Source: Candidatus Micrarchaeota archaeon (GTDB taxonomy: Archaea > Micrarchaeota > Micrarchaeia > Norongarragalinales > SBBD01). Taken from it: a DNA stretch of 64,000 nucleotides. Where the stretch lies: positions 32,001 to 96,000 of the forward strand of contig JAHJQN010000007.1 of the NCBI GenBank assembly GCA_018819225.1. The letters are read 5' to 3'. Positions 1 to 64,000 of the stretch are shown in pieces. A program made the position numbers and the translations under genes. Under the pieces are notes generated by a model. That model made no database searches and had not been told where the DNA came from. It worked only from the letters and a program-made list of their open reading frames with translations. Within the stretch, counting starts at the first letter, position 1, and every line of letters starts with the position of its first letter.

Positions 1-84
1 GCCCCCGGTTTGAGCAAGAGCCGGCAACGCCAACACGGCCACAAACAAGGCCGCAACGAGACTCGATCTACTACTCCAATTCAT
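1..84 (-). CDS. Secreted protein, 5' end only (runs off the window)
   Basis: ATG at 84 with GAGGTGA SD upstream; MNWSSRSSLVAALFVAVLALPALAQTG is a typical signal peptide (ALA-Q). Confidence 0.6.
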   Translation of the reverse strand, partial: MNWSSRSSLVAALFVAVLALPALAQTGG

Positions 85-212
85 ATCGTCTTCACCTCTT
101 AGATAATGTCACGCGGATACGTTCCGCAAGAACAAGAGAGAGCTACGCCTGGACCACGTAATATATCTTGGGCGGTCCGTTGTTCAGGAAAAACGTCCCA
201 AAAGCGTTCCAA

Positions 213-1595
213 CTACTCCTTTCCCTTGAACCAATCCGTAAGAAACAATTCCGCGGTATTCAAGAAGCGTTCCACGCGAATAATCTTACGTTTCTCCAAT
301 GAATCAATGACGCGGAAGAACGACGTCTTCGGAATCTTGGTTTCAAAACGCACTTTCGAGAAGCGTTTCTTGTCCCCATGCTCCAACAAATAATTGACGA
401 CCTCTTTTTCGCGCTCGTTCAGGGTAGGCAGTATTTCGTCCGCGCGGTGTTTCGCGAGTGCCACATGTCCGTGAGGCTTCAAATCCTTCTTGAACGCGGC
501 CTGTACCAACCGGAACCCGCCTACCAAGGCCGCTAGAATAAAGAACATCACGAACAGCACGAGCGCCCACCCGTAGACGTCCACGCCGCCCTCCATGTTC
601 GGTTGCAGTTCCGCTTCGAGAATGATGCGAATCGGTCCGGAACCCTCCTGCAACACGCGAGCCGAAACCGTTTTGCGTCCTTGCGAGCTATTCGTGACGA
701 TCAAGTAATCGCCGGGCGGAAGCTCCGCGAAAAACGCGCCGGAATCATCGGTAATCAACTGAACCGTCAACTCCAGTTCTTGGGTAAACACGTCCAGTTG
801 TGCGTTCGCAACGGGTTCTCCGCTGGAATCCACTACGGTTCCGTGCAAAGAAGGGGGAACCGGCGTCAAAAATAATGTTGGAACGGGCGTGGGAGCTGGC
901 GTCGGCGTAATCGTTGGCGGACGCATCGGAACAACGGGAGTAGGCGTCGGAGTTTCAGCAGGAGGAAGCAACGGTTCTGAAGGCGTCCGCGGAGAAACCA
1001 TAATGTCCGTGGGAGTCGGCGTGTACGTAGCATTCGGAGTCGTGGTCGGAGTTCCGGTGGGAATCGGTGTGGGCGTGGGAGTCGGAGACCAGCAGGCAAC
1101 GGCACAACAGAACCCCGTGTCCGAAGCGTTCATCCATTGACCTCCTGGACACGTTTGATTCTCGCTGCAAACAAAGCCTCCTTGCTGCGAGCACGTTGGA
1201 ACCGGGGTCGGCGTAGGAGTCGGCGTGGGAGTAGGGGTGGAAACGGGAGTGAAGTTCACATTAACGTATTTCACTAAACCAAACGCAGACGCATTCGCGT
1301 TGACAACCGCTATCCCTGCAGAAGAAGATGTGAGGTTAGAGGTCACGTATCCGTTTGCATTCGTCGTTCCGCTCGATGGATTCAATAATCCGCGTGTCGA
1401 TTGGAAATAAATCCATTGGCCTTGAAGCGGAGTACCGTTTCCATCCGTTAATCGAGCCGTTAACAAGGAAAAGGAAGATCCATCCGCAGGAACCGTTACG
1501 GGATTCGCATTAAACGTTAAATTCGCTGCGAAAGCCTGGGAAATAAACAAGAGTAACAGAAGCCCTACGATTTTTTGCACGAATCCTGCACCCAT
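213..1595 (-). CDS. Membrane-anchored surface protein: Big_1/invasin-like Ig domain, 6-Cys module, PT linker, carboxypeptidase-regulatory-like domain, TM helix, C-terminal winged HTH
   Basis: Signal peptide (AFA-A); 'VPADGSS..LTARLTDGNGTPL..TTNANG' is Big_1-like; 'LHGTVVDSSGEPVANA..TDDSGAF..LPPGDY'; TM helix; 'LNEREKEVVNYLL..IPKTSFFRVIDSLEKRKII' wHTH. Start moved to ATG 1595. Confidence 0.75.
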   Translation of the reverse strand: MGAGFVQKIVGLLLLLFISQAFAANLTFNANPVTVPADGSSFSLLTARLTDGNGTPLQGQWIYFQSTRGLLNPSSGTTNANGYVTSNLTSSSAGIAVVNANASAFGLVKYVNVNFTPVSTPTPTPTPTPTPVPTCSQQGGFVCSENQTCPGGQWMNASDTGFCCAVACWSPTPTPTPIPTGTPTTTPNATYTPTPTDIMVSPRTPSEPLLPPAETPTPTPVVPMRPPTITPTPAPTPVPTLFLTPVPPSLHGTVVDSSGEPVANAQLDVFTQELELTVQLITDDSGAFFAELPPGDYLIVTNSSQGRKTVSARVLQEGSGPIRIILEAELQPNMEGGVDVYGWALVLFVMFFILAALVGGFRLVQAAFKKDLKPHGHVALAKHRADEILPTLNEREKEVVNYLLEHGDKKRFSKVRFETKIPKTSFFRVIDSLEKRKIIRVERFLNTAELFLTDWFKGKE

Positions 1596-1882
1596 TTCGC
1601 GTACGCCTTCTCGCTTTTCACATCGCTCCACGCTACGATGCAGGGCACTTCATACGAATGAAGCTTTTTAATACGCGCCTCCAATGCCGCGTAATGTTTA
1701 CGGGTGGTCTTGATCAACAAGGCCCATTCCTTCGCAGTATGAAACGTGTTATTCCATTCATAAAACGAGCGGACCGGAAACGCGTTCACGCACGCCGCCA
1801 GTCTTTCTTTCACAACCGCTTCCGAAATGCGTTCCGCTTCCTTCTCGGAAGCGCACGTCACGTAGACCGTGATCAACGACAT
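1565..1882 (-). CDS. cutA: Divalent-cation tolerance protein CutA
   Basis: VYVT..EAERI..ERLAACVN..SFYEW..E..LLIKT..HSYEVPCI. Confidence 0.95.
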   Translation of the reverse strand: MSLITVYVTCASEKEAERISEAVVKERLAACVNAFPVRSFYEWNNTFHTAKEWALLIKTTRKHYAALEARIKKLHSYEVPCIVAWSDVKSEKAYAKWVQDSCKKS

Positions 1883-1883
1883 G

Positions 1884-2765
1884 CTACATCGCTTTCAAAC
1901 GCTGGATGCGTTCTTGAATGGGGGGATGCGTGCTGAACCACTTGCTGATGTTGTCGCGCTTCAACGGATTGGAAATGAACAGATGGGACGTGGCATTCGA
2001 AGCGTTCTTCATTTGAACCGAGTCCTTTTCAATCTTCTCGAGTGCGCCAGCCAGTCCTGCCGGATACCTCGTGAGCTGCGCAGCGCTCGCGTCCGCCATG
2101 AACTCGCGTTTCCGGGACACTGCCATCTTAATCAATTGCGCGAAAATGGGGGCGAGGATCGCGAGTGCAATACCGAGAATGACGACGTAGACGCTTCCGC
2201 GTCCTTCCCGGCGGTTGCCGCCGCCCCAAATCGTGGAGCGCAGGAGAATGTCGCTTAAAATGATGATGCTGCCCGCGAACACGGTTGCCAGCATCATGAC
2301 CTTGATATCATAATTACGGATGTGCGAGAGCTCATGCGACAACACGCCCTCCAGTTCCAAGCGGTTCATGCGCTTCAATAACCCGGTGGTGACGACCACG
2401 ATGGCGTGTTGCGGATCCCTACCCGTCGCGAACGCGTTCATCGCGTCCTCATCCATCACGTACAAGCGCGGTTGCGGGATTCCGGCGCCTAATGAAAGCG
2501 CTTCAATGGAATGGTAGAGGTACGGGAACTCTTCCTTCGTTACGGGACGGGCTTTCGTAACCGAGAGCACGATTTTGTCGCTCTGGTGGTACATGACGAG
2601 CGTGAGAATGACGGCGATGACGACCGCGAACACGAACCCGAAGTTGCCGAGTCCGAGAACGAACCCGAACGCGTACGCGATGAGGAATAGCAGGAGCAGG
2701 AAGGAAGCAAACAAAAAGTAGGTGCGGCGTTGGTTGCTTTGAATCTCGTCGTAGAAAGAGGCCAT
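1884..2765 (-). CDS. htpX: Zinc metalloprotease HtpX (M48)
   Basis: NAFATGRDP, HELSH, SRKREFMAD, FSTHPP. Confidence 0.95.
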   Translation of the reverse strand: MASFYDEIQSNQRRTYFLFASFLLLLFLIAYAFGFVLGLGNFGFVFAVVIAVILTLVMYHQSDKIVLSVTKARPVTKEEFPYLYHSIEALSLGAGIPQPRLYVMDEDAMNAFATGRDPQHAIVVVTTGLLKRMNRLELEGVLSHELSHIRNYDIKVMMLATVFAGSIIILSDILLRSTIWGGGNRREGRGSVYVVILGIALAILAPIFAQLIKMAVSRKREFMADASAAQLTRYPAGLAGALEKIEKDSVQMKNASNATSHLFISNPLKRDNISKWFSTHPPIQERIQRLKAM

Positions 2766-2866
2766 GGAGTAGGTAGATGGAAAAGCTTAATTAAATATCT
2801 CGTGGTCTGCCCCACAACGCGGGAGAAAAAGGGTTATTAAACGGTTTTGTTAGTACTCCTATCTCT

Positions 2867-2985
2867 GCTCCCTTCGTCTAGCTCGGTCAAGGACTCTGGC
2901 CTTTCGACTTTCCTGCTCCAAACATGCGCATGGGAATGGGAAAAAAAGAAAGCCAAAAACACGGGTTCAAATCCCGTAGGGAGCA
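2867..2985 (+). tRNA. tRNA-Glu(TTC) with 44-nt intron at 37/38 (2907-2950)
   Basis: Acceptor GCTCCCT/AGGGAGC; anticodon TTC at 2903-2905; T-arm ACGGG-TTCAAAT-CCCGT; BHB central helix CTTT/AAAG. C27-A43 mismatch noted. Confidence 0.93.
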
Positions 2986-2986
2986 T

Positions 2987-3008
2987 GTTCAAATCCTAAA
3001 CGAAGCAT
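2987..3008 (+). repeat. Degenerate tandem copy of tRNA-Glu 3' end
   Basis: GTTCAAATCCTAAACGAAGCAT vs GTTCAAATCCCGTAGGGAGCAT (2965-2986): 17/22, directly adjacent. Confidence 0.7.
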
Positions 3009-3018
3009 TGCCCGTAGA

Positions 3019-4071
3019 TTATTTACTTGATATGATTCGCTCGAACATTGCAGATGCCTCTTTATCGGACATGTGCTTTGGCGAAGACTTCATTAAAAAT
3101 GGGCACACGTCTTTAGCGTTACTTTGTTTACTATTATCTACAAGAAATTGAGCGACTCGAATGGCATCGATAATGGTGCCAGCTCCATTGATGCTGATTT
3201 CATCTTCAATTACTGAATGGATTGAAATCGGAGTTTTCCCGAACAATTCTCCTTCAATTAACAAATCAACTCGTTTGTGACCAGAAGGTTTTCCAGTATA
3301 TTGAAACGTTACGGATGGTCTTGCGTCTTTTTCGTCCAAATATTTTGAGAGTGCCTCTCGTTTCGAGCTCTCTTTTGTTTTCGACCTATGTAGTAAATTA
3401 TAATGGTCTGCATTCCCCCCTTGATTTTTTTGCTCCGATTTTGTGATCCGAATACCTCGCAGTTTTAAAAATTCTAAAAGAAGACGGTTCAACATCGTTG
3501 CACCCATTTGACTTTTTGTATCGTCACCTAATAAGACGAGATCACGTTCTTCGAATCGTTTTCTCCATTTAGAATCAGTAACTAAAGGGGTAGGAATGCA
3601 ATTGATATAGCTGCATCCTGCATTCAGCGCAGCTTCTGCATACCAACGGGTTGCCACATCACTTCCCGAGGGCACAAGATTAACAACCACTTGCGTATTC
3701 GTATCTTTGAGAATTTTAACAACATTCTCAACAGGAGCATTGCTTTCAGAAATGAAACTGTCGCGCATCTTCTCATGAATACCGTCAAGGGTAGGACCTC
3801 GATGAACTACCGCAGGGTGTTCCGTTGGAGATGTTATTTCACGAGTGACATTCTTTCCTAACGAAATGGCGTCCTGTAACTTTTTCCCCACCTTTCGTCG
3901 GTCTACATCAAAAGCCGCCACAAATTTAAGGTCGTTGACACGATAATTACCAATCAAGGGATGCATTAAGCCAATTTTTTCGTCGGGATTTTTCGCGTAG
4001 TACGAGACTCCTTCAACTAATGCTTTTGCTAGACTCCCTACTCCAACTATCGCCACCCGAAGGTTATCCAT
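3019..4071 (-). CDS. ino1: myo-Inositol-1-phosphate synthase family protein (divergent)
   Basis: VAIVGVG, FVAAFDVDRRKVG, YAEAALNAGCSYINCIP, GDDTKSQMGAT, IIDAIR. Confidence 0.88.
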   Translation of the reverse strand: MDNLRVAIVGVGSLAKALVEGVSYYAKNPDEKIGLMHPLIGNYRVNDLKFVAAFDVDRRKVGKKLQDAISLGKNVTREITSPTEHPAVVHRGPTLDGIHEKMRDSFISESNAPVENVVKILKDTNTQVVVNLVPSGSDVATRWYAEAALNAGCSYINCIPTPLVTDSKWRKRFEERDLVLLGDDTKSQMGATMLNRLLLEFLKLRGIRITKSEQKNQGGNADHYNLLHRSKTKESSKREALSKYLDEKDARPSVTFQYTGKPSGHKRVDLLIEGELFGKTPISIHSVIEDEISINGAGTIIDAIRVAQFLVDNSKQSNAKDVCPFLMKSSPKHMSDKEASAMFERIISSK

Positions 4072-4149
4072 AGTGATTAACCAAACGACAATTACTATTA
4101 ATAAAAGTTGAGATGCTAGTCTTTCTCAACGGGGGTATTGTAACTTGAT

Positions 4150-4170
4150 GTTTAAGACGCGTCGGGAGCG
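4150..4170 (+). repeat. Degenerate copy of tRNA-Glu 3' end (att-like)
   Basis: GTTTAAGACGCGTCGGGAGCG vs GTTCAAATCCCGTAGGGAGCA: 15/21 ungapped. Confidence 0.5.
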
Positions 4171-4177
4171 CTTAAGC

Positions 4178-4477
4178 CTAGTTCCGTAAGGCGATGGCAA
4201 GCATTTTCTCGAGGTCTCGGTAGTCGTTCTTGCGCTCGAGAAGGCAGGCAATAATGATGTTGGGCTTGATGACCGCGTAGATTAAGCGGGTTTCCTTCCC
4301 TTCCAGGCTTAAACGGACGCGGAATGCCCGCAAAAACCGCTTGGAATGGATGCGCTTGAAGCGATAAGGGTTCTCTTTGACCAAGTCGATTTTGCTGCCG
4401 ATGAGCTTCCGAGACTCCTTCCCGAGCTTTTTTACCTGATCCAAAAATAGCCGAGTGGTCCTGATTTGGAAGCTCAT
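4178..4477 (-). CDS. RelE/ParE-family toxin
   Basis: 99 aa, basic; 'FQIRTTRLFLDQVKKL..ENPY..FRVRL..RLIY..ERKNDY'; overlaps antitoxin stop. Confidence 0.8.
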   Translation of the reverse strand: MSFQIRTTRLFLDQVKKLGKESRKLIGSKIDLVKENPYRFKRIHSKRFLRAFRVRLSLEGKETRLIYAVIKPNIIIACLLERKNDYRDLEKMLAIALRN

Positions 4478-4728
4478 GCGGAAAGCGCCGCCTTCAGCTC
4501 TTCTTCACTTGCAAGCTGCTTACGTGCGATGCTGGTTTCCAAGATGTGGTCGATCAACGCAATCTCTATATCAGAAAGGGTTTCGTCAAATTGGCTTTTC
4601 TCGAAAACCTTTTCGCGCACGCTATCGTAAATCAAATCCTGGAGGTTTCGGTAGCCGAAGGTGTTCGCGTAGCTCCTTGCAGCCTTAAAGAGCTTCCTCG
4701 GGAATTTCAAGTTCACTTGGATAGCCAT
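4474..4728 (-). CDS. Antitoxin with ribbon-helix-helix N-terminus
   Basis: MAIQVNLKFPRKLFKAA..GYRNLQDLIYDSVREKVF, acidic C-terminus; ATGA overlap with toxin; start moved to ATG 4728. Confidence 0.75.
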   Translation of the reverse strand: MAIQVNLKFPRKLFKAARSYANTFGYRNLQDLIYDSVREKVFEKSQFDETLSDIEIALIDHILETSIARKQLASEEELKAALSA

Positions 4729-4809
4729 AGATAGCTTGGGATACCGTAGTATTAAAAGGATTGCGGAGGGCTTGTTCCCGTGAACGGAAGATTTGAAGTG
4801 CTCCTTGTT

Positions 4810-4824
4810 TCCCGTAGGGAGCAT
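4810..4824 (+). repeat. Exact 15-bp copy of tRNA-Glu 3' end (att-like)
   Basis: TCCCGTAGGGAGCAT, identical to 2972-2986. Confidence 0.85.
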
Positions 4825-4865
4825 CCTTCTTGAAGCGAAGTTGGCGCAACGTTTTCTTAAGATGC

Positions 4866-5618
4866 TCACTTCTTTATCGCAACGTGTTGAATAAAGTCCG
4901 CTCCGTATTTCGCAAAAGGCCGCTCGAAATCCCCGAACGTTTCGATCTTTGAAAACCCCGCGTTGGCGAGCAATTCAAGCATTTCATTTGTGCGAATCGG
5001 ATAGATGTCGAGAAACCAGTGGTGTTTTTTCCCGAAATAGCTGAACCGAATCAAGTCGTCTCGCCGAACCACCGGTATGACCTCGAAGTTCTCCCCGCAA
5101 TAAACGAATTTGTGCTTGCTCTTGTAACCCGTGTCGAGAATCATATCGTAGTTTCGGTGGTCAATGATGAGCATTCCGCGCGTTTTCAGCAAACGGTGAA
5201 TGCTAGAGAGTACGGATTCCCTATCCGGTCGGTCGAATAAGTGAGTAAACGAATTCCCGAGAAAAATGACGGCGTGGAAGCTGGCGGGTTTGAAACACGA
5301 ATCAAGTTTTTTCCAGTCCGCACGGACACAACGGAGTATCACGCGTTCCTTGGCTGCGTTATATTTTGCTCGCTCAAGCATGTGAGGACTCGCGTCTAAA
5401 CTCGTGACTTCAAACCCTTCCTTCGCCAAACGGATGCTATCGTAACCGGTTCCGCAGGCGACATCCAAAACATTCACGGCGTTCATACGACGCAAATGCT
5501 GAATGAAGAACGATCGCTCACCTCGCTTTCTTCGCCTCCAATCAATAAAGGAATCCCAAGCGTTGGCAACGTGTCGCGGGTACTGTTTCCAACCATGAGA
5601 CTTGCCCATATCGCCCAT
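4866..5618 (-). CDS. Glycine/sarcosine N-methyltransferase family (glycine betaine synthesis)
   Basis: WDSFIDW..R..GE..FF, VLDVACGTG, ADW, LGNSFTHLF, DHRNYDMILD.GY.SKH..YCG, TFGDF..DFIQHVA match recalled GSMT motifs along the full length. Confidence 0.85.
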   Translation of the reverse strand: MGDMGKSHGWKQYPRHVANAWDSFIDWRRRKRGERSFFIQHLRRMNAVNVLDVACGTGYDSIRLAKEGFEVTSLDASPHMLERAKYNAAKERVILRCVRADWKKLDSCFKPASFHAVIFLGNSFTHLFDRPDRESVLSSIHRLLKTRGMLIIDHRNYDMILDTGYKSKHKFVYCGENFEVIPVVRRDDLIRFSYFGKKHHWFLDIYPIRTNEMLELLANAGFSKIETFGDFERPFAKYGADFIQHVAIKK

Positions 5619-5722
5619 AACGATCTAAACAGATAGTAGGTATTGGAAGAATATCAAGTTATTTGGAAGAAAAATAGGCAAAAGGATAAATAGGCTTAAT
5701 GATTTCATTATTCTGACCACAC

Positions 5723-6709
5723 ATGCAGGAAAAGGCCATTCAAACCGTGCGTCCCGATTTGAGGGACAAGAAATTACTGAGGGAAATCGATTTTCATGCC
5801 CGTTTACCCTATTCCGAGCTGGCGCGAAGAATTGGAACAAGCAAGCAGGGCGCCGAATACAAGTTCAAGAACTTACTAAAGCAGGGGGTCATAAGGGGCT
5901 CCTACCCCGTCGTTAATGTTCCAAAGCTAGGATACCTGTATTGCAGATTGCTCGTGACGTTGCAGGGAGTCTCTGAAATACAAATCGAACGCATCGTGGA
6001 GGATTTGAAAAAGGATCCAAACGTATTCTGGCTGTTCACGATGGAAGGACGATACGACCTATTGGTGGTGTTTTGGGCTAAAAACGTATCCGATTTCAAG
6101 AGAATGGTCACGTCATTTCTTGAAAAACACGGCAAACATGTGAAAAGGAAGGTCGAAACGGTAACGACTGACGTATGCCACTTGTCCCATCGATACTTAT
6201 TGGAAGAAGGAGACAAACAGGAAGTAAGCATTCGCGAAACGGACGAGCGAATTAAAATCGATGAATTGGATAAGCGAATCCTGACCGTATTGGCTTCGGA
6301 TGCCCGAATTCCGTTAATTCAGCTGGCTTCGGCAGTTGATGCATTACCAAAAACGGTCGCGTATCGAATGAAACGCATGGAAAAAGAAAAACTTATTTTA
6401 TGCTATCGACCAATCATTGACCATTCCGTTCTTGGGTTGACGTATTACAAACTATTTGTCAACTTGAACTCGTACTCGCTGGTACAAATGCAGACCATCA
6501 AAAACTGGGTGAAGCAGAACAAATACGTGACGTACATCGTCGAAGGCTCGGGACTACCCACGGACTTGGATCTGGAGCTCATTGTTCCTTCGAATAAAGC
6601 CCTTTTCGAATTTATCCGCCAATTGAGGTTTAAATTCCCGAGGATCATCGGCGACTATTCGACTGTAGTATTCAAAGAAACAAGGAAAGTGCGGTATCTG
6701 CCGTTCTGA
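5723..6709 (+). CDS. Tandem (double) Lrp/AsnC transcriptional regulator
   Basis: Two HTH+RAM units (DLRDKKLLREIDFHARLPYSELA; DELDKRILTVLASDARIPLIQLA); divergent from the methyltransferase. Confidence 0.9.
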   Translation: MQEKAIQTVRPDLRDKKLLREIDFHARLPYSELARRIGTSKQGAEYKFKNLLKQGVIRGSYPVVNVPKLGYLYCRLLVTLQGVSEIQIERIVEDLKKDPNVFWLFTMEGRYDLLVVFWAKNVSDFKRMVTSFLEKHGKHVKRKVETVTTDVCHLSHRYLLEEGDKQEVSIRETDERIKIDELDKRILTVLASDARIPLIQLASAVDALPKTVAYRMKRMEKEKLILCYRPIIDHSVLGLTYYKLFVNLNSYSLVQMQTIKNWVKQNKYVTYIVEGSGLPTDLDLELIVPSNKALFEFIRQLRFKFPRIIGDYSTVVFKETRKVRYLPF

Positions 6710-6796
6710 TGACATCGTTAGCAACGCTCGGATTCGGATATTTCTTCGATTACCGCACGGATGAGGGCGCGATTTGCACTTTTTTCACTTGAGTTG

Positions 6797-6813
6797 CAAG
6801 TTCCGTAGGGAGC
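6797..6813 (+). repeat. Near-exact copy of tRNA-Glu 3' end (att-like)
   Basis: CAAGTTCCGTAGGGAGC vs CAAATCCCGTAGGGAGC: 15/17. Confidence 0.75.
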
Positions 6814-6945
6814 GGGATCCATTTTTTCAATAGCGTAGAAGTCGAATTCCGCAGAGCAATAGGCGGTATTCAACCCAATGTATAAATACCAAAATCCGAT
6901 TCGGGTTATGAAAGTGAAGTAAGTATACGGAGGAGGGGATAACAT

Positions 6946-7284
6946 ATGAAGAAATTTATGGTAGTATACAAGGCACCCGCGTCCGCAATGGAAAAAATGC
7001 ACGATTCGAGCCCGGAAGAAATGAAAAAGGGAATGGAGGCTTGGATGGTTTGGGCGGAAAAATGCGGTAGTGGCTTAGTCGATATGGGAACCCCGCTTGG
7101 AAACGCACAAAAACTAACCGAAACAGGGAGTTCGCCTAGTGTCAATAATGTGATGGGGTATTCCGTTTTGCAAGCAGAATCAATGGAGGGCGCAAAGAAG
7201 TTATTGAAAGGCCATCCTCATCTTGGCTGGGGTAAAGGGTGCGAAATAGAAGTGCTCGAGTCCCTTCCGAAGCCCGGAAAATAA
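6946..7284 (+). CDS. YciI/DGPF-like dimeric alpha-beta barrel protein
   Basis: MKKFMVVY..AWMVW..LVDMGTPL..GYSVLQAESMEGA..HPHL..IEV; GGAGG SD. Confidence 0.75.
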   Translation: MKKFMVVYKAPASAMEKMHDSSPEEMKKGMEAWMVWAEKCGSGLVDMGTPLGNAQKLTETGSSPSVNNVMGYSVLQAESMEGAKKLLKGHPHLGWGKGCEIEVLESLPKPGK

Positions 7285-7319
7285 ATAGTAGTTCGCATTG
7301 AGTAAAAACGGCATTTCAA

Positions 7320-7715
7320 CTACTTGAAATAGGTTTTCAGCGGTTCCCAGTAGTGATCGTGCCAACCTTGCGAGATGGAGGCGTGACATTCGGAAGGTAC
7401 TCCGGACTGCGTAAATGTAAGTTTCGTTCCGCCGGTCACTTTTTTTAAGGAAAACACGGCTCGCGAGTAATGGTCTTCCGGCCAATGATCCATCACGCAC
7501 ATCCAAGACTGCACGATTTTTTTGTCTGGAATCAACTCCAAGTTGGTGCCGACGAGGCCGTCCTCATAAGCGGAAAAGGGCCCGCCTACCTTGCGAGTCA
7601 TTTTTGCCGGCGATCCCGTAAATTTGGCGTGCTGGCGGGAATCCACGAGGGCCTCATAGACCGCATGCGGAGAAGCGTTGATAAGTACCGTTTGGCGAAT
7701 CGACTTGGTTTTCAT
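7320..7715 (-). CDS. SRPBCC/AHSA1 domain protein
   Basis: ASPHAVYEAL, KVGGPFS, PDKKIVQSW, GGTKLTFTQSGVP, GWHDHYW. Confidence 0.9.
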   Translation of the reverse strand: MKTKSIRQTVLINASPHAVYEALVDSRQHAKFTGSPAKMTRKVGGPFSAYEDGLVGTNLELIPDKKIVQSWMCVMDHWPEDHYSRAVFSLKKVTGGTKLTFTQSGVPSECHASISQGWHDHYWEPLKTYFK

Positions 7716-7875
7716 AAACTAAACACCCCCGATCATTCGAAACGTCGTAAGGACGCTAATACCGTTGAGGTTTGAGTATATAATGAATCAGTTTAGAATG
7801 ACTTACGATTGATAATGTCCAAGACAAGTGCGCATTCAAAACCCTTAAGTAGGGGAGGTAAAATACGTACTCGTT

Positions 7876-9138
7876 ATGCGAATGAAAGCTGGGCGTTGGA
7901 TGATCATCAGCTTGTTTTTACTGGGATGCATTCAAGGAGATCCGGCTGCAACGACGTCCTCCATTCAAGAAACGGGCACGCCGTTACCCACGGAGGAAGT
8001 GACGGTTCAGGCCACGAGCACCATGCAAACAACGCCCGCGGTTTCGGCGACTCCGGAAATCACTCCTACAATAAAAGAAACGCCTTCACCGGAACCCGCA
8101 CGCGATCCGGACGCCGAGTACTATTACTGGATTCAAGAAGAGTATGCGGATGTGGATTTGCCGAGTTGCGAGGGAAAGGCGTTTACGCACCCGCCCTCCG
8201 GTTGGAACGACTTCGTGAAACTGATTCCGCTCGGAAATCTTTTCCCGCCGGAGCACACGATTCCCACGCACCATATGTACATTCGCTTGGAGTACGCGAA
8301 GCAGGTCGATTTTCAAGCCATTGGGGATATCCGAATCCTTGAAATCGTCCGCTACCGTTACCCCGAGCAAAACGATGAAGATTACATGTTTACGTTTGCG
8401 CTCTGCGATCAGGTATACGGGTATTTCATTCACATCCGCCAACTATCGGACAAGGTCATGAAAGCGTTTGATGAAGGAGCATGCGAAGAAGACAGTTACG
8501 GCGACGGAAAATACCAGACGTGCACGAGAAAAGTGGATGTGGAAGTAAAAGGTGGGGAGTATTTGGGCCGGGTCGGAAAGAAGGACACTGGAGGATACGA
8601 TCTCGGGGTGTACGACTTGAGGAAGCCATTGAAATGGGCGAACCCCGCGAGAAATCAGGGACGCGCGATGTTGTTGGTTTGCCCACTGGATTATTACGCG
8701 GACGGGGTTCGGAAACAAATGTATGAAAAGATCGAGAGGGAAGAAGAGCCGCGTTGCGGGAAAGTGAATCAAGACGTAAACGGAACGTTGAAAGGCAATT
8801 GGTACCATGAGAGCGCGAACCCGGAAGGCCATGGCGAGTGGAACACGGAATTGGCGTTTGCCGAAGACAATAACGAGCCCACCACGTACGCGGTATCCAT
8901 AGGAGGAATATTTACGGACGCGGGGCGGGTTGATTTCAAACCAAAGCATTCGGGAACCATTAATCGGGCGTTTGAGGAAGTAAAACCAGATGGAAAAGCG
9001 TATTGCTATGAAGGCGAAGGGAAGAACGGAAGCGTTATCATCGAAATGGAGAGCGAGACCACGTTGAAGATCGAGAAGAAGATGGGATCGTGCGGTTCAA
9101 GTCCCTCGTTCAATGCGCCGTACACGTATCATCGGTAG
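7876..9138 (+). CDS. Lipoprotein-like surface protein with a possible degenerate M23-like fold
   Basis: LLGC lipobox-like motif, T/P-rich linker, 'HTIPTHHMY..YFIHI..VKGGEYLGRVG..VCPLDYY'. Confidence 0.6.
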   Translation: MRMKAGRWMIISLFLLGCIQGDPAATTSSIQETGTPLPTEEVTVQATSTMQTTPAVSATPEITPTIKETPSPEPARDPDAEYYYWIQEEYADVDLPSCEGKAFTHPPSGWNDFVKLIPLGNLFPPEHTIPTHHMYIRLEYAKQVDFQAIGDIRILEIVRYRYPEQNDEDYMFTFALCDQVYGYFIHIRQLSDKVMKAFDEGACEEDSYGDGKYQTCTRKVDVEVKGGEYLGRVGKKDTGGYDLGVYDLRKPLKWANPARNQGRAMLLVCPLDYYADGVRKQMYEKIEREEEPRCGKVNQDVNGTLKGNWYHESANPEGHGEWNTELAFAEDNNEPTTYAVSIGGIFTDAGRVDFKPKHSGTINRAFEEVKPDGKAYCYEGEGKNGSVIIEMESETTLKIEKKMGSCGSSPSFNAPYTYHR

Positions 9139-9139
9139 A

Positions 9140-10591
9140 CTATCCCGGCAGCTTATCCACGTTTAAAAGATTGGTCCATGTCTTTCCGCCATCCGCGGAC
9201 TTCCAAACGTACGCATAATTCGCTATCATGAATACGGTTTTCGAATCGTCGGGATGCCATACGATGTGGGACACGTAGACCTTCGCGTCCCGCACGCCAG
9301 GAGGAAGGGGGCTGAGTTCCTGCCAGGTCAGGCCGCCATCCGCACTTTCCATTAAACTATTGCGCACTAAGGTATAGCCAAGAAGGTGGTTACCGGACGC
9401 GTCGTGCGGGTCGTATCGCGCCACATCCAAATAGAACGGGGTTTCATGGAACGTGCTGCCGCCATCCAACGTCACGAAACTTTTCTGATCGTCGTACGTC
9501 GAGCCTTCATCAAAACGCAATGGTTTCACAAAAAAGTGATTGAATTGATTAAAGGAAACATCTCCCCCGAAAATCGATCGGTATTTCTCGGGAAGGTTTT
9601 TGGCGAGCGCAGACCACGACGCGCCTCCGTCACGGGAAACCACGGGACCGAATTGCACGGGAAGCATCACTTCCAAATGAGAGCCGTCTGGAGAAACGGC
9701 GTGGTCGTGGGAATTCGTCAATGCCAGCACGTGCCGTGAATTTTCCGGGTTCACGAAAATGGCGATTCCTTGAAGACCAACCAACAGACCGGTGGGAAGT
9801 TCATCCCACGTCTCGCCGCCGTTTACGGTTTTGTAAAAAACCCCGTCATAGACTGTTTTCCAGTTGGGATCAGGATCCGAAATGGTGGGAGCGGTACTGT
9901 CCACGCCATAGTAAATGATCTGCGGATTCGTTGGATCGAATGCCAGTGCGCCCGTTCCGCCGGCGTTCATGCGATCTTTAAGGAGTTGGTGCCATGATTC
10001 GCCGACATCCAAGGACTCCCACACCCCCGCGGTTTCGGAATAGGGATCGTAAATGGTTCCGGTAGACGTATCCGCGCGGGCAAACAATATGCGATCGGAA
10101 TCCGTGGGATCGATGATCATTTGGCCGACGTCTCCATAACAGTATTTGCCCGGGTTTTCGGAATCGGGATACGCGCGCAAACCGTTGTTGATCGATTTCC
10201 ACGAAATACCGCCGTTGGTGGTTTTCAAAATGCCGGCGCCCTCCATTCCGATATACATTATTTGCGGATTCTTGGAATCAATCACCAAGGACTTCCCGGG
10301 ATGGAACGACTGGCGTTCTTGAGAGCAAGGCAAGCCGTTCTCCATCAAATGCTGGGAGCTGGGGCTGTACGTGGGAGACGACGCTCCCGACGGTGAAGGG
10401 GCTAACGAAGGGGAAGGGGTTTCGGAAGCACGTAGGGTGGGTTCGGGAGAAGGAGTTAATGAAGGCGGGAGTACCGTAGGAGTTTGAGTCGGTGAGGAAG
10501 AAGGGGAATCGACGGGAGGCGATTGAACGCAACCAAATGCAAGAAACGCGATGAGAAGAATCAGCCAAGAACGACGATGCATGAAAATCAT
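9140..10591 (-). CDS. Lipoprotein-like BNR/Asp-box beta-propeller (sortilin/GH74-like)
   Basis: LAFGC, S/P/T linker, about seven S/T-x-D/N-G-G-x-T/S-W repeats. Confidence 0.85.
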   Translation of the reverse strand: MIFMHRRSWLILLIAFLAFGCVQSPPVDSPSSSPTQTPTVLPPSLTPSPEPTLRASETPSPSLAPSPSGASSPTYSPSSQHLMENGLPCSQERQSFHPGKSLVIDSKNPQIMYIGMEGAGILKTTNGGISWKSINNGLRAYPDSENPGKYCYGDVGQMIIDPTDSDRILFARADTSTGTIYDPYSETAGVWESLDVGESWHQLLKDRMNAGGTGALAFDPTNPQIIYYGVDSTAPTISDPDPNWKTVYDGVFYKTVNGGETWDELPTGLLVGLQGIAIFVNPENSRHVLALTNSHDHAVSPDGSHLEVMLPVQFGPVVSRDGGASWSALAKNLPEKYRSIFGGDVSFNQFNHFFVKPLRFDEGSTYDDQKSFVTLDGGSTFHETPFYLDVARYDPHDASGNHLLGYTLVRNSLMESADGGLTWQELSPLPPGVRDAKVYVSHIVWHPDDSKTVFMIANYAYVWKSADGGKTWTNLLNVDKLPG

Positions 10592-10677
10592 CCAAATGAA
10601 AGACTTCGCCGGAACTTAAAAACGTGCGGAGGTCTTGGAAAAGAGATGTTTTTATTCCATGAAAGAGAAGTGAACGT

Positions 10678-11778
10678 ATGCGGCAGGTAAAGAAAAGAAA
10701 AATCGCGAAAGTGGAAAGAAAGGAGTCGCGATGGCCAAACCCTCAAACGGTTCCCATTATCGCGATTATTTTCCTGTTGTTGCCGTTTCTCGCCATGGCG
10801 ATGGCGTGGTATGGGCAAACGGGAGCGCCGTGGGGATCCGATCTCGCCGTGCAGATCGCCAAGTTTCAGGGATTAACCTACGAAGAGCTCGTGGCGTTGC
10901 CGTACGCGCACAATTACGAGGCCTTTGAAGTCAACGGCGAGTTGCTGGTCAGCGACGAAAGCCGGGCGGCGTGGAAATCGTATTATGAAGGGTATCCGAG
11001 CGGGTTGACGTTCATTCTCCTGTTTCCGCTGTCCCTGCTATTTCCGTTGGAGTTGGCCGCGAGTCTCGCGGTGTTTATTGCGTTATTCATTGTGGCATTA
11101 TTGGTTTACGAGGCGAGCGGACGCGAATGGATGGCGCCGTTGTTGTTGGTATGGGGAAGCAAGTACGTGCTCTCGAATTCCATTGGAGGGGGGTTGCCGC
11201 TGGTTCTGATCAGCGCGTTTGTGCTGGCGTTTCTGATGGTGAAGAATACTGGTTTTCGATTGCTTCTCGTGCTGCTCGGTGCGTTTACGCACCAATGGGG
11301 CGTGTTCTTCATGGGCGCATTGATGGGCGTATCGTTGCTCATGCGATGGATGGGAACAGGAGCCGCACTGGCGTTGCCGACACCGTTGCAGGCGCCCTTT
11401 GAACGCCTTCAATTCTTTTCGAATACGCATGCGGGATCCGCATTGCTCATGTTTCCGGCCGGGGCACTCGCACTGTTCGAGCTGAGAACGTTGTTTAAGG
11501 AAAATAAGGAAGCGGAATTGTGGATTTTTGCGGTTGGAATGGGAACCATTGCGGCGTTGTGGAACGAAAGAACGTTTTTGATGGTGATTCCCGTGCTGGC
11601 GGTATTGGCGGGAAAGGCGTTTCGTAAACTACCGGTTTGGGGAAAGCGCGCGGTCTGGATATACTTGCTGGCGTTCTCCATTTACAACATCGTGAGTTTG
11701 ACGGATTTCTTTACGGGCATGCTATCCGCTTTCCGGAATGAAGAATTCCTGTGCCGAGTGCTCGAGCAGTGCAAATGA
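10678..11778 (+). CDS. Polytopic membrane protein, possibly GT-C glycosyltransferase-like
   Basis: About 10 TM segments; first-loop GSD, YPSG and FTHQ motifs. Confidence 0.6.
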   Translation: MRQVKKRKIAKVERKESRWPNPQTVPIIAIIFLLLPFLAMAMAWYGQTGAPWGSDLAVQIAKFQGLTYEELVALPYAHNYEAFEVNGELLVSDESRAAWKSYYEGYPSGLTFILLFPLSLLFPLELAASLAVFIALFIVALLVYEASGREWMAPLLLVWGSKYVLSNSIGGGLPLVLISAFVLAFLMVKNTGFRLLLVLLGAFTHQWGVFFMGALMGVSLLMRWMGTGAALALPTPLQAPFERLQFFSNTHAGSALLMFPAGALALFELRTLFKENKEAELWIFAVGMGTIAALWNERTFLMVIPVLAVLAGKAFRKLPVWGKRAVWIYLLAFSIYNIVSLTDFFTGMLSAFRNEEFLCRVLEQCK

Positions 11779-11784
11779 AAATCG

Positions 11785-12201
11785 TCAGCGTCTCCGGGCG
11801 CCTTTCCTGCGCCTCCAATTATGGAACTCGTGAAACTCGACTTCCACTTTCTCCGCAGTATCCGAACGCTTCTTGAACGCGTAAATGAAGATCACGAGCG
11901 AGATGAGGAGAAGCGAATCCGTCCATGCCCCTGCACACGTTCCGCCAAAACATATTTGGGCTTCACGCAAAAACAATGCGAGGGCCATGATGCCGATCCC
12001 CAAATAGAACACGAGGGAAATGCGCCAGTCCCAACGCACTTTTCCGCGGCGTTTCTGGGAATAGACGACGAAAACGTAAATTAAAAGATACAACAATACG
12101 AGTAGGGAAACGACGAGCGTCAACGCGCCGACCAAATCAAACCCCGAGGCCACGGAAACCATAGACATCTCTCGACCAACCCGGGAAGCGATTCCCGGCA
12201 T
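11785..12201 (-). CDS. Small 3-TM membrane protein (true start may be 12162 or 12168)
   Basis: Three hydrophobic helices and a basic tail. Confidence 0.6.
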   Translation of the reverse strand: MPGIASRVGREMSMVSVASGFDLVGALTLVVSLLVLLYLLIYVFVVYSQKRRGKVRWDWRISLVFYLGIGIMALALFLREAQICFGGTCAGAWTDSLLLISLVIFIYAFKKRSDTAEKVEVEFHEFHNWRRRKGARRR

Positions 12202-12236
12202 ACAAGCAAACTCTGAAACGGTATAAAAAGGGTGCG

Positions 12237-12866
12237 TTAAGGCCGCGAGAGAAGCACGCGCGCTGGAGAGGCTTCTGCACCCGCTACGAGCAGCGGCAAC
12301 CCCATGAACGTGTACGGACCCGGGGAAATACGGCGGAGGTTCAAGCCCTCAAATACGGCAATGCCCGCCTTCAAAAGCGTCTCGTGCACGCGTTGATTCC
12401 CGGAATGAAATCGTTGAACGGACAAGGAATCAACGCCTAACGTGCGCACTCCCTTCATTTTCAGAAAACGCGCGGCATCCAACGACACGTGAACGTAATC
12501 GGCGTGGAAGCGATTGAAACCGCGAAGCGAATTCCGAGTTTTAAACAGGACAATCTCGTTTTTTTTAATGCGGAAGTTTTGTAAATCACTCGCGGTAATA
12601 CCGGACGTCACGTGCGTCAAATCCAGGACGCGGCACGCGCCATGAAAATGCGCCAACGCCAATTGGTCAACGCTTTTTTTACTCCAGAGCACGTGCTTGG
12701 GCGCGTCCACATGCGTCCCCGTATGGCTGCCGATACGCAACTCGGACAGATTCGTGGAAGCGCGAGGACGGCGGCTGTAAAACCGGAGGGAAGGACGCGG
12801 GTTTCCGGGATAAATAGGCATGCGCGAAGAAATGGGAAGCGACACATCGTAAAGCATGAAAATCAC
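12237..12866 (-). CDS. Cyclase family (kynurenine formamidase-like) metal hydrolase
   Basis: YPGNP, HTGTHVDAPKH, LGVDSLS, HETLL, EGL, GAEASPAR. Confidence 0.92.
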   Translation of the reverse strand: MIFMLYDVSLPISSRMPIYPGNPRPSLRFYSRRPRASTNLSELRIGSHTGTHVDAPKHVLWSKKSVDQLALAHFHGACRVLDLTHVTSGITASDLQNFRIKKNEIVLFKTRNSLRGFNRFHADYVHVSLDAARFLKMKGVRTLGVDSLSVQRFHSGNQRVHETLLKAGIAVFEGLNLRRISPGPYTFMGLPLLVAGAEASPARVLLSRP

Positions 12867-13777
12867 CGGCGTTTTTTTACTACGGGATGCCCCCCGAACT
12901 CATTGCGGATCGCGGCAATCACTTTGCCGCTAAAGCGACCGGTTTTCTTGGAACGTCTGCGCTCTCGAAGCGCCCATTCCACTGAACGCATGCGCGCCCC
13001 GTATTTCCGGGCCGTGCGCGATGCCCACCCGCCGGTTTCGCCGCCGCCCACGACCCCGGAAAGGGCATTCAAATGAGGATCTTTACGAAACGCGGATTCC
13101 GCGAGCTCCAATAACCACGAACGGATGACCCCGCCATGATTCCAAACGCGCGCAACGTCTGCATGCGATAAGGAATACGGCCCTTTTTCCAGCACCTCAA
13201 ACCCTTCTCCGTAGGCTTGAAGCAATGAATACTCGATGCCGTTGTGAATCATTTTAACGTAATGACCGGCGCCGGCTGGCCCCATATAACCAAAGCCGTT
13301 CGGAGCCGCTAGATCGCGGAAAAGTGGTTTCAGGCCATTGAAAACCGAGCGGTCGCCGCCGATAGTCAGCGAAGCGCCAGACGACGCGCCCTCTAAACCG
13401 CCGGACGTTCCCACGTCCAGAAAATGAATGCGTTTTTTCTTCAGGCTCGTATAGCGACGCCGGGAATCTTCGTAAAACGAGTTGCCTCCATCGATCACGA
13501 CATCGCCGCGATCGAGTAAGGGAGTCAGTGAAGCAAGAACGTGGTCGACGGGTGCGCCGGCAGGAATCATGATCCAGAACACGCGCGGAGATGGAAGCAA
13601 TGAAACGATGTGCTCAAGTGAATGAGCAGCCCGTGCGCGGGAATGCTTGGAAAACGATCGCGTAACCGAAGGCGAGCGATCGAATGCGACGACGCGGTGA
13701 CCGCGTTTAAGCAAACGCGTGGCCATGTTGCGGCCCATGCGACCTAAACCGATAAAACCGATTTTCATATGCGTCAC
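12863..13777 (-). CDS. gnd: 6-Phosphogluconate dehydrogenase, decarboxylating (short GntZ/YqeC type)
   Basis: IGLGRMG, IDGGNS, DVGTSGG, GAGHYVKMIHNGIEY, IRSWLL, IRNEFGGH. Confidence 0.95.
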   Translation of the reverse strand: MTHMKIGFIGLGRMGRNMATRLLKRGHRVVAFDRSPSVTRSFSKHSRARAAHSLEHIVSLLPSPRVFWIMIPAGAPVDHVLASLTPLLDRGDVVIDGGNSFYEDSRRRYTSLKKKRIHFLDVGTSGGLEGASSGASLTIGGDRSVFNGLKPLFRDLAAPNGFGYMGPAGAGHYVKMIHNGIEYSLLQAYGEGFEVLEKGPYSLSHADVARVWNHGGVIRSWLLELAESAFRKDPHLNALSGVVGGGETGGWASRTARKYGARMRSVEWALRERRRSKKTGRFSGKVIAAIRNEFGGHPVVKKRR

Positions 13778-14925
13778 CGTTTATGCGATTCCAGCGGATG
13801 CACTTCCACGACGATCTTAAGCTGCTTCTCGTCCTGAACTTCAAACGCTTTTTCCGCTTTAGCTAAGGGGAAGCGGTGCGTGATCGCCTCGTTCAGAATG
13901 CCTTTAAATCGGGCATTGATGCGCGGAATGTCGTGCAATGCTTGCTGGAAATGCCGGAGATTGGAATTCACGGAGCCCACGATCACGATGTTATGGCGCA
14001 CGATCTGGCGCAAAATGCTATGGGAATCCAACTCTTCCATTTTTATTCCGCGGGGAATGCCGGTCATCAAGTAAATGCTGCTACGCGACATCAACGGAAT
14101 CAAACTCAACGCCAATTTGGATGCGCCTGAGGCCTCGAAAATGATATCCAGCGTACTTAACGAACAGCACAAGTGCACGATTTCTTCAGGCGTCTTGCCG
14201 CGAGCGTCAATGTATTTAGCGCCCAATTTCTTGATCATCTCCACCTTATAGTGATCCTCGGGAACGATTTCCACCACGTATACATCCACATCCTCCAAGC
14301 GAAGCAACGCCGTGGCAAGAAATCCTAACGGACCCGCGCCGATCACTAACGCGGTCTTGCAATGACCCCAGCCGGGCTGATCGAACCCGTGCTTTTTGTG
14401 TCCGCACGCCCAAGGCAAGCGACTTTGAATGTGTCGAATTTGTTCCACGGCCTTTTCCGCGATGCTTAAAGGCTCAACGAACACGCCGAACTGCGCGAGC
14501 TCGCGAGGGATTTTGAGCAGGTACTGCGATTCATCCACGAAATATTCGGTGAGGAATCCGTCGGTTTTGTGAATGCCGCGTTCCGTGTAAAGACCGGTCA
14601 GGCACATGTCGCTTTGGTTGTGCAAGCACGGTGCGCAGATTCCGCACCCGCGACGCACGGTCGCCGTAACGAAATCCCCTTTCCGAAACCCTTGGACCTC
14701 CTTCCCGTGTGCTTCGACCATGCCCAGGACTTCATGACCGAGAATCAAGCGATCGCGATCTTTCGCGATGTCGGGAATGTTGCTCTTGAGAATGCCGAAA
14801 TCGGTTCCGTCCACGCCGGTTTCCAGAATGCGTACTAGAACATGGTTTGGAGAGGTAATCGAAGGCTTGGGAGCAGTAAAAGCATGGATGCCTTTCCTTA
14901 CTCGAAACATTCCTACGGCGCGCAT
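13774..14925 (-). CDS. gdh: Zn-dependent glucose 1-dehydrogenase (MDR family)
   Basis: GVDGTD, LGHE, TVRRGCGIC.PC..QSDMC.TG.YTERGI, VEPLS, GAGPLG, GSVNS. Confidence 0.9.
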   Translation of the reverse strand: MRAVGMFRVRKGIHAFTAPKPSITSPNHVLVRILETGVDGTDFGILKSNIPDIAKDRDRLILGHEVLGMVEAHGKEVQGFRKGDFVTATVRRGCGICAPCLHNQSDMCLTGLYTERGIHKTDGFLTEYFVDESQYLLKIPRELAQFGVFVEPLSIAEKAVEQIRHIQSRLPWACGHKKHGFDQPGWGHCKTALVIGAGPLGFLATALLRLEDVDVYVVEIVPEDHYKVEMIKKLGAKYIDARGKTPEEIVHLCCSLSTLDIIFEASGASKLALSLIPLMSRSSIYLMTGIPRGIKMEELDSHSILRQIVRHNIVIVGSVNSNLRHFQQALHDIPRINARFKGILNEAITHRFPLAKAEKAFEVQDEKQLKIVVEVHPLESHKR

Positions 14926-15050
14926 GAAAAACCCCTTTCAGTAGCAATAAAGGATCGCGAACCGAAGTATAAATGGCTTTGGTTAAACGGAACCGGCCGC
15001 CAAACGCTTTTTATACGAGAACCCGCATGCACGTTTTGGGTGAGGGCCGC

Positions 15051-15305
15051 ATGACCGAAAAAGAAGTCGGAAAAGTATTGCATGTTTTCGGAAAGCTCGG
15101 CGTAGCCATCATCGAACTCTCGGGCACGCTCCGCATCGGGGACTCGATAGTCATCCGGGGCCCGCATACGGACATGCAACAAACCGTTGAAAGCATGCAG
15201 ATCGAACACAAGGTCGTCACGGAAGCCAAGGCAGGGGAAAGCATTGGATTGAAAGTCAACGAACCCGTGCACGATCACAATATCGTCTACAAACTGGAAG
15301 ACTAA
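15051..15305 (+). CDS. Small EF-Tu domain II-like beta-barrel protein
   Basis: EKEVGKVLHVFGKLGVA..L.IGD.I..QTVESMQIEH..AKAGESIGLKV..VYK; start moved to ATG 15051. Confidence 0.8.
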   Translation: MTEKEVGKVLHVFGKLGVAIIELSGTLRIGDSIVIRGPHTDMQQTVESMQIEHKVVTEAKAGESIGLKVNEPVHDHNIVYKLED

Positions 15306-16048
15306 AGCGTTTTGAGAAAGGAGTGAATGGCGCGTAATGCGGGTTCGGCATGCGTTTCCAGGGTATGGGAACCGTTGTCAATTAACGCGAGTTGCTTGGG
15401 ATCGCGCGCGAGCTGAAACGCGTGCTCGCTTTCCGAGAATGGAACGAGCGCATCGCGTTTTCCGTGAATGAAAAGAGCAGGGCAAGTCATGTCACGAACG
15501 GCTTTCTCGATATCGAAGCGGCACTGATCTTCTTTAAACGAATAATTCAAATCAAACTCGCTTCCGAGACCTCGGATGCGTAAAATGCCCGTTGCAGGCC
15601 ACGCATCCACCTCTTTTTTGGAATAGAATGCGTCCGGATAACGCGAGAAATGAAGGGGGGTGGCTACCAGGATTAACGCATCCACATCGTTTTGGTAAGC
15701 GGCTCGCAGCAACGCAACCACTCCACCCATCGAATGCCCGATCAGAAACAGTTTCTTAAACGAATAATGCGTTCGGAGAAAGCGGATCGCGGCATCGAGA
15801 TCCGAAAGCTCTTGCGACGTGGAGATTTCGCGTGGGTCGCCATCGCTTTCGCCGTGCCCGAAAAAATCAAATGCGAGCACCAACAAGCCTGATTTCTCGA
15901 GGGATTCCATCCAGACGCGTTTGCGGGAAGAGAAACGATTTCCCGCAAATCCATGCAATAAAATCACGGCGTGTGAAAAGCGTTCGGGAACGAAGAGTGT
16001 TCCGTGCAACGAACCGCGCGAACCCTTGAAAGAAACAGGGGATTCCAT
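15302..16048 (-). CDS. Alpha/beta hydrolase
   Basis: LHGF, FDFFGHGESDG, GHSMGG, HGKRD.LVP, catalytic His in GSH. Confidence 0.92.
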   Translation of the reverse strand: MESPVSFKGSRGSLHGTLFVPERFSHAVILLHGFAGNRFSSRKRVWMESLEKSGLLVLAFDFFGHGESDGDPREISTSQELSDLDAAIRFLRTHYSFKKLFLIGHSMGGVVALLRAAYQNDVDALILVATPLHFSRYPDAFYSKKEVDAWPATGILRIRGLGSEFDLNYSFKEDQCRFDIEKAVRDMTCPALFIHGKRDALVPFSESEHAFQLARDPKQLALIDNGSHTLETHAEPALRAIHSFLKTL

Positions 16049-16056
16049 GTTAAAAC

Positions 16057-16752
16057 CTAACGGATCCGGATCACGTTTTCCTTGGAAAAATCAGGGGGTT
16101 TCAAGCCCGCGCGGGCGTAAGCGCGTAAAGGAACCGTCATATAGGAAACGTAGAGATCTCCTACGAATGGTGCAGCAGAAGGTGCGAGCAAGCCTGTCTT
16201 GAGGCCGCTGAGTGCAATCGTTGCGCGTGCGCGAATGCATGGCTTCGCCGGCAACCCGGAATCGGCATCCAACCCCGACGGAAGGTCGATGGAAAGAATA
16301 GGGATTTCGGAGGCGTTCGCTTGATCAATGAGTTCTGAAAACGGGGGCCGGGGAGAGCCTTTCAAGTTATAGCCAAACAATCCGTCCACCAGCAATCCGA
16401 ACGCCTTCCAGTTTGGAGGAGACGACGGATCGAACACGGAGAGGGGAACGCGCATTTTCATTAAAATATCGTATTGCGCGCGGGATTCCGGAACTAATTT
16501 ATGCGGAGGAAGAGCCAGAAGTGCTTCCGCGTCAACGCCTTTATTGCACGAGTGGCGTACTGCAGAAAGCGCATCGCCGCCGTTATGCCCGGGACCGACC
16601 AGGGCGAGCATGCGTTTTCCCTTCATGTATTTTAAGGCGAGTTCTGCTGAAAATAGGCCGGCGAGTTCCATCATGCGCGGAACCGTAATGCCGTACTCTT
16701 CAACCAGCAAGCGGTCCAGTTCAGCCATCGCATCGCGGGACAATGCGTTCAC
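16057..16752 (-). CDS. nnrE: NAD(P)H-hydrate epimerase (YjeF N-terminal domain, stand-alone)
   Basis: MELAG, GPGHNGGD, VDGLFG, IDLPSG. Confidence 0.9.
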   Translation of the reverse strand: MNALSRDAMAELDRLLVEEYGITVPRMMELAGLFSAELALKYMKGKRMLALVGPGHNGGDALSAVRHSCNKGVDAEALLALPPHKLVPESRAQYDILMKMRVPLSVFDPSSPPNWKAFGLLVDGLFGYNLKGSPRPPFSELIDQANASEIPILSIDLPSGLDADSGLPAKPCIRARATIALSGLKTGLLAPSAAPFVGDLYVSYMTVPLRAYARAGLKPPDFSKENVIRIR

Positions 16753-17480
16753 GCAGTCACCAACAAAGAAATGAAGTAGATGAGCACGACGCCAGAAAGC
16801 AGGACGACCGCGTTCAGCTTATTGGGGCGCAAATGCGTTTCCGGAATCAAATCCGCGGAAGCGATGTAAAGAAAACTGCCTGCGGAAAATGCGATGAGCA
16901 TGCCCAGAAAATCCGTGCCGATTCCTTTCAAGAAAAAGAAGGTGAGGACCGCTCCAACGGGAGTCGCCACCGCGACAATCATCGTGTACAGAATGGCCTT
17001 GCCGCGCTCCATCTTCGAGTTAAACAGAACCGACAACGTGGAAATACCTTCCGGAAATTCGTGAAGAATGACGGCCAGCGTCGTAATGAAACCGATGGAG
17101 GGACTGATCTCGAACCCGGCACCGATTGCGACTCCATCCAAAAGCGAGTGGAAGCCCAAGCCCGTTGTTGCGATGGAACCCTTGACTTGAGCGCGCGTAT
17201 CCTCTTCATGACCCGCGTGGATGAGAAAAACGTGTTCCAGCAAATAAAAGACGAGGAATCCGGCGAGAACGAACTGGTACGCGAACGGATAGAGTTCTGC
17301 GCTTTCGGGAATCAAGTGAAAGAACGCAGTCGCCATGAGTACGCCGGCTGCAAAGCTCACGAAATACGAAGAGTTTTGGCGCGCGAAGGACTCGCGGTAG
17401 AGTAAAAGGGCCATGCCGGCGACCGTTGCCAAGCCCGCAATCGTGCTGTAAAATAGGATGGGATAAAGTAACGAGGCCAT
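16749..17480 (-). CDS. ZIP family metal transporter
   Basis: SFAAGV, HSLLDG, LHEFPEG, AGSFLYIASADLIPE. Confidence 0.93.
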   Translation of the reverse strand: MASLLYPILFYSTIAGLATVAGMALLLYRESFARQNSSYFVSFAAGVLMATAFFHLIPESAELYPFAYQFVLAGFLVFYLLEHVFLIHAGHEEDTRAQVKGSIATTGLGFHSLLDGVAIGAGFEISPSIGFITTLAVILHEFPEGISTLSVLFNSKMERGKAILYTMIVAVATPVGAVLTFFFLKGIGTDFLGMLIAFSAGSFLYIASADLIPETHLRPNKLNAVVLLSGVVLIYFISLLVTA

Positions 17481-17634
17481 GCCAAAATGAGGAAAAGGAG
17501 ATTAATAATCGTTTTTGTTTACGCGACCCAAAGAAAGTAAACCGCGAGAACAATGAGCGTCGTCCACACAACCCAAGATTCTTCGTCAGCCACGAGTAGG
17601 AGTCATGAAAGTAAATGAATAAAAACAAGCGGAA

Positions 17635-17687
17635 TAAACCAACGATTTAATATATAAACAATGTTTTATAGTTAAACCGTATTTTTA
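17635..17687. promoter_or_regulatory. Three TAAAC-initiated semi-palindromic 15-mers upstream of the regulator (a fourth at 18421-18435)
   Basis: TAAACCAACGATTTA (17635), TAAACAATGTTTTAT (17655), TAAACCGTATTTTTA (17673), TAAACCATAGTTTCT (18421). Confidence 0.45.
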
Positions 17688-17724
17688 TATGAGGTTAAGG
17701 AGTTTAAAGAGTAGGTGAAGAGGT

Positions 17725-18423
17725 ATGGAATCCGTTTCAGTAGCGGTTATCGGAGGAGACGACGACGCAGCAGACGTGCTCTACTCGGGCTTGCGCGAGT
17801 TCCCGGCATCGAAAGTCGTCTTGATCGCCGAAGAGAAAGGCAAGCGGCAAGCGGAACAAATCAAGAAGGATTTGGAGAAGTTCAAGATCCCTTCCGTGAT
17901 CGAAGTCATTCAGAACAAGGCGAGCATGGAAGACGTGTTTGCGCACGTGGCCCGAATCCGGGAACGCGAAGTCAACAAACGCATCACCATGAACGTTGAC
18001 ACGGACTACCGAAGCTCGTGCATTGCGTTATCCGCTGCGTTTGTGAACGGCATTCAGGCCATCGGCGTATTGGATGAAAAGATCATCGCGTACCCCATCA
18101 TGAAATTTAGTTACTACACGGCGCTCTCCGAACGAAAAATCTCGTTGCTGAAAACGCTGTTTGATCAGAACGGCGTGGACTCGCTGGAGATGTTGAGTCG
18201 GCTGACGGGCATGAGCCTGCCCCTTGCAACTTACCATGTCCGCGGAAGCCGAAACAAGCCCGGATTGGAAGAGCTGGGTCTCGTGAAAACGAACCGGCAT
18301 GGAGGAAGACTGGCAGTCGGGCTCACGCCGCTAGGCAGACTGATCAGCAAGGGCTACGTGGACGTGCAAGAAAGCGGCCGCGAACGCAAGAAAGACAAGA
18401 GACGAGGGAAATTCGTTGCTTAA
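17725..18423 (+). CDS. CARF-like (DUF6293/Csa3-like) Rossmann domain + wHTH transcriptional regulator
   Basis: N-terminal Rossmann-like strands (KVVLI, ITMNV, SAAFVNG); C-terminal wHTH (SLEMLSRLTGMSLPLATYH..LEELGLV..LTPLGR). Confidence 0.65.
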   Translation: MESVSVAVIGGDDDAADVLYSGLREFPASKVVLIAEEKGKRQAEQIKKDLEKFKIPSVIEVIQNKASMEDVFAHVARIREREVNKRITMNVDTDYRSSCIALSAAFVNGIQAIGVLDEKIIAYPIMKFSYYTALSERKISLLKTLFDQNGVDSLEMLSRLTGMSLPLATYHVRGSRNKPGLEELGLVKTNRHGGRLAVGLTPLGRLISKGYVDVQESGRERKKDKRRGKFVA

Positions 18424-18476
18424 ACCATAGTTTCTTAAAGCAATAGTGCGCGTTAATTGAGAGGAGGTGTGGAGTC

Positions 18477-19262
18477 ATGGAATCGAATAGCGCTTACGCG
18501 ATCGCCGGCAGCTTCTTGATATCCAGTATCATTTTAGCGGCGAGCTTGCTTTACGCAACTGGAAACGTGAACCATAGCTTGCAGCAGATTTCGACGAATC
18601 TCAACGGCATGGAAAGCATGGCTGCACTTGCGCCACTGGCTGCGGATACCGTTCCCATTCAACCAACGATTCAACAAACCGCTCCCGCGGTACCGCCCGC
18701 GCAAGCACCCGCTGCTCCCGCGCAACCCGGAGACCTTCCATCCAGCATCAAACTGGAAGGCAGGCCGTCTTGGGGAAATGAAAACGCACCCGTCACTATC
18801 GTCGAATATTCCGACTTCCAATGCCCGTTCTGCTCGCGCTTCTTTACTCAAACCGAAGCCCCTCTAGGAGAAGAGTACGTAAATACCGGCAAGGTACGCT
18901 TCGTGTACAAGCACTTCCCGTTGAGAAGCATCCATCCGAACGCCCAGAAAGCATCGGAAGCAACGGAATGCGCCTTTGACCAAGGCAAGTTCTGGGAGAT
19001 GCACGACATTATTTTCAACAACCAAAACGCCATCGGAGTCGATGCGTTGAAAGGATACGCCGAAGAATTGGGGCTCGACATCCAACGCTTTAACGAGTGC
19101 CTGGATTCCGGGGAGAAAGAAGCGATTGTCGAGGCGGATTTGCAGGAAGGGTTGGCGCATGGCGTGCAAGGAACCCCTGCGTTCTTCGTGAACAACCAGT
19201 TCGTGTCAGGAGCGCAACCGTATACCGTGTTCCAGCAGATCCTGGCGTCGCAAGGCGTTTAA
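18477..19262 (+). CDS. DsbA/BdbD-family thiol-disulfide oxidoreductase, membrane anchored
   Basis: GNENAPVTIVEYSDFQCPFC, KHFPL, GVQGTPAFFVN, GAQP. Confidence 0.95.
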   Translation: MESNSAYAIAGSFLISSIILAASLLYATGNVNHSLQQISTNLNGMESMAALAPLAADTVPIQPTIQQTAPAVPPAQAPAAPAQPGDLPSSIKLEGRPSWGNENAPVTIVEYSDFQCPFCSRFFTQTEAPLGEEYVNTGKVRFVYKHFPLRSIHPNAQKASEATECAFDQGKFWEMHDIIFNNQNAIGVDALKGYAEELGLDIQRFNECLDSGEKEAIVEADLQEGLAHGVQGTPAFFVNNQFVSGAQPYTVFQQILASQGV

Positions 19263-19335
19263 GCCTTCAAAAGGCGGAAAGAGTTATTAAGCAGAACCGC
19301 TAGTAATAGTTTCTTTTGTTATGGGGGTATAGCAC

Positions 19336-20943
19336 TTGACTAAATTTATTTTTGTAACCGGGGGCGTTCTGAGTTCCCTGGGAAAAGGCGTGCTAACGGC
19401 TTCCATCGCCCACCTCCTCAAACTGAACGGAATACGCGCCAGCCTCATGAAAATCGATCCGTACTTGAATTGCGATGCGGGAACGTTAAATCCTTACGAA
19501 CACGGGGAAGTATTCGTCACGCAAGACGGATTCGAGTGCGACTTGGATGTCGGCAATTATGAACGCTTCCTCGATATTTTCGCGGTCAAGCAACAGAACC
19601 TGATGATGGGAAGCGTATACAAATCCGTTGTGGAGAGGGAACGCAAAGGCGAATTTCTGGGAAACACGATTCAACTGATACCGCATGCGACCAACGAGAT
19701 CAAGAAACGCATCCGAAGGTGCGCGCAAGTTACTGGAGCCGACGTGTTACTCGTGGAAATCGGGGGAACGGTTGGAGATATTGAAAGCGAAGTGGTTTTG
19801 GAAGCGGCCAGACAGATGCGATTCGAAAACGGGAAAGATCCTTCCGTACTGTTCATTCACTTGGCCCTCGTACCGCTGATCATCACGAATGAACAGAAAA
19901 CCAAGCCCATGCAACACAGCGTGAAGGCGATTCTGGCGAGAGGCATTACGCCCGACGTGCTCGTCGCGCGTTGTTCGCAACCATTACTGGAAAGCACCAA
20001 AAAGAAGATCGCACTCATGTGCAACGTACTGCCGGAAGCCGTGTTTTCTTCACCAGATCAAAAAGACATTTACAACCTGCCTGCGGAATTGCGCAGGCAA
20101 GGCATTGAACCCGTGCTCGAAGAAAAGCTGGCGTTAACGTTCAAACCCAAGAAAAAGGATGAGTGGGAAGTCCTGCTGGAAAAGCACCAGAGCGTCAAAA
20201 CGCACCGGAAAATCGCGGTGATTGGCAAATACGCGCAGACCACGAAGGACACGTACATGAGCGTCTTTGAAGCCATACGGCATGCGTGCGTGCACGCGGG
20301 AGTCAAAGGCGAAATCGTGCTCGTGAATTCCGAAAATATCGAGAAAGAGAAGGAGGATTTGAGTCAATACCACGCATTCATTATCCCGGGAGGATTCGGA
20401 AGCCGGGGAACGGAAGGAAAAATCAAGGCCATTCAGTACGCGCGGGAAAACAAGGTCCCGCTGTTAGGCATTTGTTACGGATTGCAATTATCCGTAATTG
20501 AGTTCGCGCGCAACGTGTTGGGTTTCAAGGACGCGAACTCGACAGAAATCAATCCGGAAACCAAGCATCCCGTCATTGACTTGCTGCCAGAGCAAAAGAA
20601 GATTGAGGATAAGGGGGGAACGATGCGATTGGGCGCGTATCACGTCCTCGTGAAGGAGAATACGCTGGCCGCCTCCCTCTATGCGAAAGAAATGAAGAAT
20701 AAACACATATTCAAACGATTCCGGCATCGTTACGAAGTCAACCCGGAATTCGTCTCGCGGCTTGAGGAGAAGGGAATGGTGTTTTCGGGTCGCGACCCCA
20801 AGCGGGAGATCATGAAAAACGCGGAGCTTCCGCAAGACGTGCACCCGTATTTTATTGGAAGTCAATATCATCCAGAGTTTGACTCGCGTTTAGAGCAACC
20901 CGAGCCCTTGTTCTACGGGCTCGTAAAGGCGACGTTAAAATAA
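19336..20943 (+). CDS. pyrG: CTP synthase
   Basis: KFIFVTGGVLSSLGKG, KIDPYLN, KTKPMQ, PGGFG, GICYG, RHRYE, QYHPE; TTG start. Confidence 0.98.
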   Translation: MTKFIFVTGGVLSSLGKGVLTASIAHLLKLNGIRASLMKIDPYLNCDAGTLNPYEHGEVFVTQDGFECDLDVGNYERFLDIFAVKQQNLMMGSVYKSVVERERKGEFLGNTIQLIPHATNEIKKRIRRCAQVTGADVLLVEIGGTVGDIESEVVLEAARQMRFENGKDPSVLFIHLALVPLIITNEQKTKPMQHSVKAILARGITPDVLVARCSQPLLESTKKKIALMCNVLPEAVFSSPDQKDIYNLPAELRRQGIEPVLEEKLALTFKPKKKDEWEVLLEKHQSVKTHRKIAVIGKYAQTTKDTYMSVFEAIRHACVHAGVKGEIVLVNSENIEKEKEDLSQYHAFIIPGGFGSRGTEGKIKAIQYARENKVPLLGICYGLQLSVIEFARNVLGFKDANSTEINPETKHPVIDLLPEQKKIEDKGGTMRLGAYHVLVKENTLAASLYAKEMKNKHIFKRFRHRYEVNPEFVSRLEEKGMVFSGRDPKREIMKNAELPQDVHPYFIGSQYHPEFDSRLEQPEPLFYGLVKATLK

Positions 20944-21233
20944 TCACTGGAAATGGGCTCCGAAAGCGCGTTAAAAGGAGTGATTCACTGCAAGCATAGG
21001 GTGCAGCACGCGTTGCAAGAAGTGAAAAGGAATTTGAAACTGGAGATAAGTTTATTAAGCGGTCAACGAGCCGATTTGAAATACGAAAGTGGGTTGAACC
21101 AACGGATTGACTTGGACGGTGGCCGGTTTCGCCAACGGGACCGGCACCTCCTTTTTACGGGATTCGCATGATGTTCCGCACGCGAGAGCTCGTCATCTTC
21201 GTCGAAGAAGCCGGTCGGATGCGTGAGATATAG

Positions 21234-23309
21234 ATGGCAGAAACCCTTCAGAAAATGGCGGAAGAAACCCCGAAAAGCGACGAGGGACGTCGGTTCGAAG
21301 AATTTTTCCAAGAAGTCATGCGGCACGAGCTCGCAGAACTCGCGGAACAATACCCCCAACAACGCTCGCTATCCATTGACTTTCAGAAACTCGTGTTGTT
21401 TGACCACAAACTCGCGGACGGACTGCTGGAACGACCGGACCACTTCCTGAAGGTGGCGGAAGAGGCGTTGGAAGGACTTCAATTTCCAACGGCAGTAGGG
21501 TCCTTGAAAGCGCACGTGCGTTTCCGGAATCTGGATGAAGATCGGGTCATCATGGTGCAGAATCTGGGCGCGCAACATTTGGACAAGTTCATTGCCGTGG
21601 AAGGCATCATTTCTCTTGCAACGGAAATCAAGCCCGTTATCAAGCGAGCGCATTTCGAGTGCCTGCACTGCGGACTGAAAAGCTACACGTTCCCGGAAAA
21701 AAACATTTTGAAAACGCCGGACTACTGCCGTTGCGGACGAAAAGACTTCAAGCACTTGGACAAGGAAGACGAGTTCGTGAACATGCAGAACGCGCAAATG
21801 CAGGACCTCGTTGAAAAACTGAAGGGGAATTCCCCGACCTCGCACATTTCGCTTTGGGTGGAAGACGATCTCGTGAACCAAGTGGCTCCCGGAGAAAAAT
21901 TCCTGGTCACGGGCATCTTGAGAAAACGGCCGGTGACGAAAGACCGAAAGCAAACCAGCGTGTACGAAAAATTGCTGGAAATCTGGCACTTGGAACGAAG
22001 CGAAAAAGAATTCGAAGAGTTAGAAGTGACGGCCGAAGAGGAAGCGGAACTCGTGGCGTTGAGCAAGCGAACGGACTTGTTCGAAACCATCGTGAAAAGC
22101 ATCGCGCCCAGCATTTACGGTTACCCGGAAATGAAGCTCGCCATCGCGCTGCAGATGTTCGGAGGCAACACGGACAAAATCTTGCCGGACGGAAAACGCG
22201 TGCGAGGTGAAATTCACGCGTTACTCATTGGAGATCCGGGTACCGCGAAAACGGCCACGCTGCAATACGCCTCGCGCCTTGCCCCCAAATGCATCTACGT
22301 GTCCGGAAAAGGGACTTCCGGAGTCGGATTGACGGCATCCGCGGAAAAAGACGAGTTCGGGGAAGGATGGGTGCTGAAAGCAGGAGCGTTAGTGCTCGCA
22401 TCCGGAGGGCAAGTGGCCGTGGATGAATTGGATAAGATGACGGAAGACGATCGCAGCGCAATGCATGAAGCGCTTGAAAGCGGAACCATCAGCATTGCGA
22501 AAGCCGGAATTGTCACGCGGTTCAATGCGCGAACGTCCGTGCTGGCCGCAGCGAACCCGAAACTAGGGCGGTTTAATCCCGCGGAGCCGCCGGCCAACCA
22601 ATTCGAGATTCCGCCCACGCTATTATCCCGTTTCGACCTCGTGTTCCCCATCAAAGACGTGTTGGATGAAGTGCAGGATAGCAAGGTGGCGGAACACATC
22701 CTGAAAGGGCATCGCGCATCGTTAGGGAGCGATCAAGAAAAAATGGATATCTCACCCGAAATCTCGATTGAAAAACTGAGAAAATACATTGCGTACGCGA
22801 GAAGAAACTTTTCCCCCGTATTAACATTGGAGGCCAGCGCAAAAATCAAGGAGTATTACTTGCGCTTGAGGAAAATGGGGATGAAGCAAAACTATTACCC
22901 GGTTACGGCGAGACAGATTGAAGGATTGATTCGCTTGGCGGAGGCGAGCGCGAAAGCCCGTTTCAGTAAACACGTCATGATGATTGACGCGGACCGGGCG
23001 ATTACGTTAACGGAATACGTGTTGCGAACCGTCTTCATGGACCGGGAAACCGGGAGAATAGATAGCGACATCATCAACATCGGACAACCGAAAAGCAAGA
23101 TCGACCGCGCGCGAACCGTGCTAGAAATCATTGAAGACAAGGAGCGCGACGTGGATATGGTGTCCGTGGAAGAGGTCGTGAAGGAAGCGGAATCATTGGG
23201 TATTGAAGAGAAAAAGGCGCGCGAAATTTTGGATCAACTGCACAAGCAGGCGGAAATCTTCCGACCGAAAAGCGGTTTCGTGCGAACCTCCAGAAAAAGG
23301 CGGGATTAA
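21234..23309 (+). CDS. mcm: Replicative MCM helicase
   Basis: Zn finger, SIAPSIYG, GDPGTAKT, DELDKM, AAANP, SRFD, C-terminal wHTH; no intein. Confidence 0.98.
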   Translation: MAETLQKMAEETPKSDEGRRFEEFFQEVMRHELAELAEQYPQQRSLSIDFQKLVLFDHKLADGLLERPDHFLKVAEEALEGLQFPTAVGSLKAHVRFRNLDEDRVIMVQNLGAQHLDKFIAVEGIISLATEIKPVIKRAHFECLHCGLKSYTFPEKNILKTPDYCRCGRKDFKHLDKEDEFVNMQNAQMQDLVEKLKGNSPTSHISLWVEDDLVNQVAPGEKFLVTGILRKRPVTKDRKQTSVYEKLLEIWHLERSEKEFEELEVTAEEEAELVALSKRTDLFETIVKSIAPSIYGYPEMKLAIALQMFGGNTDKILPDGKRVRGEIHALLIGDPGTAKTATLQYASRLAPKCIYVSGKGTSGVGLTASAEKDEFGEGWVLKAGALVLASGGQVAVDELDKMTEDDRSAMHEALESGTISIAKAGIVTRFNARTSVLAAANPKLGRFNPAEPPANQFEIPPTLLSRFDLVFPIKDVLDEVQDSKVAEHILKGHRASLGSDQEKMDISPEISIEKLRKYIAYARRNFSPVLTLEASAKIKEYYLRLRKMGMKQNYYPVTARQIEGLIRLAEASAKARFSKHVMMIDADRAITLTEYVLRTVFMDRETGRIDSDIINIGQPKSKIDRARTVLEIIEDKERDVDMVSVEEVVKEAESLGIEEKKAREILDQLHKQAEIFRPKSGFVRTSRKRRD

Positions 23310-23349
23310 AAGCGCTGGACGCCCTAGATGAGTCGAGGGAGCGAAGAAC

Positions 23350-23910
23350 GTGAAACACCGCATTAGAAAACGAGTGCTCGAAAAACGATCGGCCCACTAC
23401 GCCCACTCCGCACTCGTAAAAGACCGGCGGATTGCAGAGCGATTGGCGGCGCATGCATCGTTCCGTCAAGCCCAAACAATTTTATTGTATGCGGCAAAAC
23501 CAGGAGAAGTCGGCACGGCTGCCTTGTTTGAAAAAGCAATGAAAGAAGGAAAACGGGTCGCGTTGCCAAAAGTTAAGGGCCGTCTCATGGAAGCACGGGA
23601 AGTGAAACGGTGGAGCGAGTTGAAGAGAGGTGCATTCGGAATACCGGAACCCGCTGCAAGAAACCGGTGCGTTAAACCTGGCGAAATCGATCTCGTCGTC
23701 GTGCCGGGCATCGCGTTCGATCGAAACGGGCACCGGATCGGTTTCGGGATGGGGTATTATGACCGATTTCTCAAACGAGTCGGAAAAAAGGCGGTGCGCG
23801 TGGGCATCGCTTACGCGTTTCAAATCGTCAAGGAATTACCGTTTGAAGAGCACGATGTAAGAATGCATTTCCTGGTAACGGAAAAAAGAGCGGTGAACAC
23901 GCGTGCCTGA
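23350..23910 (+). CDS. 5-Formyltetrahydrofolate cyclo-ligase
   Basis: FGIPEP, IDLVVVPGIAFDRNGHRIGFGMGYYDRFL, HDV. Confidence 0.95.
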   Translation: MKHRIRKRVLEKRSAHYAHSALVKDRRIAERLAAHASFRQAQTILLYAAKPGEVGTAALFEKAMKEGKRVALPKVKGRLMEAREVKRWSELKRGAFGIPEPAARNRCVKPGEIDLVVVPGIAFDRNGHRIGFGMGYYDRFLKRVGKKAVRVGIAYAFQIVKELPFEEHDVRMHFLVTEKRAVNTRA

Positions 23911-23962
23911 AAGCGCAACCGAGGTATTGCGAAACGAGGATTCGCGCTTAAAACGCCAGATT

Positions 23963-24181
23963 ATGAACGGGAAAAAGGCGGGTGGATTGAGGTCGAGCAC
24001 ACGCGACGGTTTCCACGCGGAAGAAATGATTGGGGTGTGGGCGCGAACATTGGGAAAAATCATTGAAACGCATGCGGACGTGTTTGGCCCCGTACACCCG
24101 CACAGAGTCCAACTCGAACATCTTGAAAACGCTCGAGTTAGATTGCTACACCGGATCCTGCTTCGATATCGAAACGATTAG
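23963..24181 (+). CDS. Small hypothetical protein
   Basis: Fills the gap between convergent genes; no recognisable motif. Confidence 0.35.
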   Translation: MNGKKAGGLRSSTRDGFHAEEMIGVWARTLGKIIETHADVFGPVHPHRVQLEHLENARVRLLHRILLRYRND

Positions 24182-25005
24182 AAAAAAAGCCCGCCTTGGC
24201 CGGCAATCTTTTTTCCGATCAAACGATTGATTTCCAGCACGCGAATCGACCGGCTTTGCTCGAGAAAGAGGAGCGAGCCCTTGTTTCCAACGACCGTGCC
24301 CTGAAGCGCTTCCGTGACCAAGGGAATCTCTTTGAAAGAAGGATAACGGGAAGAGAAATCAAAGAATTCGAGAACCGCGGAAGCGCGAGGAAACAGGGAA
24401 AAATCAGGGTCCTCCAAGATTTGCTCGGCTTTCAAGCGAAACGCAGGAAACGTTTTTTCCTTGGAAAACACGAGGCGCTTGATTTTTTGTTTACCGTACA
24501 AGGCATTGCGCAACCCTTTCCGGTGCAGCAACGTTTCAATGCGCCGGGCCTCCTTGCCATCCGTCATGCGGAATAGAGCTGTCGCGAAATCCGCGCCTTG
24601 CTCAAACCAACGCAACGGAACGCGGTGCGCTCCGGTCACCCCGGCCTTGATATCGGAAGCGAAACCCGCCAAATAAACCACGAGTACCTGTTCCCTGCAG
24701 TCTGCACGAATCGAGGCATCCGCCAAGCACACGCTGCCGTCGCACTTAAGGCAAGGCAGGCGCGCGTCGTCTTGCTGGCAATAACGACACTGCGAACCCG
24801 AACGTAATGACGTGGAGAACGGACAGGGATGAGGCTCGCCATCGATCTCCGTGTAACCAACACAGTAGCGTTCGGGGGTGAGTTGGTAGGCGAGCGGCAT
24901 GCCCTTGGAAAGAGGGAGCACGGAAAATTCGCGGGAATCTTTGGCGTAGAGCTGGAGCTCCGGCGAACCGTCCTCGGAATAGCGCACGCCTATCAGATGC
25001 TTCAT
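24178..25005 (-). CDS. DUF2797 family Cys-rich (Zn-finger) protein
   Basis: RYCVG..CP..QC..C..C..CDG..C..C, VVYLA.F..IKAG, RWFEQGA, AR.IE; ends QGGLFF. Confidence 0.8.
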   Translation of the reverse strand: MKHLIGVRYSEDGSPELQLYAKDSREFSVLPLSKGMPLAYQLTPERYCVGYTEIDGEPHPCPFSTSLRSGSQCRYCQQDDARLPCLKCDGSVCLADASIRADCREQVLVVYLAGFASDIKAGVTGAHRVPLRWFEQGADFATALFRMTDGKEARRIETLLHRKGLRNALYGKQKIKRLVFSKEKTFPAFRLKAEQILEDPDFSLFPRASAVLEFFDFSSRYPSFKEIPLVTEALQGTVVGNKGSLLFLEQSRSIRVLEINRLIGKKIAGQGGLFF

Positions 25006-25100
25006 GAGTGCATACCCTCGAAGAAGAACAGAAATAAAAGCGGGTGGGTAGCGCGCTTCCCCTGAAAACCTATTTAAACAACGGAGGAATAGGAACGGTC

Positions 25101-25628
25101 ATGGACCTCAAACAAATGATCCGCGACATGATTCAAAGCGGAATGAGCAACGAAGAAATCGTCGAAAATTTGAAAGAACTGGGAATCGAGAATGTGAATG
25201 ACGTGTTGGACGAAACGTTGCGCGACGAGGCAGAAAAAGCCAAGAAAAAAGTCGCCCATATTGTGAAAAAAGAGCCGGGGCCCGACGACGAAATAGGGGA
25301 CGCGGAACCCGAGGAAGGCAAACCGTTGTTTGAAGAACCGCCCGCTATGCAGCCGCATGAAAAAGAAGCGGCAAAAAAAGCCACGGAAGAGATTCCCGAA
25401 TTGGAGATCACGAGTGTCAGCGGAAACCAGGAAAAACAAACGAATATCGAGGAAATGCTGGGAAAGGCGGAAATGAAGAGGATGCCGCACACCGCGCTCT
25501 CGAACGTCGAAGACGTGGAAAACAAGCTGGATGAAGCGATCGCGTTGCTGAAAAGCGTGCAAGACATTAATCAGAAAATATTGGAAGCCAACCGCGACGT
25601 GCTGTTGCGCTTGAAGATGCAGAAATAA
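25101..25628 (+). CDS. Acidic protein with C-terminal coiled coil
   Basis: ATG 25101; E/K-rich; C-terminal heptads. Confidence 0.7.
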   Translation: MDLKQMIRDMIQSGMSNEEIVENLKELGIENVNDVLDETLRDEAEKAKKKVAHIVKKEPGPDDEIGDAEPEEGKPLFEEPPAMQPHEKEAAKKATEEIPELEITSVSGNQEKQTNIEEMLGKAEMKRMPHTALSNVEDVENKLDEAIALLKSVQDINQKILEANRDVLLRLKMQK

Positions 25629-25629
25629 C

Positions 25630-26121
25630 TCAATACCGTTTCAGCGATTTTTCGATCCGGTCCAAGCGTTTGTTGATGGATTTCACGCGACCCGACGTGA
25701 CGTCGCGGCGCATGGCCTGGTGCTTCGTACCCACTTCACCACGATGACCAAACATGTTCTGGCGCATCTGCGAACCCCGCGAAAGAAACTGGTGCCACGG
25801 GGCCTGCGTGCGTTTCTCGTAGGCGTCCAACGCTGAAAACATGCCCATCGTCGTCGCCAAATAGGCGTCGCCAATCCCGAAATTTCCGCCGCTCATTACG
25901 ATAATGGGTTGTTGAACCGGTGGTTGAGAAGGGAGTTGGCCAGGGTCTTGCGGAGGAACGAGTGCGGGAGGAGCTGCGCGGTTAGATACCGCGGAATAGG
26001 CGCGCGAAAACATGAGGGCGAAGAACATGAAGAGTACGGCCAAGAAAATCCATTCGACTTGCAGGAAGAACGCTATGGCAGCGAGCACAATGAGAACATA
26101 GTAGACGGTGTTCTGTTCCAT
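25630..26121 (-). CDS. Small membrane protein (2 TM + Pro-rich linker + coiled tail)
   Basis: Abuts upstream gene stop; hydrophobic N-terminus. Confidence 0.7.
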   Translation of the reverse strand: MEQNTVYYVLIVLAAIAFFLQVEWIFLAVLFMFFALMFSRAYSAVSNRAAPPALVPPQDPGQLPSQPPVQQPIIVMSGGNFGIGDAYLATTMGMFSALDAYEKRTQAPWHQFLSRGSQMRQNMFGHRGEVGTKHQAMRRDVTSGRVKSINKRLDRIEKSLKRY

Positions 26122-26508
26122 TTAATCGTGCTCGTCGTGTTCCCGGCGACGCGGCTGCCCCAAGCTGAAAAGGCTTTGAATAATACGGACAATGAGCACG
26201 ATCCACGCGCCCAATTTGCCGGAAATCCATTCGTCCCCGTCCGGATCGCCTGGAAAGTTGGGACGGAATTCGAATTTGCGGGGAAGGGCGCTACCTCCGC
26301 CTCCCGCTTGAACCACGATCGGCATTTGACCCCCCGGAGCCATGACGGCGCCTTGCATGGCCGCCGGCGCCTTTTGTTGGGTGGAGCCGAGCGCCATGAT
26401 GAGCGCGACGATGAATACGAGGAACGCGAGAAAAGTAGCGCCTGCAGACCAGAAGTAAAAAGCGATGCCGGCCATCACGATGAGCGTCAATGGATTCAAA
26501 TCATTCAC
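26122..26508 (-). CDS. Small membrane protein
   Basis: 2 TM + PIVVQAGGGG; abuts both neighbours with no gap. Confidence 0.7.
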   Translation of the reverse strand: MNDLNPLTLIVMAGIAFYFWSAGATFLAFLVFIVALIMALGSTQQKAPAAMQGAVMAPGGQMPIVVQAGGGGSALPRKFEFRPNFPGDPDGDEWISGKLGAWIVLIVRIIQSLFSLGQPRRREHDEHD

Positions 26509-26802
26509 CTACATATACGGGCCATACCCCATGCCTTGCGGCTGGGGCTGGTCCGAATCCTTTTTCACGATGAGCAAGAGGATGAGGAAGAGCCCGCCTA
26601 ATAAAACAGGACCTTGCGACCCGCCCAAAAACTCCGAATTCCATAGAAAAGCCAGTACACCTCCGATCACCGCAGCCAAAAGCAAATACTTGCTTTTTGC
26701 CGTGATGAGCAACAACGCGAACAACGCCACCACGAGCATGGTGTTATTGCTTTGCGCCGCCAGTATCATCAAAATGACGATGAAAAGAAACGTAAAATCC
26801 AT
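26509..26802 (-). CDS. Small 4-TM membrane protein
   Basis: Very hydrophobic; operon context. Confidence 0.7.
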   Translation of the reverse strand: MDFTFLFIVILMILAAQSNNTMLVVALFALLLITAKSKYLLLAAVIGGVLAFLWNSEFLGGSQGPVLLGGLFLILLLIVKKDSDQPQPQGMGYGPYM

Positions 26803-26812
26803 AATCTAACCG

Positions 26813-27061
26813 TTAATGTTCCGGGAATAGCCCTTCCAACATCACGTTGGGGAATTCCAACATGAACGTAATCGCGAAAACGAACCACGTAAACCACGTG
26901 ACGGGAATTAACACCAAGTACGTGATGACGATGGCGACGAGCAGCGAAATCATTTTATTGGGGATGTAGTGCAAGTTGAAGTGTTTGTACAAGGAGAAGA
27001 AAGTGAGGATTAGGATGACGATGTTCAAGCCGTCCATCAGACCGAGTAAAGGAAGGGTCAT
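26813..27061 (-). CDS. Small membrane protein
   Basis: Hydrophobic; start moved to ATG 27061 (or 27037), downstream of a TTTATATT box. Confidence 0.6.
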   Translation of the reverse strand: MTLPLLGLMDGLNIVILILTFFSLYKHFNLHYIPNKMISLLVAIVITYLVLIPVTWFTWFVFAITFMLEFPNVMLEGLFPEH

Positions 27062-27113
27062 AGGGGTTTTGGGACTTGCGAGCAATATAAAGGTTTTCGT
27101 GAGGGAAACCGCG

Positions 27114-28964
27114 CTAGGATGGCAAGCGTTTTTTCGCCTCCGCGGCATCCACATTCAAGCGAAAGCGGCGCATGAATTCCCCGAAACGGCGTTTTTCAGG
27201 CACGTTCGCGGGAATCGTTTTGAGGGCCGCTTCCAGTTGGGTCGGAGAAAACTTGTGCAAGCGGTGTTTCTTGAGCAAGGCAGTGAAGGAGTCTGAACCT
27301 GCGCCGCATTTGTGTTTTAAAAGCTCCGGAACCGCAGCGCGCACCACCTCGTTTTTAGAGAAAAGAGTGAAAAGTTCGCGCCAATCCGCTTCAGATAATG
27401 CGTCGCATGCGTAACCTTCGCGCTTCAACGCCCTCGAGGTTTCAAGGAGAGTCACGGCAATAAAGGAAGGCTCGGCCCGAGTATCCAACAGTTTCTCGAA
27501 CGCGATAAACTGTGAAGAACGCACCATTTTGGAAGCGAGTTCTTCATTCAACCCCCACTTCAAATAACGCGCCTTCTTTTCATCCAACGACTCCGTGCGT
27601 TCGGCATGAGAAGACGCCAGGCGCTGAGAGGAAATGGGAATCGGGGGAACATCCGTTTCAGGATACATGCGGGCCGCGCCCGGCAACGGACGCATGAAGA
27701 GAGAAAGGGAGCCTTGCGCTTTACGGGTTTCGTTAACGACGCCAGAAAGCGCTTGCTTACAACGAAGAAAAACCATTTCGAGCGCCTTGCGGCCGACCGC
27801 CGGCGTTCCAAGGCAAATAACGAAAAGGTCGGAAGGGGACGCGTCCAGTTCCGTGCGAATCGCTTGAATCTCGCTTTCCGAAAACCCGTACTTGGATTCG
27901 AGATCTTCATCGGAATGGATGATGCCTTTGGCGCGGGATCCTTGCTTGACGTGAGAAGCGATTTCGCGGCCAAACGTGTGTTGGGGCATGAGGTCTTTCT
28001 TGAAATAGCCGGCAAACCCCTTCAGTTTGAGGGCGAACGCTTTACCGCGTTCTTGTAAAACGCGCTGAACAAGAGGGGATGGAGTGTGAGAAAGCAATGA
28101 AGTGATGTCAACGGGAACGAAATCGCGCGTACTCAAGGAAACGCGTCGGGATTGCAGCTCATCCCGAACCTCAATCAAACGCGTTTGACGGAGCACCTCG
28201 TTCTCAACGAGCAGGGGGAGTAGTTTGAGATCCTGAGCGCCCTTGATTTCCACTCGAGCCCCGTTCGCAATGCTGATGTTAAGGTCTTGGCGAATCGTGC
28301 CGAGCCCACGCTGGACTTTTCCAGTAGCGCGCAAAAGTTTTCCTATGGATTCTGCGGCTTCTCGAACGTGGGTCGGGTCTTGAAGCGAGGGATCCGTGGT
28401 AATTTCAAGTAGAGGGATCCCTTGGCGGTCCAAACGAAAAACCGTTTCAGAAGGAGTGATTTCCATGATGCCAGCGCTCTCCTCCTCCAAGCAAAGCAAC
28501 GGAATGCGGACCGAACCTTTTGAGGTGGAGATCTGGCCGTTCAACGCAATGCATGCGGTACGTTGAAAACCGGAAACCGAAGAACCGTCGATCACTTGCT
28601 TGCGCATGACATGCACTTCATCCACGACGCGCATGCCCAGCATACGCGCGACTTGAAGTGCGGCATCGAGTGCGCTAGAATTTATTGCGTGCGGAGGTTC
28701 TTCGTCTGCTTCCACCGCGCATGAAGAGCGCGCGTCCAGCAAATAACGAAACTGCTTTCGTTTCGCGGCCTCGAAGCGAGCCGTGGGGTCGAGCTCGCCC
28801 AACTCACTGGATACGGCAAATAACTTTCGATGAATTTCCACGTCGGATGAAAGCGTTTGGGTGTTGGGATCGGAATAGCAGTCGCAGAAGAGCTTGCGGG
28901 TATCCAAACGCTGGTGGACCTCAATGCCGGCCTTGAAGCCCAGTTGAGAGTAATCGAGCGTCAT
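27114..28964 (-). CDS. gatE: Glutamyl-tRNA(Gln) amidotransferase subunit E
   Basis: LGFKAGIEVHQRL..KLFC, DEEPP, MRKQVIDGS..SGFQRT, GLGTIRQD, RPLPGAARMYPETD; ATGA overlap with gatD. Confidence 0.97.
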   Translation of the reverse strand: MTLDYSQLGFKAGIEVHQRLDTRKLFCDCYSDPNTQTLSSDVEIHRKLFAVSSELGELDPTARFEAAKRKQFRYLLDARSSCAVEADEEPPHAINSSALDAALQVARMLGMRVVDEVHVMRKQVIDGSSVSGFQRTACIALNGQISTSKGSVRIPLLCLEEESAGIMEITPSETVFRLDRQGIPLLEITTDPSLQDPTHVREAAESIGKLLRATGKVQRGLGTIRQDLNISIANGARVEIKGAQDLKLLPLLVENEVLRQTRLIEVRDELQSRRVSLSTRDFVPVDITSLLSHTPSPLVQRVLQERGKAFALKLKGFAGYFKKDLMPQHTFGREIASHVKQGSRAKGIIHSDEDLESKYGFSESEIQAIRTELDASPSDLFVICLGTPAVGRKALEMVFLRCKQALSGVVNETRKAQGSLSLFMRPLPGAARMYPETDVPPIPISSQRLASSHAERTESLDEKKARYLKWGLNEELASKMVRSSQFIAFEKLLDTRAEPSFIAVTLLETSRALKREGYACDALSEADWRELFTLFSKNEVVRAAVPELLKHKCGAGSDSFTALLKKHRLHKFSPTQLEAALKTIPANVPEKRRFGEFMRRFRLNVDAAEAKKRLPS

Positions 28965-30331
28965 TTCAGTTCCACCGACGTGAGACGCGGATTGTATTCG
29001 GACGCCCAATTCTGTAAGAGCATGTTTTGCACTTCCCGGGAATCGGACGAACGGCCCAGGGCACAACCGAGTTTCACATAAGCGGTTTCAGGAAGCAAGT
29101 CGCTGCAGAACGTAGCGCCTGCTGAAGACAACAAGCGCAAATTACGGTAGACGTTGGGATGCACGCGGCCGTTCAGGCATTGGGACGTAACGGCTAATAC
29201 GACTCCGTTTTTCACGGCGCGTTTGACTGCGGGAATCCAAGCGCGTTTTTTATCGTAGCCCGTCATGACCGTGCCGCTTTGGCCCGTGGGAACGTGACCT
29301 AACGCAAACGCCTCGAGAACCACGCCACGGTACTGGTTATCCACCAGATAATCAAGCAATGCCGGATCGGAACCCGGATAGAGTTTGAGTAAAGCCGTCT
29401 TGTTTTCAAAACGCGTGTCCGCCTTCACCTCGTTATCGGAACGTTTTCGTACGTGCGTCGCCAGCGCCTGGATCTCGCCTTGAGAAGAAATGCGGGCGAG
29501 CGGACGATCGTTAATGCTTTGAAACGCGTCGCGCTCCGACGTATGCATTTTTCGAACCTTGGTTCCACGGTGCGCATAACAAAAATCGTCGGAAGAAGAG
29601 CCGTGCATGACCACCGCGACTTCGGCAAAAGGAGAATGGCCGGCATAATGCGCTGCGCACAACAGATTCAAGCGGCCGTCAAAACTCCCGCGATCCGGAG
29701 AGCGTTGCGCTCCCACCAACGCCACGGGCTTGTTCAGGCCTGGAAGCATGAACGCCAGCGCCGCAGAAGAATAATGAAGCGTGTCCGTACCATGCGTAAT
29801 GATAACGCCCTTGAGCTCCAGATCGTTTAATGCGTGTTCCGCTTCTTCCGCGAGTTTCTGCCAGTGCCAAGGCTGCAAATCCTCGGACGCCATCGTGAAC
29901 GGAGAACGAACCGAACGAATAGTAACGACGTCCCGTAGCTCCGGCGTCGTGCCCAAAATTTCTTCGGGGGTACGGCACATGAATACGGCGCCCGTGGAAT
30001 AGTCGACGTGCGTGCCAATGGTCCCGCCCGTCGCGATCACGGATACCCCGGGAAGATTCTTGCCGGAAAAAGAGGATGCGGGAATGGAGGAGAGAACGCG
30101 TTTTTCAGAAGAGCGTTTTTCGACGCGAGCGGACGCGTCGGGCCGGAGCCCGATGTTGTAGCCGCTGGGAAGCTTAAGGACGAGAATATCGCGATCTTCC
30201 GCGGAAGCGGGCAACAATACTCCATCGTACTGCGCGGAACCGAACGAGATGCGAATGACGTCTCCTTCCTCAGCCTGCACGGTTTTTAAGAGCTGACGAA
30301 TCGCTTGAGAGTACATGGAAGCATCCACCAT
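28961..30331 (-). CDS. gatD: Glutamyl-tRNA(Gln) amidotransferase subunit D
   Basis: KLPSGYNIG, TGGTI, HGTDT, GAQRS.DR, KMHTS.RDAF, PETAYVKL. Confidence 0.97.
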   Translation of the reverse strand: MVDASMYSQAIRQLLKTVQAEEGDVIRISFGSAQYDGVLLPASAEDRDILVLKLPSGYNIGLRPDASARVEKRSSEKRVLSSIPASSFSGKNLPGVSVIATGGTIGTHVDYSTGAVFMCRTPEEILGTTPELRDVVTIRSVRSPFTMASEDLQPWHWQKLAEEAEHALNDLELKGVIITHGTDTLHYSSAALAFMLPGLNKPVALVGAQRSPDRGSFDGRLNLLCAAHYAGHSPFAEVAVVMHGSSSDDFCYAHRGTKVRKMHTSERDAFQSINDRPLARISSQGEIQALATHVRKRSDNEVKADTRFENKTALLKLYPGSDPALLDYLVDNQYRGVVLEAFALGHVPTGQSGTVMTGYDKKRAWIPAVKRAVKNGVVLAVTSQCLNGRVHPNVYRNLRLLSSAGATFCSDLLPETAYVKLGCALGRSSDSREVQNMLLQNWASEYNPRLTSVELK

Positions 30332-30361
30332 TCACTTGACCCGATGGAAGTTATTAAGGCT

Positions 30362-31603
30362 TTATTTTTGGGTTTTGCGGAACGCTTGTTTCAAGGCTTC
30401 GACGCCAGGCAATTTCTTTCCTTGCAAATAACTGACCACGGCACCGCCCGCCAGAGATAAATGAGAAATCTTGGAAGAGGGGATACTGAATTTCTCCATG
30501 GCCGCTAGGGAGTGCCCTCCACCCATCAATGAAAACGCTTTCGAAGAGGACACGGCTTTCAGGATTTCGCGCGTGCCTTGCTCGAATAACGGATCCTCAA
30601 ATTTTCCAACAGGACCCTTGAAATAAATCGTTTTCGCCGTGGATAAAATAGATTGGTATCGGGCAATGGTCTTCGCCCCGATATCGTACGTGGGACCGTT
30701 GGCTTGAGCGAGGTCCGTCACGCGAAACTCCTTGCGCGCTCCGTTCTCCCCGATGGCAACGTCTTGCGGGAACTCGATTTTAGAAGAATGCTTTTCCATC
30801 AGGGACTGGAGTTCGGGGAGAAGCGCGTCGTACCCGGCATCGCGAATCCACTGGCGTTTGGTGGGACCGATGTCGTAACCCTTGGCGAGCAAACATAATT
30901 CCCCTAAAACGCCGGAGGTGAGTATTTTGTCAACGGCTTTAGAAGAACATGCGAACTGGAGGAGAGTGAAGACGTCGTCGGGCTTGGCACCACCTAACAC
31001 GTAAACGTTGGGGTGTTCAGCAGTCTCCAACGCCTTGGATAGTCCAGCGAGTTCCCGTTCCATCACCCGGCCTGCAGCGGATGGAAGAAGGAACGCGGGA
31101 CCGACGAGCGAGGCCTGCATACGGTGAGAAGCCGAAAACGCATCGTTGACATAAAAATCGGCAATGGAACACAACCGCTTGACCATCAAGGCCTTCAAAA
31201 ACTGGTCTTCTCGCGGCACCTTCTCCGTTTCCTCCGAGTAAAACCGCGTGTTCTCCAACAGAACGATATCCCCGTCATTCATTTGACGAATCTCGTTCAA
31301 CACCGTATTTGAGAATAAGCCGTCCAGGAACCGAACCGGCCTGTTGACGTGTTTTTCGAGGTAAGAGGCATGGGTTTTCAAGGAAATAAAGTCGGTTGAG
31401 AATGGCCGGCCTTGATGCGCCAACACCACCACGCGGGCACCCTTCTTGGAAAGTTCTTTAAGCGTTATGGCGTGTTCGGCGAATCGCTTGGAGTCCTGCA
31501 AACCGGTTTTCGCATCAAACGGTGCGTTAATGTCCACTCGGACCAACGTCGTTTTTCCTTTGAAGTTGAAATCGTCCAGAGTAAAAAATTGCTTTTTTTC
31601 CAT
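30362..31603 (-). CDS. pgk: Phosphoglycerate kinase
   Basis: VRVDIN, AHQGRP, LLENTRF, NDAF.ASHR, GGAK, GPVG.FE, GGGH, GGA. Confidence 0.97.
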   Translation of the reverse strand: MEKKQFFTLDDFNFKGKTTLVRVDINAPFDAKTGLQDSKRFAEHAITLKELSKKGARVVVLAHQGRPFSTDFISLKTHASYLEKHVNRPVRFLDGLFSNTVLNEIRQMNDGDIVLLENTRFYSEETEKVPREDQFLKALMVKRLCSIADFYVNDAFSASHRMQASLVGPAFLLPSAAGRVMERELAGLSKALETAEHPNVYVLGGAKPDDVFTLLQFACSSKAVDKILTSGVLGELCLLAKGYDIGPTKRQWIRDAGYDALLPELQSLMEKHSSKIEFPQDVAIGENGARKEFRVTDLAQANGPTYDIGAKTIARYQSILSTAKTIYFKGPVGKFEDPLFEQGTREILKAVSSSKAFSLMGGGHSLAAMEKFSIPSSKISHLSLAGGAVVSYLQGKKLPGVEALKQAFRKTQK

Positions 31604-31733
31604 CACAAACACCTCGGGTATGGCCGACGAATGCGATTGGAATGGCGCGCTTGCGTGGTCCGTTCCATTCCGCTAACCGGATGCGCCCGTCCGCGTCGAA
31701 AAACGCGTTCACGGGAAGAGAGGTTTAATGCAT

Positions 31734-32375
31734 TCAAGACGTATCCACCTCGTACGGATGGGAAGCCAGGCGCCGGATTTCTTTCGCCCGCTCCTTTCCG
31801 ATTCCTTCCGCGGATTGCAGTGTTTTTTCATCCGCCGTAAAAATACGTTGAATGGTGCCCAGTTTTCTTAAAAGCGATTTCGCGTTATGCGGGCCAATCG
31901 TAGGAATGGATTCGATCACGAATTGCTGCTGTTCGGAAACGGAAAAGGATTTCTTTTCGTAACGAAGCGCCAGCTCTTTTTTCCCGTTCGTTTTTTGAAG
32001 CGCGAGCACGTGAATGAATTCCGCGAGCTTTTCTTCAGAATCAAAATGAAAAATCGGAATGCGGAAATCCGTTGCTAACGCGATCTCCGCTCCCAAAAGT
32101 GCGCGGGGTTGCAGGCGACCGTATTTTGCGCCCACGATGGCCATAATAGGAGACTCGAATTGAGCGGCAAGATCTTTCGCCTGAAAAAAGAGGCGGCCGT
32201 CGATAATACTGGATTCGAAATCCGCCGCGGTCTTTCGCTCGAGGGCGACTTGGTCACTGATAATATAGTCGCCGATCTCCAGGCGCGTCGACTTCAAGCG
32301 AATGCCGAGTGAAAAGAGCTTTCGTGCCGTAGGGCTCTTGAGTTCGCGATCATCCATTAATATTTCCAGGTCCAT
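31734..32375 (-). CDS. Stand-alone ERCC4/XPF endonuclease + (HhH)2
   Basis: DDRE, GDY, ERKT..DF..SIIDGRL..Q, IPTIGP, EGIG; start moved to ATG 32375. Confidence 0.93.
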   Translation of the reverse strand: MDLEILMDDRELKSPTARKLFSLGIRLKSTRLEIGDYIISDQVALERKTAADFESSIIDGRLFFQAKDLAAQFESPIMAIVGAKYGRLQPRALLGAEIALATDFRIPIFHFDSEEKLAEFIHVLALQKTNGKKELALRYEKKSFSVSEQQQFVIESIPTIGPHNAKSLLRKLGTIQRIFTADEKTLQSAEGIGKERAKEIRRLASHPYEVDTS

Positions 32376-32419
32376 CCCAAAGAGCAACAAGGGGCAGGCT
32401 AAAAAAACGTGCGGTCGGG

Positions 32420-33175
32420 TCAAAGCCATTCCTGGAAAGTGATCGAGAGTTTTTCGATTTCCTGAAGAGTCAAGGAACGCACGCGTCGGGACGCCAACGG
32501 AAGTCGAGCGATACGCGTTTTCGCATCCGATGGAGAGGGGAAAGACAAGGACCGGCGGGAATGCCACAACGCATTTTTTACGGACTGGTTTTTATGCTGG
32601 AATAATAGTTGAACGAGCTGGGGATCGAGATGCGCCTTCGGGTTCTTTACGAGGTGGACGAATGCGGAATCCACGCGCGGAACGGGCCGGAAGGCGGTTC
32701 GGGGCACAATTCCCCATATCTCGACATCCGAAAGGCTTTGGGCCATCACGGATAGTCGCGCGTACTGAGGGGTGTCGGGGGAAGCGATCATGCGTAAAGC
32801 GAACTCCTTTTGAAGGCAGAGCAGAGCATCTTGAAACGTCGAGTTTAGTATGCGGAAAAGCAAGGGAGATGAGAGGTGGTATGGAAGGAAGCCGACAATG
32901 ACGGGAGCGTCCAAGGGGTGTATCCGGGCGTCCCCCATAATGACGTTTACGTTCTTCACGTCGCGCAGCCCGTTCGCGAGTTCGCGGGCCAAGCGCTCAT
33001 CCACTTCCAGAGCCGTTACCTCTTTAGCGTGTTCGGCGAGATAGCGCGTAATGACTCCCGTGCCCGCACCAATTTCGAGAACGCGTTTATCGGAAAAGTC
33101 GGCCAGATCTAAATACTCTTGAACGAACGAGATGTCGCGAAGGAAGACCTGGGAAAGGCGTTTTAATTGGCGCAT
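32420..33175 (-). CDS. ksgA: 16S rRNA adenine dimethyltransferase
   Basis: LSQVFL, VLEIGAGTG, LPYHLSS, QKEFA.R, Y.RLSV, F.PVP.VDS. Confidence 0.93.
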   Translation of the reverse strand: MRQLKRLSQVFLRDISFVQEYLDLADFSDKRVLEIGAGTGVITRYLAEHAKEVTALEVDERLARELANGLRDVKNVNVIMGDARIHPLDAPVIVGFLPYHLSSPLLFRILNSTFQDALLCLQKEFALRMIASPDTPQYARLSVMAQSLSDVEIWGIVPRTAFRPVPRVDSAFVHLVKNPKAHLDPQLVQLLFQHKNQSVKNALWHSRRSLSFPSPSDAKTRIARLPLASRRVRSLTLQEIEKLSITFQEWL

Positions 33176-33237
33176 TAAAAATCAGTAGAGCACGTGGTGG
33201 AAAGAATATATTAAACGAAAGGGGCATACCTCGGGAT

Positions 33238-33993
33238 ATGGCAAGGAAACGGTTGCGGCCCGTAAACCCAAATTACGAAAGGATTGGCGGGCTATCGCCC
33301 AACGACCCAATATTTCAAGAAATAAAAAAAACACTACCTCCGCATCTGAAAAAAGCATCGGAGTGGGCGTGGTTTACGTCGGCTCATCACATAAAATGGT
33401 TGGTTCTAAACAAGTCCTTCCGGGAGGGTATAACGCCTCAATCAAGAGTGTTAGAGTTGGGTGCCGGAACCGGCCGATTGGGGGATTGGCTTTTGAAAAA
33501 AACGGCGTTACGGCCCGAGGGATATGTTGCAGTGGACCAAATATATGGCGAGCGACCGGAAGTGTTTATGAAAGCACGCGTATGGAAACAAGCCAAGAGA
33601 GGAAAAATACGGTTATTAAAAGGAAATATTTGGAAACCCGGCCCGATTCATAGGGCGTTAACGGGTGAGACATTCGACCATATATTGATTCCAGAAGGGC
33701 TAATGGAGCCCGGATGGGAACGGCCTCCAGTAGAATTAGAAGAACCGAGAAAAGCCGGGCGGGTTTTCGCTCGTATCCTCGTTAAAAAACTAAAACAAGG
33801 AGGAACGCTGCGATTTTCACACGCCCAACCGATATTCAACGAACGGGCCTCTCGGCAAGTGCGCGAACGCAACCCCTTCAAGACGGGGTTTGAAGCGGGA
33901 TTAAAGCACGAAATGGATAGGGGCCATGCGGAACTCGTGGAGAGAACGATTGGCGGATGGGGGGTTAGTGGCGTCATCATCCGACGAACATAA
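33238..33993 (+). CDS. Class I SAM-dependent methyltransferase
   Basis: RVLELGAGTG, YVAVD, FDHI, LKQGG. Confidence 0.8.
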   Translation: MARKRLRPVNPNYERIGGLSPNDPIFQEIKKTLPPHLKKASEWAWFTSAHHIKWLVLNKSFREGITPQSRVLELGAGTGRLGDWLLKKTALRPEGYVAVDQIYGERPEVFMKARVWKQAKRGKIRLLKGNIWKPGPIHRALTGETFDHILIPEGLMEPGWERPPVELEEPRKAGRVFARILVKKLKQGGTLRFSHAQPIFNERASRQVRERNPFKTGFEAGLKHEMDRGHAELVERTIGGWGVSGVIIRRT

Positions 33994-34000
33994 GCGAGCC

Positions 34001-35113
34001 CTACAACAGACTCAGAAGGCGTGCGAACTCCTCAGCGGGCATGAGATTGAGGGGTAGTACGTGCCAGACGTGCAGGTACGCGCCGAAAAGAAAGGGAACC
34101 AACGGGTATTTTACGAGTTTGTTCGACCAGATATCTTCAAATGCGATGAGCAACGCGAATGGAAACGCGGGAAGTAAATACCGGGCGACATCGTTATGGG
34201 AAAGAAATAAGGCCGGCAAATAGAGAATCAACGCGAATAGCACGAGATCGAACCGCCGTTGCTGATAGAGCCGTGCGATTCCTGCTCCATAAAGCAAGTA
34301 GAGCAGCATCCAATATTCTCCGACCGCAGCACCCCCATAACCAATAACCGCTTGAAACGGAAGCCATTGAAGAACAAAGCTGTTGACGGACGCGTAAACG
34401 AAGAAGTCGCCGTACACGAAGTGATAGTAGAGAAAGTGAAGGAAGAGTGCGAGTGGAATGAGCAGGTAAGGAAGCGCAGACCGCCATTGAACGCGGCGCT
34501 TCCATAAAAAGTAAAGGGCGTAAAACGCGAAAAGCGTGACGCCAAAGACGCGCGTGGTTGCCGCCAGAGCACCGAATGCTGCAGACAGCCAGTACTGATT
34601 TCTTTTAAAGAAATAAAAGGAAGCTAAAACCAAGAAAATGAAGGGGGCCTCGGTGGCGCCGACGCTGTGGTAAATGAGCCAGCGAACCGGAAAAAACACG
34701 AAGATCACGGAAAGAAACAAGGGATGTTTCGTGTACTTGAATTCCTTGACGAGGAAGTAGAAAGTGATTACGGAAAGAACAGCGAAGAAGAGCGTGGCGA
34801 GAAGCATCGCATCGAACGGAAACAACACGAAAGAGAATAGCCGTATGAACGCGGGGTAGAACACGAGATGCGCGGAATAGTAGTAGGGGGGGAGGGACCC
34901 GAATTCTAATAGCGGCGTAGACTCGTAGAGGGTTTGAGAAACGACTACGTAGAGCGGGCCGTCCCAATAACGGTATAGCACGTCCATGGAGGTAATGGAA
35001 ATCGAGGAGCTCAAGAAAGAGGTTTCGTTTAACCAAAACGGGAGGTAAACGAGGAGACTCGAAAGGATCATGAGTAGCGCGAGAAACAACGCGTTACGGT
35101 GATCAACATGCAT
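34001..35113 (-). CDS. GT-C glycosyltransferase (PIG-V/mannosyltransferase-like)
   Basis: YWDGPLY, FYP, TEAPF, TTR..G, ARY; multi-TM. Confidence 0.8.
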   Translation of the reverse strand: MHVDHRNALFLALLMILSSLLVYLPFWLNETSFLSSSISITSMDVLYRYWDGPLYVVVSQTLYESTPLLEFGSLPPYYYSAHLVFYPAFIRLFSFVLFPFDAMLLATLFFAVLSVITFYFLVKEFKYTKHPLFLSVIFVFFPVRWLIYHSVGATEAPFIFLVLASFYFFKRNQYWLSAAFGALAATTRVFGVTLFAFYALYFLWKRRVQWRSALPYLLIPLALFLHFLYYHFVYGDFFVYASVNSFVLQWLPFQAVIGYGGAAVGEYWMLLYLLYGAGIARLYQQRRFDLVLFALILYLPALFLSHNDVARYLLPAFPFALLIAFEDIWSNKLVKYPLVPFLFGAYLHVWHVLPLNLMPAEEFARLLSLL

Positions 35114-35197
35114 ATGAAAAAAAATATACCAGGGGCATAATAAAGGATAGGGAAAGCGCGCAAGGAACAACCGGAACCATTTAGGGATATGGAAAAA

Positions 35198-37246
35198 CTA
35201 AAGATATCGGGGGGTTGAAGTCAAACGCACGCGTTTTCCCTTCAAAATGGCGGTTAATTGAGCCGAGCGCAATCGTTGGGAGGCATTCGAAAGAGAATAT
35301 TCCGCGGTGAAGGAGCGTTCGACGAACGGGATGCACCATTGAAGCTGCATGCCGAGCACCGTATCGTCCATGGCACTCGGTGAGGGGACGCACGAGACAA
35401 CGGAAGGCGCAAAGTCTTCAATCATTAACGCGTGAAGCGGCTCGCGGGTTTTAAGATAAAGTGTCACGCGGGAATCTCGAACGGTTTTCGTAAAGTGAAT
35501 AGGGGGTTGGGGGAAACGATGGAGAGCGATGGCAAGCAATAGCAAGGGAATGAGTAAGAAATAGTGCCAAGAAAAGGAAAGAGCCAACAGACCCGAGACC
35601 CGCGAAGGAACGGAAGAGGGGTATGGAGAAGACGAGGGACGGGGAAGCACGCGGAACCAAAACGAATGGTTTGAATACTGGAGTTTCCAGTAACCGGGTT
35701 CGGAAAAGTTGAATGAACGAGATTCGGAGAGAAGAACGCGATACGGACGGCCAGACGGACTGGAAATATGAATCGGGGATTTGGGAGGAACGCCGTCATC
35801 CAGAAGAGTGATTGGGTATACCCCTAACGGAATAGAAGCCGGCATGAGAAAAATAACGAGGGGGACGCGGGCGTATTGGAGGGGAATGCTGGAGGGAGCC
35901 GCAGAGGGGAAAAAAGAGGGGGAGGGGAGAATGGTAGGAGTAGGAGAATTGACAACGGGAATTATCGGAGATGAGGAATAGGTGGAAGTTGAACTGGAAG
36001 AAGGGGGAATGGAGGGGGGAGGAGTTGGAGAAGGAATAGGAAGTTGTAGAAGAATGGGGAGGGAGTGATTCAGAAAGGAATTGTTTTCAGAAAAAGCGAA
36101 GACCGTGCAATTGAGAGCGAACGAAACGTTTTCGAGATTGAGGAAGAACGAGGCATTTGAATGCGAAGGACATGCAACAGAGGTATTGACACCCGAATGA
36201 TTAGTGCAGGAGAGCTGAAGGGAAAACGTATCGTCCACGAAACCAATGTTTTCAAGGGACGCGGAATAATCGAAAAATAAGCCGTCGAGTATAGGGTGCT
36301 TGGAAACATTGAGAATACGGGGATTCCCATGAAGAAAAAGAAAGGGAACCGCGGAGTCATTGAGTCTAGCGGATAAATGAGCGGAAACCCACGAGTCCGG
36401 TGGCGAAAAGTCGTAGTAATTAGAATAGTTTCCGGAACGCGTTTCAATCAATAGGTGATACGCCGCCGTTAATTGCGAGGTGGAAGCAACGGCGTCTGGA
36501 ATGGATAGGAAATAATGGGATTGGTAGTAGGCCCATGCACTCAAATAGTTTTGAAAATAGGTTGGAGAAAGCAAACCGAAGGTATCGGAAAGATTGATAA
36601 AGGAATGGTTCGGTTGAGAGGTATTGAGAGAGTAGTTGATGAGAGTGAGGGAATGAGAGGAGTCGTTGCAGGAGGAATGATTTACTGAAGCGGTACAAGA
36701 GGAATTGAGGGCATTGAGTTGAATGGAGAAATCGAACGATAGTAATTCAGAAAGATTGGAATAGTTAGTGGAAACAAAAGGACGGTAACGGTAACACCAA
36801 TCCTTCAGATAGTAATTCCCACAGTTCGGATTAAAATAATCGCATTCGTCACACCAAGAAAAATCACCGGGACCGGTAAACCCGGCTCGCTCGCATAGAT
36901 CCTGGCCGTAATAGTCCGTACAACCGTCCTCGATCACCAACGCAAGCCCGCCGGAAGCCGAATACAAGGGAAAGGAGGCATTAGAAATGAGATACGAGGC
37001 GTTCTGGGAAAGGGAGGTATTGAGAAGAAAAGGAGAGAGAAGGGACACTTCGCCGTGGGTAAGAAGAGATAGGTTAGAGGCGGGTATTTCGATTGAAGCG
37101 TTCGTTTGAATAAGGAATAGGTTGAAAGAAAGCGCGGGAACCCGCGAGAAATTCAGAAGCGAAACGTCAAGCGCAAAAGGAGAAGGGAAAAAAATGGTTA
37201 GTGACAGCACAACGCAAACAACGACACCGCGCATGGGGGAAGGCAC
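35198..37246 (-). CDS. Surface glycoprotein, Ser/Pro-rich, many N-x-S/T sequons, one TM near C-terminus
   Basis: Signal peptide, Cys-rich patch, S/P linker, TM helix, then a short cytoplasmic domain. Confidence 0.7.
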   Translation of the reverse strand: MPSPMRGVVVCVVLSLTIFFPSPFALDVSLLNFSRVPALSFNLFLIQTNASIEIPASNLSLLTHGEVSLLSPFLLNTSLSQNASYLISNASFPLYSASGGLALVIEDGCTDYYGQDLCERAGFTGPGDFSWCDECDYFNPNCGNYYLKDWCYRYRPFVSTNYSNLSELLSFDFSIQLNALNSSCTASVNHSSCNDSSHSLTLINYSLNTSQPNHSFINLSDTFGLLSPTYFQNYLSAWAYYQSHYFLSIPDAVASTSQLTAAYHLLIETRSGNYSNYYDFSPPDSWVSAHLSARLNDSAVPFLFLHGNPRILNVSKHPILDGLFFDYSASLENIGFVDDTFSLQLSCTNHSGVNTSVACPSHSNASFFLNLENVSFALNCTVFAFSENNSFLNHSLPILLQLPIPSPTPPPSIPPSSSSTSTYSSSPIIPVVNSPTPTILPSPSFFPSAAPSSIPLQYARVPLVIFLMPASIPLGVYPITLLDDGVPPKSPIHISSPSGRPYRVLLSESRSFNFSEPGYWKLQYSNHSFWFRVLPRPSSSPYPSSVPSRVSGLLALSFSWHYFLLIPLLLLAIALHRFPQPPIHFTKTVRDSRVTLYLKTREPLHALMIEDFAPSVVSCVPSPSAMDDTVLGMQLQWCIPFVERSFTAEYSLSNASQRLRSAQLTAILKGKRVRLTSTPRYL

Positions 37247-37547
37247 CTTTTACAAGATGCCTCCAACCGTTTGTTTGAATAATTCCCTTAGGAATAAGGA
37301 ATGGCAGGTTAAAAAAACAAGGGGTTATGTCCGCTAATGAACCTGAATCTGATTGGGGTTTTATGTTTCTGTTGATGCAACCGAAAATTGCGTTATTGCG
37401 CGGAGTGTTCCTTTTCGCGCCAACTCTTTGGCCGCAGTGGAGAATTCCATTCACCCTACTAGTTATTGCAGGACTCGTTCAATTAGTGAGCGCTTGAACC
37501 ATAGGGAATAGGATAAAAGGATAACCGCCAATACTTTAGAGCGCGAT

Positions 37548-37654
37548 GGGCTCGTAGTCGAACGGTAAGACGCTGCCTTCGCAAGGCAGAGACTCCGGGT
37601 TCGATGCACAAAAAAGGCTTGAAAAAAGCCTGTGCGAAAATCCCGGCGAGTCCA
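37548..37654 (+). tRNA. tRNA-Ala(CGC) with 35-nt non-canonical intron at 59/60 (37606-37640)
   Basis: GGGCTCG/CGAGTCC with G3-U70; anticodon CGC at 37580-37582; BHB CCGGG/CCCGG, TTCG/CGAA, CACA/TGTG with ATG and AAT bulges; splicing restores TTCGATT. Confidence 0.93.
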
Positions 37655-37694
37655 TTTTTTTATTAAGTGAGAGTACAACATAAAAACCCCCAAA

Positions 37695-38403
37695 CGCATC
37701 ACGTGATGCATTAGGGTTTGGTTTGAATGTACTATCTCCTCCAGAGGACCTAGATCTGGACGATCACGCTGCTGCCTTGCTTCGAGATAACAACTGGCTC
37801 TTGCGGCATCCTTGCCAACAACGAATCAATTTCCTTATACGACAAGCCACTTACATCAAGCCTCATAACAACCACCTACACGCATCGAAAGCGGATGAAA
37901 GGATATATGGGGTGTTGAGCACGTGATTTCCAGTAGTGCAACACATGATGCATAAATATTTTAGGTGGTTTAGCGTTTGATAATATAGATAAATAATTCG
38001 TTAAGATGACTGTGAAAAATCGGCGTTGTTGTTGTTTGTTTATTGTAAAAGTAGAATTATTATATTATTATAATGCGTCACGTGAAGCGTATGAATTTAT
38101 TATGAGTTAACATTCGTGCAATACCTGAGACAATGGGTGTTTTCTAGTGCTTCAGGTGATGCACCAATATTAAATTCAGTGCTTCACCTGTTGCGTGTAT
38201 GTTAAATCAAATGCTTCACGTGCTGCAGTTTGTTTTCATAATCCTTCAATTTACCCGATACATAGAGATGGTTGCCCGATCATTATGGTGTTAGGATAGC
38301 TAAATAGTTCAGATAGGATTATGGGTTTGTTTATGTATGTATTTGGTTTTTGTTTCTCCAAGTCACCTAAACAACTATTTACTTTAGTGCGTCACGTGTG
38401 GCA
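37695..38403. repeat. Array of ~9 parS-like 16-bp palindromes (TGC-N2-CACGTG-N2-GCA) in an AT-rich intergenic region; candidate origin/centromere-like locus
   Basis: Copies start at 37695, 37915, 37937, 38074, 38117 (degenerate), 38148, 38180, 38212 and 38388; AT-rich core 37953-38073. The repeat is directly visible; its function is inferred. Confidence 0.8.
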
Positions 38404-40059
38404 CTAGAAGTCCAATATATTCTTCTGATTCCCCACAATCAACTCCTCTTGCTCTTCGACTCCAATCTGCTCTTTATTCCCTATACTTTTCAACTCCTTT
38501 CTCAACTCATGCAATGTACTTCTCATCTTCTTCTCCCGTTGTTTCGAAATCCAGAAGAACGCCTCATCCTTACTTTTTCGCGTGATCAATACTATGGTGT
38601 TTCCTTCCCGAACCCTACCCGTTCTACCACGACGTTGTATCGCCCGAATTTCTGACGGCACGGCCTCAAAAAAGACCACGAGATCAACGGACGGAACATC
38701 AATTCCTTCCTCCGCCACCGACGTTGCCACCAACACATTGAACGATTTCGATTTAAACTCTTGCAACACCTGCGCCTGTTTTTTTTGGTTCATTCCCTCC
38801 TTACTTTTCCCAACAAACGCCTTTGCTTTCACGCCCGCAAATTGATTCAATTCCTCCACAATTTTCGTAACTGTATTGCGGTAGTGCGCGAACACGATAA
38901 CACTCTTTCCTTCCTGCACCGCATCCGATACCACTCCTTTCAACCTCCGGAACTTCGGGTGTTCCACTCCTTGCTTCCTCAATTCCTCGCACTTGATTCC
39001 AATTAATTTCCACCTAAAGTCCTGAAGCAATCCCTTCACTGCCTTGCTTTTCTGTTTCCTCTTCCCCATTTCCTGCATGAACCCCCACAATGCGTGAATA
39101 CCTTCTGTTTCCAACAAATCCAGCGCGTGGCTCACATTCATGGCTCTCGCTTGAACACTCAGCGCCCGATAACCTTCTGGTCGCATCGTAGACAGCTCCA
39201 ACGCCTTCCTCCGCGCATCCAACAACGCTCGCTTGTGCCGCTTTAAATCCGTGCTGTCCACGACCTCCAATTCCAACAACTCCGCTAACGCATCCTTCAA
39301 CAACTCCTCCAACACGCTCTTAATATCCATGAACGCCTTCGGCAACTCCACAAAAATCCAATCCAGTTTGACGGGCTTCGCGTATCCCTGCACATCCTTA
39401 TCGTTCTCATCCCGCACTTCAATATTCGCGATATTCAAATTCGTACAAATCTCTTGAATGACTTCTCGTTTGGAAGACGGGCTCGCGGTCAACCCCAAAA
39501 TAAACGCATGCTGTTTCGCTGCCTCTTTCGCTAGAAACGCGTACGAGTGCTCTTTCACCGCCCGATGCACTTCGTCAAACACAACGAGTCTGAACGCCTC
39601 CATTGAAACCCGTCCCGCCAACAAATCATATTCAACTGTTTGCGGTGTCGCACACACGATTTCCAAGATCGGGTTCGCCCACAACCTCTCTCTCAATGCC
39701 GGTTCCGTCTCCCCACTCAACACCATCACTTCCGTTGCCTCTTCCTTTCCCCAGTTAATCCGCGTTCCTTCAAACTCCAGCCATTCACGCAATCGCTGGC
39801 TTTGCTGAAGAGCCAGTGGCTTCGTAGGCGTCAAAAACAATATCTTTTTCTTTTTCCCTAAGCTCGAACGCTCCTCTTTCAAAAACTTGGCAATCACAAA
39901 CGCGGCCACATACGTTTTCCCTAACGCCGTCGGCATGATCACTAACGAGTTTCCATTCCTCAACACGCGCTCCGCCATCTCCACCTGGTATCCTCTCAAC
40001 TCTACTTGACCCGGCTTCAACGCCAGTTGCTTCAAAAAATCCGCGTATTTTTCCTTCAT
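38404..40059 (-). CDS. hef: Hef/FANCM-type SF2 helicase lacking the nuclease domain
   Basis: RGYQ, MPTALGKT, PTKPL, DEVH, GLTASP, HPK, ATSVAEEGIDVP, QRRGRTGR; ends QKNILDF (PIP-like). Confidence 0.93.
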   Translation of the reverse strand: MKEKYADFLKQLALKPGQVELRGYQVEMAERVLRNGNSLVIMPTALGKTYVAAFVIAKFLKEERSSLGKKKKILFLTPTKPLALQQSQRLREWLEFEGTRINWGKEEATEVMVLSGETEPALRERLWANPILEIVCATPQTVEYDLLAGRVSMEAFRLVVFDEVHRAVKEHSYAFLAKEAAKQHAFILGLTASPSSKREVIQEICTNLNIANIEVRDENDKDVQGYAKPVKLDWIFVELPKAFMDIKSVLEELLKDALAELLELEVVDSTDLKRHKRALLDARRKALELSTMRPEGYRALSVQARAMNVSHALDLLETEGIHALWGFMQEMGKRKQKSKAVKGLLQDFRWKLIGIKCEELRKQGVEHPKFRRLKGVVSDAVQEGKSVIVFAHYRNTVTKIVEELNQFAGVKAKAFVGKSKEGMNQKKQAQVLQEFKSKSFNVLVATSVAEEGIDVPSVDLVVFFEAVPSEIRAIQRRGRTGRVREGNTIVLITRKSKDEAFFWISKQREKKMRSTLHELRKELKSIGNKEQIGVEEQEELIVGNQKNILDF

Positions 40060-40191
40060 GCTCTTTACTCCTTTTTTCTCGTTAATAGGGCTTTCTCCAC
40101 CCCCACTTCCTCAAAACACAAGCATTATAAACCCCGCTTTCGCTCAATCTAATCGTTTCTTCGGTTTTTATGTGATTTAGGGGGGTTTTTC

Positions 40192-40392
40192 ATACCGGAT
40201 TTGCCTTTAGCGGCCATAGAGCGCTTAATTCGTCGAGCGGGAGCCGAACGCGTTTCTGAAGATGCGTCGGAAGCCCTTGCCGACATTCTTGAAGAATACG
40301 CTTTGGATGTCTCTCAAAAAGCCGTTCTTCTCGCAAAACACGCTGGCCGAAAAACCATTACTGCAGAAGATATCCGTTTAGCCGGTCGGTAA
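40192..40392 (+). CDS. Archaeal histone (HMf type); probable ATA start at 40192
   Basis: (M)PDLPLAAIERLIRRAGAERVS..A..AKHAGRKTITAEDI. Confidence 0.95.
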   Translation: MPDLPLAAIERLIRRAGAERVSEDASEALADILEEYALDVSQKAVLLAKHAGRKTITAEDIRLAGR

Positions 40393-40398
40393 ACTAGC

Positions 40399-41172
40399 TT
40401 ATTCTTCCCGCAGGTCGCCGTAGATAATCCGGTGCACCCAATCCATGACACCGAATTTCTCCTTATAGTCCACGCCCATAATTTCCGCCGCAATTTTCTT
40501 GAAACCAATGGCCGCCGGACTCTTGGGGAACGCGGTTACCACCGGCTGCGCCATCAGCGCGGCAGTCGGAACGGCGGGATCCTCGGGAATCTTGCGAATC
40601 GGGTGATCTCCGATAATATCCCGAATCTCTTCCTCGTTCGGCTCGCCTGCATACCGTCCCACCCGGTTCAAAACAACGGCCGCAACCTCTACTCCGATGC
40701 TTTCCGCCATTTGAATCGTTTTATATGACGCGGACAGTGCCGGCAGTTCCGGATTGGTTACCACGAACATGTGGTCCGCGCTTCTCGCCGCCGAAATGAA
40801 TTCGGCTCCCAAACCCGGCGCCGAATCAATAATGAGCGTGGTTTTGCGCTTCTTCAACTGCTTCAATACTCTCGTAAAATCATCTTGCGTAATTCCTCCC
40901 AACGAATTCAGATTGATGTTCGCGGGGATGACTTTCAACCCGCTTTCATGCTCGTACGTCGCATCCTCCACACTCGACTTCCCCCGAATCACGTCATTCA
41001 ATGTATTCGTTTCGAACGGAACCGAGAAATACAGTGAAATATCCGGCACCGGCAAATTCCCGTCGACTATCGTCACGTCGCCTCCAAATTGCGATAAAGC
41101 GGTTCCCAGGTTAATGACGGTTTGCGTCTTTCCCACGCCTCCTTTACCCGAACTGACGATGAATGAAGCCAT
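40399..41172 (-). CDS. minD: MinD/ParA-family ATPase (archaeal MinD-like)
   Basis: Deviant Walker A GKGGVGKT, IIDSAPG, VVTNPE, VLNR, IPED, P.SPAA; amphipathic C-terminus. Confidence 0.9.
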   Translation of the reverse strand: MASFIVSSGKGGVGKTQTVINLGTALSQFGGDVTIVDGNLPVPDISLYFSVPFETNTLNDVIRGKSSVEDATYEHESGLKVIPANINLNSLGGITQDDFTRVLKQLKKRKTTLIIDSAPGLGAEFISAARSADHMFVVTNPELPALSASYKTIQMAESIGVEVAAVVLNRVGRYAGEPNEEEIRDIIGDHPIRKIPEDPAVPTAALMAQPVVTAFPKSPAAIGFKKIAAEIMGVDYKEKFGVMDWVHRIIYGDLREE

Positions 41173-41173
41173 G

Positions 41174-41428
41174 TTATTCGTCCCATCCCCGTTTCCAACG
41201 CATGATTTTAATCCGGTCCACTAGATTATTTTTTGGGATGCGCCGGTATATCCGGCTACGTCTTCCCACGCCAAAAATGCCCGCGAACGGTTTCTTTTTT
41301 ATTCTCTTGGAAGCCCGTCGCTTGATATTCTTTCTCGTCTTCTTTCCTCGTTTGACGACGCGCTTCACGCGGTGCGAAACACGTCTCGCAATTTGCCTCA
41401 CGGTTTTTTGGCTTCGCGTTCTTGCCAT
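41174..41428 (-). CDS. Small, very Arg/Lys-rich protein immediately upstream of minD
   Basis: 84 aa, stop 1 bp before the minD ATG, TTTATATT box upstream. Confidence 0.6.
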   Translation of the reverse strand: MARTRSQKTVRQIARRVSHRVKRVVKRGKKTRKNIKRRASKRIKKKPFAGIFGVGRRSRIYRRIPKNNLVDRIKIMRWKRGWDE

Positions 41429-41554
41429 GAATGCGTTTCACTATGCCCCTTTCGATTACCTCTTATCACTTCCCTCCAATATAAAGCTAACGCTGCCTCG
41501 TCATTAAAAAACAATAAAAGATAAAGAAACAAAGGGGAAGGCGTTACCCGTTCG

Positions 41555-43297
41555 TTACCTTCCCCTGCTCTTCATTTTAATTTTCTTCTTGCGCTTTCCG
41601 TGGAAGAACCACGCGCTCGCCACCGCAACCGCTCCCACGGCCGCGAGCATGAACGCGAAACTAAAGCTTTTCTTCCCGTTCTTGATTTCCGCGATTTCCG
41701 CTCGCGCTTGTTGGATCGCATTCACGGCTTCCTGCGGGTTGCTGGCAGCCATCGAACGCGTTCGCGCGGCGAGTTGCTCGTACGGCGTCTTCTCTTCCAT
41801 GTTTCCTAGTCCCTGAATTTCTTGTTCGAGCTCGTTTTGTACTGTTGAAGCCAACACGCTCCATCCGCCTGCTCCTTGTTGCATGTACTTCTTCGGCGTG
41901 GTCACCATCAACGGGCTTCCGCCGCTCGATGGTTTTCGGCAATTGAATTCCGCGATATCGAAGTTGTTCGTCTCATCCGATTCTTCGATTATCTGGGTGG
42001 TGTCGGCGGTTGCATTGACATAATACGTTCCTACTCCCGGACACCGGAACGCGTACGTATTCAATTCCGCGCCGACTAAGGGTTCTAGTGGGGGGATCTC
42101 CCAGAAATAAAATTCCAACTGTTGAGTTCCCTGGCCTAATGCCGACATGGTGAAACTCGTATCAGAAGCACCTTCCCCGTTATTTCGGGTGTTAATGCTA
42201 ATTGTTATGGTTTCTCCCACGTACGGATTGCTTTTACTAATACCGACATACGCCACCAAGTCGGGAAGCAGTTCCTCGTAAGAATAGACTCCCGTCCAAG
42301 CATACGCTTCTTGACCAAACGCGCCTGGGAATACGTTGCCTGTTGATACGTTTACGCCTTCCAGAATTGTCCACTTATATTCCTCGTTAACGACAACTCC
42401 GACGTACTGGCCTTGCGGGTTGTATACTTGATACATCGCACTTTCCCCGGATCCATTTCCTCCGGATCCGCTAATATCCACCAAAACCACTTGATAGTCG
42501 TTATCTGCAAATACTTGGTCTTGTATGAACAACTGGTACCAGCCATCTCCATAATGCGTATGATTTTGTCCCGAAGAGCACTCTACGCTTCCGTAAACGA
42601 AGTTGTTCGTTTCGTCGGATTCATTGACTTCAGTCCATGCATCTACCGTTACATTCACTCCGTACGTTCCCTCTTCGAGACAGGTAAAGTTATATGAGTT
42701 GTTTTGCCCTGCTCCCGGATTCAATGACGGGACGCTAAACAAGTGGGGGTGCCCATTTTGTTCAACGGAAAGCGTGTGGCTGGCTCCCGAAGCCCCTTCT
42801 CCGAGATTGCGGGTTAAAACATATGCGATAACCGTTTCTCCCACTATTGGGTTTGATTTACTAAACCCTAAATCCGGCACCAAGTCCGCCAGAGGTGCTC
42901 CTTGCGGGCCCGTGCAATTCAACGCAACTTGTCGATAATTATTTTGTTCTTGTGATTCTACCACTTCATTGAAGATATCCGCTTTAGCGCCAATCCAGAC
43001 GATTCCGGTTTGGTTACACGTATACGTTGAAGTATTCGTATTGTTTTGCCCGCTTATCAGTCCGTTGATTCGGAAATCTTGAATGGTCCCAAAATTCGAA
43101 TAGAGCCGCGTCGTGGATTGGCTCGCCCACGTGGTCCCGTTGTTTTCCGTTGTTACCCAGATGGTAACGGGTTCTCCAACCGGCGCCTCGTTCATGCTTA
43201 GACGCATATCCGAGACCACTAAATCCGGTTCCGCGCTGACGGATGCCGTTAACATCGTCATAATTAGGGTTCCTACAAACAGGCTCAACAAACGCAT
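41555..43297 (-). CDS. Surface protein with three CARDB domains and C-terminal TM anchor
   Basis: Three [PA]DLV...N.G...V.ES.E.NN units; signal peptide; TM + basic tail; AGGTGA SD. Confidence 0.88.
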   Translation of the reverse strand: MRLLSLFVGTLIMTMLTASVSAEPDLVVSDMRLSMNEAPVGEPVTIWVTTENNGTTWASQSTTRLYSNFGTIQDFRINGLISGQNNTNTSTYTCNQTGIVWIGAKADIFNEVVESQEQNNYRQVALNCTGPQGAPLADLVPDLGFSKSNPIVGETVIAYVLTRNLGEGASGASHTLSVEQNGHPHLFSVPSLNPGAGQNNSYNFTCLEEGTYGVNVTVDAWTEVNESDETNNFVYGSVECSSGQNHTHYGDGWYQLFIQDQVFADNDYQVVLVDISGSGGNGSGESAMYQVYNPQGQYVGVVVNEEYKWTILEGVNVSTGNVFPGAFGQEAYAWTGVYSYEELLPDLVAYVGISKSNPYVGETITISINTRNNGEGASDTSFTMSALGQGTQQLEFYFWEIPPLEPLVGAELNTYAFRCPGVGTYYVNATADTTQIIEESDETNNFDIAEFNCRKPSSGGSPLMVTTPKKYMQQGAGGWSVLASTVQNELEQEIQGLGNMEEKTPYEQLAARTRSMAASNPQEAVNAIQQARAEIAEIKNGKKSFSFAFMLAAVGAVAVASAWFFHGKRKKKIKMKSRGR

Positions 43298-43409
43298 GCG
43301 ATCACCTTTCTTGTGAAACTGGGTTAATTCAATGCTTTTTAATCCTATTTAAACTTATTTAATTTCGTTTCATTCGATTTAATAAGTTATTTTTCCTCGA
43401 TGTTTTCAC

Positions 43410-43482
43410 GGGCCTGTAGTCGAGTGGTTAAGACGTCGCTTTTACACAGCGAAGATCCGGAGTTCGATTCTCCGCGGGCCCA
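43410..43482 (+). tRNA. tRNA-Val(TAC), no intron
   Basis: GGGCCTG/CGGGCCC-A; TCGCT-TTTACAC-AGCGA; CGGAG-TTCGATT-CTCCG. Confidence 0.96.
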
Positions 43483-43558
43483 TTAACGTTGCATTATTTT
43501 TCGTTGAAGTCAATTCGTCGAAAAGAATTCAATGCACGCCTTCGATGTTTGATGGGGT

Positions 43559-46500
43559 TTACGCTTGCTCGTTCTCCGTTGCCTGCGTTCCATCCTCTGG
43601 GCTTCCCTCTTCTTGCGCTTCCCGTGACTCATCCGTTTTATTAGACGAATGCATCGTCGAGGAATAGTAGACGGCGCCTGCAATGATGGCGAGTGCTGCA
43701 AATCCAGCCAACCATACGTTGAAAGACGCCTTATTTTGACGCGCTTTCGCGAGCAAGACCGTCACTTTCTCTTTCGCTTTCATCCACAACGTCTTCGCTT
43801 CTTCTTTTTGCCCCGATTCCTCCAAGTCCTTTGCCTGCGTAATCATTTGGTGCGCTTCCTGCGTTTCAATATCCTCCGATGGAAGCTCAAGCAATGCGGC
43901 CTCAACTTCTTCGTTTGTCAAAGGCACTTCCACGAAAACAATGGGTGTTTCCGGAGTGGGTGACGGCTTTAGCGTTGCGGTAACTTCGGGTGTTGGCGTC
44001 CAGTACGCGCCTCCTCCGTTACCATTTCCTCCTCCGGGATTAGGAGGTTGTGTTACGATCGGGGTCGGGGACGCGCTAGGTGTTGGGGATGCCGTTGGAC
44101 TCGGCGTAGGCGACGGAATAACGCACTCGCCAACGCAACAGCGATCGGAATCCCCTGACGGCACCCAATTCCCGTTGCATTGCTCGTTCGAGCCGCACTC
44201 ATTTCCTCCTTGCTCCTCGCAAGTCGGCAATGGGACGCTCGTAATGATGAACGTTCCTCCCCCGTCACTACCGAAACCCAATACGTTGGACTTACCGAGA
44301 ACCACTATTCCTGCTTGCAGAACGTTTCCGTCGCGCGAAACCGAGTACACTCCGGGTGAGAGGTCGGCGACGAAGTGTTTGATTTGTCCGATGCCGCCTG
44401 GAAGCGTGTATGCCGCTGAAGAGTATAACCTTTCCTGCTTTCCGAACAACGCTGCGTACCGCGTGTTCTGGCTCGTGACCTGCACTCCCGCGAACTCGGT
44501 CGCGTCAATGGGTTCGACGCTCGAAGGAGCAGCAGCCATATCCGTTGGTTCGAGGACGGATAGAAATACTTCTTCCTCGTTGCTTTGCTCTGGCTCCACC
44601 TCAATTCTCCACAAGCCAGGTATTCCATCCTCCCATGCCAGTTCCCCCCACCCACTAACACTGGTCGTGAGGTTCATCGCATAATTTGTTTCACTTTCTC
44701 GGAAGTAATAGTCGAAGGACTCGTCCGAGTCGAATCGCACGCGGACGATTTCCGTTCCCTCGGGGTAGCTCGACGATCCCAGCGCGTGCTTGAATGTTAC
44801 GCTTCCGGTTCCCACGCTTTCAACTCTACGCACTTGCGTGTTTTGTACGGCTTGATCGAGGTAACTAAACAGGATCGTGTCGCCGGCCTGAACGTTTTGC
44901 GTGGAGTTGACTTGAATGGTCAGCATTCCTCCGGAGGCAGGCGCCATCAAACGCATTGCGGTCTCGGGTCGGCCGTCATATCCTCCGACGCGGAGTAATC
45001 TGCGCTGCAGGGGGAAGATAACATGCGTATACAACCTACTGGCTCCGACATCCCAGTACGTCCCTGACGCGCTCGTCGACCATTCGCCTGGCGTTCCTCC
45101 TCGGGCTCCGGGATGCGCGGGCGTTCCTCCATTGAATGTTCCATCGATCAATTCCGGGGATTCCAGGGAACGCGAGTGGAGAACAAAACTCTTTTTGAAC
45201 GACGGGTCCGCGACCTTTACCCGGTCAAGAATTGCGAGGTAGGCGTCTCCCAGCATGACGAACTGCCTAGTTGAGTAATTGACTGCCCATCCCAGAGGCC
45301 ATCCTCCTGGTCCGTCCACGGAATACGGCCAGTTGGGGTAGCTAAACGTCGTATTCATAAACACGTACCCGTAGTCCCCGCGGCTATCCGAGAATCGTTC
45401 GACGCCTCCATTCCAACACTTCATGTTCAAACGGTCTTCCAGAAACTGGTTTCCGCATCGGCGAGTCGACGGACTCGGCGGCACGTCGTAGTCGTGAAAC
45501 TGGATTCCTTCGCGAGCCATGTTGGTGTTTCCGCCGACGGGATACGCGGACTGCGGGTCAGCGATCAGCATGGTGTTGAAGGCGATACTCTTCGAATTGA
45601 AGAATTTGTTGTGCGGCGTGGACGTGTGTTCGTAAAAGCCGGCGGAAGTCGTCAATGCGTCCACTCCCCGGAATACCGCGAAGTGTCCGGTGTTCCAGCC
45701 GTGGTCGTGTCCTCCTGAGAACGGTCCGCCGAAAACGGGGACGAGGAGCGAGTCCGCAGTCATTGCTCCGAATTGGAAGTCGGAGCGCAGAAAAGAAAAC
45801 TTGGAGGAATCCAAATCCGCATGCGTCAAATCGCCTAAATGGAGCGCGTGCTCCAGCGCCTGGTCCGGGTCCTCGCGAGAAAGCATCTTATCCAAAAATA
45901 CGATATAGCGCCATCCGTCGCTTTTGAACTTCTCGTACTGGCCGCCTTGTGCTTCAGGCATCAACGCCTTGTCAACAAACCATAACGCCCATCCTTGATT
46001 GAACGCCGTGCCGTACATGCCTGCCAGCATCACGTAATCCCGGAGAATGTATCCGAATGATTCCCCGTCCCCGGTCTGGTCCGAGGAGCGAAAGTCATCG
46101 CGCGCGGAATACACGGTCCACCGGGCCACGTTTCGGAAATGGTTGGGAGCCAAGTCGAAGAAATTCGTATTCAATGCAATGGAGTTGAATGCGAACGCCA
46201 AGTCCCCGTCCTGAAGCCCTGACCGGTGCAAGTACCCGCTATATCCCCCGTAGTTGATCGCATCAAGCACCCTCAAATCCTCCATCTTGTAATTGTACGA
46301 GTCAATGAGAAGGTTAACGAACGCCTGGTCCGTGTCTATCCCCGCATCTTCATACAACAGCAAGGACATCAACAATACGGGGTTGCATGCTTGTCCGCCG
46401 GTCGACCCGAAATGCGATCCGGGTTTGTCGCACTGCCCATTTCCCTCGTTATAAAAATCGTTTTCAGCACGCAGCCAAGCCGCATACTCTTCCAACAAAC

Positions 46501-46993
46501 CAGGATCGCGCTCCTGCAAATACTCGTACATGAAGTCGTAGGCGATCGCATGCGTCAAATAATACCATTCGCGATTGTCCGAACGATACCAGTTGTTGTC
46601 CTCTAACGGCTGCGTGGCAACAATGTTTTGAATATACGCGACCACTCGCTGCGCATAGGATTCCGCACTCGCAGGATCCGCGTCTTTCAAGAGCAGGTAC
46701 ACGATAGCCCACTGTTCTTTTCTTCCATGTGGTCCGTCGGCGGTCTCTCGCAGCAACGCGTATTGTTGAGCATGCGTCTGCCACTGCGCTTGTTGTCCTT
46801 GGGGGCAATCGGTTTGCAAGCCGATTCCAGCCCGGCACCTCCAAAGCGCCAGATTGGTCTCTACCCCAAACAGTTTGGGGTGCCCGGCCTTGAACTGCAA
46901 ATCAATTTCCGGAACGTATGCCTCGTACGTAACCGCTTGCACGACTGCAGACAGGAGAAACAACGCTAACAAGGACGCAGGAACGGCTCGCAT
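43559..46993 (-). CDS. Large membrane-anchored protein with heparinase II/III-like (polysaccharide lyase) architecture
   Basis: Signal peptide; HPKLF; helical region (AIAYDFMY); GGHDH..GHF.VFRG..L...AG.Y; FNTML; LAILDRV; WRIEV; 6-Cys module; PT linker; TM. Confidence 0.65.
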   Translation of the reverse strand: MRAVPASLLALFLLSAVVQAVTYEAYVPEIDLQFKAGHPKLFGVETNLALWRCRAGIGLQTDCPQGQQAQWQTHAQQYALLRETADGPHGRKEQWAIVYLLLKDADPASAESYAQRVVAYIQNIVATQPLEDNNWYRSDNREWYYLTHAIAYDFMYEYLQERDPGLLEEYAAWLRAENDFYNEGNGQCDKPGSHFGSTGGQACNPVLLMSLLLYEDAGIDTDQAFVNLLIDSYNYKMEDLRVLDAINYGGYSGYLHRSGLQDGDLAFAFNSIALNTNFFDLAPNHFRNVARWTVYSARDDFRSSDQTGDGESFGYILRDYVMLAGMYGTAFNQGWALWFVDKALMPEAQGGQYEKFKSDGWRYIVFLDKMLSREDPDQALEHALHLGDLTHADLDSSKFSFLRSDFQFGAMTADSLLVPVFGGPFSGGHDHGWNTGHFAVFRGVDALTTSAGFYEHTSTPHNKFFNSKSIAFNTMLIADPQSAYPVGGNTNMAREGIQFHDYDVPPSPSTRRCGNQFLEDRLNMKCWNGGVERFSDSRGDYGYVFMNTTFSYPNWPYSVDGPGGWPLGWAVNYSTRQFVMLGDAYLAILDRVKVADPSFKKSFVLHSRSLESPELIDGTFNGGTPAHPGARGGTPGEWSTSASGTYWDVGASRLYTHVIFPLQRRLLRVGGYDGRPETAMRLMAPASGGMLTIQVNSTQNVQAGDTILFSYLDQAVQNTQVRRVESVGTGSVTFKHALGSSSYPEGTEIVRVRFDSDESFDYYFRESETNYAMNLTTSVSGWGELAWEDGIPGLWRIEVEPEQSNEEEVFLSVLEPTDMAAAPSSVEPIDATEFAGVQVTSQNTRYAALFGKQERLYSSAAYTLPGGIGQIKHFVADLSPGVYSVSRDGNVLQAGIVVLGKSNVLGFGSDGGGTFIITSVPLPTCEEQGGNECGSNEQCNGNWVPSGDSDRCCVGECVIPSPTPSPTASPTPSASPTPIVTQPPNPGGGNGNGGGAYWTPTPEVTATLKPSPTPETPIVFVEVPLTNEEVEAALLELPSEDIETQEAHQMITQAKDLEESGQKEEAKTLWMKAKEKVTVLLAKARQNKASFNVWLAGFAALAIIAGAVYYSSTMHSSNKTDESREAQEEGSPEDGTQATENEQA

Positions 46994-47174
46994 ATTAAAC
47001 GCATGTGAACTGACTATATATATTTCTATTTATTTTCCTCCAATCGACTCGCGCGTTTTAGTTGAAGGGCGTTTCAGCTTCACTTACGCTCCAGTGATTT
47101 TAACCAACGCGCCTTTCCCCATTAGCAAGAAATCGGTTACAAACCATTTAATACCGCTCTTCAGTTCTTGTTTC

Positions 47175-48818
47175 ATGCGTTACCTTCGCAAGCGCCGTGC
47201 GTTCATCGCCGCCCCGTTAGTGGGCACCATGATCTTCTTGATCAGCCTCATGCTCATCATCGCCATCAATCGCGCGGAATCCGCGCGCGTCGACGAAATC
47301 GTTTCCCAAGCCTACCACAACCGCCTGGTTTCCCTCGTGGAAATTTTCCGTTCGGATTTGGGCAGCAACTTCAATCTCGGCCTTCAGAACACGATCGAGT
47401 ACGGTCTGACCTCGCAATGCTGGTTCAATTTGGCGAACCTGCGCACGGAAGCCTCGTATTCTGATGCGCTCGGTACTGTTATTTATCCTGTAGAGGTCGA
47501 TTTTGATGGTTCGGGAGGCGTTCCCGTCAATGCCGATACGCTTTGGCTCGACAATTACTTCCCTCCAGGAGATGACCGTTTGTCAGAAGCCGAGGAGCGC
47601 TACCACGTCTGCAGACGTTTCAAGAACATCATCCGCCAAGTCGTTTGCCCTTCCGTTACCGGCATGCAGGGACTCCCGCAGTGGGTGAGCACGTTCAGTC
47701 AAACGGTCTCGTTTGAAGGCATCCATTTCGAGATTGCAAATGTCGATTCCATTGATCAGTTCCAAGTACCCCCCAGCGGAGGCGCTGGCAGCACGTGCTA
47801 CCAACTCGTTCAATCCAGCACGTTCGATTGCAGGAACTTTGCTATCAAGGGTACGGACCCCGCTTCTTCCCACGATGAACGGTTCAAATGTTGCGAGATC
47901 GGTTCTCAAAATTCGCTTACTGGAGACTGCACTGATGCAGACAGCGACGGTTCCGTTGATTATTTACCGACCGGTTCCTGTACGAACGGCAATTTCATGG
48001 TGCCCATCGACATCGTTAACCTTAACGTGTTTCAATATCTTCCCCGAATCCAGGCAACGGATAACGCCGGCAACATCATTCGCGCGGGCGCCATTGCCGA
48101 CGAATCGTTTCAAGCCTCCGTAAACTATCCCCTCTTCAAATATTTGGATGCGGCATTTATTTTCAACCGTTATTTCGCTTACGGTCCTTCGGGAACCAAG
48201 CCCTCTAACAATCAGCCTGTTGCCACTGGAATCAACCGCGGCGTGTTATTCGGGGCGTGTGACGGCAACGGCGATCATGCCAACTACGGTTGCGACACCT
48301 TAAGTAAATTCTCGGGAATGCCAAACCCTCTGAATTTCCGCGTCAACACCGACGCCAATGCCGACGCCATAAAAGCGCAAACCATTGAAGCGTTTTACAA
48401 ACCCACGGGCATGCTCCAAACGGCGTGCGGTGCCGTTGCCGCTAATCCCTATAATTTGGATACGCGTTTCTGTATTGGTTCCACGTCTGCAGACGGCTGC
48501 ATGGATATAACTTCTCAGAACCCCAATCTCTACTTCATTGCCCCTAATCATCCCGATTTGAAGGAATGCACGGATTTTGCCGGTGTCACCGTAGCGAATC
48601 TTGGCGTATTCTCTGCATTTCCTTCATATATTGATACGCAGTTCCAGATCATTTCAGATCTTTGCGGAAGTCATGGGAGTAATCCGCAGTATTGCGCAGA
48701 CATTGAGCGCATGAGCCGCGGCGTCCTGTTCTTTGACCAACAATCCGAGAACTGGGTGGATGCATTCGTTCCCAATACGTTCTGCTGGTTTTCAGGCGTC
48801 TCGTTCGATCCTCCTTAA
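47175..48818 (+). CDS. Large Cys-rich secreted protein with class III (pilin-like) N-terminus
   Basis: MRYLRKRRA|FIAAPLVGTMIFLISLML; many Cys; start moved to ATG 47175. Confidence 0.7.
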   Translation: MRYLRKRRAFIAAPLVGTMIFLISLMLIIAINRAESARVDEIVSQAYHNRLVSLVEIFRSDLGSNFNLGLQNTIEYGLTSQCWFNLANLRTEASYSDALGTVIYPVEVDFDGSGGVPVNADTLWLDNYFPPGDDRLSEAEERYHVCRRFKNIIRQVVCPSVTGMQGLPQWVSTFSQTVSFEGIHFEIANVDSIDQFQVPPSGGAGSTCYQLVQSSTFDCRNFAIKGTDPASSHDERFKCCEIGSQNSLTGDCTDADSDGSVDYLPTGSCTNGNFMVPIDIVNLNVFQYLPRIQATDNAGNIIRAGAIADESFQASVNYPLFKYLDAAFIFNRYFAYGPSGTKPSNNQPVATGINRGVLFGACDGNGDHANYGCDTLSKFSGMPNPLNFRVNTDANADAIKAQTIEAFYKPTGMLQTACGAVAANPYNLDTRFCIGSTSADGCMDITSQNPNLYFIAPNHPDLKECTDFAGVTVANLGVFSAFPSYIDTQFQIISDLCGSHGSNPQYCADIERMSRGVLFFDQQSENWVDAFVPNTFCWFSGVSFDPP

Positions 48819-49288
48819 TTCACAACCATGCTTCTCAAGGCAATCAACACGACAGTCAGCAGCAATCCCGCTGCAAAAAACTTGAACGCGCCTCCCCAAT
48901 TCACGAAAACGGTTTCCTTTCCTCCAAAATCCCGCAGCACGCCTTGCCCCAACAATATGGCGGCATACGCGCCGAGGAGTTGCGGTATAACGAATACGTA
49001 ATCGTAAGCATGAACGGTTCCGGTTGAAAGCAGGCTCCCGAATTTTGCCCCTTCCAATCCCATGGCGATGGGCGCGCTCAACCCAAAGAACAACATGGAA
49101 AACAGGAACACGAAGAAGAACGCGTTCAATGTGCTTACCCAATCCCCTGCCTGAAACGCGTACGGCGGGTGAAAGGTTACGGCGGGGTTTTCAAGGAACG
49201 TCATGCTTCCCAAGTCAAAATTGCTGTAGGCGACGAACGTGGTTCCGATGACGAGTGCGAGAACGGATAGGATCGCCAAGAGGTTCAT
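48815..49288 (-). CDS. 4-TM membrane protein (possibly SpoIIM-like)
   Basis: Hydrophobic helices; 'IPQLLGAYAA..G'. Confidence 0.65.
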   Translation of the reverse strand: MNLLAILSVLALVIGTTFVAYSNFDLGSMTFLENPAVTFHPPYAFQAGDWVSTLNAFFFVFLFSMLFFGLSAPIAMGLEGAKFGSLLSTGTVHAYDYVFVIPQLLGAYAAILLGQGVLRDFGGKETVFVNWGGAFKFFAAGLLLTVVLIALRSMVVN

Positions 49289-49338
49289 ACGTTCTTTCTT
49301 CCTCTCCCGCGGCTTAAATGCTTTTCTCTCTCCCCGAA

Positions 49339-50025
49339 TTAGTAAACGATTTCCTTGAGCCGCTTCTTGATTTCATCCAAGCTCAGTTTCGTGATCAGCA
49401 ACGGTATGCCTTCGCTTTCCGCGATCTTGACTGCGAGCTTGTCCACTTCAGTCACGCCGTGCAGGATAATGACCGCTGGTTTGATGGGGGTGACGCGCAC
49501 CGCGATCATGGGGCTTCTTCCCGTGGACACATGCATGAAGATGAGCGCCCGCTCCGAGGTTCCGCTGTAGATTTTGATGAAGCTTTCGTACGGGAGTTCG
49601 AGAATCATCTTGATGCTGTCCAGAATCGTGCACCCGAAGATGTTGCGCTGTCCGAGTTTGTCTCCTACTGCAATCACTTTCGCTTCCATCATTTTACAGA
49701 ATTCTTTCGCGTTCACGGGTTTCAGGAAGTCAATGGCCTCGTAAAGCGCCTTGGTGTCCTCCACTTCCCGGAATTTTTTCGTGACTTCCCCGCCTTTCTG
49801 TGAATCAATTTCAAACAATGCATCGACGAACCGCCGGACTACCGCGATTCCCGGGCTTTTTCTGCGGTTGCTCTCGTAATCGCTGATCGTGGACGGCGAA
49901 ATTTTCAGGTAGTGGGACAACTCGGTTTGCGAGGTTCCAAACACTTCCCTCCATTTTTTCATGGTGCTGCCGGGGTCTTTCGATAGCGAGATTTCTCCGG
50001 CGATTTTAATTTTCAGGCTTTCCAT
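49339..50025 (-). CDS. Conserved archaeal XRE-HTH + DRTGG-like regulator
   Basis: IAGEI.LS..PG..MKKWRE.F..SQ..L..ISDYE..RRKSPG; VSTGRSPMIA.RV..KP. Confidence 0.9.
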   Translation of the reverse strand: MESLKIKIAGEISLSKDPGSTMKKWREVFGTSQTELSHYLKISPSTISDYESNRRKSPGIAVVRRFVDALFEIDSQKGGEVTKKFREVEDTKALYEAIDFLKPVNAKEFCKMMEAKVIAVGDKLGQRNIFGCTILDSIKMILELPYESFIKIYSGTSERALIFMHVSTGRSPMIAVRVTPIKPAVIILHGVTEVDKLAVKIAESEGIPLLITKLSLDEIKKRLKEIVY

Positions 50026-50093
50026 GCACTTCCTTTTTTCCGTTTCCCCTTAAAAAGACTTTGCTTCTTGTCGAAATCCAGTTCGTCATTCTT

Positions 50094-50606
50094 TTATAGT
50101 CGTTTGGTTGGCAGTCGAAACAGGCGCAATTTAGGCGTGTCCGCTGCCCCGATTTCTTGGGCTCCCCGCATGCGATAATACCTATGCAGTTTCGCATCGA
50201 GAGCATCGACATGAAAGTATGCATGCGAAAACTGTCGCGAAATACCTTCCCGTTTCACTGCTTCCAGCAACGCCCTTCCCGCGTTCGACCCTTCTTTTAC
50301 GGCTAATGCGTGGAAAAAGAAATGCGGTCCCTTTCTCCCTTTGAGTTCGCGTTCTTCAGCTGCCACGAATCCCACGACCGCGCCTTCCGTTTCCGCCACA
50401 AATCCCTTGACTCCTTCGCGCGCTAAGATATTTCGCGCTTCATCCGCTCCAGTAACCTTCCGATACCTTCCATTTTTTGGATCCGGCCTAAACACCTCAA
50501 TCTCTACATGCAATTTGCGTCTCATCGCCCTCAATCTCGGGAGTCTGAAACTCAACAATTTCCCGATTTCTTCCGCGTCTGCTCCGGTCGCTTCCCGTAT
50601 TTGCAT
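50094..50606 (-). CDS. GNAT acetyltransferase
   Basis: MQIREAT..D, FVAE...VVGF, LAV, GRALL, YY.MRG. Confidence 0.8.
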   Translation of the reverse strand: MQIREATGADAEEIGKLLSFRLPRLRAMRRKLHVEIEVFRPDPKNGRYRKVTGADEARNILAREGVKGFVAETEGAVVGFVAAEERELKGRKGPHFFFHALAVKEGSNAGRALLEAVKREGISRQFSHAYFHVDALDAKLHRYYRMRGAQEIGAADTPKLRLFRLPTKRL

Positions 50607-50618
50607 ATTGCGTATTCC

Positions 50619-51572
50619 CTACTGTTTCAACGGAGACGAATGCCCTTCTTCTTTAAACTCGATGAGATTGCTTCCAATCTCCATCAAATCCTCGGAATAC
50701 TCCGTAATCGCTTGCAATCGTTCCAATACGCCTTTCATTGCAATGGCATGACCGGCTTTCCGGCCATCCTTCATTAACGATTCCGTGGCCCGCTCCAGTT
50801 TTTCCTCCAATTGTTTCACGGCCACAAACCCTTTTTCAAAGTGTTTGCGCAAAAACAATGCCTCAAACCCGCTCCGGTAAACGGATTCCGCGTCATTCAA
50901 TAGCTTCAATACGTTCGGGTTCGGTGCGATGCTCTTTCCTTCCTCGCACGCCAGCTCCAACATATCCGCAATGTCTTCCAATGTTTTCGCAGCCAGTGTT
51001 TTATTCAACGCATCGTGCAAACTACCTTCCTCTTTGTGAGCGCTTCGCAACACCAGAAAATACAATCGGTCGGCTTCCTGTTCCCGACGCCTGATTTCCT
51101 CCAACCCCATCACGCGGCCCTCGAAAAACGCGTTCGCCGAATCAAACATGGCCAATACAACGGAATACAACCTGCGAATCGACTTATCCGTCGTAAACAC
51201 TTCTCCTTTGTGAAACACCTGCAGCTTGACCTCGTCACCCGCCACTTCCATGATTTCAAGCGCGCTTAAACGCAGCCTCGCTTCTTCACTTACCGCTGCC
51301 GCTAACGCTCCCTTTACTATGAGCGTATCAACCCCACTCACGTACGCGGCAATCACGTGCCTCAACGCGTTCTCTTCGTCGGTTCCCGTGTTAACGAGCC
51401 GCGTTTCCCGAACGGTTTTCCGAGAAGTCCGCATCGTCAAACTGCCGTCTGGATTCTCCCAAACATACGCGGGGCTTCCCGCGTTCAACCCCCGTGCCTC
51501 CGCCCATTTCTTCGGTAATGAAACGGTGAACGTACTCCCGCCTGTTTTCTGCACCCTACGAATATTTTCCAT
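50619..51572 (-). CDS. phoU: Phosphate-uptake regulator (AbrB DNA-binding domain + PhoU repeats)
   Basis: RRVQKTGGSTFTVSLPKKWA, IAAY.SG.D, E.EADRLYF, LE.IAD; start at ATG 51572. Confidence 0.88.
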   Translation of the reverse strand: MENIRRVQKTGGSTFTVSLPKKWAEARGLNAGSPAYVWENPDGSLTMRTSRKTVRETRLVNTGTDEENALRHVIAAYVSGVDTLIVKGALAAAVSEEARLRLSALEIMEVAGDEVKLQVFHKGEVFTTDKSIRRLYSVVLAMFDSANAFFEGRVMGLEEIRRREQEADRLYFLVLRSAHKEEGSLHDALNKTLAAKTLEDIADMLELACEEGKSIAPNPNVLKLLNDAESVYRSGFEALFLRKHFEKGFVAVKQLEEKLERATESLMKDGRKAGHAIAMKGVLERLQAITEYSEDLMEIGSNLIEFKEEGHSSPLKQ

Positions 51573-51590
51573 AAAATCCCCCAACCCATT

Positions 51591-51623
51591 CTATATATAT
51601 TATGGAGAAAAACTATATATATT
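51591..51623. promoter_or_regulatory. CTATATATATT direct repeats, 22 bp apart (divergent promoter or operator)
   Basis: Identical 11-mers at 51591 and 51613. Confidence 0.6.
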
Positions 51624-51645
51624 GCTTACTCTGAAAAGACTACTT

Positions 51646-51881
51646 GGCAGGAGAAGCCAAGAATTCGAGCGTCTCCCTCGCTAAAGAGGTAACGGGGCTT
51701 CCGCGCAAAACAAAGCCCGTCAGCATCGATATTCGGCTTTTGCTGCGAGCAATTCCGCGGGAAAAAAATAGGAATCCCCCGTGGAAGAGCCTAGGCGGTT
51801 TGGGCAGGGGAAAAACGGGTTCCGGTTCCGGGAATGAACGAACCGCGTGAAATCGGGTGCCCTCGAAGTTGCGCTCCTGCC
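51646..51881 (+). ncRNA. Unassigned ~236-nt structured RNA candidate
   Basis: Terminal helix GGCAGGAG/CTCCTGCC then TTCGAG/CTCGAA; several internal stems; G-U pairs favour the + strand; TATA-like box ~25 nt upstream. Confidence 0.55.
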
Positions 51882-51904
51882 CCCGCCGACTCCATTTCCC
51901 CCAA

Positions 51905-51957
51905 CTCTATATACTAATTTCATTTCTATATATACTATAATCTAAAAATATATATCT
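51905..51957. promoter_or_regulatory. Three TATATA-core boxes at ~21-bp spacing upstream of two small ORFs
   Basis: CTCTATATACT (51905), CTATATATACT (51926), AATATATATCT (51947). Confidence 0.55.
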
Positions 51958-52000
51958 CCGATTTCCGGGAATACGTTGGGGAAACCCCGAGGTGGCGGTC

Positions 52001-52078
52001 ATGGAACTTTGGTTGCTGGGCGCATTGCTGGTCGGCTGGATCATCTCCAGTAGCGACTTCGGCGAAGCCGGATTTTGA
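52001..52078 (+). CDS. 25-aa hydrophobic peptide MELWLLGALLVGWIISSSDFGEAGF
   Basis: GAGGTGG SD; single TM-like stretch; not in the ORF track. Confidence 0.5.
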   Translation: MELWLLGALLVGWIISSSDFGEAGF

Positions 52079-52088
52079 GGCGGTGGGC

Positions 52089-52202
52089 ATGTTGGAAATC
52101 GCTCCTTTTCTATTGCTGCTCGCCATCATTCTGCCGAGGATGATTTCCGAACGTCGGGGAAGCGCCTCGGCCGTACGCGGAAATGATCTGACGCGGTTCT
52201 AG
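52089..52202 (+). CDS. 37-aa hydrophobic peptide MLEIAPFLLLLAIILPRMISERRGSASAVRGNDLTRF
   Basis: GAGGCGGTG SD-like sequence overlapping the previous stop; N-terminal TM. Confidence 0.45.
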   Translation: MLEIAPFLLLLAIILPRMISERRGSASAVRGNDLTRF

Positions 52203-52262
52203 AAAAGAAAAAAAGAGACCACGCGCCGGCTGCTGCACCGGGGATGCGGCCGGCTATTCCAT

Positions 52263-52550
52263 TTAGCCGAGTACTTCCATTTTTCCGAATTTTCCTAGAG
52301 TCAACTGCGTTTTATCCTGCCACGAATTCACGTACCCGTTCGTAATCTGGATCTTGTTGCCCACCTGCACTTTGTCGATGTGGTCATTCCACAACACGAG
52401 CGTGATCGTGCCGGTCTCATCCTTCAACGTCGCGTTGGCAACGCGCAAGGTCCGTCCCGTCTTGTTGATTTCCCTGGGCGGTTCAATTTCCACGATTTCG
52501 GCTTCCAGGTCCACGTTGGACGTGCCGGTCTTCAAATCTTTAATCTGCAT
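52263..52550 (-). CDS. ssb: Single OB-fold ssDNA-binding protein (SSB/RPA)
   Basis: IKDLK.G..NVDL.A, VANATLKDETGTITLVLWND, I.NGYV, L.LGKFG; start ATG 52550. Confidence 0.92.
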   Translation of the reverse strand: MQIKDLKTGTSNVDLEAEIVEIEPPREINKTGRTLRVANATLKDETGTITLVLWNDHIDKVQVGNKIQITNGYVNSWQDKTQLTLGKFGKMEVLG

Positions 52551-52618
52551 ATATCCCACCTTTTTTTTCCAAATGAGTAGCAATCGTTATTGTTTCCTGC
52601 AGAACATTTATAATCCCT

Positions 52619-53029
52619 TTACCCCCTTTTTCGAAAAATTAATTTCATCCGTTGTTCCCCGTTTCTTGCTTCCGTTTCCCATTCTCCGGGATCGAATTCC
52701 CACGAGCCGGGCTCCGTATTCGCTCGCACCCCCTCCTCAAATGAACGCCTCTTTCCCTCCCCGAATTCCATTCGCATCATCCCCTCTTCCACCGAAAGAT
52801 TCGTGGCCGTAGAAAACGATACGGTCATCCGTAGGACGGTCCCCTTACCCAACGCTTCTGATTCTTTCAACAAGGAGACGATTTGCTGCCACGCCTGTTT
52901 CTGCTGTTGAATGCCTTGCGTTTCTTTCAGTGCCTCTTGCGCGTTTCCCACCACCGGCATCCACATAACCAGCACGCCCGCTACCGCGGCCGTCAGCACC
53001 AACAGCTCGAGGCTCACCTGGCATTTCAT
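52619..53029 (-). CDS. Pilin-like protein with class III signal (KC|QVSLE)
   Basis: MKCQVSLELLVL + hydrophobic helix; ATGA overlap with upstream pilin. Confidence 0.75.
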   Translation of the reverse strand: MKCQVSLELLVLTAAVAGVLVMWMPVVGNAQEALKETQGIQQQKQAWQQIVSLLKESEALGKGTVLRMTVSFSTATNLSVEEGMMRMEFGEGKRRSFEEGVRANTEPGSWEFDPGEWETEARNGEQRMKLIFRKRG

Positions 53030-53205
53030 TTGATTTTGTCGACTTGGTCCCACACGGCTTTCGTTTTTTTCTCGAGCGTGGCACTCCCCTCCTTTGCACT
53101 CTTCTGCAACTGCGTCACGAGCACGAGCGCCACGGCCACGAGTGCCGCAATCACGATAATCAATTCGGCCGAAATCTGCGCTTCTTGCTCTCTCCAAAAA
53201 CCCAT
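53026..53205 (-). CDS. 59-aa class III signal peptide pilin (EA|QISAE)
   Basis: MGFWREQEAQISAELIIVIAALVAVALVLVTQLQKSAKEG...; GGTGAGG SD; not in the ORF track. Confidence 0.8.
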   Translation of the reverse strand: MGFWREQEAQISAELIIVIAALVAVALVLVTQLQKSAKEGSATLEKKTKAVWDQVDKIK

Positions 53206-53309
53206 GCAGCCTCACCGTTCCGATTAGCTCTCCATCGGCCGCACGTTTGCCTTCGAATTCAAATAGTTATATCGTATCGGGTGCTAATAAATTTTTCGAA
53301 AGGGTGTTT

Positions 53310-55046
53310 TCAACCCACTTCGATGAATTCCTTGCTTTTCTTCAACGCCGCGTCCTTCCGGCTCCCCGGCTTGTTCAACTTCAACCGCTCCGTATTCCCA
53401 TCCTTTCGGTACGTCAACCCGAACTGTTTCAACAACACTTTCGCTCCTTCGTGTTTATCGTACACGTCCTTCACTTCTCCGTGCACGCCGCTTTCCCCTT
53501 CCATCACGATCACGCGATCGACCGTATTAAACAAGAACTCCAAATCATGATCCACCAACAACACCGCGCGCCCTTCTTTGACGCGTTCCCTCAGCATTTT
53601 CGACAAGCGAATTCTGCCGCTCACATCCAGCATGTTCGTGGGCTCGTCGAGAACATAAACGGATTTTTCCTGATTCAACGCCTCGTAAATGCGCAGTTTC
53701 TGCAGTTCGCCCCCGCTCAAGTCACTGGTTCGCAAAAACTCGAGGCGTTTCAAGTCCATGGTGCGCACGAAGGTTTCCGCGAACAGGTCCAATGGCGTCA
53801 ACGTATTCGCGACCAGTTCGTCATCCCGCACCAAGAGCTGCGTTTTCATGGCCGTCCGCGCCTCATTTTTTTCATGCAATGCCTGCATCCACGTGCTTTT
53901 TCCGATTCCGTTCGGTCCCGCGATGCCTATGATTTCCCCATCGCGTACCAATACCTCTTTCCGATTCTCGACTTCAAAGCTCCCGCGAGTCAACCTCGTT
54001 TTCGCAAGCGTTAACACCCCATTCTTTTTTTGCTCTTCCGCATAGTGCCTGTACGCCAACGAATCCTTTCGGAACCGCACGTTTTCGGGTCCGATGAATC
54101 CTTCGAGAAACATGTTGATGGCCCGATCCGTTCCATAGACTTGCGATACGATTCCGTATGCGGCCGGTGTCCCATACAACACGTGCGCTTGCGGGCAAAC
54201 GTACGACAATAGCGAGATGTCGTGATCCACGAGCAACACGTTTTTTTCCGCGAAGTGATTTTTCAGGTATTCGATGAGTCGGATACGATACGTGTAATCC
54301 ATGAACGCGAACGGCTCGTCCAGCAAGTACGTTTCCTTTTCCCGCAGCAACGCGGCGGCTACGGTCACTTGCTGCAATTCGCCTCCGCTCAATTCATCCA
54401 GTTTTCTTCCATAGAGCCGCTTCAAATCGAACACGCGTTCGATAGCCCTCAATCGGTCGGCCTCGTCAATGCCCTTCAATACCGCTTCCACGTTTTTTCC
54501 CGAGCGCACCGCGTTCAATTCCTGCGGCTTCCACACGACGCGCTTTTCATCCAACGCCTTGAAGTACTCTTGAATTTCTTTCGTGGGCATCCGTTGCGGC
54601 GTCAACTGCTTTGCTAACAGCTTCAAGTTCGTGCTTTTTCCGCACCCGTTTTCTCCCACGACCGCGATCAAGCCCTTTCGGGGTATCGCCATCCGATACA
54701 ATCCAAACGCGTTATATCCGTAAGAGAACACGCGCTCCTCTTCCTTGGCTTCCGCGAGATTCACGATCGTGATCGCGTGAAACGGACATACTTTAGGACA
54801 AATTCCGCACCCCGTGCACAGTCCGGGGTCGATTTCCGCCCGGCTATTCATACGCTCGTCGTTGGTATACTCGCGTTTCGTCACGTGCTCAGGCGCTTGT
54901 TCCGTTACGTCCCCTTTCTTTTTCCGCCGGTCCACTAAATAGAGGCAATCTTTTCCAACCCGGTTGACGGGACAATTCTTGACGCACTCCAAATTGCACT
55001 TCAACGGAAAGCACAGCTTGGGGTCGATCACCGCGATTCTAGGCAT
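53310..55046 (-). CDS. rli: Ribosome recycling ATPase ABCE1/RLI
   Basis: RIAVID..C.P.KC..EC...CP, C.GCGIC...CPF.AI, YG.N.F.LY, two NBDs with LSGGELQ; start probably ATG 55046. Confidence 0.93.
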   Translation of the reverse strand: MPRIAVIDPKLCFPLKCNLECVKNCPVNRVGKDCLYLVDRRKKKGDVTEQAPEHVTKREYTNDERMNSRAEIDPGLCTGCGICPKVCPFHAITIVNLAEAKEEERVFSYGYNAFGLYRMAIPRKGLIAVVGENGCGKSTNLKLLAKQLTPQRMPTKEIQEYFKALDEKRVVWKPQELNAVRSGKNVEAVLKGIDEADRLRAIERVFDLKRLYGRKLDELSGGELQQVTVAAALLREKETYLLDEPFAFMDYTYRIRLIEYLKNHFAEKNVLLVDHDISLLSYVCPQAHVLYGTPAAYGIVSQVYGTDRAINMFLEGFIGPENVRFRKDSLAYRHYAEEQKKNGVLTLAKTRLTRGSFEVENRKEVLVRDGEIIGIAGPNGIGKSTWMQALHEKNEARTAMKTQLLVRDDELVANTLTPLDLFAETFVRTMDLKRLEFLRTSDLSGGELQKLRIYEALNQEKSVYVLDEPTNMLDVSGRIRLSKMLRERVKEGRAVLLVDHDLEFLFNTVDRVIVMEGESGVHGEVKDVYDKHEGAKVLLKQFGLTYRKDGNTERLKLNKPGSRKDAALKKSKEFIEVG

Positions 55047-55191
55047 ACTCCTCTCTTTCACTGCCAACATTTATTTAACGTTCTTTACCTCGTTCCTCGC
55101 AGAAACCAAATGTATTTATACTTACGCTCCCTCATTCGATAGTTTTTTAGAGCGTACCCGTAGTCTGATCAATGCTGATCGGTGGTTATCC

Positions 55192-55908
55192 ATGTATCCT
55201 CAACAACAAGCTCAATACGACCGAGCCATTACCGTGTTTTCTCCGGATGGGCGACTTTTTCAAGTCGAGTACGCTCGCGAAGCCGTACGCACTGGCACAC
55301 CGTGCGTCGGACTCGTATGCAAAGACGCCGTGTTGTTGGCGGCGTTCAAGCGCATTCCCTCGTCCCTCGTTGTGCCCGATTCGCATGAAAAGATTTTCCA
55401 GATCGACCAACACATTTCCGCAGCATCTTCAGGACTCGTGGCCGACGCACGCAAGCTCGTGGATTTCTCACGCACGGAAAGCCAAAAGCACCGCATCACG
55501 TTCGGAAACGCCATCCCGATTGAAACCCTATCCAAGAAAATCGGCGACCATATTCAAATGTACACGCAATACGGCGGCGTGCGGCCATACGGCGTTTCCT
55601 TGCTGATTGCCGGAATGAATAACGGCTACCGCTTGTTTGAAACCGATCCATCCGGCGCGTTGTTTGAGTACAAAGCGGCTGCGATTGGCTCCGGCAAGAA
55701 GGTGGTCGAGGCCATTTTCCAGAAAGAGTATAAGGACTCGTTATCCACGCACGAGGGCGTCAAACTCGCTCTCAAGGCCTTGAAGAAAGCCGTGGAAGAC
55801 AAACTTCACGCCGATAACGTGGACCTCGCCATCATCTCCAAGGAGAAGCAGGGCATGCATCTCCTCTCGAAGGAAGACGTGGCAAAGCACCTTGCGGAGT
55901 TGCGCTGA
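55192..55908 (+). CDS. psmA: Proteasome alpha subunit
   Basis: YDRAITVFSPDGRLFQVEYA, SGLVADA, RPYGVSLL, TDPSG. Confidence 0.98.
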   Translation: MYPQQQAQYDRAITVFSPDGRLFQVEYAREAVRTGTPCVGLVCKDAVLLAAFKRIPSSLVVPDSHEKIFQIDQHISAASSGLVADARKLVDFSRTESQKHRITFGNAIPIETLSKKIGDHIQMYTQYGGVRPYGVSLLIAGMNNGYRLFETDPSGALFEYKAAAIGSGKKVVEAIFQKEYKDSLSTHEGVKLALKALKKAVEDKLHADNVDLAIISKEKQGMHLLSKEDVAKHLAELR

Positions 55909-55958
55909 AACCCGTTCAACACCCTTTTTAATTCGTGCTCTTCCCTATAGCACTAGCC

Positions 55959-56648
55959 ATGAGCCAGATTGCCAATACCCTCATCGCACGCTACGAGAAA
56001 AACAGCCAGCGCTTCGAAGTACTTATTGATCCGAAGAAGGGCCCGGATTTTAAGAGCGGTGCGAAAAAGGATTTCGATAACGTGCTCATGTTCGACGAAG
56101 TGTTCAAAGACGCGAACAAAGGCGAGCGTCAAACATCGGCGGCCATCCAAAAAGCGTTCGGGACCACGGATCCCCTGGAAGTCGCCCAGATCATCATTCG
56201 CGAGGGCGACCTGCAAATTACGACGGACCAGCGCCGCAAGCTCCTGGAAGACAAGAAGCGCAAAGTCATTGACTTAATCGCCCGCAATTGCATGGATCCG
56301 AAGGCGAAAGCCCCCCACCCGCCTCATCGCATCGAACGGGCGTTGGAGGAAGCGCGGTTCCGTTTTGATGCGTTCAAGACGCCCGAGGAACAAATGGCGG
56401 ATGCCATCGAATCCATTCGCGAGATCCTTCCCATCAGCCTCGAAAAGCTCAAGATCGCGGTGCGTATTCCTGTCGAATTCGCTCCTCGAAGCTACGGCAC
56501 GCTGAAAGAATACGGCATCCGGAAAGAGGAGTGGGGGTCGGACGGCTCACTCATGGCCGTCATCGAAATAGCGGTCGGCATTCGCGGGGAAGTCTATGAC
56601 CGCTTGAACAAGCTGACGGGCGGCCAAGTCCAGACGAAAGAACTCTGA
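55959..56648 (+). CDS. Ribosome maturation protein SBDS/Sdo1
   Basis: ARY...RFEVL, VFKDA.KG, FGTTD, PHPP.RIE.A, LPI. Confidence 0.96.
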   Translation: MSQIANTLIARYEKNSQRFEVLIDPKKGPDFKSGAKKDFDNVLMFDEVFKDANKGERQTSAAIQKAFGTTDPLEVAQIIIREGDLQITTDQRRKLLEDKKRKVIDLIARNCMDPKAKAPHPPHRIERALEEARFRFDAFKTPEEQMADAIESIREILPISLEKLKIAVRIPVEFAPRSYGTLKEYGIRKEEWGSDGSLMAVIEIAVGIRGEVYDRLNKLTGGQVQTKEL

Positions 56649-56810
56649 ACGTCACCCATAGCTTTATTAAACAATTCAAGCATGAGTGTTTTCTGCTGAT
56701 ATTTGACTGCTGTAGAGCGATTCCATCAGCGTTCCCATTTCTGCATTTCTTAGGCGAAGTGATTGTTCAAGCAGGCGCGTTGCACTGCTTTTTAGAAGGT
56801 AGCAAAAACC

Positions 56811-57470
56811 ATGAAAGATTTTATTGTCCCTGGCGAAGTCGTTTATGACCAACCCCGCCGTTTCGACGGCAGCTTTGTCGACCGCGAAAAAACCTTCGCG
56901 TCCGTGCTTTCCGTCAAATACGACGACCGCGTCGTGGCGTTGAAAGGCCTGTACACGCCCGTTGTGAGCGATTACGTGATCGGAATCATTAAGCACGAGT
57001 TGTTCAGCGGTTACAAAGTCGACTTGAATTCCCCGTACATTGGCATGCTCTCTTCCCGCGACTTGCGCGAGCGCTTTGAAGTCGGCCAAGTCATTTCAGT
57101 CGTCATCCGCATGGCCGATGAAGTCAAGGAAGCGGAGCTGGTCGAGCCCCGTCGCTTGTGGGGCGGTCGCGTCATAGAAATTCCTGCGGTAAAAATTCCT
57201 CGCGTGATCGGACGCAATAACTCGATGGTGTCCTTGCTCGAACAATATACGGGCTGCCGGATTTTCGTTGGCAAGAACGGTCGCGTCTACGTTAAAGGGG
57301 ATAACACGTCGCTCGCGATTGAATCCGTCATGAAAATTGCTCGAGAAGCTCACATGCACGGTCTTACGGACCGCATCAAATCCTTTTTAGAAGACGAAAC
57401 GAAGGCCGGCCATCTCGCCAGCGAGATCGGTTCGCCGTTCCAGGCGTCGCCTTCGCCAGAAACGAAGTGA
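56811..57470 (+). CDS. rrp4: Exosome RNA-binding subunit Rrp4
   Basis: VPGE, Y.P..D.VIG, VDLNSPY, KIPRVIG, VGKNG.V, AH..GLTDRI. Confidence 0.95.
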   Translation: MKDFIVPGEVVYDQPRRFDGSFVDREKTFASVLSVKYDDRVVALKGLYTPVVSDYVIGIIKHELFSGYKVDLNSPYIGMLSSRDLRERFEVGQVISVVIRMADEVKEAELVEPRRLWGGRVIEIPAVKIPRVIGRNNSMVSLLEQYTGCRIFVGKNGRVYVKGDNTSLAIESVMKIAREAHMHGLTDRIKSFLEDETKAGHLASEIGSPFQASPSPETK

Positions 57471-57476
57471 TCCCGT

Positions 57477-58220
57477 ATGGAAAAAGAAAAAAAGAAGTTG
57501 ATTGTGGATGGAAAGCGCGTGAACGGTCGCGGCTTTGACGATTTGCGCCCTCTGAAAGTGACGGCGGGCGTGCTCAAGCGTGCGGACGGTAGCGCCATGA
57601 TTGAATGGGGGCGCAACAAAGTGTTGGCCGCGGTTTACGGACCCCGGGAAGTCTTTCCCAAACATTTGTCGGATGTAAAAAAAGCGATTATCAACTGCCG
57701 CTATTCCATGGCTCCGTTCAGCGGCATGGAAGAACACGGCCGCTCGGGCCCGAACCGCCGCGCCATTGAAATCGGAAAGGTCGCCAAGCACGTATTCGAG
57801 AATGCGGTGTTGACGCACCAATTCCCCAAAACGCAGATTGACATTAGCATGGAGGTACTGCAAAGCGACGGCGGCACGCGTGTGGCCGCTATTACGGCTG
57901 CCAGTGTGGCTCTTGCCGATGCTGGCATTCCCATGCGCGATTTAGTGCAAGGGGTTTCGATTGGTCGCGTGGAAGGGCAACTCATCGTGGACCTTGACAA
58001 GTACGAAGACAATCTTGGCGAAGCGGATGTACCGCTTATTGTTTCTCTCCGCAGCAAGGAAGTTCTGCTGTTCCAACAGGACGGCAGGATCAGCCGCGAG
58101 GAATTGCAAAAAATGTTTGAACTCGGTTTCAAGGGCGCTGAACTCGTCCGCGACGTGCAAGTGCAGGCGCTACGCCAACGCTACTTCGAAACCGGTGACG
58201 AGTTGAATAACCATGGCTAG
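57477..58220 (+). CDS. rrp41: Exosome catalytic subunit Rrp41
   Basis: GR..DDLRP, ADGSA, AVYGPRE, YSMAPFS, LQSDGGTR, ED..GEAD. Confidence 0.97.
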   Translation: MEKEKKKLIVDGKRVNGRGFDDLRPLKVTAGVLKRADGSAMIEWGRNKVLAAVYGPREVFPKHLSDVKKAIINCRYSMAPFSGMEEHGRSGPNRRAIEIGKVAKHVFENAVLTHQFPKTQIDISMEVLQSDGGTRVAAITAASVALADAGIPMRDLVQGVSIGRVEGQLIVDLDKYEDNLGEADVPLIVSLRSKEVLLFQQDGRISREELQKMFELGFKGAELVRDVQVQALRQRYFETGDELNNHG

Positions 58221-59004
58221 AGAATCAGAAATCTTGGACGAAATCAAGGCGGAATACGTCAAAGATTTGTTGAAGCAAAACAAACGCGTGGATGACCGCG
58301 GTTTAATGGACTACCGCGCATTCTCCATTGAAAAAGGCGTGTTTCCGAATGCGGAAGGCAGTGCGATGGCGCATTTGGGCGACACGAAAGTCGCCGCGGG
58401 AATTAAATTCGACATTGTAAAACCGTACGCCGACCGTCCTACGGAAGGCGTTTTTACGGTGCAAGCAGAATATCTTCCATTAGCGCACCCGACGTTTGAA
58501 TCGGGTCCGCCCCGCGAAAATGCCATCGAGCTCGCGCGTCTCGTGGACCGCGGAATTCGTTCCGCGGAATGCGTGGATACGGCTTCCTTTTTTGTGGAAG
58601 AAGAGAAGGTGCTCGGCATGTTTCTCGACGTATACGTGTTGGATCACAACGGCAACCTCGCGGATTGTGCTGCACTCGCTGGAATGAGCGCATTGGCCAA
58701 CGCGAAATTCCCGAAAATTGAGGATGGCGCGATCGTTCGACAAGAATTCAAGGGCCCGCTTCCTTTGGCCCGCCACGTGGTATCCGCGACCTTTGAGAAA
58801 ATCAATGGCGTTCCGATTCTCGACGCGGTATCTGAAGAAGATACGGCTTCTGACGGCCGCATCACCTTGGCGATTAGCAGCGACGGATTTCTATGTGCTG
58901 CCCAAAAAGCGAAGAGTGCCGGCTTCACCTCCGACGAACTTCTCTCGTTGTTCGATGTCGCCAAAGAAAAGACGAAGCCGCTGTTAGACGCCGTTCAAAA
59001 GTGA
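58213..59004 (+). CDS. rrp42: Exosome subunit Rrp42
   Basis: AEGSA..LG.TKV, FESGPP...IELARLVDRGIR, LDHNGN. Confidence 0.97.
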   Translation: MARESEILDEIKAEYVKDLLKQNKRVDDRGLMDYRAFSIEKGVFPNAEGSAMAHLGDTKVAAGIKFDIVKPYADRPTEGVFTVQAEYLPLAHPTFESGPPRENAIELARLVDRGIRSAECVDTASFFVEEEKVLGMFLDVYVLDHNGNLADCAALAGMSALANAKFPKIEDGAIVRQEFKGPLPLARHVVSATFEKINGVPILDAVSEEDTASDGRITLAISSDGFLCAAQKAKSAGFTSDELLSLFDVAKEKTKPLLDAVQK

Positions 59005-59246
59005 TGGTTATGGGTTCCCGTTACGGAGTACGCATTCGAAAACGCGAGAACGCGGTTCTGAAACAACAACATACCAAATACGCGTGTCCCTCGTGCGGTA
59101 AACGCCGGGTCAAACGCCGAGGCTTCGCGCTTTGGGAGTGTACGTTCTGCGAGAAGAAGATCGCAGGCGGCGCCTACGCACTGGAAACCGCGGTCGGAGT
59201 CACTGCCAAGAAAACCTTGATTTCTTCTCTTCAAGGAAAGAAATAG
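59004..59246 (+). CDS. rpl37ae: 50S ribosomal protein L37Ae
   Basis: RYG..IRK, Y.CP.CGK..VKR...W.C..C...AGGAY; start 59004 or 59010. Confidence 0.95.
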   Translation: MVMGSRYGVRIRKRENAVLKQQHTKYACPSCGKRRVKRRGFALWECTFCEKKIAGGAYALETAVGVTAKKTLISSLQGKK

Positions 59247-59260
59247 CGTTCCTTTTTTTG

Positions 59261-60088
59261 GTGCATCCGGTGCTGCTTCTCCTCAACGCTCGCTTTCCTA
59301 AGCTTCAACTGAGTTATTCATTGAAAGGCGAGCTCACGACCAACGAAATCGCTTCCGCACTCCGCGATGCGCAATCCTTACTCCAACGCACGATTTATTC
59401 GTATGCCCCCGTCAACGAATCGGGTATAGCCGCCCACGCTAAACTCCCTGCATCTTCCATCCATAACGTAGCCCAACTCGCTTCCCACGTTCACGCACTC
59501 AAACCCAAGGCCCTCGAAGAATCCCTGCTTCCCTTTGTTAAAGATGACCGGGATCCCGAATTCTTAATTCGGAAAAAGTGCGAACCCGCGGTTCTTGTTG
59601 CACAATGCGCCTATTTCCGTGTCCTCTACGAAAACCTATTCCCCCCCGCTCCGGTTACCCCGAAGGGAACGGTTTCCAAGAACGAATTCCGTTTTGCCGC
59701 CCAACTTCCCAAATGGACGGTCGTACGCAAAGCCAATCTGGACATCGCGGAAAACAAAGAGGTTTTCGCGACGCTGGTCGCGACCTATGAAGGCGTTTCC
59801 CGCAAAGCCTTTGAATACGCGCCGGACTCCCCCGCGCCTGTTTCGACTATTGAAACGTTCTTATCCGCTTACCCTCCACGCAAGTCCCTTTCCCGCTTGT
59901 CGCAAATGCTCACCGCATTATTGGAAAAGCGCGTGCTGGACCCTCTTTCGGAGCCCGCGCGCGCTTACTTTATTCAACGAATTTTCGCGCAAGCCGGCTA
60001 TCCTATTTATGCCAGCATTGACGTCGTCAACCGCGTCTATCCCGAGCTGAAAATCCCGAAGCCCAGAGGAAGGCTTAAAAAGGACTAA
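59261..60088 (+). CDS. Protein with C-terminal DUF2666-like domain
   Basis: F.A....W.VV.K..., YPELKIPKPRGR; probable GTG start at 59261. Confidence 0.6.
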   Translation: MHPVLLLLNARFPKLQLSYSLKGELTTNEIASALRDAQSLLQRTIYSYAPVNESGIAAHAKLPASSIHNVAQLASHVHALKPKALEESLLPFVKDDRDPEFLIRKKCEPAVLVAQCAYFRVLYENLFPPAPVTPKGTVSKNEFRFAAQLPKWTVVRKANLDIAENKEVFATLVATYEGVSRKAFEYAPDSPAPVSTIETFLSAYPPRKSLSRLSQMLTALLEKRVLDPLSEPARAYFIQRIFAQAGYPIYASIDVVNRVYPELKIPKPRGRLKKD

Positions 60089-60113
60089 AAATTAATGCGT
60101 GCGGTGATCCGTA

Positions 60114-60362
60114 ATGGCCAGTGGTTTTCCGTTTGATGAGAAAATTGTATTTACGGTATCGGTCTTCCTGTTTATCCTGTTGTCCGTAATTTACTTCCAG
60201 GAAACTGATTTCGCGATCTCGTACACGAGCGCGATTGGCGCCACCCTTTCGGTGCTCATGTTATACCTGATGTACAAGCTGCACACGCTCGAGAACATGC
60301 CGCACACCGTCATCACGTCGGTTCCCCGGGCGGCCAGTTCAAAGAAACGCCGACGCCGCTAA
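60114..60362 (+). CDS. Small 2-TM protein
   Basis: GGTGA SD; two hydrophobic helices; basic tail. Confidence 0.7.
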   Translation: MASGFPFDEKIVFTVSVFLFILLSVIYFQETDFAISYTSAIGATLSVLMLYLMYKLHTLENMPHTVITSVPRAASSKKRRRR

Positions 60363-60402
60363 TTTTTTCTTTATTTTCTCTTTTTTTGAACCCTATTCTT
60401 AT

Positions 60403-61266
60403 TCAGGTGCGCCGCACGTGGAAATCTCGATGCGCAAAGCGCTCGCGAGCCGCTACGGCTCTTGCGGTTCCTTCCCGCTGCCTCCACGAAAACGCGGATA
60501 CCATTTCTCCCGGCCTTGGTTGCGCTAACGATCGCATCAACCGACTACTCAAATGCCCCGTGTCCCGTAATCGTTCCCTGAACTGCTCCAACTCTTTTCT
60601 TTGAATCTCCCCCGTCTCTGCTTTCCATGCGCGTTCCAATGCGTCTAGCACGACGGGGTTCTTGCTTTGATTTAACGCTTCCAAAAACTTAATTCCGGCT
60701 TGGCGTTTATTCATGCGAGTGTCTGAAATCGTTTTTTTGAAAGAAGTTCCCGAACGTCCGTCATGCACGAGACGAAGTCTCAAATTGTCGATCCATCCTT
60801 GTTGGACTTGGGCGCGTCCGTCTCTTTTTTCCATTCTTCCGAATAGTGTTTCCAGCATATCGTACGCATTCGCGTGCTGTTCGTTATCCAGTGAATCGGC
60901 ATGCGTCCCCAACGATGCCGTGTATCCCGTTCCTTCGGCCACTTCATGAAGCGCTCGTACGTGTTTGGGTTCCAACTGCATGCGTGCAGCTAAACTCCCG
61001 AAACGCAGGCGCTCCGAGTTCGTTTGAGGCACATGCGTCTGATTCGTATATGCCGAAGCGATTTCTTTCTGCAATCCAATGGTCTGATGTTGCCGTATCG
61101 CCAAATGCGTCATCAAACCTCCTATGGCTCCGATCGCGACGGTGGTACCTATAACGGATCTCCAATTCTGCTGCCACCAATTCGGCCTCCGGTGATCCAT
61201 TACATCTCTTCCATTCCACGATTCGCCTCGGTTTTTTCCTCCAAATAATTTTACCATATGCTTCAC
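60403..61266 (-). CDS. Hypothetical single-TM protein
   Basis: Long ORF filling the gap; one TM near the N-terminus. Confidence 0.65.
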   Translation of the reverse strand: MKHMVKLFGGKNRGESWNGRDVMDHRRPNWWQQNWRSVIGTTVAIGAIGGLMTHLAIRQHQTIGLQKEIASAYTNQTHVPQTNSERLRFGSLAARMQLEPKHVRALHEVAEGTGYTASLGTHADSLDNEQHANAYDMLETLFGRMEKRDGRAQVQQGWIDNLRLRLVHDGRSGTSFKKTISDTRMNKRQAGIKFLEALNQSKNPVVLDALERAWKAETGEIQRKELEQFRERLRDTGHLSSRLMRSLAQPRPGEMVSAFSWRQREGTARAVAARERFAHRDFHVRRT

Positions 61267-61374
61267 CAGCCCCTGATTCTTTTTTTCTGTTAGTACTCCT
61301 TAATAATAACCGCGTTGCTTTCTCTCCCCTTAATCCCAAGCGCTTAAATGCTTGTTCTTTCCTCAAATAGTTTA

Positions 61375-61483
61375 GGGAGGGTGGGCTAGCCTGGCATGCT
61401 TTCAGCTTTGGGTCCTCACCTGCTTTTACGAAGCAGTACGGGCAAAACAGCTGAAGACCTGAGTTCGAATCTCAGCCCTCCCA
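61375..61483 (+). tRNA. tRNA-Pro(TGG) with 36-nt intron at 37/38 (61413-61448)
   Basis: GGGAGGG/CCCTCCC-A; TCAGC/GCTGA; anticodon at 61409-61411; BHB helix TTTG/CAAA; CTGAG-TTCGAAT-CTCAG. Confidence 0.94.
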
Positions 61484-61593
61484 CTGCCGGCGGCGGGAAC
61501 CCTGGGTTTCCCCTTGAGCCAACTGGTCGCCCCCATTCCTACGCAAAGCGTTTCCCGAACCCGTTTTATTCCCTTGCAAACAGAAGAAGTACC

Positions 61594-62901
61594 ATGGATT
61601 TAGGTGCCGGTGTTCGAAAGGCGCTCGCGAAAATTACGGGCGCCACGCTCGTGGACGAGAAAGCGATTCAAGCACTCGTCAAGGAGCTGCAGCGCGTCCT
61701 CATCTCCAACGATGTCAATGTCCAACTCGTATTCGAGCTCACGAAACGCATTCAGGACCGTGCTTTCAAAGAAAAGAAGGCGCAATCACTTAATTTGCGC
61801 GAGCACATCGTCAAAATCGTTTACGACGAGCTCGTCGCTATCCTCGGCGAATCCTACGAGCCTCCGATCAAAAAACAACGCATTATGATGATCGGCTTGT
61901 TCGGCAGCGGAAAAACCACGAGTATCGCCAAACTCGCCAAATTCTATCAAAGCAAGGGCTTGAAAGTCTGCGCGATTGCCTGCGATATCCACCGTCCTGC
62001 CGCCATCGAGCAACTCCAACAAATCACGGAACAAGTGCATTGCGGATTTTACGGCGAGAAAGGAAAAAGTGCGGAAGAGATCGCGGCCGAAAGTCGCATT
62101 CTCGAGAAAAAATACGACGTACTCATTCTGGATACGGCGGGGCGGAGCGCGTTCGATCCCGACCTCGCCTCCGAACTCAAGAATCTTTCCAGCATATTCG
62201 AACCTCAAGAAACCTATCTAGTGGTTTCCGCGGACTTGGGGCAAGTGGCCGGAAAACAAGCCGACCAATTCCGTAAAGCCGTTGGCATCACCGGCGTCAT
62301 CATCACGAAAATGGACGGCAGCGGAAAAGGGGGAGGCGCGCTTTCGGCGGTTCACGCCAGCCGAGCCAAAATCGCATTCATTACACTCGGTGAAAAACCC
62401 GACGCTCTCGAATCTTTCGACGCGAAAAAATTCGTTTCCCGGCTTGTGGGTTTCCCGGACTTACCGACCTTGCTCGAGAAAGTGCAAGAGATTTCCGACG
62501 AAGAAGCGATGCAGCGCGTCATGGAGGAAGGCAAACTCGACTATGGCACGTTCTTATCCCAACTCCGCAGCATGAAGAAAATGGGGCCCATGAAACAAAT
62601 TCTTCAAATGCTGGGCATGTACGACGTCCCCGAAGAACTCGTGGGTAAGAGCGAGCAGAAACTCAAGCAATTCGAAGCCGCTGTTTTAAGCATGACTCCT
62701 TCCGAACGCACGAAACCCGATCTCATGAAGAACCGTTCGCGTCAAGAGCGCGTCGCGCAAGGCGCCGGCCTTTCATTATCCGATGTCCGCGAGCTCGTCA
62801 GCAACTTCGAGCGCATGAACAAGATGATGAAGGGATTGAAAGGCAACCGCGGCCTTTCCAAGAAATTCCAGCGCATGCTCCCGCAAGGATTTAAATTCTG
62901 A
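61594..62901 (+). CDS. srp54: Signal recognition particle protein SRP54
   Basis: GLFGSGKTT, DIHRPAA, DTAGR, TKMDG, M domain (KMGP, SMT, SR..R.A.G.G); start moved to ATG 61594. Confidence 0.97.
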   Translation: MDLGAGVRKALAKITGATLVDEKAIQALVKELQRVLISNDVNVQLVFELTKRIQDRAFKEKKAQSLNLREHIVKIVYDELVAILGESYEPPIKKQRIMMIGLFGSGKTTSIAKLAKFYQSKGLKVCAIACDIHRPAAIEQLQQITEQVHCGFYGEKGKSAEEIAAESRILEKKYDVLILDTAGRSAFDPDLASELKNLSSIFEPQETYLVVSADLGQVAGKQADQFRKAVGITGVIITKMDGSGKGGGALSAVHASRAKIAFITLGEKPDALESFDAKKFVSRLVGFPDLPTLLEKVQEISDEEAMQRVMEEGKLDYGTFLSQLRSMKKMGPMKQILQMLGMYDVPEELVGKSEQKLKQFEAAVLSMTPSERTKPDLMKNRSRQERVAQGAGLSLSDVRELVSNFERMNKMMKGLKGNRGLSKKFQRMLPQGFKF

Positions 62902-63029
62902 GCATTCGGGTTCAGAGATTCGTCCGCTCACGTCTCTCCAAGCGCGTACACGGGAATAAGGTCGAACGATTTACGATCGCATGGACCGCGAAATACATCC
63001 GCCTAAACGTCACGCGTTTGAACTCTCTG

Positions 63030-63170
63030 TCAAGCGGGCATGAGTTGTTGAACGTAGGCGAGAACCATGAAGAGTACGACTATCCCAATGAAGCTGTCTT
63101 CCCACATGTTGCTCTTCAGCATCAGGTAACCGACGAGCAACGTCATCATAGCGGCATACGTTATTGGCAT
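63030..63170 (-). CDS. 46-aa 2-TM peptide
   Basis: MPITYAAMMTLLVGYLMLKSNMWEDSFIGIVVLFMVLAYVQQLMPA; not in the ORF track. Confidence 0.5.
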   Translation of the reverse strand: MPITYAAMMTLLVGYLMLKSNMWEDSFIGIVVLFMVLAYVQQLMPA

Positions 63171-63291
63171 GTGCCCTGCCTTCTAGTTTGGACTTCCTTC
63201 GAAATGCGGTTTTAACTATTTAATGCTTTTGTTTCCCGCTCCAATACCTTCTTTTTAAAGCATTGACTTGCCTATTCCTCGTGGTACGCGT

Positions 63292-64000
63292 ATGCCTGAC
63301 TCCATCGACTTCAAGTCCATTGAGCGGAAGTGGCAGGAGAAGTGGAGCGAAGCCCGGTGCTTCCAATCCAATATTCAAAAAGGGAAACAAAAGTTCTTCA
63401 TCACGTTTCCCTATCCTTATGTAAACGGCGCGCCGCACGTTGGTCATAGTTACTCGTGTTTTCGCGCAGACGTGTACGCGCGCTTCAAGCGCATGCAAGG
63501 CTTCAACGTATTATTTCCTCAAGGCTTTCACGCCACCGGAGAACCCATTCTCGGTGCAGTGGAACGATTGCGCAAAGGCGACGAAAAACAAATCAAGAGC
63601 TTCAAGGATTATGGAGTTACGGATGCTCAGCTTGAAGAATTCAAGAAAGGACCGGAACAAGTCGCGCGTTATTGGATGCAGCGCTGGCGCGATGATTTAA
63701 CTCTATCGGGCATTTCCATCGACTGGCGCCGCTCGTTCATCACTACCGACTTAACGCCCACGTACTCTCGCTTCATTGCGTGGCAATACCGTTCGTTAAA
63801 GAAAAAAGGTTACATCGTTCAAGGCACGCATCCCGTGGTTTATTGCCCTCACGACGATTCGCCTACTGGCGATCACGATCGCTTGGTGGGTGAAGGCGAA
63901 AGCCCCATCGAGTATACGATCCTCAAGTTTTCGATGCCGTTTGAAAACGAGTCCCTGATTCTTCCCGCGGCTACGTTACGTCCCGAAACCATTTACGGTG
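63292..64000 (+). CDS. leuS: Leucyl-tRNA synthetase (archaeal type), 5' part
   Basis: MPDSIDFKSIERKWQ, KFFITFPYPYVNGAPHVGH, FHATGEPI, SIDWRRSF, GDHDR, AATLRPETI; runs off the window. Confidence 0.96.
   Translation, partial: MPDSIDFKSIERKWQEKWSEARCFQSNIQKGKQKFFITFPYPYVNGAPHVGHSYSCFRADVYARFKRMQGFNVLFPQGFHATGEPILGAVERLRKGDEKQIKSFKDYGVTDAQLEEFKKGPEQVARYWMQRWRDDLTLSGISIDWRRSFITTDLTPTYSRFIAWQYRSLKKKGYIVQGTHPVVYCPHDDSPTGDHDRLVGEGESPIEYTILKFSMPFENESLILPAATLRPETIYG

Follow-up and report, generated by a model that had tools for sequence, protein, structure and literature searches.

Copies of a tRNA-Glu 3΄ end downstream of its gene in a Micrarchaeota-like archaeon are probably remnants of serially integrated elements

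Downstream of a tRNA-Glu gene in a Micrarchaeota-like archaeon (DPANN), the 3΄ end of the tRNA recurs between short groups of genes, which raises the question of whether these groups were captured one after another at the tRNA, and whether they are still mobile. We analyzed the surrounding 64 000-nt stretch of DNA (hereafter, the window) and the metagenome-assembled genome that contains it (1.37 Mb, ~90% complete; 2.75 Mb when both strands are searched), in which the locus lies on a single source contig. The tRNA-Glu(UUC) gene occupies positions 2867–2985 of the + strand, where the Rfam tRNA model (RF00005) matched over its full length with 45.8 bits; the tRNA is therefore intact. According to the model, ~47 nt are inserted within the anticodon arm as an intron. 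The UUC anticodon was read from the sequence, and among the orthologues in relatives, the intron-less ones in G002 and G007 were called tRNA-Glu(ttc). ARAGORN at default settings missed the window gene, an example of how standard tRNA finders can overlook an intron-bearing target.

The repeated core consists of the last ~15 nt of the tRNA (positions 2972–2986, one base past the discriminator), on the attL side, and four copies follow on the same (+) strand, at 2987, 4141–4170, 4810–4824 and 6803–6813. The first copy (S1, 2987–3008) abuts the tRNA and begins at the T-loop; it is degenerate, with the 17 of 22 matches given by the first-pass annotation, and is the sole match in the genome with five or fewer mismatches to the tRNA 3΄ end. 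The R2 unit (4786–4824, + strand) comprises an arm (4786–4809) and an exact 15-nt copy (15/15; 4810–4824), as initially reported, with the junction type 'TTTCCCG'; its 15-mer occurs elsewhere in the genome only in the tRNA. The copy first placed at 6797 is present, with an exact 11-nt core (11/11) at 6803–6813. It forms part of the R3 unit (6718–6813), in which a conserved arm continues from the core on the minus strand as an open frame of ~30 codons ending at a stop at 6718–6720. The 11-mer core occurs three times in 2.75 Mb, all on one strand within 3.8 kb, compared with a chance expectation of ~0.65. The copy claimed at 4150 (S2, 4141–4170, +) stood only in part: as a tRNA match alone (15/22) it was not significant, with 71 equally good sites genome-wide, whereas as a 30-nt unit of arm and core it was the joint best non-self match to the R3 unit (6785–6814; 21/30, with only two such sites genome-wide), and we consider it probably a genuine but decayed copy. 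Genome-wide scoring, which had been proposed as a check, thus found the 11-mer, the 15-mer and the 2987 copy to be specific to the locus, but not the 4150 copy by itself. A candidate fifth copy near 7740–7760 was rejected, as no match there reached 10 of the 13 core bases, and no further tRNA-Glu copies were found between 6815 and 12300. As had correctly been remarked, the extent of decay does not track position relative to the tRNA: the tRNA-proximal copies are the most degenerate, whereas the simple expectation is that the newest insertion lies nearest.

A metagenome-assembled genome and a single source contig could raise the suspicion of chance matches or an assembly artefact. However, the 11-mer is restricted to the locus, 15-nt repeats are too short for misassembly, and the architecture is repeated in two independently assembled genomes (see below); this explanation is effectively refuted.

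All copies lie between genes supported by Pfam or NCBIfam, in agreement with the intergenic position claimed initially, although automatic gene calls carry two ORFs across the copies at 4810 and 6803, which shows that gene callers may stretch spurious ORFs over such scars. The copies delimit modules of 0.55–2 kb, with genes in both orientations and gaps of 33–237 nt. Module 1 (3019–4071, –) is a myo-inositol-1-phosphate-synthase-like gene (PF01658, TIGR03450) whose G+C (0.38–0.44) is the lowest in the region. Module 2 (4178–4734, –) contains two small genes of 99 and 86 aa that overlap by 4 nt, a putative ParE/RelE-type toxin and its partner, with full-length but weak ParE-like and Gp49 matches under the cut-off. 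Module 3 combines a glycine/sarcosine N-methyltransferase-like gene (4866–5618, –; Methyltransf_25, and NF051855 at 256 bits, below the cut-off) with a tandem double Lrp/AsnC-type regulator (5723–6709, +; two HTH_24/HTH_AsnC stretches and AsnC_trans_reg) that is 74% identical to its homologue in G001. Two trailing low-G+C genes at 6946–7715, a weak YCII-like gene (+) and an AHSA1/SRPBCC gene (–), are of uncertain island membership because no recognizable copy lies beyond them. These contents are as first annotated, with the toxin–antitoxin and YciI-like calls resting on weak matches. Across positions 3000–7800, G+C was 0.38–0.49, compared with 0.52–0.57 in the flanks and 0.51 genome-wide, a composition differing from that of the host as in integrative elements.

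We compared the locus with those of related genomes, and found the same layout at tRNA-Glu in two relatives belonging to other genera. In G004, the tRNA is followed by an abutting counterpart of S1 (L016 2179–2194) and two further copies. In G003, which represents a third genus, the target is tRNA-Glu(CUC), again with an abutting counterpart (L176 4902–4887), and one site is doubled, with copies just 26 nt apart. The copies in each relative carry the sequence of that genome's own tRNA. The same two junction types appear in the same order across the three genera, with the R2 arm of the window resembling that of G004 and the R2 junction type recurring in G003, but the cargo is wholly different between the arrays. 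Moreover, G001, from the same genus as G004, has an empty site: the extra 1.6 kb of G004 starts precisely at the tRNA end and stops precisely at the last copy. The bases directly past this copy match the tRNA flank of G001, not that of G004 itself. The expectation that breakpoints in relatives coincide with the repeats was therefore borne out at both ends for G004 against G001, but in the window only on the tRNA side. On its far side, the extra DNA extends 5 kb past the last copy, with no scar, to a conserved 138-aa gene (11785–12201, –; tblastn and blastn synteny), which lies within 0.25 kb of tRNA-Glu in G001 and after the array in G004 and which marks the outer limit of the DNA that is extra in the window genome. 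An apparent abutting scar in G007 was rejected as part of a hairpin motif that also follows tRNA-Val in G008.

That the cores match the local tRNA in each of three genomes might also be expected if the repeated units were functional elements unrelated to recombination, such as tRNA-like RNA ends, processing signals or regulatory sites matching the tRNA-Glu 3΄ end, and in the predicted minimum-free-energy structure the window R2 can pair in the manner of an acceptor stem. However, this helix is not preserved in G004, none of the units folds better than shuffled sequences (z from –0.94 to +0.86), no Rfam family was matched, and the copies lack the remainder of the tRNA half. Att-site formation directly yields the same co-variation, and the empty site in G001 indicates that the whole block is dispensable. 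We accordingly regard a functional role of this kind as very improbable. A split-tRNA origin was rejected because the copies occur without the rest of the 3΄ half, and a primer-binding site because the complement has no CCA match.

We consider it probable that the stack is what remains of elements that integrated in tandem at the tRNA and later lost their integrase genes, in line with one of the initial proposals (remnants of successive larger elements); most likely, this is a known kind of event in a little-studied lineage. Small integrative elements would have entered the tRNA-Glu 3΄ end serially through site-specific recombination by a tyrosine integrase, each insertion restoring the tRNA and leaving at its far end an attR composed of an element-derived arm and a core of ~11–15 nt identical to the tRNA. 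Later deletions would have removed the integrase genes, while the cargo and att scars stayed. Tandem integration at archaeal tRNA genes, att sites of 8–13 bp and integrase loss have been documented (PMC8371274, which for tandem or cryptic elements cites Krupovic et al. 2019 on Thaumarchaeota and She et al. 2002 on Sulfolobales). As in those systems, direct repeats of the tRNA 3΄ end (here exact over 15 and 11 nt) bound the insert, the cores are short, several elements share one tRNA, the target contains an intron, and integrase-less members are attributed to gene loss. In contrast, the present host is of the Micrarchaeota type, a DPANN lineage unmentioned in the review PMC8371274, the modules are only 0.55–2 kb, an integrase is absent from every module of the three arrays, and the same two junction types extend across genera.

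In the tRNA-Glu array of the window, no match to PF00589, PF16795 or PF00239 was found, and so the modules are at best remnants, not complete elements with an integrase inside. A family profile and tblastn likewise detected no remnant of an integrase body in the three tRNA-Glu arrays; we therefore infer the loss of the integrases rather than observe it. Recurrent weak tblastn matches in G003 were rejected, as they lie within an unrelated secreted protein. The arm conserved to the left of the last copy may represent the 3΄ tail of an integrase gene, cut off on integration. Translated in the integrase frame, the R3-type arms yield short open frames that are related among the three arrays, and the similarity of the G000 and G004 arm peptides was reached by only 0.28% of 5000 column shuffles. 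However, this interpretation is weakened by a comparison with a profile of 91 family integrases, in which the arm peptides scored no better than shuffles and were not placed in the tail region, and differences between the arm nucleotides showed no third-position excess. Given the negative profile test, we do not claim a likeness between the arm and the helix that follows the zinc ribbon in this family.

The idea that integrases were once present draws on a second such stack in the same genome, where tRNA-Ser(CGA) is followed by a tyrosine recombinase and then, at +2012 and +2929, by two copies of the tRNA-Ser 3΄ end. A search for tyrosine recombinases had been suggested, and this one, the only one in the genome, is on another contig than the tRNA-Glu array and is truncated: it lacks the ~135–150-aa N-terminal domain present in relatives and appears to be partway through decay. 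Its ORF runs into the tRNA core, and the same-frame read-through was seen in a G001 integrase at tRNA-Thr and in the database homologue P0084, for whose element no attR was found within 10 kb. Integrases of this family, which have a C-terminal zinc ribbon, are common in the relatives, and the elements at tRNA-Glu presumably derived from this lineage-wide archaeal family. In at least some of its members, a frame passing through the att core would mean that integration severs the last few dozen codons. A core inside the integrase frame, as in the tRNA-Ser element and these two homologues, is also typical of SSV-type (type I, 'suicidal') elements, in which the cut detaches the catalytic part from a small N-terminal fragment (PMC8371274). 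Here, in contrast, the core of the tRNA-Ser element lies downstream of the regions encoding the catalytic domain and zinc ribbon, so that integration would remove only a short stretch at the C-terminus; for the tRNA-Glu arrays, the trait is suggested by the arm peptides, against the negative profile. We found neither the Int(N)/Int(C) split nor a family match: the SSV-type profile PF16795 found nothing in the window genome. A serine recombinase profile found nothing there either. If confirmed, a widespread zinc-ribbon family in which the attachment site can fall within the integrase frame, close to its 3΄ end, would represent a variation on the 'self-cutting integrase' theme. Across the genome, closely matching copies of the 3΄ end of a tRNA were found six times downstream of that tRNA (four tRNAs, counting only copies >150 nt away) and once upstream.

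The reading as remnants is thus supported by the same-strand clustering and uniqueness of the copies, the exact breakpoints of the empty site, the two further arrays with completely different cargo, the truncated integrase of the tRNA-Ser array, the read-through of the core in three integrase frames together with the related R3-arm frames, the downstream skew of tRNA copies, the G+C dip and the archaeal precedents. Against it stand the very small size of the modules, the greater decay of the tRNA-proximal copies, the scar-free 5 kb, and the shared junction types and their order, which independent decay would not predict.

The last point leaves room for the alternative that the modules are still mobile, i.e. 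att-flanked cassettes that lack an integrase of their own and are excised, inserted or exchanged at the repeats when another element supplies one in trans, comparable to cis-mobilizable elements and loosely to integron cassettes. Arms and junction types kept in three genera around unrelated cargo, cores that always match the local tRNA, the doubled site of G003 and the abundance of family integrases in relatives would all fit; a GATTTG-like word in several arms, including those of the tRNA-Ser array, was chosen post hoc and is merely suggestive. However, the only tyrosine recombinase of the window genome is truncated and located at another tRNA, although at ~90% completeness a second recombinase could have escaped notice. 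No module was found twice with the same flanking sites, and homologues of the toxin–antitoxin-like pair (in G028) and of the methyltransferase–Lrp pair (the methyltransferase in G001) occur elsewhere without them. Scans with arm-plus-core patterns recovered only G004 in the genome collection, one unrelated match in the viral collection and, for the R3 unit, nothing in metagenomes, where 112 matches to an R2 17-mer were attributed to chance (no further similarity and no tRNA-Glu nearby). BLAST of the R3 unit against 68 genomes of the order gave nothing significant and missed even the known G004 unit. When population variants were sought by exact-protein look-up, nothing beyond the source metagenome contig was recovered, with no variant assembly among the results. 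We therefore judge present mobility rather unlikely. Quite unlikely, too, is its broader form, a DPANN-wide exchange in which zinc-ribbon integrases of other elements would shuffle cargo at tRNA-Glu genes via arm-plus-core units. If true, it would explain site types and an order that are shared in three genera without shared cargo, and would amount to an archaeal counterpart of cassette capture, anchored at tRNA genes.

Integron-like capture in trans, the other initial proposal, was not upheld in that form. The array resembles integrons in that small gene modules follow one another, each closed by one of a set of related recombination-type sites, and in its toxin–antitoxin-like module, as in chromosomal integrons. 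Unlike in integrons, there is no IntI-type or other recombinase and no attI-like site by the array, the genes are not co-oriented, and the sites are tRNA 3΄-end copies with no attC-like hairpin potential; the sole tyrosine recombinase also lacks its N-terminal domain. Another parallel is offered by tandem accretion at bacterial tRNA genes and the cis-mobilizable elements (CIMEs) of the Streptococcus ICESt literature, att-flanked tandem DNA at an integration site without recombination genes, thought to derive by deletion from integrase-bearing elements. The tRNA-Glu modules are likewise att-flanked and free of recombination and transfer genes, but the host is archaeal, the integrase family is different and the modules are far smaller.

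On the reading as remnants, tRNA-Glu and at least tRNA-Ser would be recurrent landing pads in one Micrarchaeota-like family, at which osmolyte-type metabolism genes (the inositol-phosphate synthase and the glycine/sarcosine-methyltransferase-like enzyme with its regulator) and a toxin–antitoxin-like pair became fixed, whereas the machinery for integration was lost. How DPANN archaea, with their very small genomes and their dependence on other cells, acquire and retain accessory genes is an open question on which the locus bears. As a minor observation, the word AGCNTAG lies 15–19 nt past each core in a MAFFT alignment, which is likely an alignment artefact.

We counted copies of the tRNA 3′ end on both strands of the 1.37-Mb genome (8 contigs) and found that its 11-base core occurred three times, at the tRNA itself and at window positions 4812 and 6803, all on the plus strand, and that a 15-mer of the same end occurred twice, at the tRNA and at 4810. 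The copy at 2987, which abuts the tRNA, was the sole other match in the genome to the 22-mer at five or fewer mismatches. As a match to the tRNA, the copy at 4150 was unremarkable (71 genome sites were equally good); as a 30-nt unit, it agreed at 21 of 30 positions with the unit at 6785–6814, the joint best non-self match genome-wide. The recurrence of the tRNA 3′ end reported in the first-pass annotation was thereby confirmed, the 11-mer and 15-mer being confined to the tRNA-Glu locus, and the genome-wide counts did not show equal-quality matches, which that annotation had named as evidence against its claim, to be common elsewhere. No further copy was found as far as window position 12300. 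We also looked for close matches to the 3′ end of each of the 36 tRNAs called in the genome; these were present downstream of four tRNAs (six copies, >150 nt away) and upstream in one case.

The tRNA gene (2867–2985, plus strand; 45.8 bits with the Rfam tRNA model) has approximately 47 nt inserted in its anticodon arm and was not called by default ARAGORN. Its anticodon, as read from the sequence, is UUC, and intron-less orthologues in two relatives were called tRNA-Glu(ttc). The gene is preceded by cutA and htpX and followed by an inositol-phosphate-synthase-like gene (3019–4071, minus strand), two overlapping small minus-strand genes with weak, sub-threshold ParE/RelE-like similarity (4178–4477 and 4474–4734), a glycine/sarcosine-methyltransferase-like gene (4866–5618, minus), a double Lrp/AsnC regulator (5723–6709, plus), a weak YCII-like gene (6946–7284, plus), an AHSA1/SRPBCC gene (7320–7715, minus), three genes of unclear function on mixed strands (7876–11778) and a 138-aa gene (11785–12201, minus). 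The G+C content falls from 0.52–0.57 to 0.38–0.49 across 3000–7800. The toxin–antitoxin-like pair and the methyltransferase–Lrp pair are also present in relatives without flanking 3′-end copies. In the public gene calls, minus-strand ORFs of 116 aa (4474–4824) and 75 aa (6718–6945) run across the att scars at 4810 and 6803, respectively; the first ORF takes its start codon from the complement of the tRNA-end copy, and both are probably annotation artefacts. ARAGORN in intron mode reported a further intron-bearing tRNA at 61375–61484, absent from the default run, although this mode is unreliable on anticodons and also mislabelled the tRNA-Glu as Arg.

A genome search for tyrosine recombinases, proposed in the first-pass annotation, gave a single profile match to PF00589, located on another contig (C2) beside tRNA-Ser(CGA); profile searches of the same genome yielded neither an SSV-type match nor a credible serine recombinase. 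This locus, outside the window (7180–10254 of L031), is a second stack with the integrase still present: beyond a 306-aa tyrosine recombinase and a TPR gene, the tRNA-Ser 3′ end recurs twice on the same strand (+2012 and +2929), in a stretch low in G+C (down to 0.33). Aligned with relatives' 375–470-aa integrases, the recombinase was without its N-terminal 135–150 residues, and the gene appears to be itself decaying. The family has a C-terminal zinc ribbon and is widespread in archaea. The tRNA-Ser integrase ORF stops within the tRNA 3′ end, the stop being the complement of the T-loop, and in the relative G001 (integrase at tRNA-Thr) and the homologue P0084 the tRNA cores are read through in the same frame; in all three elements, the att core is part of the 3′-terminal stretch of the integrase gene. 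Four family members lacking the zinc ribbon (P0090, P0092, P0095 and P0097; 280–354 aa) have similar '...WQVG...' tails soon past the catalytic tyrosine and may be integrated forms in which the gene is cut at a different position. Near-exact 3′-end copies were also observed downstream of tRNA-Ser(UGA) (contig C2, ~331480; +1946) and tRNA-Met (contig C3, ~12475; +8041 and +8336); in this genome, which has no other integrase, they probably mark additional integrated elements or remnants. In the relative G008, a 7.2-kb element at tRNA-Val(GAC) (L035, contig C57, 10616–17900) lies between copies of a direct repeat (≥45 nt) that reaches beyond the tRNA, and its integrase open frame, beginning within the tRNA, resembles the classic N-terminal split.

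The gene order cutA–htpX–tRNA-Glu is conserved family-wide. In G001, a homologue of the 138-aa gene lies within 0.25 kb after the tRNA, and G004, of the same genus, carries 1.6 kb extra, whose limits are precisely the tRNA end and a tRNA 3′-end copy; a degenerate copy abutting the tRNA and another in the middle lie within it, giving the same layout as in the window. The G004 copies bear that genome's own tRNA variant (one T-stem base different), and the bases directly past the last copy match the tRNA flank of G001, not that of G004 itself, as would be expected for attR. Across about 20 tRNA-Glu loci of the order, we found a third array at tRNA-Glu(CUC) in G003, of a third genus, in which a scar abutting the tRNA is accompanied by one copy of the 'TTTCNCG' type and one of the 'AGTTCG' type, each bearing the acceptor sequence of that tRNA. 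The cargo of the three arrays is mutually unrelated. Gene-content breakpoints in relatives thus coincide with the copies, as the first-pass annotation anticipated; the window itself departs from this, with 5 kb extra between its last copy and the conserved neighbour.

These results are most simply explained if small elements of one integrase family integrated site-specifically at tRNA-Glu, one after another, and then lost their integrase genes, with cargo and att scars staying behind. The kind of process is already known, because archaeal examples of tandem integration, of very short att cores and of integrase loss are on record (PMC8371274); new here are the lineage, the very small modules and the core at the 3′ end of the integrase frame. 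We consider it unlikely that integrase-less modules are still mobilised in trans, leaving some room for this because serial integration does not explain why all three arrays have an abutting scar, why the junction types come in one and the same order in three genera, why tRNA-proximal copies are more decayed or why the window has 5 kb without a scar ahead of the conserved neighbour.

For both the second and the third copy, the arm on the left is similar in the window and G004. In the units of the type at 6803 (window, G004 and G003), short minus-strand open frames continue the core in the integrase frame for 13–30 codons past four core-encoded codons, and the peptides are related; the first tRNA-Ser copy likewise continues the core as a short open frame. 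The similarity of the window and G004 arm peptides was greater than in shuffled alignment columns, being reached by 0.28% of 5000 column shuffles. This type of arm is plausibly a severed integrase tail, which we infer and do not conclude because the arm nucleotide differences had no third-position excess, one plus-strand frame (with stops) scored similarly and the arm peptides did not score against the integrase-family profile. No integrase body was detectable in any of the three tRNA-Glu arrays.

The interpretation of the units as attC-like hairpins or structured RNA is disfavoured, because as single strands they folded no better than shuffles and only the tRNA family of Rfam matched. At 4794–4824, a 7-nt stretch before the exact 4810 copy can pair with the acceptor-strand copy as an acceptor-stem-like mini-helix, which is present in the minimum-free-energy fold, is not significant and is not retained in G004. 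No further related sites were found in the public collections searched, nor were variant assemblies. An isolated 58-nt remnant of the double-Lrp gene 3′ end (83% identical) was observed in the relative G002 (L024, contig C105, 4305–4362), with no gene body upstream and adjoining two unannotated opposite-strand ORFs (206 and 166 aa). A motif of ~50 nt containing a G5/C5 hairpin follows tRNA-Glu in L017 of G007 and tRNA-Val in L035 of G008 (genus g4), and could be a terminator or a mobile-element end.

What the first reader, a model, noticed from the sequence alone, without database searches (positions are those of the whole stretch)
33000..41500. Strand-composition inversion centred on the palindrome array, with non-canonical polarity for an origin
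Seen (hand counts of single 60-nt lines, so only a sample): left of 37.7 kb the + strand is G>C in both + and - strand genes (line 22861 G19/C10; 28021 G18/C12; 34381 G19/C9). Right of 38.4 kb it is C>G in both (39241 G6/C23; 47281 G14/C24; 59401 G11/C23). The two minus-strand genes flanking the array have opposite coding-strand bias (Ser/Leu/Phe/Pro-rich vs Glu/Lys-rich). Known: skew flips mark replication origins or termini; with the usual G-rich leading strand, G>C to C>G marks a terminus. Inference: either an origin with inverted (C-rich leading strand) skew, which fits the AT-rich core and parS-like boxes, or a defined terminus with a new Ter/matS-like motif.
Basis: partly seen in the sequence, partly recalled or inferred. 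Interest (0 to 1): 0.75.

Follow-up and report, generated by a model that had tools for sequence, protein, structure and literature searches.

The report
Likely replication origin of Micrarchaeota
The strand-composition flip is real and falls exactly on a conserved AT-rich array of 16-bp palindromes in a family of tiny DPANN archaea, most likely their chromosome replication origin, with a C-rich leading strand as in haloarchaea.

Summary
Observation confirmed. In this 1.37-Mb Micrarchaeota MAG (window = contig C6:32001-96000), cumulative GC and AT skews both peak at window 37.7-38.4 kb. Third-codon-position skew flips there in genes of both strands (±30 kb: GC3 +0.10 to -0.21, p=6e-6; AT3 +0.26 to -0.11, p=8e-7).

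The flip lies in a 739-bp non-coding stretch between tRNA-Ala(CGC) and a Hef-type helicase. It holds seven tGCwTCACGTGwTGCa palindromes, partly 32 bp apart, and a 121-bp core of 23% GC.

An AT-rich array downstream of Hef occurs in all nine family loci fetched (four genera) and in none of 20 loci from other families. GC3 flips there with the same polarity in two relatives (G005, G006); three one-sided contigs agree. This excludes misassembly, a recent inversion or gene content.

Best reading (about 0.6): the family's origin, with non-ORB repeats, far from the single orc1/cdc6, and inverted GC skew as reported for haloarchaea. In G005 the opposite switch is broad and featureless, as at Thermococcales termini.

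Main rival (about 0.2): a sequence-defined terminus. The rRNA, r-protein and rpoB loci of G005 lie on the G-rich strand. No ParB is encoded. Read coverage would decide, but the tool that might have given contig coverage was closed.

The parts
8000..37664 (+). Left arm: + strand G>C and A>T at third codon positions in genes of both strands (GC3 part starts at about window 8 kb; AT3 part extends beyond the window start)
37548..37664 (+). tRNA-Ala(CGC) with an intron in the T-loop; a tRNA flanks the array in 7 of the 9 family loci (the other 2 are cut by contig ends)
   Evidence: Rfam tRNA 33.8 bits; missed by ARAGORN; tRNAs beside the arrays of relatives; the G005 copy was read by eye as tRNA-Ala(CGC) from the sequence
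37665..38403 (.). 739-bp non-coding array region, GC 0.387, the most AT-rich of the 54 intergenic stretches of at least 450 nt in the genome; the skew switch falls here
37696..37709 (.). palindrome site 1, GCATCACGTGATGC (perfect)
37938..37951 (.). palindrome site 2, GCAACACATGATGC
37954..38074 (.). 121-bp AT-rich core (GC 0.23) between sites 2 and 3; candidate DNA unwinding element. The same ~140-bp AT-rich gap between two sites recurs in relatives (142-143 bp in G005 and G010)
38075..38088 (.). palindrome site 3, GCGTCACGTGAAGC
38149..38162 (.). palindrome site 4, GCTTCAGGTGATGC
38181..38194 (.). palindrome site 5, GCTTCACCTGTTGC, 32 bp after site 4
38213..38226 (.). palindrome site 6, GCTTCACGTGCTGC, 32 bp after site 5
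38389..38402 (.). palindrome site 7, GCGTCACGTGTGGC, ending 2 nt before the helicase stop codon; a site at this position is found in 6 of the 9 family loci (not in G001, G004 or G007)
38404..40059 (-). Hef-type superfamily-2 helicase (DEAD, Helicase_C, helical bundle); its 3' end abuts the array in every family genome examined
   Evidence: Pfam; orthologues and their downstream regions
38404..64000 (+). Right arm: + strand C>G and T>A at third codon positions in genes of both strands; continues to the contig end (at least 103 kb)

Best explanation
The array is the chromosomal replication origin of this Micrarchaeota family. Inferred mechanism: a sequence-specific protein binds the 16-bp palindromes. 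It may be the single Orc1/Cdc6 or an unidentified family-specific factor. Several sites sit 32 bp (three helical turns) apart, on one face of the helix. The adjoining ~120-140-bp AT-rich core melts and forks leave in both directions. Shown: the strand bearing the outgoing 5'-3' direction on each side is C-rich at third codon positions, and also T-rich in G000 and G001. If this is the origin, the leading strand is therefore C-rich, as reported for haloarchaea. The origin differs from textbook archaeal oriC in two ways: its repeats are not ORB elements, and it is not next to orc1/cdc6.
For: (1) Architecture. It is the most AT-rich long intergenic region in both G000 and G005. It has 7 palindromes in 707 bp against ~0.1 expected, unique in the genome, and a 23%-GC core. 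It lies between two gene ends, so no promoter is needed there. (2) Conservation. An AT-rich array lies downstream of Hef in 9 of 9 family loci across 4 genera and in 0 of 20 loci of other families, with recurring spacings of 32, 52/84, ~142 and ~185 bp. A tRNA flanks it in 7 of 9. (3) The skew switch coincides with the array to within one gene in G000 and G005. It is two-sided in G006 and one-sided but consistent in G001, G010 and G003, always with the same polarity. (4) In G005, rebuilt whole, there are only two switches: this sharp one and a broad weak one at C2:90-120 kb. The broad one has no AT-rich repeat region, no cdc6 and no ORB cluster, and skew amplitude fades towards it. In Thermococcales the oriC peak is sharp and the terminus broad (PMC2958812). 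(5) Inverted GC skew at experimentally mapped origins is documented for four haloarchaea (PMC1868953). (6) AT3 in G000 and G001 has the usual origin polarity, T>A on the outgoing strand. (7) Several rearrangements between G000 and G005 are inversions that cross the array, as seen around replication landmarks. (8) In G005, G010 and G003 the gene blocks next to the array mostly point away from it.
Against: By the usual rule (G-rich leading strand) a cumulative GC-skew maximum is a terminus, and another DPANN archaeon (Forterrea) follows that rule with cdc6 at the predicted origin (PMC5905446). In G005 the rRNA operon, the L2 ribosomal-protein cluster and rpoB all have their sense strand on the G3-rich strand, which means head-on with replication if the leading strand is C-rich. 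The tRNA and Hef genes immediately flanking the array converge on it in G000 and G005. No canonical ORB core occurs in the array and orc1/cdc6 is never on the same contig. The binding protein is unknown. In G000 the G>C left arm lasts only ~35 kb, and in G006 the genes to the left point towards the array.
Confidence: 0.6

Rival explanations
1. The array is a sequence-defined replication terminus. A protein bound to the palindromes arrests forks arriving from both sides. The leading strand is then G-rich as usual, and initiation occurs in the broad trough region on the opposite side.
For: The array sits at the cumulative GC3-skew maximum in G000, G005 and G006, which is the canonical terminus polarity. 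The rRNA, r-protein and rpoB loci of G005 would then be co-directional with forks. tRNA-Ala and Hef converge on the array, and Hef is a stalled-fork enzyme family. A fixed barrier would also give a sharp switch.
Against: No sequence-specific terminus is known in archaea (own knowledge). The sites are symmetric palindromes, not polar sites. The array has the AT-rich core and phased repeats typical of origins. The presumed origin region has no AT-rich repeat locus, no ORB cluster and no cdc6, and its switch is broad. xerA is elsewhere and no dif-like site was found. AT3 polarity in G000 and G001 is the opposite of a canonical terminus. There is no genome-wide gene-orientation bias that would make the three highly expressed loci weighty.
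Confidence: 0.2
2. The palindromes are a centromere-like or chromosome-organising site (parS-like) bound by a segregation or nucleoid protein. They lie at or beside the true initiation site but are not themselves initiator sites.
For: The consensus TGCATCACGTGATGCA shares 12 of 16 positions with bacterial parS, TGTTTCACGTGAAACA. Bacterial parS sites cluster next to oriC (PMC7022226). A MinD/ParA-type ATPase with a very basic 84-aa partner lies 2 kb away. Single or paired copies of the motif also occur elsewhere, e.g. C1:209996/210086 and C7:74641, with more in genus g4.
Against: No ParB is encoded: there are only sub-threshold ParB_N hits to small proteins (135 aa with no other Pfam hit in G000; a 167-aa open frame in G010) and none in G001, G003, G005 or G006. 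The MinD-like gene is not syntenic with the array in G005, where its best match is 34% identical and 60 kb away. This reading does not by itself explain the skew switch, so it still needs an origin or terminus at the same spot.
Confidence: 0.1
3. A cluster of transcription-factor operators unrelated to replication; its coincidence with the skew switch is accidental.
For: CACGTG-core palindromes are typical operator-like sites. Dispersed copies lie in some intergenic, promoter-like regions.
Against: In G000 and G005 the array lies between two gene 3' ends. The coincidence with the switch recurs in several genomes. No regulator gene was found beside the dispersed copies.
Confidence: 0.05
4. An artefact: misassembly, a recent inversion breakpoint, or the composition of the two unusual flanking genes.
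For: The raw local skew (+0.34/-0.31) is inflated by a Ser/Pro/Leu-rich secreted protein and a membrane protein on one side and a Glu/Lys-rich helicase on the other. The G>C arm in G000 is short.
Against: The flip holds at third codon positions in both gene orientations over tens of kb. The same locus order and the same flip occur in independently assembled genomes.
Confidence: 0.02

Closest known systems
Archaeal oriC of the Orc1/Cdc6-ORB type (Pyrococcus oriC, Sulfolobus oriC1)
   Same: [quoted passage not shown]
   Different: The repeats lack the TTCC...GGAA ORB/mini-ORB core described in PMC1904270. There is no adjacent orc1/cdc6 in any of ten family genomes. GC-skew polarity is opposite to Pyrococcus.
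Haloarchaeal replication origins with inverted GC skew (Norais et al. 2007, PMC1868953)
   Same: If the array is the origin, the leading strand carries an excess of C, as reported for four haloarchaea, including the 48%-GC Haloquadratum.
   Different: Haloarchaeal origins are cdc6-adjacent with ORBs and G-strings and are usually multiple. This is a DPANN lineage with one cdc6 and, in G005, a single clean peak and trough.
Bacterial parS/ParB centromere
   Same: A 16-bp palindrome with a TCACGTGA core, 12 of 16 positions identical to TGTTTCACGTGAAACA, in several copies at a replication landmark.
   Different: No ParB gene. The sites are tightly phased in one 0.7-kb AT-rich locus rather than spread over the origin region.
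Bacterial fork traps (Tus-Ter of E. coli, RTP-Ter of B. subtilis)
   Same: Position at the cumulative GC-skew maximum; repeated protein-binding sites.
   Different: Ter sites are asymmetric and polar, spread over a large region or in opposed pairs, and not embedded in an AT-rich unwinding-type core (own knowledge). No homologue search for Tus or RTP was run.
Origins distant from orc1/cdc6 or captured from mobile elements (Sulfolobus oriC3/WhiP; own knowledge)
   Same: An origin not specified by an adjacent orc1/cdc6, with lineage-specific repeats; the position beside a tRNA gene is a typical integration site.
   Different: No initiator-like gene lies beside the array here, and no attachment-site duplicate of the tRNA was seen.

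Membership tests
Archaeal oriC (Orc1/Cdc6-ORB type) | [quoted passage not shown] | tested here: met
   739-bp non-coding stretch, 121-bp core of 23% GC, 7 repeats
Archaeal oriC (Orc1/Cdc6-ORB type) | Repeats carry the ORB/mini-ORB core (TTCC...GGAA, e.g. TTCCAGTGGAA; PMC1904270) | tested here: not met
   No TTCCNNNGGAA within 1 mismatch in the array; no intergenic ORB cluster anywhere in G000 or G005
Archaeal oriC (Orc1/Cdc6-ORB type) | orc1/cdc6 gene adjacent | tested here: not met
   The single orc1/cdc6 is at C2:58010-59077 in G000; it is on another contig than the array in all ten family genomes that have it
Archaeal oriC (Orc1/Cdc6-ORB type) | Sharp strand-composition switch at the site | tested here: met
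   Per-gene cumulative GC3 (and AT3 in G000) peaks inside the array in G000 and G005; G006 is two-sided
Archaeal oriC (Orc1/Cdc6-ORB type) | Initiator binding and initiation of replication at the site | not testable with these tools
Bacterial ParABS centromere | parS palindrome TGTTNCACGTGAAACA | tested here: inconclusive
   The consensus shares 12 of 16 positions; the differing positions are conserved as GC.w/w.GC across the family
Bacterial ParABS centromere | ParB (ParB_N plus HTH) encoded in the genome | tested here: not met
   Only sub-threshold ParB_N hits to small proteins (135 aa in G000, a 167-aa open frame in G010); none in G001, G003, G005, G006
Replication fork trap (Tus-Ter, RTP-Ter) | Location at the cumulative GC-skew maximum | tested here: met
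Replication fork trap (Tus-Ter, RTP-Ter) | Asymmetric, polar sites in opposed orientations | tested here: not met
   43 aligned family sites give a symmetric consensus t-GC-w-T-CACGTG-w-t-GC-a
Replication fork trap (Tus-Ter, RTP-Ter) | Terminator protein gene, or dif/Xer nearby | tested here: inconclusive
   xerA is at C2:97310-97792, not on C6; no conserved dif-like 11-6-11 site was found; Tus and RTP were not searched

The most novel reading that the evidence does not exclude
The array is the first sequence-defined replication terminus in Archaea. A conserved bank of symmetric palindromes would stop forks from both sides next to the fork-processing helicase Hef, while initiation is diffuse or cdc6-independent on the opposite side of the chromosome.
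Probability: 0.2. Interest if true: 0.85.

Novelty: new variant of a known kind. Interest (0 to 1): 0.62.

Why it matters
I found no description of a DPANN or Micrarchaeota replication origin in the searched library. These organisms are uncultured, so a sequence landmark is the only handle on their replication. Here one conserved, easily recognised locus marks the replichore boundary in a whole family. It can orient and check MAG assemblies and anchor growth-rate (peak-to-trough coverage) estimates. It also gives a defined 16-bp DNA ligand with which to fish out the binding protein. If it is the origin, then an archaeal lineage with a single Orc1/Cdc6 uses non-ORB, parS-like palindromes far from cdc6. 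It would also extend inverted GC skew beyond haloarchaea, which warns against reading skew polarity by the bacterial rule in archaeal MAGs. If it is a terminus, it would be a new kind of archaeal system.

Tried and rejected
(1) Skew polarity from another genome of the order that has cdc6. Sampling 20 x 20 kb of G016:C1 showed only sense-strand C3>G3 and no replichore signal.
(2) Gene-orientation bias as a marker of the leading strand. There was none among all genes (G000 455 vs 493; G005 466 vs 456), tRNAs (12 vs 12; 6 vs 9) or conserved genes.
(3) dif search by 11-6-11 inverted repeats conserved between G000 and G005. Only rRNA and tRNA pieces came up.
(4) Origin-like features at the cdc6 gene and at the G005 trough. 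These were only intron-bearing tRNAs and ordinary promoter regions.
(5) DNA search for the array in 40 relatives. It matched only the tRNA, because the array is too divergent for BLAST. A loose pattern search across the order was uninformative apart from an excess in genus g4.
(6) More distant Hef loci (48% identity Micrarchaeota MAGs and 20 loci of other families) have no array.
(7) A binder gene next to dispersed motif copies. Pfam found only PIN, prenyltransferases, Trm56 and the like.
(8) A ParB_N hit next to a TCACGTGA core at C1:70.3 kb. It is a 135-aa protein with a DGHHR motif, only a sub-threshold ParB_N hit and no other Pfam match, and the 'site' is inside the upstream coding region.
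(9) A run of small minus-strand genes at C2:110-121 kb is not the r-protein operon, since it has no G005 homologues.


Full report
WHAT THE WINDOW IS. The window is G000:C6:32001-96000 of a 1.37-Mb, 8-contig assembly (90% complete, 0.2% contamination). Relatives of its Hef-type helicase are MAGs titled Candidatus Micrarchaeota. An archaeal histone, a single orc1/cdc6 and intron-bearing tRNAs fit a DPANN archaeon.

- Cumulative GC and AT skew peak at window ~38 kb, both in the window and on the whole 173-kb contig.
- The two flanking minus-strand genes are compositional opposites: a secreted Ser/Leu/Pro/Phe-rich protein with many N-x-S/T sequons, and a Glu/Lys-rich helicase. I therefore used third codon positions referred to the + strand, split by gene strand.
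- Within 30 kb, GC3 is +0.064 and +0.118 on the left (+ and - genes) and -0.190 and -0.222 on the right. AT3 goes from +0.26 to -0.11 (p from 4e-3 to 8e-7).
- The per-gene cumulative curves peak inside the non-coding stretch itself.
- The right arm continues at least 103 kb to the contig end. The A>T left arm runs to the contig start, but the G>C left arm lasts only ~35 kb.

THE LOCUS.
- Between tRNA-Ala(CGC) (37548-37664, T-loop intron; found by Rfam, missed by ARAGORN) and the stop codon of the helicase (38404) lie 739 non-coding bases at 38.7% GC.
- They carry seven copies of a palindrome, GCnTCACGTGnnGC, at 37696, 37938, 38075, 38149, 38181, 38213 and 38389. Three of them are exactly 32 bp apart. 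A 121-bp core of 23% GC lies between sites 2 and 3.
- About 0.1 site is expected in such a stretch, and the rest of the window has only the chance number. No other cluster exists in the genome.
- It is the most AT-rich of all intergenic stretches of at least 450 nt.

CONSERVATION.
- In relative G005 (same family, different genus, 7 contigs) the same order is found: tRNA, read by eye as tRNA-Ala(CGC), then an AT-rich array of the same palindrome, then Hef on the minus strand (G005:C1:88.2-88.8 kb).
- I fetched the Hef locus from 30 genomes of the order. All nine loci of the window's family (four genera) have an AT-rich array of 2-7 sites just downstream of Hef. None of the 20 loci from other families does. 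A tenth family genome, G006, has it too.
- Aligning 43 sites gives the symmetric consensus t-GC-w-T-CACGTG-w-t-GC-a. Spacings recur across genera: 32, 52/84, ~142 and ~185 bp.
- A tRNA flanks the array in the seven loci not cut by a contig end.

THE SKEW SWITCH TRAVELS WITH THE ARRAY.
- I rebuilt G005 whole. On its contig C1, GC3 is about +0.08 for 0-88 kb and about -0.07 for 89-168 kb (p=3e-8). The per-gene cumulative maximum lies between the genes that bracket the array.
- In G006, GC3 is +0.09 to +0.25 for 40 kb on one side and -0.16 to -0.28 for 60 kb on the other.
- G001 (another genus), G010 and G003 have one long arm each, with the expected sign.
- The polarity is always the same: the strand running 5'-3' away from the array is C-rich.
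- Synteny between G000:C6 and G005:C1 holds for about 60 kb on each side, with several inversions that cross the array.
- These results exclude misassembly, a recent inversion breakpoint and a gene-content artefact. They identify the array as a replication landmark of the family.

ORIGIN OR TERMINUS? By the bacterial rule a cumulative GC-skew maximum is a terminus. I favour an origin, for five reasons.
- The architecture is that of an origin: an AT-rich core, flanking phased repeats, unique in the genome, non-coding, and lying between two gene ends.
- G005 has only two switches. The one at the array is gene-sharp. The other, at C2:90-120 kb, is broad, skew amplitude fades towards it, and it has no AT-rich repeat locus, no ORB-like cluster and no cdc6. 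In Thermococcales the oriC peak is sharp and the termination region broad (PMC2958812).
- Inverted GC skew, with an excess of C on the leading strand, is documented at experimentally mapped origins of haloarchaea, including a 48%-GC species (PMC1868953). The polarity is therefore not a strong argument in archaea.
- In G000 and G001 the AT3 skew has the usual origin polarity.
- In G005, G010 and G003 most genes next to the array point away from it.

EVIDENCE AGAINST AN ORIGIN.
- In G005 the rRNA operon (C5:31.2-37.0 kb), the L2 ribosomal-protein cluster (C2:198 kb) and rpoB (C5:64.5 kb) all have their sense strand on the G3-rich strand. They would be head-on to forks if the leading strand is C-rich.
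- However, neither genome shows orientation bias among all genes, tRNAs or conserved genes, so three loci weigh little.
- A Diapherotrites DPANN genome follows the canonical rule, with cdc6 at the predicted origin (PMC5905446).
- tRNA-Ala and Hef converge on the array in G000 and G005.
- My estimate is about 0.6 for an origin and 0.2 for a sequence-defined terminus. The rest goes to a centromere-like role at the same spot or an unrelated operator cluster.

WHAT IT IS NOT.
- It is not a canonical ORB origin. The TTCC...GGAA core (PMC1904270) is absent from the array. No intergenic ORB cluster exists in either genome. The single orc1/cdc6 is on another contig than the array in all ten family genomes that have it. 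Its upstream region in G000 holds only a tRNA.
- It is not a ParABS centromere, although the consensus shares 12 of 16 positions with parS, TGTTTCACGTGAAACA. No ParB is encoded in six family genomes.
- The nearby MinD/ParA-like gene is not syntenic with the array in G005.
- xerA lies at C2:97.3 kb, about 17 kb from a broad AT3/GC3 switch on that contig. I found no dif site.

OPEN POINTS.
- The binder is unknown. Single or paired copies of the palindrome occur elsewhere: C1:209996/210086 upstream of an 861-aa surface protein, a perfect 20-bp palindrome at C7:74641, and more copies in genus g4. This recalls initiators that double as regulators, but no regulator gene sits beside them.
- G000 has two skew regimes that I cannot explain, and an extra GC3-only sign change ~35 kb left of the array. 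That change lies inside a 30-kb segment absent from G005.
- Read coverage would settle the polarity.

EARLIER NOTES OF THIS SCAN. Other first-reader notes had already flagged the array, the tRNA intron and the MinD neighbourhood on this same DNA. Two follow-up reports on stretches that overlap or touch this one exist but were withheld. No note on other DNA was used.

Noticed in passing
window 37548-37664; L028:10218-10310 (G005): tRNA-Ala(CGC) carries a non-canonical intron in the T-loop and is missed by ARAGORN. The copy beside the G005 array, read by eye as tRNA-Ala(CGC), seems to carry its insertion in the D-arm region instead, so intron position may have moved within one family.
   Followed up: partly
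whole genome G000 (contigs C1-C8); window 1-8000: There are two strand-composition regimes. GC3 and AT3 have opposite signs on C1, C2, C4, C7 and C6:0-30 kb, and the same sign on C5, C8 and C6:40-173 kb. A GC3-only sign change lies at C6:30-40 kb (window ~1-8 kb), inside a ~30-kb segment (C6:19.7-49.7 kb) with almost no homologues in G005. Unexplained.
   Followed up: partly
window 31734-32567 (-) and 38404-40059 (-): Hef appears split. The helicase is beside the array. By eye, an ERCC4/XPF-like nuclease with a C-terminal helix-hairpin-helix is a separate ORF 6 kb away on the other side of the array. In G005 its homologue lies on the helicase side, so an inversion crossed the array. The nuclease was not checked with Pfam.
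   Followed up: no
G000:C1:209996-210099 (L017:4996-5099) and G000:C7:74638-74657: Extra copies of the array palindrome lie outside the array. Two are 90 bp apart, ~0.5 kb upstream of an 861-aa secreted, Thr/Ser/Asn-rich surface protein. One is a perfect 20-bp palindrome, GATGCATCACGTGATGCATC, between two + strand genes. The binder may therefore also act as a regulator.
   Followed up: partly
window 38404-40059: The Hef helicase has an extreme third-position bias: GC3 skew -0.62 on the + strand, i.e. G3 far above C3 in the sense strand, and -0.39 in G005. This is much stronger than its neighbours.
   Followed up: no
window 40201-41428: A histone gene converges on a MinD/ParA-type ATPase that is preceded, 1 nt apart, by an 84-aa Arg/Lys-rich ORF. 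The ATPase's best G005 match is only 34% identical and 60 kb from the array, so the pair is not part of the conserved locus.
   Followed up: partly
G000:C1:70324-70731 (L044:1498-1905): A 135-aa ORF with a DGHHR motif, a sub-threshold ParB_N hit (E 2e-3) and no other Pfam match, directly after a TrpB-like gene whose last codons contain TCACGTGA.
   Followed up: partly
window 35198-37246 (-): A 682-aa secreted protein with a signal peptide, dozens of N-x-S/T sequons and a Pro/Ser-rich linker has no Pfam match. It sits next to a 389-aa multi-pass membrane protein that also has no Pfam match. This may be a surface glycoprotein with a partner.
   Followed up: no
G005:C5:122910-123459: A tandem 183-bp repeat lies inside a ~2000-aa minus-strand ORF. 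It was picked up only because each unit resembles a mini-ORB at 2 mismatches; it is coding, not an origin.
   Followed up: no

Follow-up and report, generated by a model that had tools for sequence, protein, structure and literature searches.

An array of palindromic 16-bp boxes, 709 bp in length, very probably marks a replication pole of the chromosome in a micrarchaeal genome and in its relatives. We give about an even chance to the more specific reading that the main chromosomal origin of the family (f1) has the array as its core, and that this origin is of non-ORB type and unlinked to the initiator gene. The array lies in a 64-kb stretch of DNA (64,000 nucleotides, hereafter called the window) from the genome denoted G000 (1.373 Mb in 8 contigs, 51% GC, 90% complete), where it occupies positions 69695–70403 of the 173-kb contig C6. 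Coordinates below refer to the window unless a contig is named or C6 is under discussion. The comparison included a relative from another genus, g4 (G005; 1.266 Mb in 7 contigs), of which the whole genome was analysed, and an order-level sample of 68 genomes, made up of 11 from family f1 and 57 from ten other families. Archaeal origins are usually located by finding ORB boxes beside orc1. This recipe fails in family f1, in which the only origin-like structure is found elsewhere and is built from a different, symmetric box. To our knowledge, replication origins in DPANN archaea are essentially unmapped, and no paper on the palindrome motif or on a Micrarchaeota origin turned up in the literature searched.

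Structure of the array

The preliminary description had listed nine related 16-mers within 709 bp, and all nine are present where it had placed them. The array is real and far beyond what chance would produce. Seven boxes (starting at 37695, 37937, 38074, 38148, 38180, 38212 and 38388) differ from TGCnTCACGTGAnGCA at three positions or fewer, and two are weak: the box at 38117 has four mismatches to TGCnTCACGTGAnGCA, and that at 37915 has six, with the CACGTGA core kept. When up to three mismatches were allowed, the window held 11 matches against 2.57 expected, a number that was reached in 0 of 100 shuffles, and 7 of these 11 were inside the array. Over the whole genome, 18 sites matched with up to two mismatches, compared to ≈4 expected from an arithmetic estimate. 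Six of the 18 are in the array, as are 5 of the 9 sites that match with at most one mismatch. The neighbour spacings of 22, 43, 31, 32 and 32 bp were also given correctly; each is within 0.1 turn of a whole multiple of 10.5 bp, for which simple arithmetic gives a chance of ≈2.5 × 10⁻⁴.

The left-hand neighbour is a tRNA-Ala(CGC) gene on the plus strand (37548–37654), which has a non-canonical intron in the T-arm region. It was missed by ARAGORN; Rfam matched positions 37548–37603, and the rest of the gene was read by eye. Box 1 (37695–37710; one mismatch) is located between the 3′ ends of the tRNA gene and of a conserved gene of 38 codons on the minus strand (37750–37866), preceded by a Shine–Dalgarno sequence. 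This box sits inside a longer inverted repeat that is followed by a run of T, and it has a counterpart after the small gene in a relative, G001. The weak box 2 (37915–37930) and box 3 (37937–37952), 22 bp apart, are found 49–71 bp upstream of the start codon of the small gene and form the left border of an AT-rich core (37953–38073; 28–29% GC), a candidate DNA-unwinding element. The right border is formed by box 4 (38074–38089) and the weak box 5 (38117–38132). The locus had been described as AT-rich non-coding DNA; the first part of this holds for the core, while the small gene shows that the stretch is not wholly non-coding. That two clusters of boxes flank a very AT-rich stretch was borne out, with boxes 2–3 on one side and boxes 4–8 on the other. 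The GC content over positions 37950–38099 is 28–29%, compared to 51% for the genome, and the 477-bp gap from 37927 to 38403, at 34% GC, has the lowest value among the 40 largest that were listed out of 54 gaps without ORFs (300 bp or longer) in the genome.

To the right of the core, three boxes (38148, 38180 and 38212; together 38148–38227) are arranged in 32-bp units that consist of the 16-bp box, 6 nt, TTAAAT and 4 nt. The TTAAAT element noted earlier in both 32-bp spacers is found at spacer positions 7–12 (38170–38175 and 38202–38207). A spacer of ≈160 bp separates these units from box 9 (38388–38403), which abuts the stop codon of the right-hand neighbour, a gene on the minus strand for the helicase half of Hef (38404–40059; 537 bits, model positions 4–524 of 781). 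The ERCC4/XPF nuclease half of Hef is encoded by a separate gene at 31734–32567. No orc1/cdc6 or parB gene is adjacent to the array, as had been pointed out, and to this should be added a gene for an archaeal MinD-type ATPase (40399–41172), ≈2 kb away.

Positions 4–5 and 12–13 in the arms of the boxes vary without compensation, which argues that what is conserved is a duplex DNA site for a symmetric protein rather than a hairpin. A hairpin or terminator reading of the boxes was ruled out on this ground. We also rejected a non-coding RNA, since Rfam at E ≤ 1 matched the tRNA alone. The proposal, made in the preliminary description, that the array may serve as a binding platform for a dimeric protein was supported, with dyad-symmetric, helically phased boxes around an AT-rich core. 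Its statement that the motif is unlike the archaeal ORB agrees with the result of an ORB scan at up to two mismatches, in which there was no match in the array; the matches elsewhere in the genome were scattered and formed no cluster.

Conservation and dispersed boxes

A DNA search of 40 relatives first found the small gene, and the flanks of those matches carried the same palindromes. Besides G000, the array is present in genera g2 (G001 and G004), g3 (G002) and g4 (G005). At least four genera thus share the layout, with tRNA-Ala(CGC) on one side and the Hef helicase gene on the other: the tRNA gene always adjoins the array, and the helicase gene does so wherever the contig extends that far (G001, G002 and G005). 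This confirms the conservation between tRNA-Ala and hef that had been suggested as a check on the array. The succession of boxes, AT-rich core and boxes observed in G000 was also found in G002, G005 and G001. Starting from a box at the hef end, the G002 array continues with a stretch of ≈190 bp, a triplet of boxes at 32-bp intervals (the TTAAAT offset being identical to that in G000), one box, an AT-rich stretch of ≈110 bp, two boxes and the small gene. The G005 array (C1:88354–88780; 30% GC) comprises six boxes, likewise with one at the hef end and with the TTAAAT of the 32-bp unit at nearly the same offset, and it lies between the convergent 3′ ends of tRNA-Ala and hef. G000 and G005 are collinear for ≈60 kb in either direction from the array, and the left part of this region contains GatE and GatD. 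A motif search showed that the CACGTG palindrome alone is common to the five arrays; no second shared motif that could be used by an initiator was found in them.

The motif is a property of the family. At up to one mismatch, it was found in all 11 genomes of f1, with 1–21 sites each and none for a reversed-pattern control, and it is essentially absent from the 57 genomes of the ten other families. One genome of family f2 (G021) was considered as a carrier due to four matches at this threshold. These matches form no cluster, and at up to two mismatches there were 8 matches compared to 6 for the control; this genome was therefore rejected as a carrier.

Boxes also occur as singles or pairs on most contigs, with 8–13 sites at up to two mismatches per f1 genome, and with up to 21 sites at one mismatch or fewer in G003. 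The scatter across the genome that the preliminary description had named as counting against its reading was found in part: the boxes are densest at the array, but about half of the strong sites are scattered. These dispersed sites fit an initiator-box or an organiser motif, and they weaken the expectation of clustering at one locus. In G005, they extend across at least 260 kb of a single contig, without restriction to one domain. Only five of 16 non-array sites are in ORF-free DNA, which by the same crude measure makes up 7–8% of the genome; on the whole, the non-array sites resemble dispersed boxes for an initiator or an organiser more than they do the regulon of a promoter-binding factor. 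Some boxes are near genes, for instance one inside or upstream of a gene for a DUF7343 helix–turn–helix protein at C7:193801.

Strand asymmetry and replication polarity

On C6, the cumulative curves of GC skew and AT skew reach their maxima at 70352 and 69956, respectively, and thus within the array (69695–70403). In window coordinates, the strand-composition switch extends from the AT-skew maximum at 37956 to the GC-skew maximum at 38352. On the 168-kb contig C1 of G005, the GC-skew maximum is at 88290, only 64 bp from the syntenic array. By arithmetic, the chance of each of these coincidences is ≈0.3–0.4%. In terms of the contrast between left and right skew, the array ranks first in G000 at three scales (quantile 0.999), with a value about twice that of any other peak or trough.

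To separate the asymmetry from gene direction, skew at four-fold degenerate sites was considered for genes on the plus and minus strands, respectively. In the left arm of C6, the GC skew was +0.09 and +0.09 and the AT skew +0.34 and +0.32; in the right arm, the corresponding values were −0.17 and −0.27 for GC and −0.24 and −0.26 for AT. The sign at these sites was the same in genes of both orientations in both G000 and G005. Together with strand fractions close to 50%, this indicates that the asymmetry is mutational and of replication type, rather than a by-product of gene direction. The gene strand bias itself (52–53% vs. 47–48% in G000 and G005) is uninformative on polarity. The arms of C1 in G005 are an exception to the unbiased orientation, since 64% of the genes there point away from the array (our own sum).

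The AT skew at four-fold sites in G000 is very strong (±0.25–0.34) and gives a simple two-pole picture, with a sharp peak at the array, a flat trough on C2 at ≈100–140 kb and monotonic curves on C1 and C7. By our own sums, the AT-skew amplitudes add up to two roughly equal replichores. The GC skew of G005 gives the same two-pole picture, with a flat trough on C2 at ≈60–120 kb; there is no AT-skew switch at the array in this genome. The opposite pole is thus a flat zone of 40–60 kb, which is rearranged between G000 and G005 and partly homologous. In G000, its minimum coincides with a gap of 155 bp that is an ordinary divergent promoter region, and in G005 with a tRNA cluster.

The polarity of the switch is less straightforward. 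On both sides of the array in G000, it is the T-rich strand that runs outward, which counts for an origin, as a T-rich strand is the usual sign of the leading strand in most bacteria and at human origins. Against an origin, the G-rich strand runs toward the array, as at a bacterial terminus, so that an origin would need an inverted GC polarity. The same GC sign was found in G000 and G005, and by the published rule it is that of a terminus in bacteria and thermophilic archaea (PMC1868953, PMC7111523). Inverted GC polarity has been reported for the experimentally mapped origins of haloarchaea (PMC1868953), and the GC sign at the array is therefore not decisive. For another DPANN archaeon, Forterrea, the origin was predicted next to cdc6 from a cumulative GC-skew pattern of bacterial type (PMC5905446). 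The coupling between the two skews also differs by contig in G000: in C6, C5 and C8, A and G are enriched on the same strand, whereas in C7, C4, C1 and C2 it is A and C. The origin and terminus readings each leave one skew component non-canonical, and neither explains this difference in coupling.

A calibration of polarity was sought in G016, a genome from another family with a canonical Orc1. In the 600 kb sampled of its 1.30-Mb main contig, the skew follows gene orientation and there is no replication-type asymmetry; no ORBs were found upstream of its orc1. Comparison of G000 and G005 showed no conserved 11-6-11 (dif-like) repeats at either pole, and the core pattern of the Thermococcales dif matched no more often than a control, leaving no usable dif site.

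Candidate functions of the array

The sharp switch at the array, together with a broad and rearranged opposite pole, supports an origin, as in the single-origin Thermococcales, in which the skew peaks sharply at oriC, and the terminus forms a broad region liable to rearrangement (PMC2958812). The preliminary description had left the choice between an origin and a centromere. The origin branch fits the skew switch in the two genera, while the ParB branch did not hold up: there was no match to ParB_N (PF02195) in the 90% complete G000 genome, and the nearby ATPase, considered as a ParA partner, is an archaeal MinD (TIGR01969, 205 bits) that scores 43.6 bits with the ParA partition model, against a cut-off of 180. 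Further points stand against an origin. It would place the rRNA operon and, in both genomes, the ribosomal-protein cluster on the lagging strand, with the cluster near the terminus; the AT skew of G005 does not switch at the array; and palindromic boxes are atypical for Orc1. Because the G000 genome is 90% complete and in 8 contigs, a further origin could hide in a gap.

The sole orc1/cdc6 gene of G000 (C2:57.8–59.1 kb) is on a different contig from the array. The same is true in G005, in which orc1 is at C2:221.9 kb and the array on C1, and in neither genome is the gene at a skew pole or switch. An origin beside orc1 was rejected, as there is no repeat array, no AT-rich element and no skew switch at that location. 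The sole Orc1 of family f1 matches the Cdc6_C model with 25–42 bits over positions 13–86 only, and f1 is the only family whose sole Orc1 scores in this range; the non-f1 genomes with a match have an Orc1 that scores 51–80 bits over the whole of this winged-helix model. The G000 protein is an orthologue of a second, divergent paralogue found in a few other families, with 39–47% identity to it vs. 31–32% to their canonical Orc1. Judged by these scores and identities, f1 has lost the canonical Orc1 and kept the paralogue with the divergent winged helix, as the only such family in the order. This loss and the gain of the motif represent a single evolutionary event, and their association is therefore a correlation and not proof.

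If the array is an origin, a dimeric protein would bind the boxes on one face of the helix and bend or wrap the DNA at the TTAAAT spacers. The box-bound protein would then melt the AT-rich core, from which two forks would depart in opposite directions. The most likely binder, and the first candidate, is the family's only Orc1/Cdc6, of the divergent winged-helix class, which would fit a changed type of origin. The dispersed single boxes may serve this protein as secondary or regulatory sites, in a role like that of bacterial DnaA boxes. The DnaA system resembles the array in its dense cluster beside an unwinding element and in the single sites scattered over the chromosome. It differs in that its boxes are 9-mers without symmetry, to which an AAA+ protein binds as a monomer; both the protein and the domain of life are different.

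Other potential origins in G000 were considered. In terms of repeat excess among 88 ORF-free gaps of at least 250 bp, three gaps rank beside the array; the two examined are relics of tRNA ends or hairpin cassettes, and the third is at a contig end. The most AT-rich windows of 100–150 bp on C3 were ordinary promoters with a different palindrome. Neither the relics nor the promoters were retained.

The array resembles an archaeal oriC in that an unwinding element flanked by repeats is found at a skew switch, and it fails the ORB class on box sequence and on linkage to orc1. As in Pyrococcus abyssi oriC, Saccharolobus oriC1 and the 13-bp repeats of Methanothermobacter, an AT-rich core is flanked by copies of a short dyad element, and the array shares with ORB origins a long non-coding gap on a sharp skew switch and the single-origin pattern with a broad, rearranged terminus. 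In contrast to those origins, its boxes are fully symmetric 16-mers that lack both the TCCAGTGGAAA core and the G-string, orc1 is neither on the same contig nor at a switch, the GC polarity is inverted and the sole Orc1 is a divergent paralogue. The mapped origins of haloarchaea, such as Haloferax volcanii oriC1, are at peaks of G/C disparity and have a C-rich leading strand, as at the array, and some haloarchaeal orc genes mark no origin (PMC1868953). However, the haloarchaeal origins have ORB repeats, usually beside an orc gene, and the array has neither.

The array might instead be a fixed terminus, at which a dimer bound to about nine palindromes acts as a non-polar barrier and fixes the meeting point of forks that start in the broad pole, nearer to orc1 and the ribosomal-protein cluster. 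We consider this unlikely, although several observations besides the GC sign favour it. In both genomes, the ribosomal-protein cluster is on the G-rich strand, pointing away from the broad pole, at a distance of 10–25 kb in G000 and 80–140 kb in G005. The rRNA operon of G000 is on the strand that is rich in both G and A, and 40–160 kb separate orc1 from the broad pole. Hef, whose gene is the conserved neighbour of the array, processes stalled forks. A sharp skew switch with the G-rich strand converging on a cluster of sites is also a feature of the Tus-Ter, RTP-Ter and dif-centred switches. The sites themselves are different, however. Known Ter sites are asymmetric and polar and occur in two opposed groups, whereas the boxes are palindromes in one tight cluster that spans an AT-rich core, which a barrier does not need. 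The 11-6-11 dif site is equally unlike the boxes, and no such site was found at the array. Furthermore, the minima in the broad pole, a promoter gap and a tRNA cluster, have no origin-like structure, and the leading strand in G000 would be A-rich everywhere, and rich in A plus C over ≈65% of the genome. We know of no sequence-specific terminus in archaea, nor of anything comparable to the bacterial fork traps described there. A broad, rearranged origin with a sharp terminus would be the reverse of what is observed in single-origin archaea (PMC2958812).

Two further readings would leave replication initiation to other sequences or the skew to coincidence. The boxes could be organiser or segregation sites located at an origin or a terminus, analogous to parS/ParB or matS/MatP and bound by an unrelated, family-specific protein, with the initiator sites as yet unrecognised; we find this quite unlikely. 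Like parS, the box is a 16-bp palindrome with an identical 8-bp core, TCACGTGA, and occurs in a dense cluster at a replication pole and in dispersed copies, which are on most contigs and mostly outside promoters. A gene for a MinD-type ATPase is close by in G000. However, compared to the parS consensus, positions 3 and 14 are consistently C and G instead of T and A, positions 4–5 and 12–13 are variable, and the host is an archaeon with neither ParB nor a conserved ParA partner. Synteny of the MinD gene with the array does not extend to G005, the array has no SegAB- or AspA-like operon next to it, and the dispersed boxes of G005 define no single domain. In the five arrays, no second shared motif was found that could be the initiator site under such a reading. 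It is very improbable that the array is an operator cluster, through which a family-specific transcription factor controls the 38-aa gene and which coincides with the skew maximum by accident. In G000, G001, G002 and G004, one or two boxes are 50–90 bp upstream of the start of the small gene, near a TATA-like run, and other boxes are near genes, as noted above for the DUF7343 gene. On the other hand, the array coincides with the skew maximum in each of two genera, and a promoter would need far less than nine phased boxes in 700 bp and an AT-rich core. In G005, the six-box array is between convergent 3′ ends and is thus not merely a promoter. A search of the whole G005 genome revealed no detectable small gene (best E = 0.024), and the array is therefore independent of this gene, which in other families of the order is present without any boxes. 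Of the four readings, the operator cluster is the only one under which the array would not mark a replication pole.

If the array is indeed the origin, it would offer a defined DNA element and a candidate protein with which to study a change in initiator specificity, and it would extend inverted GC skew beyond the haloarchaea. As a terminus, the array would represent the first case in archaea of site-specific termination, or of a fork trap, and would be built from palindromes and located beside the fork-repair helicase Hef. Under either reading, it provides a coordinate origin for growth-rate estimates from peak-to-trough ratios and for checks of assemblies in Micrarchaeota.

The product of the small gene was also considered as the protein that binds the boxes. 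This was rejected, as the product matched no Pfam or NCBIfam family and no structure with E below 0.8, and as the gene was undetected in G005, which has the array. The gene is present in 11 of the 68 genomes of the order, and its product is predicted to form a β-α-β-β mini-protein (pLDDT 91).

Genes around the array

In the source genome, Hef is encoded by two separate genes, one for the nuclease part and one for the helicase half, and the array of palindromic boxes is found between them. The ERCC4/XPF nuclease with its HhH2 domain (window 31734-32567, minus strand) lies on one side and the helicase half (38404-40059, minus strand) on the other, at a distance of 6 kb. In G005, a relative from another genus of the same family, synteny suggests that both Hef genes lie on one side of the array.

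The tRNA-Ala(CGC) genes of the source genome (window 37548-37654) and of G005 (locus L023, 10208-10308) contain an intron at a non-canonical position, which falls in the T-arm region in the former, whereas it falls in the D-loop in the latter. ARAGORN detected neither gene.

A conserved gene of 38 aa, preceded by a Shine-Dalgarno sequence, occupies window 37750-37866 on the minus strand and is present in 11 of the 68 genomes of the order. Its product matched no family in Pfam or NCBIfam. A confident AlphaFold model (pLDDT 91) predicts a beta-alpha-beta-beta fold, for which none of the structural matches was significant.

Strand composition

At four-fold sites of the source genome, the A-rich strand is G-rich in contigs C6 (which carries the array), C5 and C8, whereas it is C-rich in C7, C4, C1 and C2. 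The GC skew and the AT skew thus mark different domain structures within this genome; in G005, the skew is of the GC type only. The extreme local skew immediately to the left of the array is explained by two long ORFs of 389 and 682 aa (window 34001-37246, minus strand), the coding strand of which is pyrimidine-rich. These ORFs gave almost no family matches, and the G005 locus has no counterparts of them.

Boxes and other gaps elsewhere in the genome

A perfect box at C7:193801-193816 lies within a 349-aa ORF, shortly upstream of the C-terminal DUF7343 winged-helix domain; the ORF may contain an internal start or encode a DNA-binding protein that regulates its own gene. The 668-bp gap that precedes an S-layer-like gene holds two strong boxes with a spacing of 90 bp (C1:209995 and 210085), and the GC skew has a weak local maximum there (quantile 0.87-0.95).

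Extremely AT-rich promoter gaps on C3 (42950-43000, 82600-82640 and 83400-83450), with a GC content as low as 11% per 100 bp, share a palindrome different from the array box, TACGA-N3-TCGTA, a probable target of a different regulator. The repeat-rich gaps at C2:200702-201332 and 331817-332094 are made of duplicated tRNA ends and hairpins of ~30 bp.

Orc1

The canonical Orc1 of the order is missing from all genomes of family f1, to which the source genome belongs. Their sole Orc1 is a paralogue whose winged helix is divergent (C2:57839-59086, locus L021, in the source genome); this paralogue occurs as a second copy in a few other families (genomes G012, G030, G022, G042 and G015).
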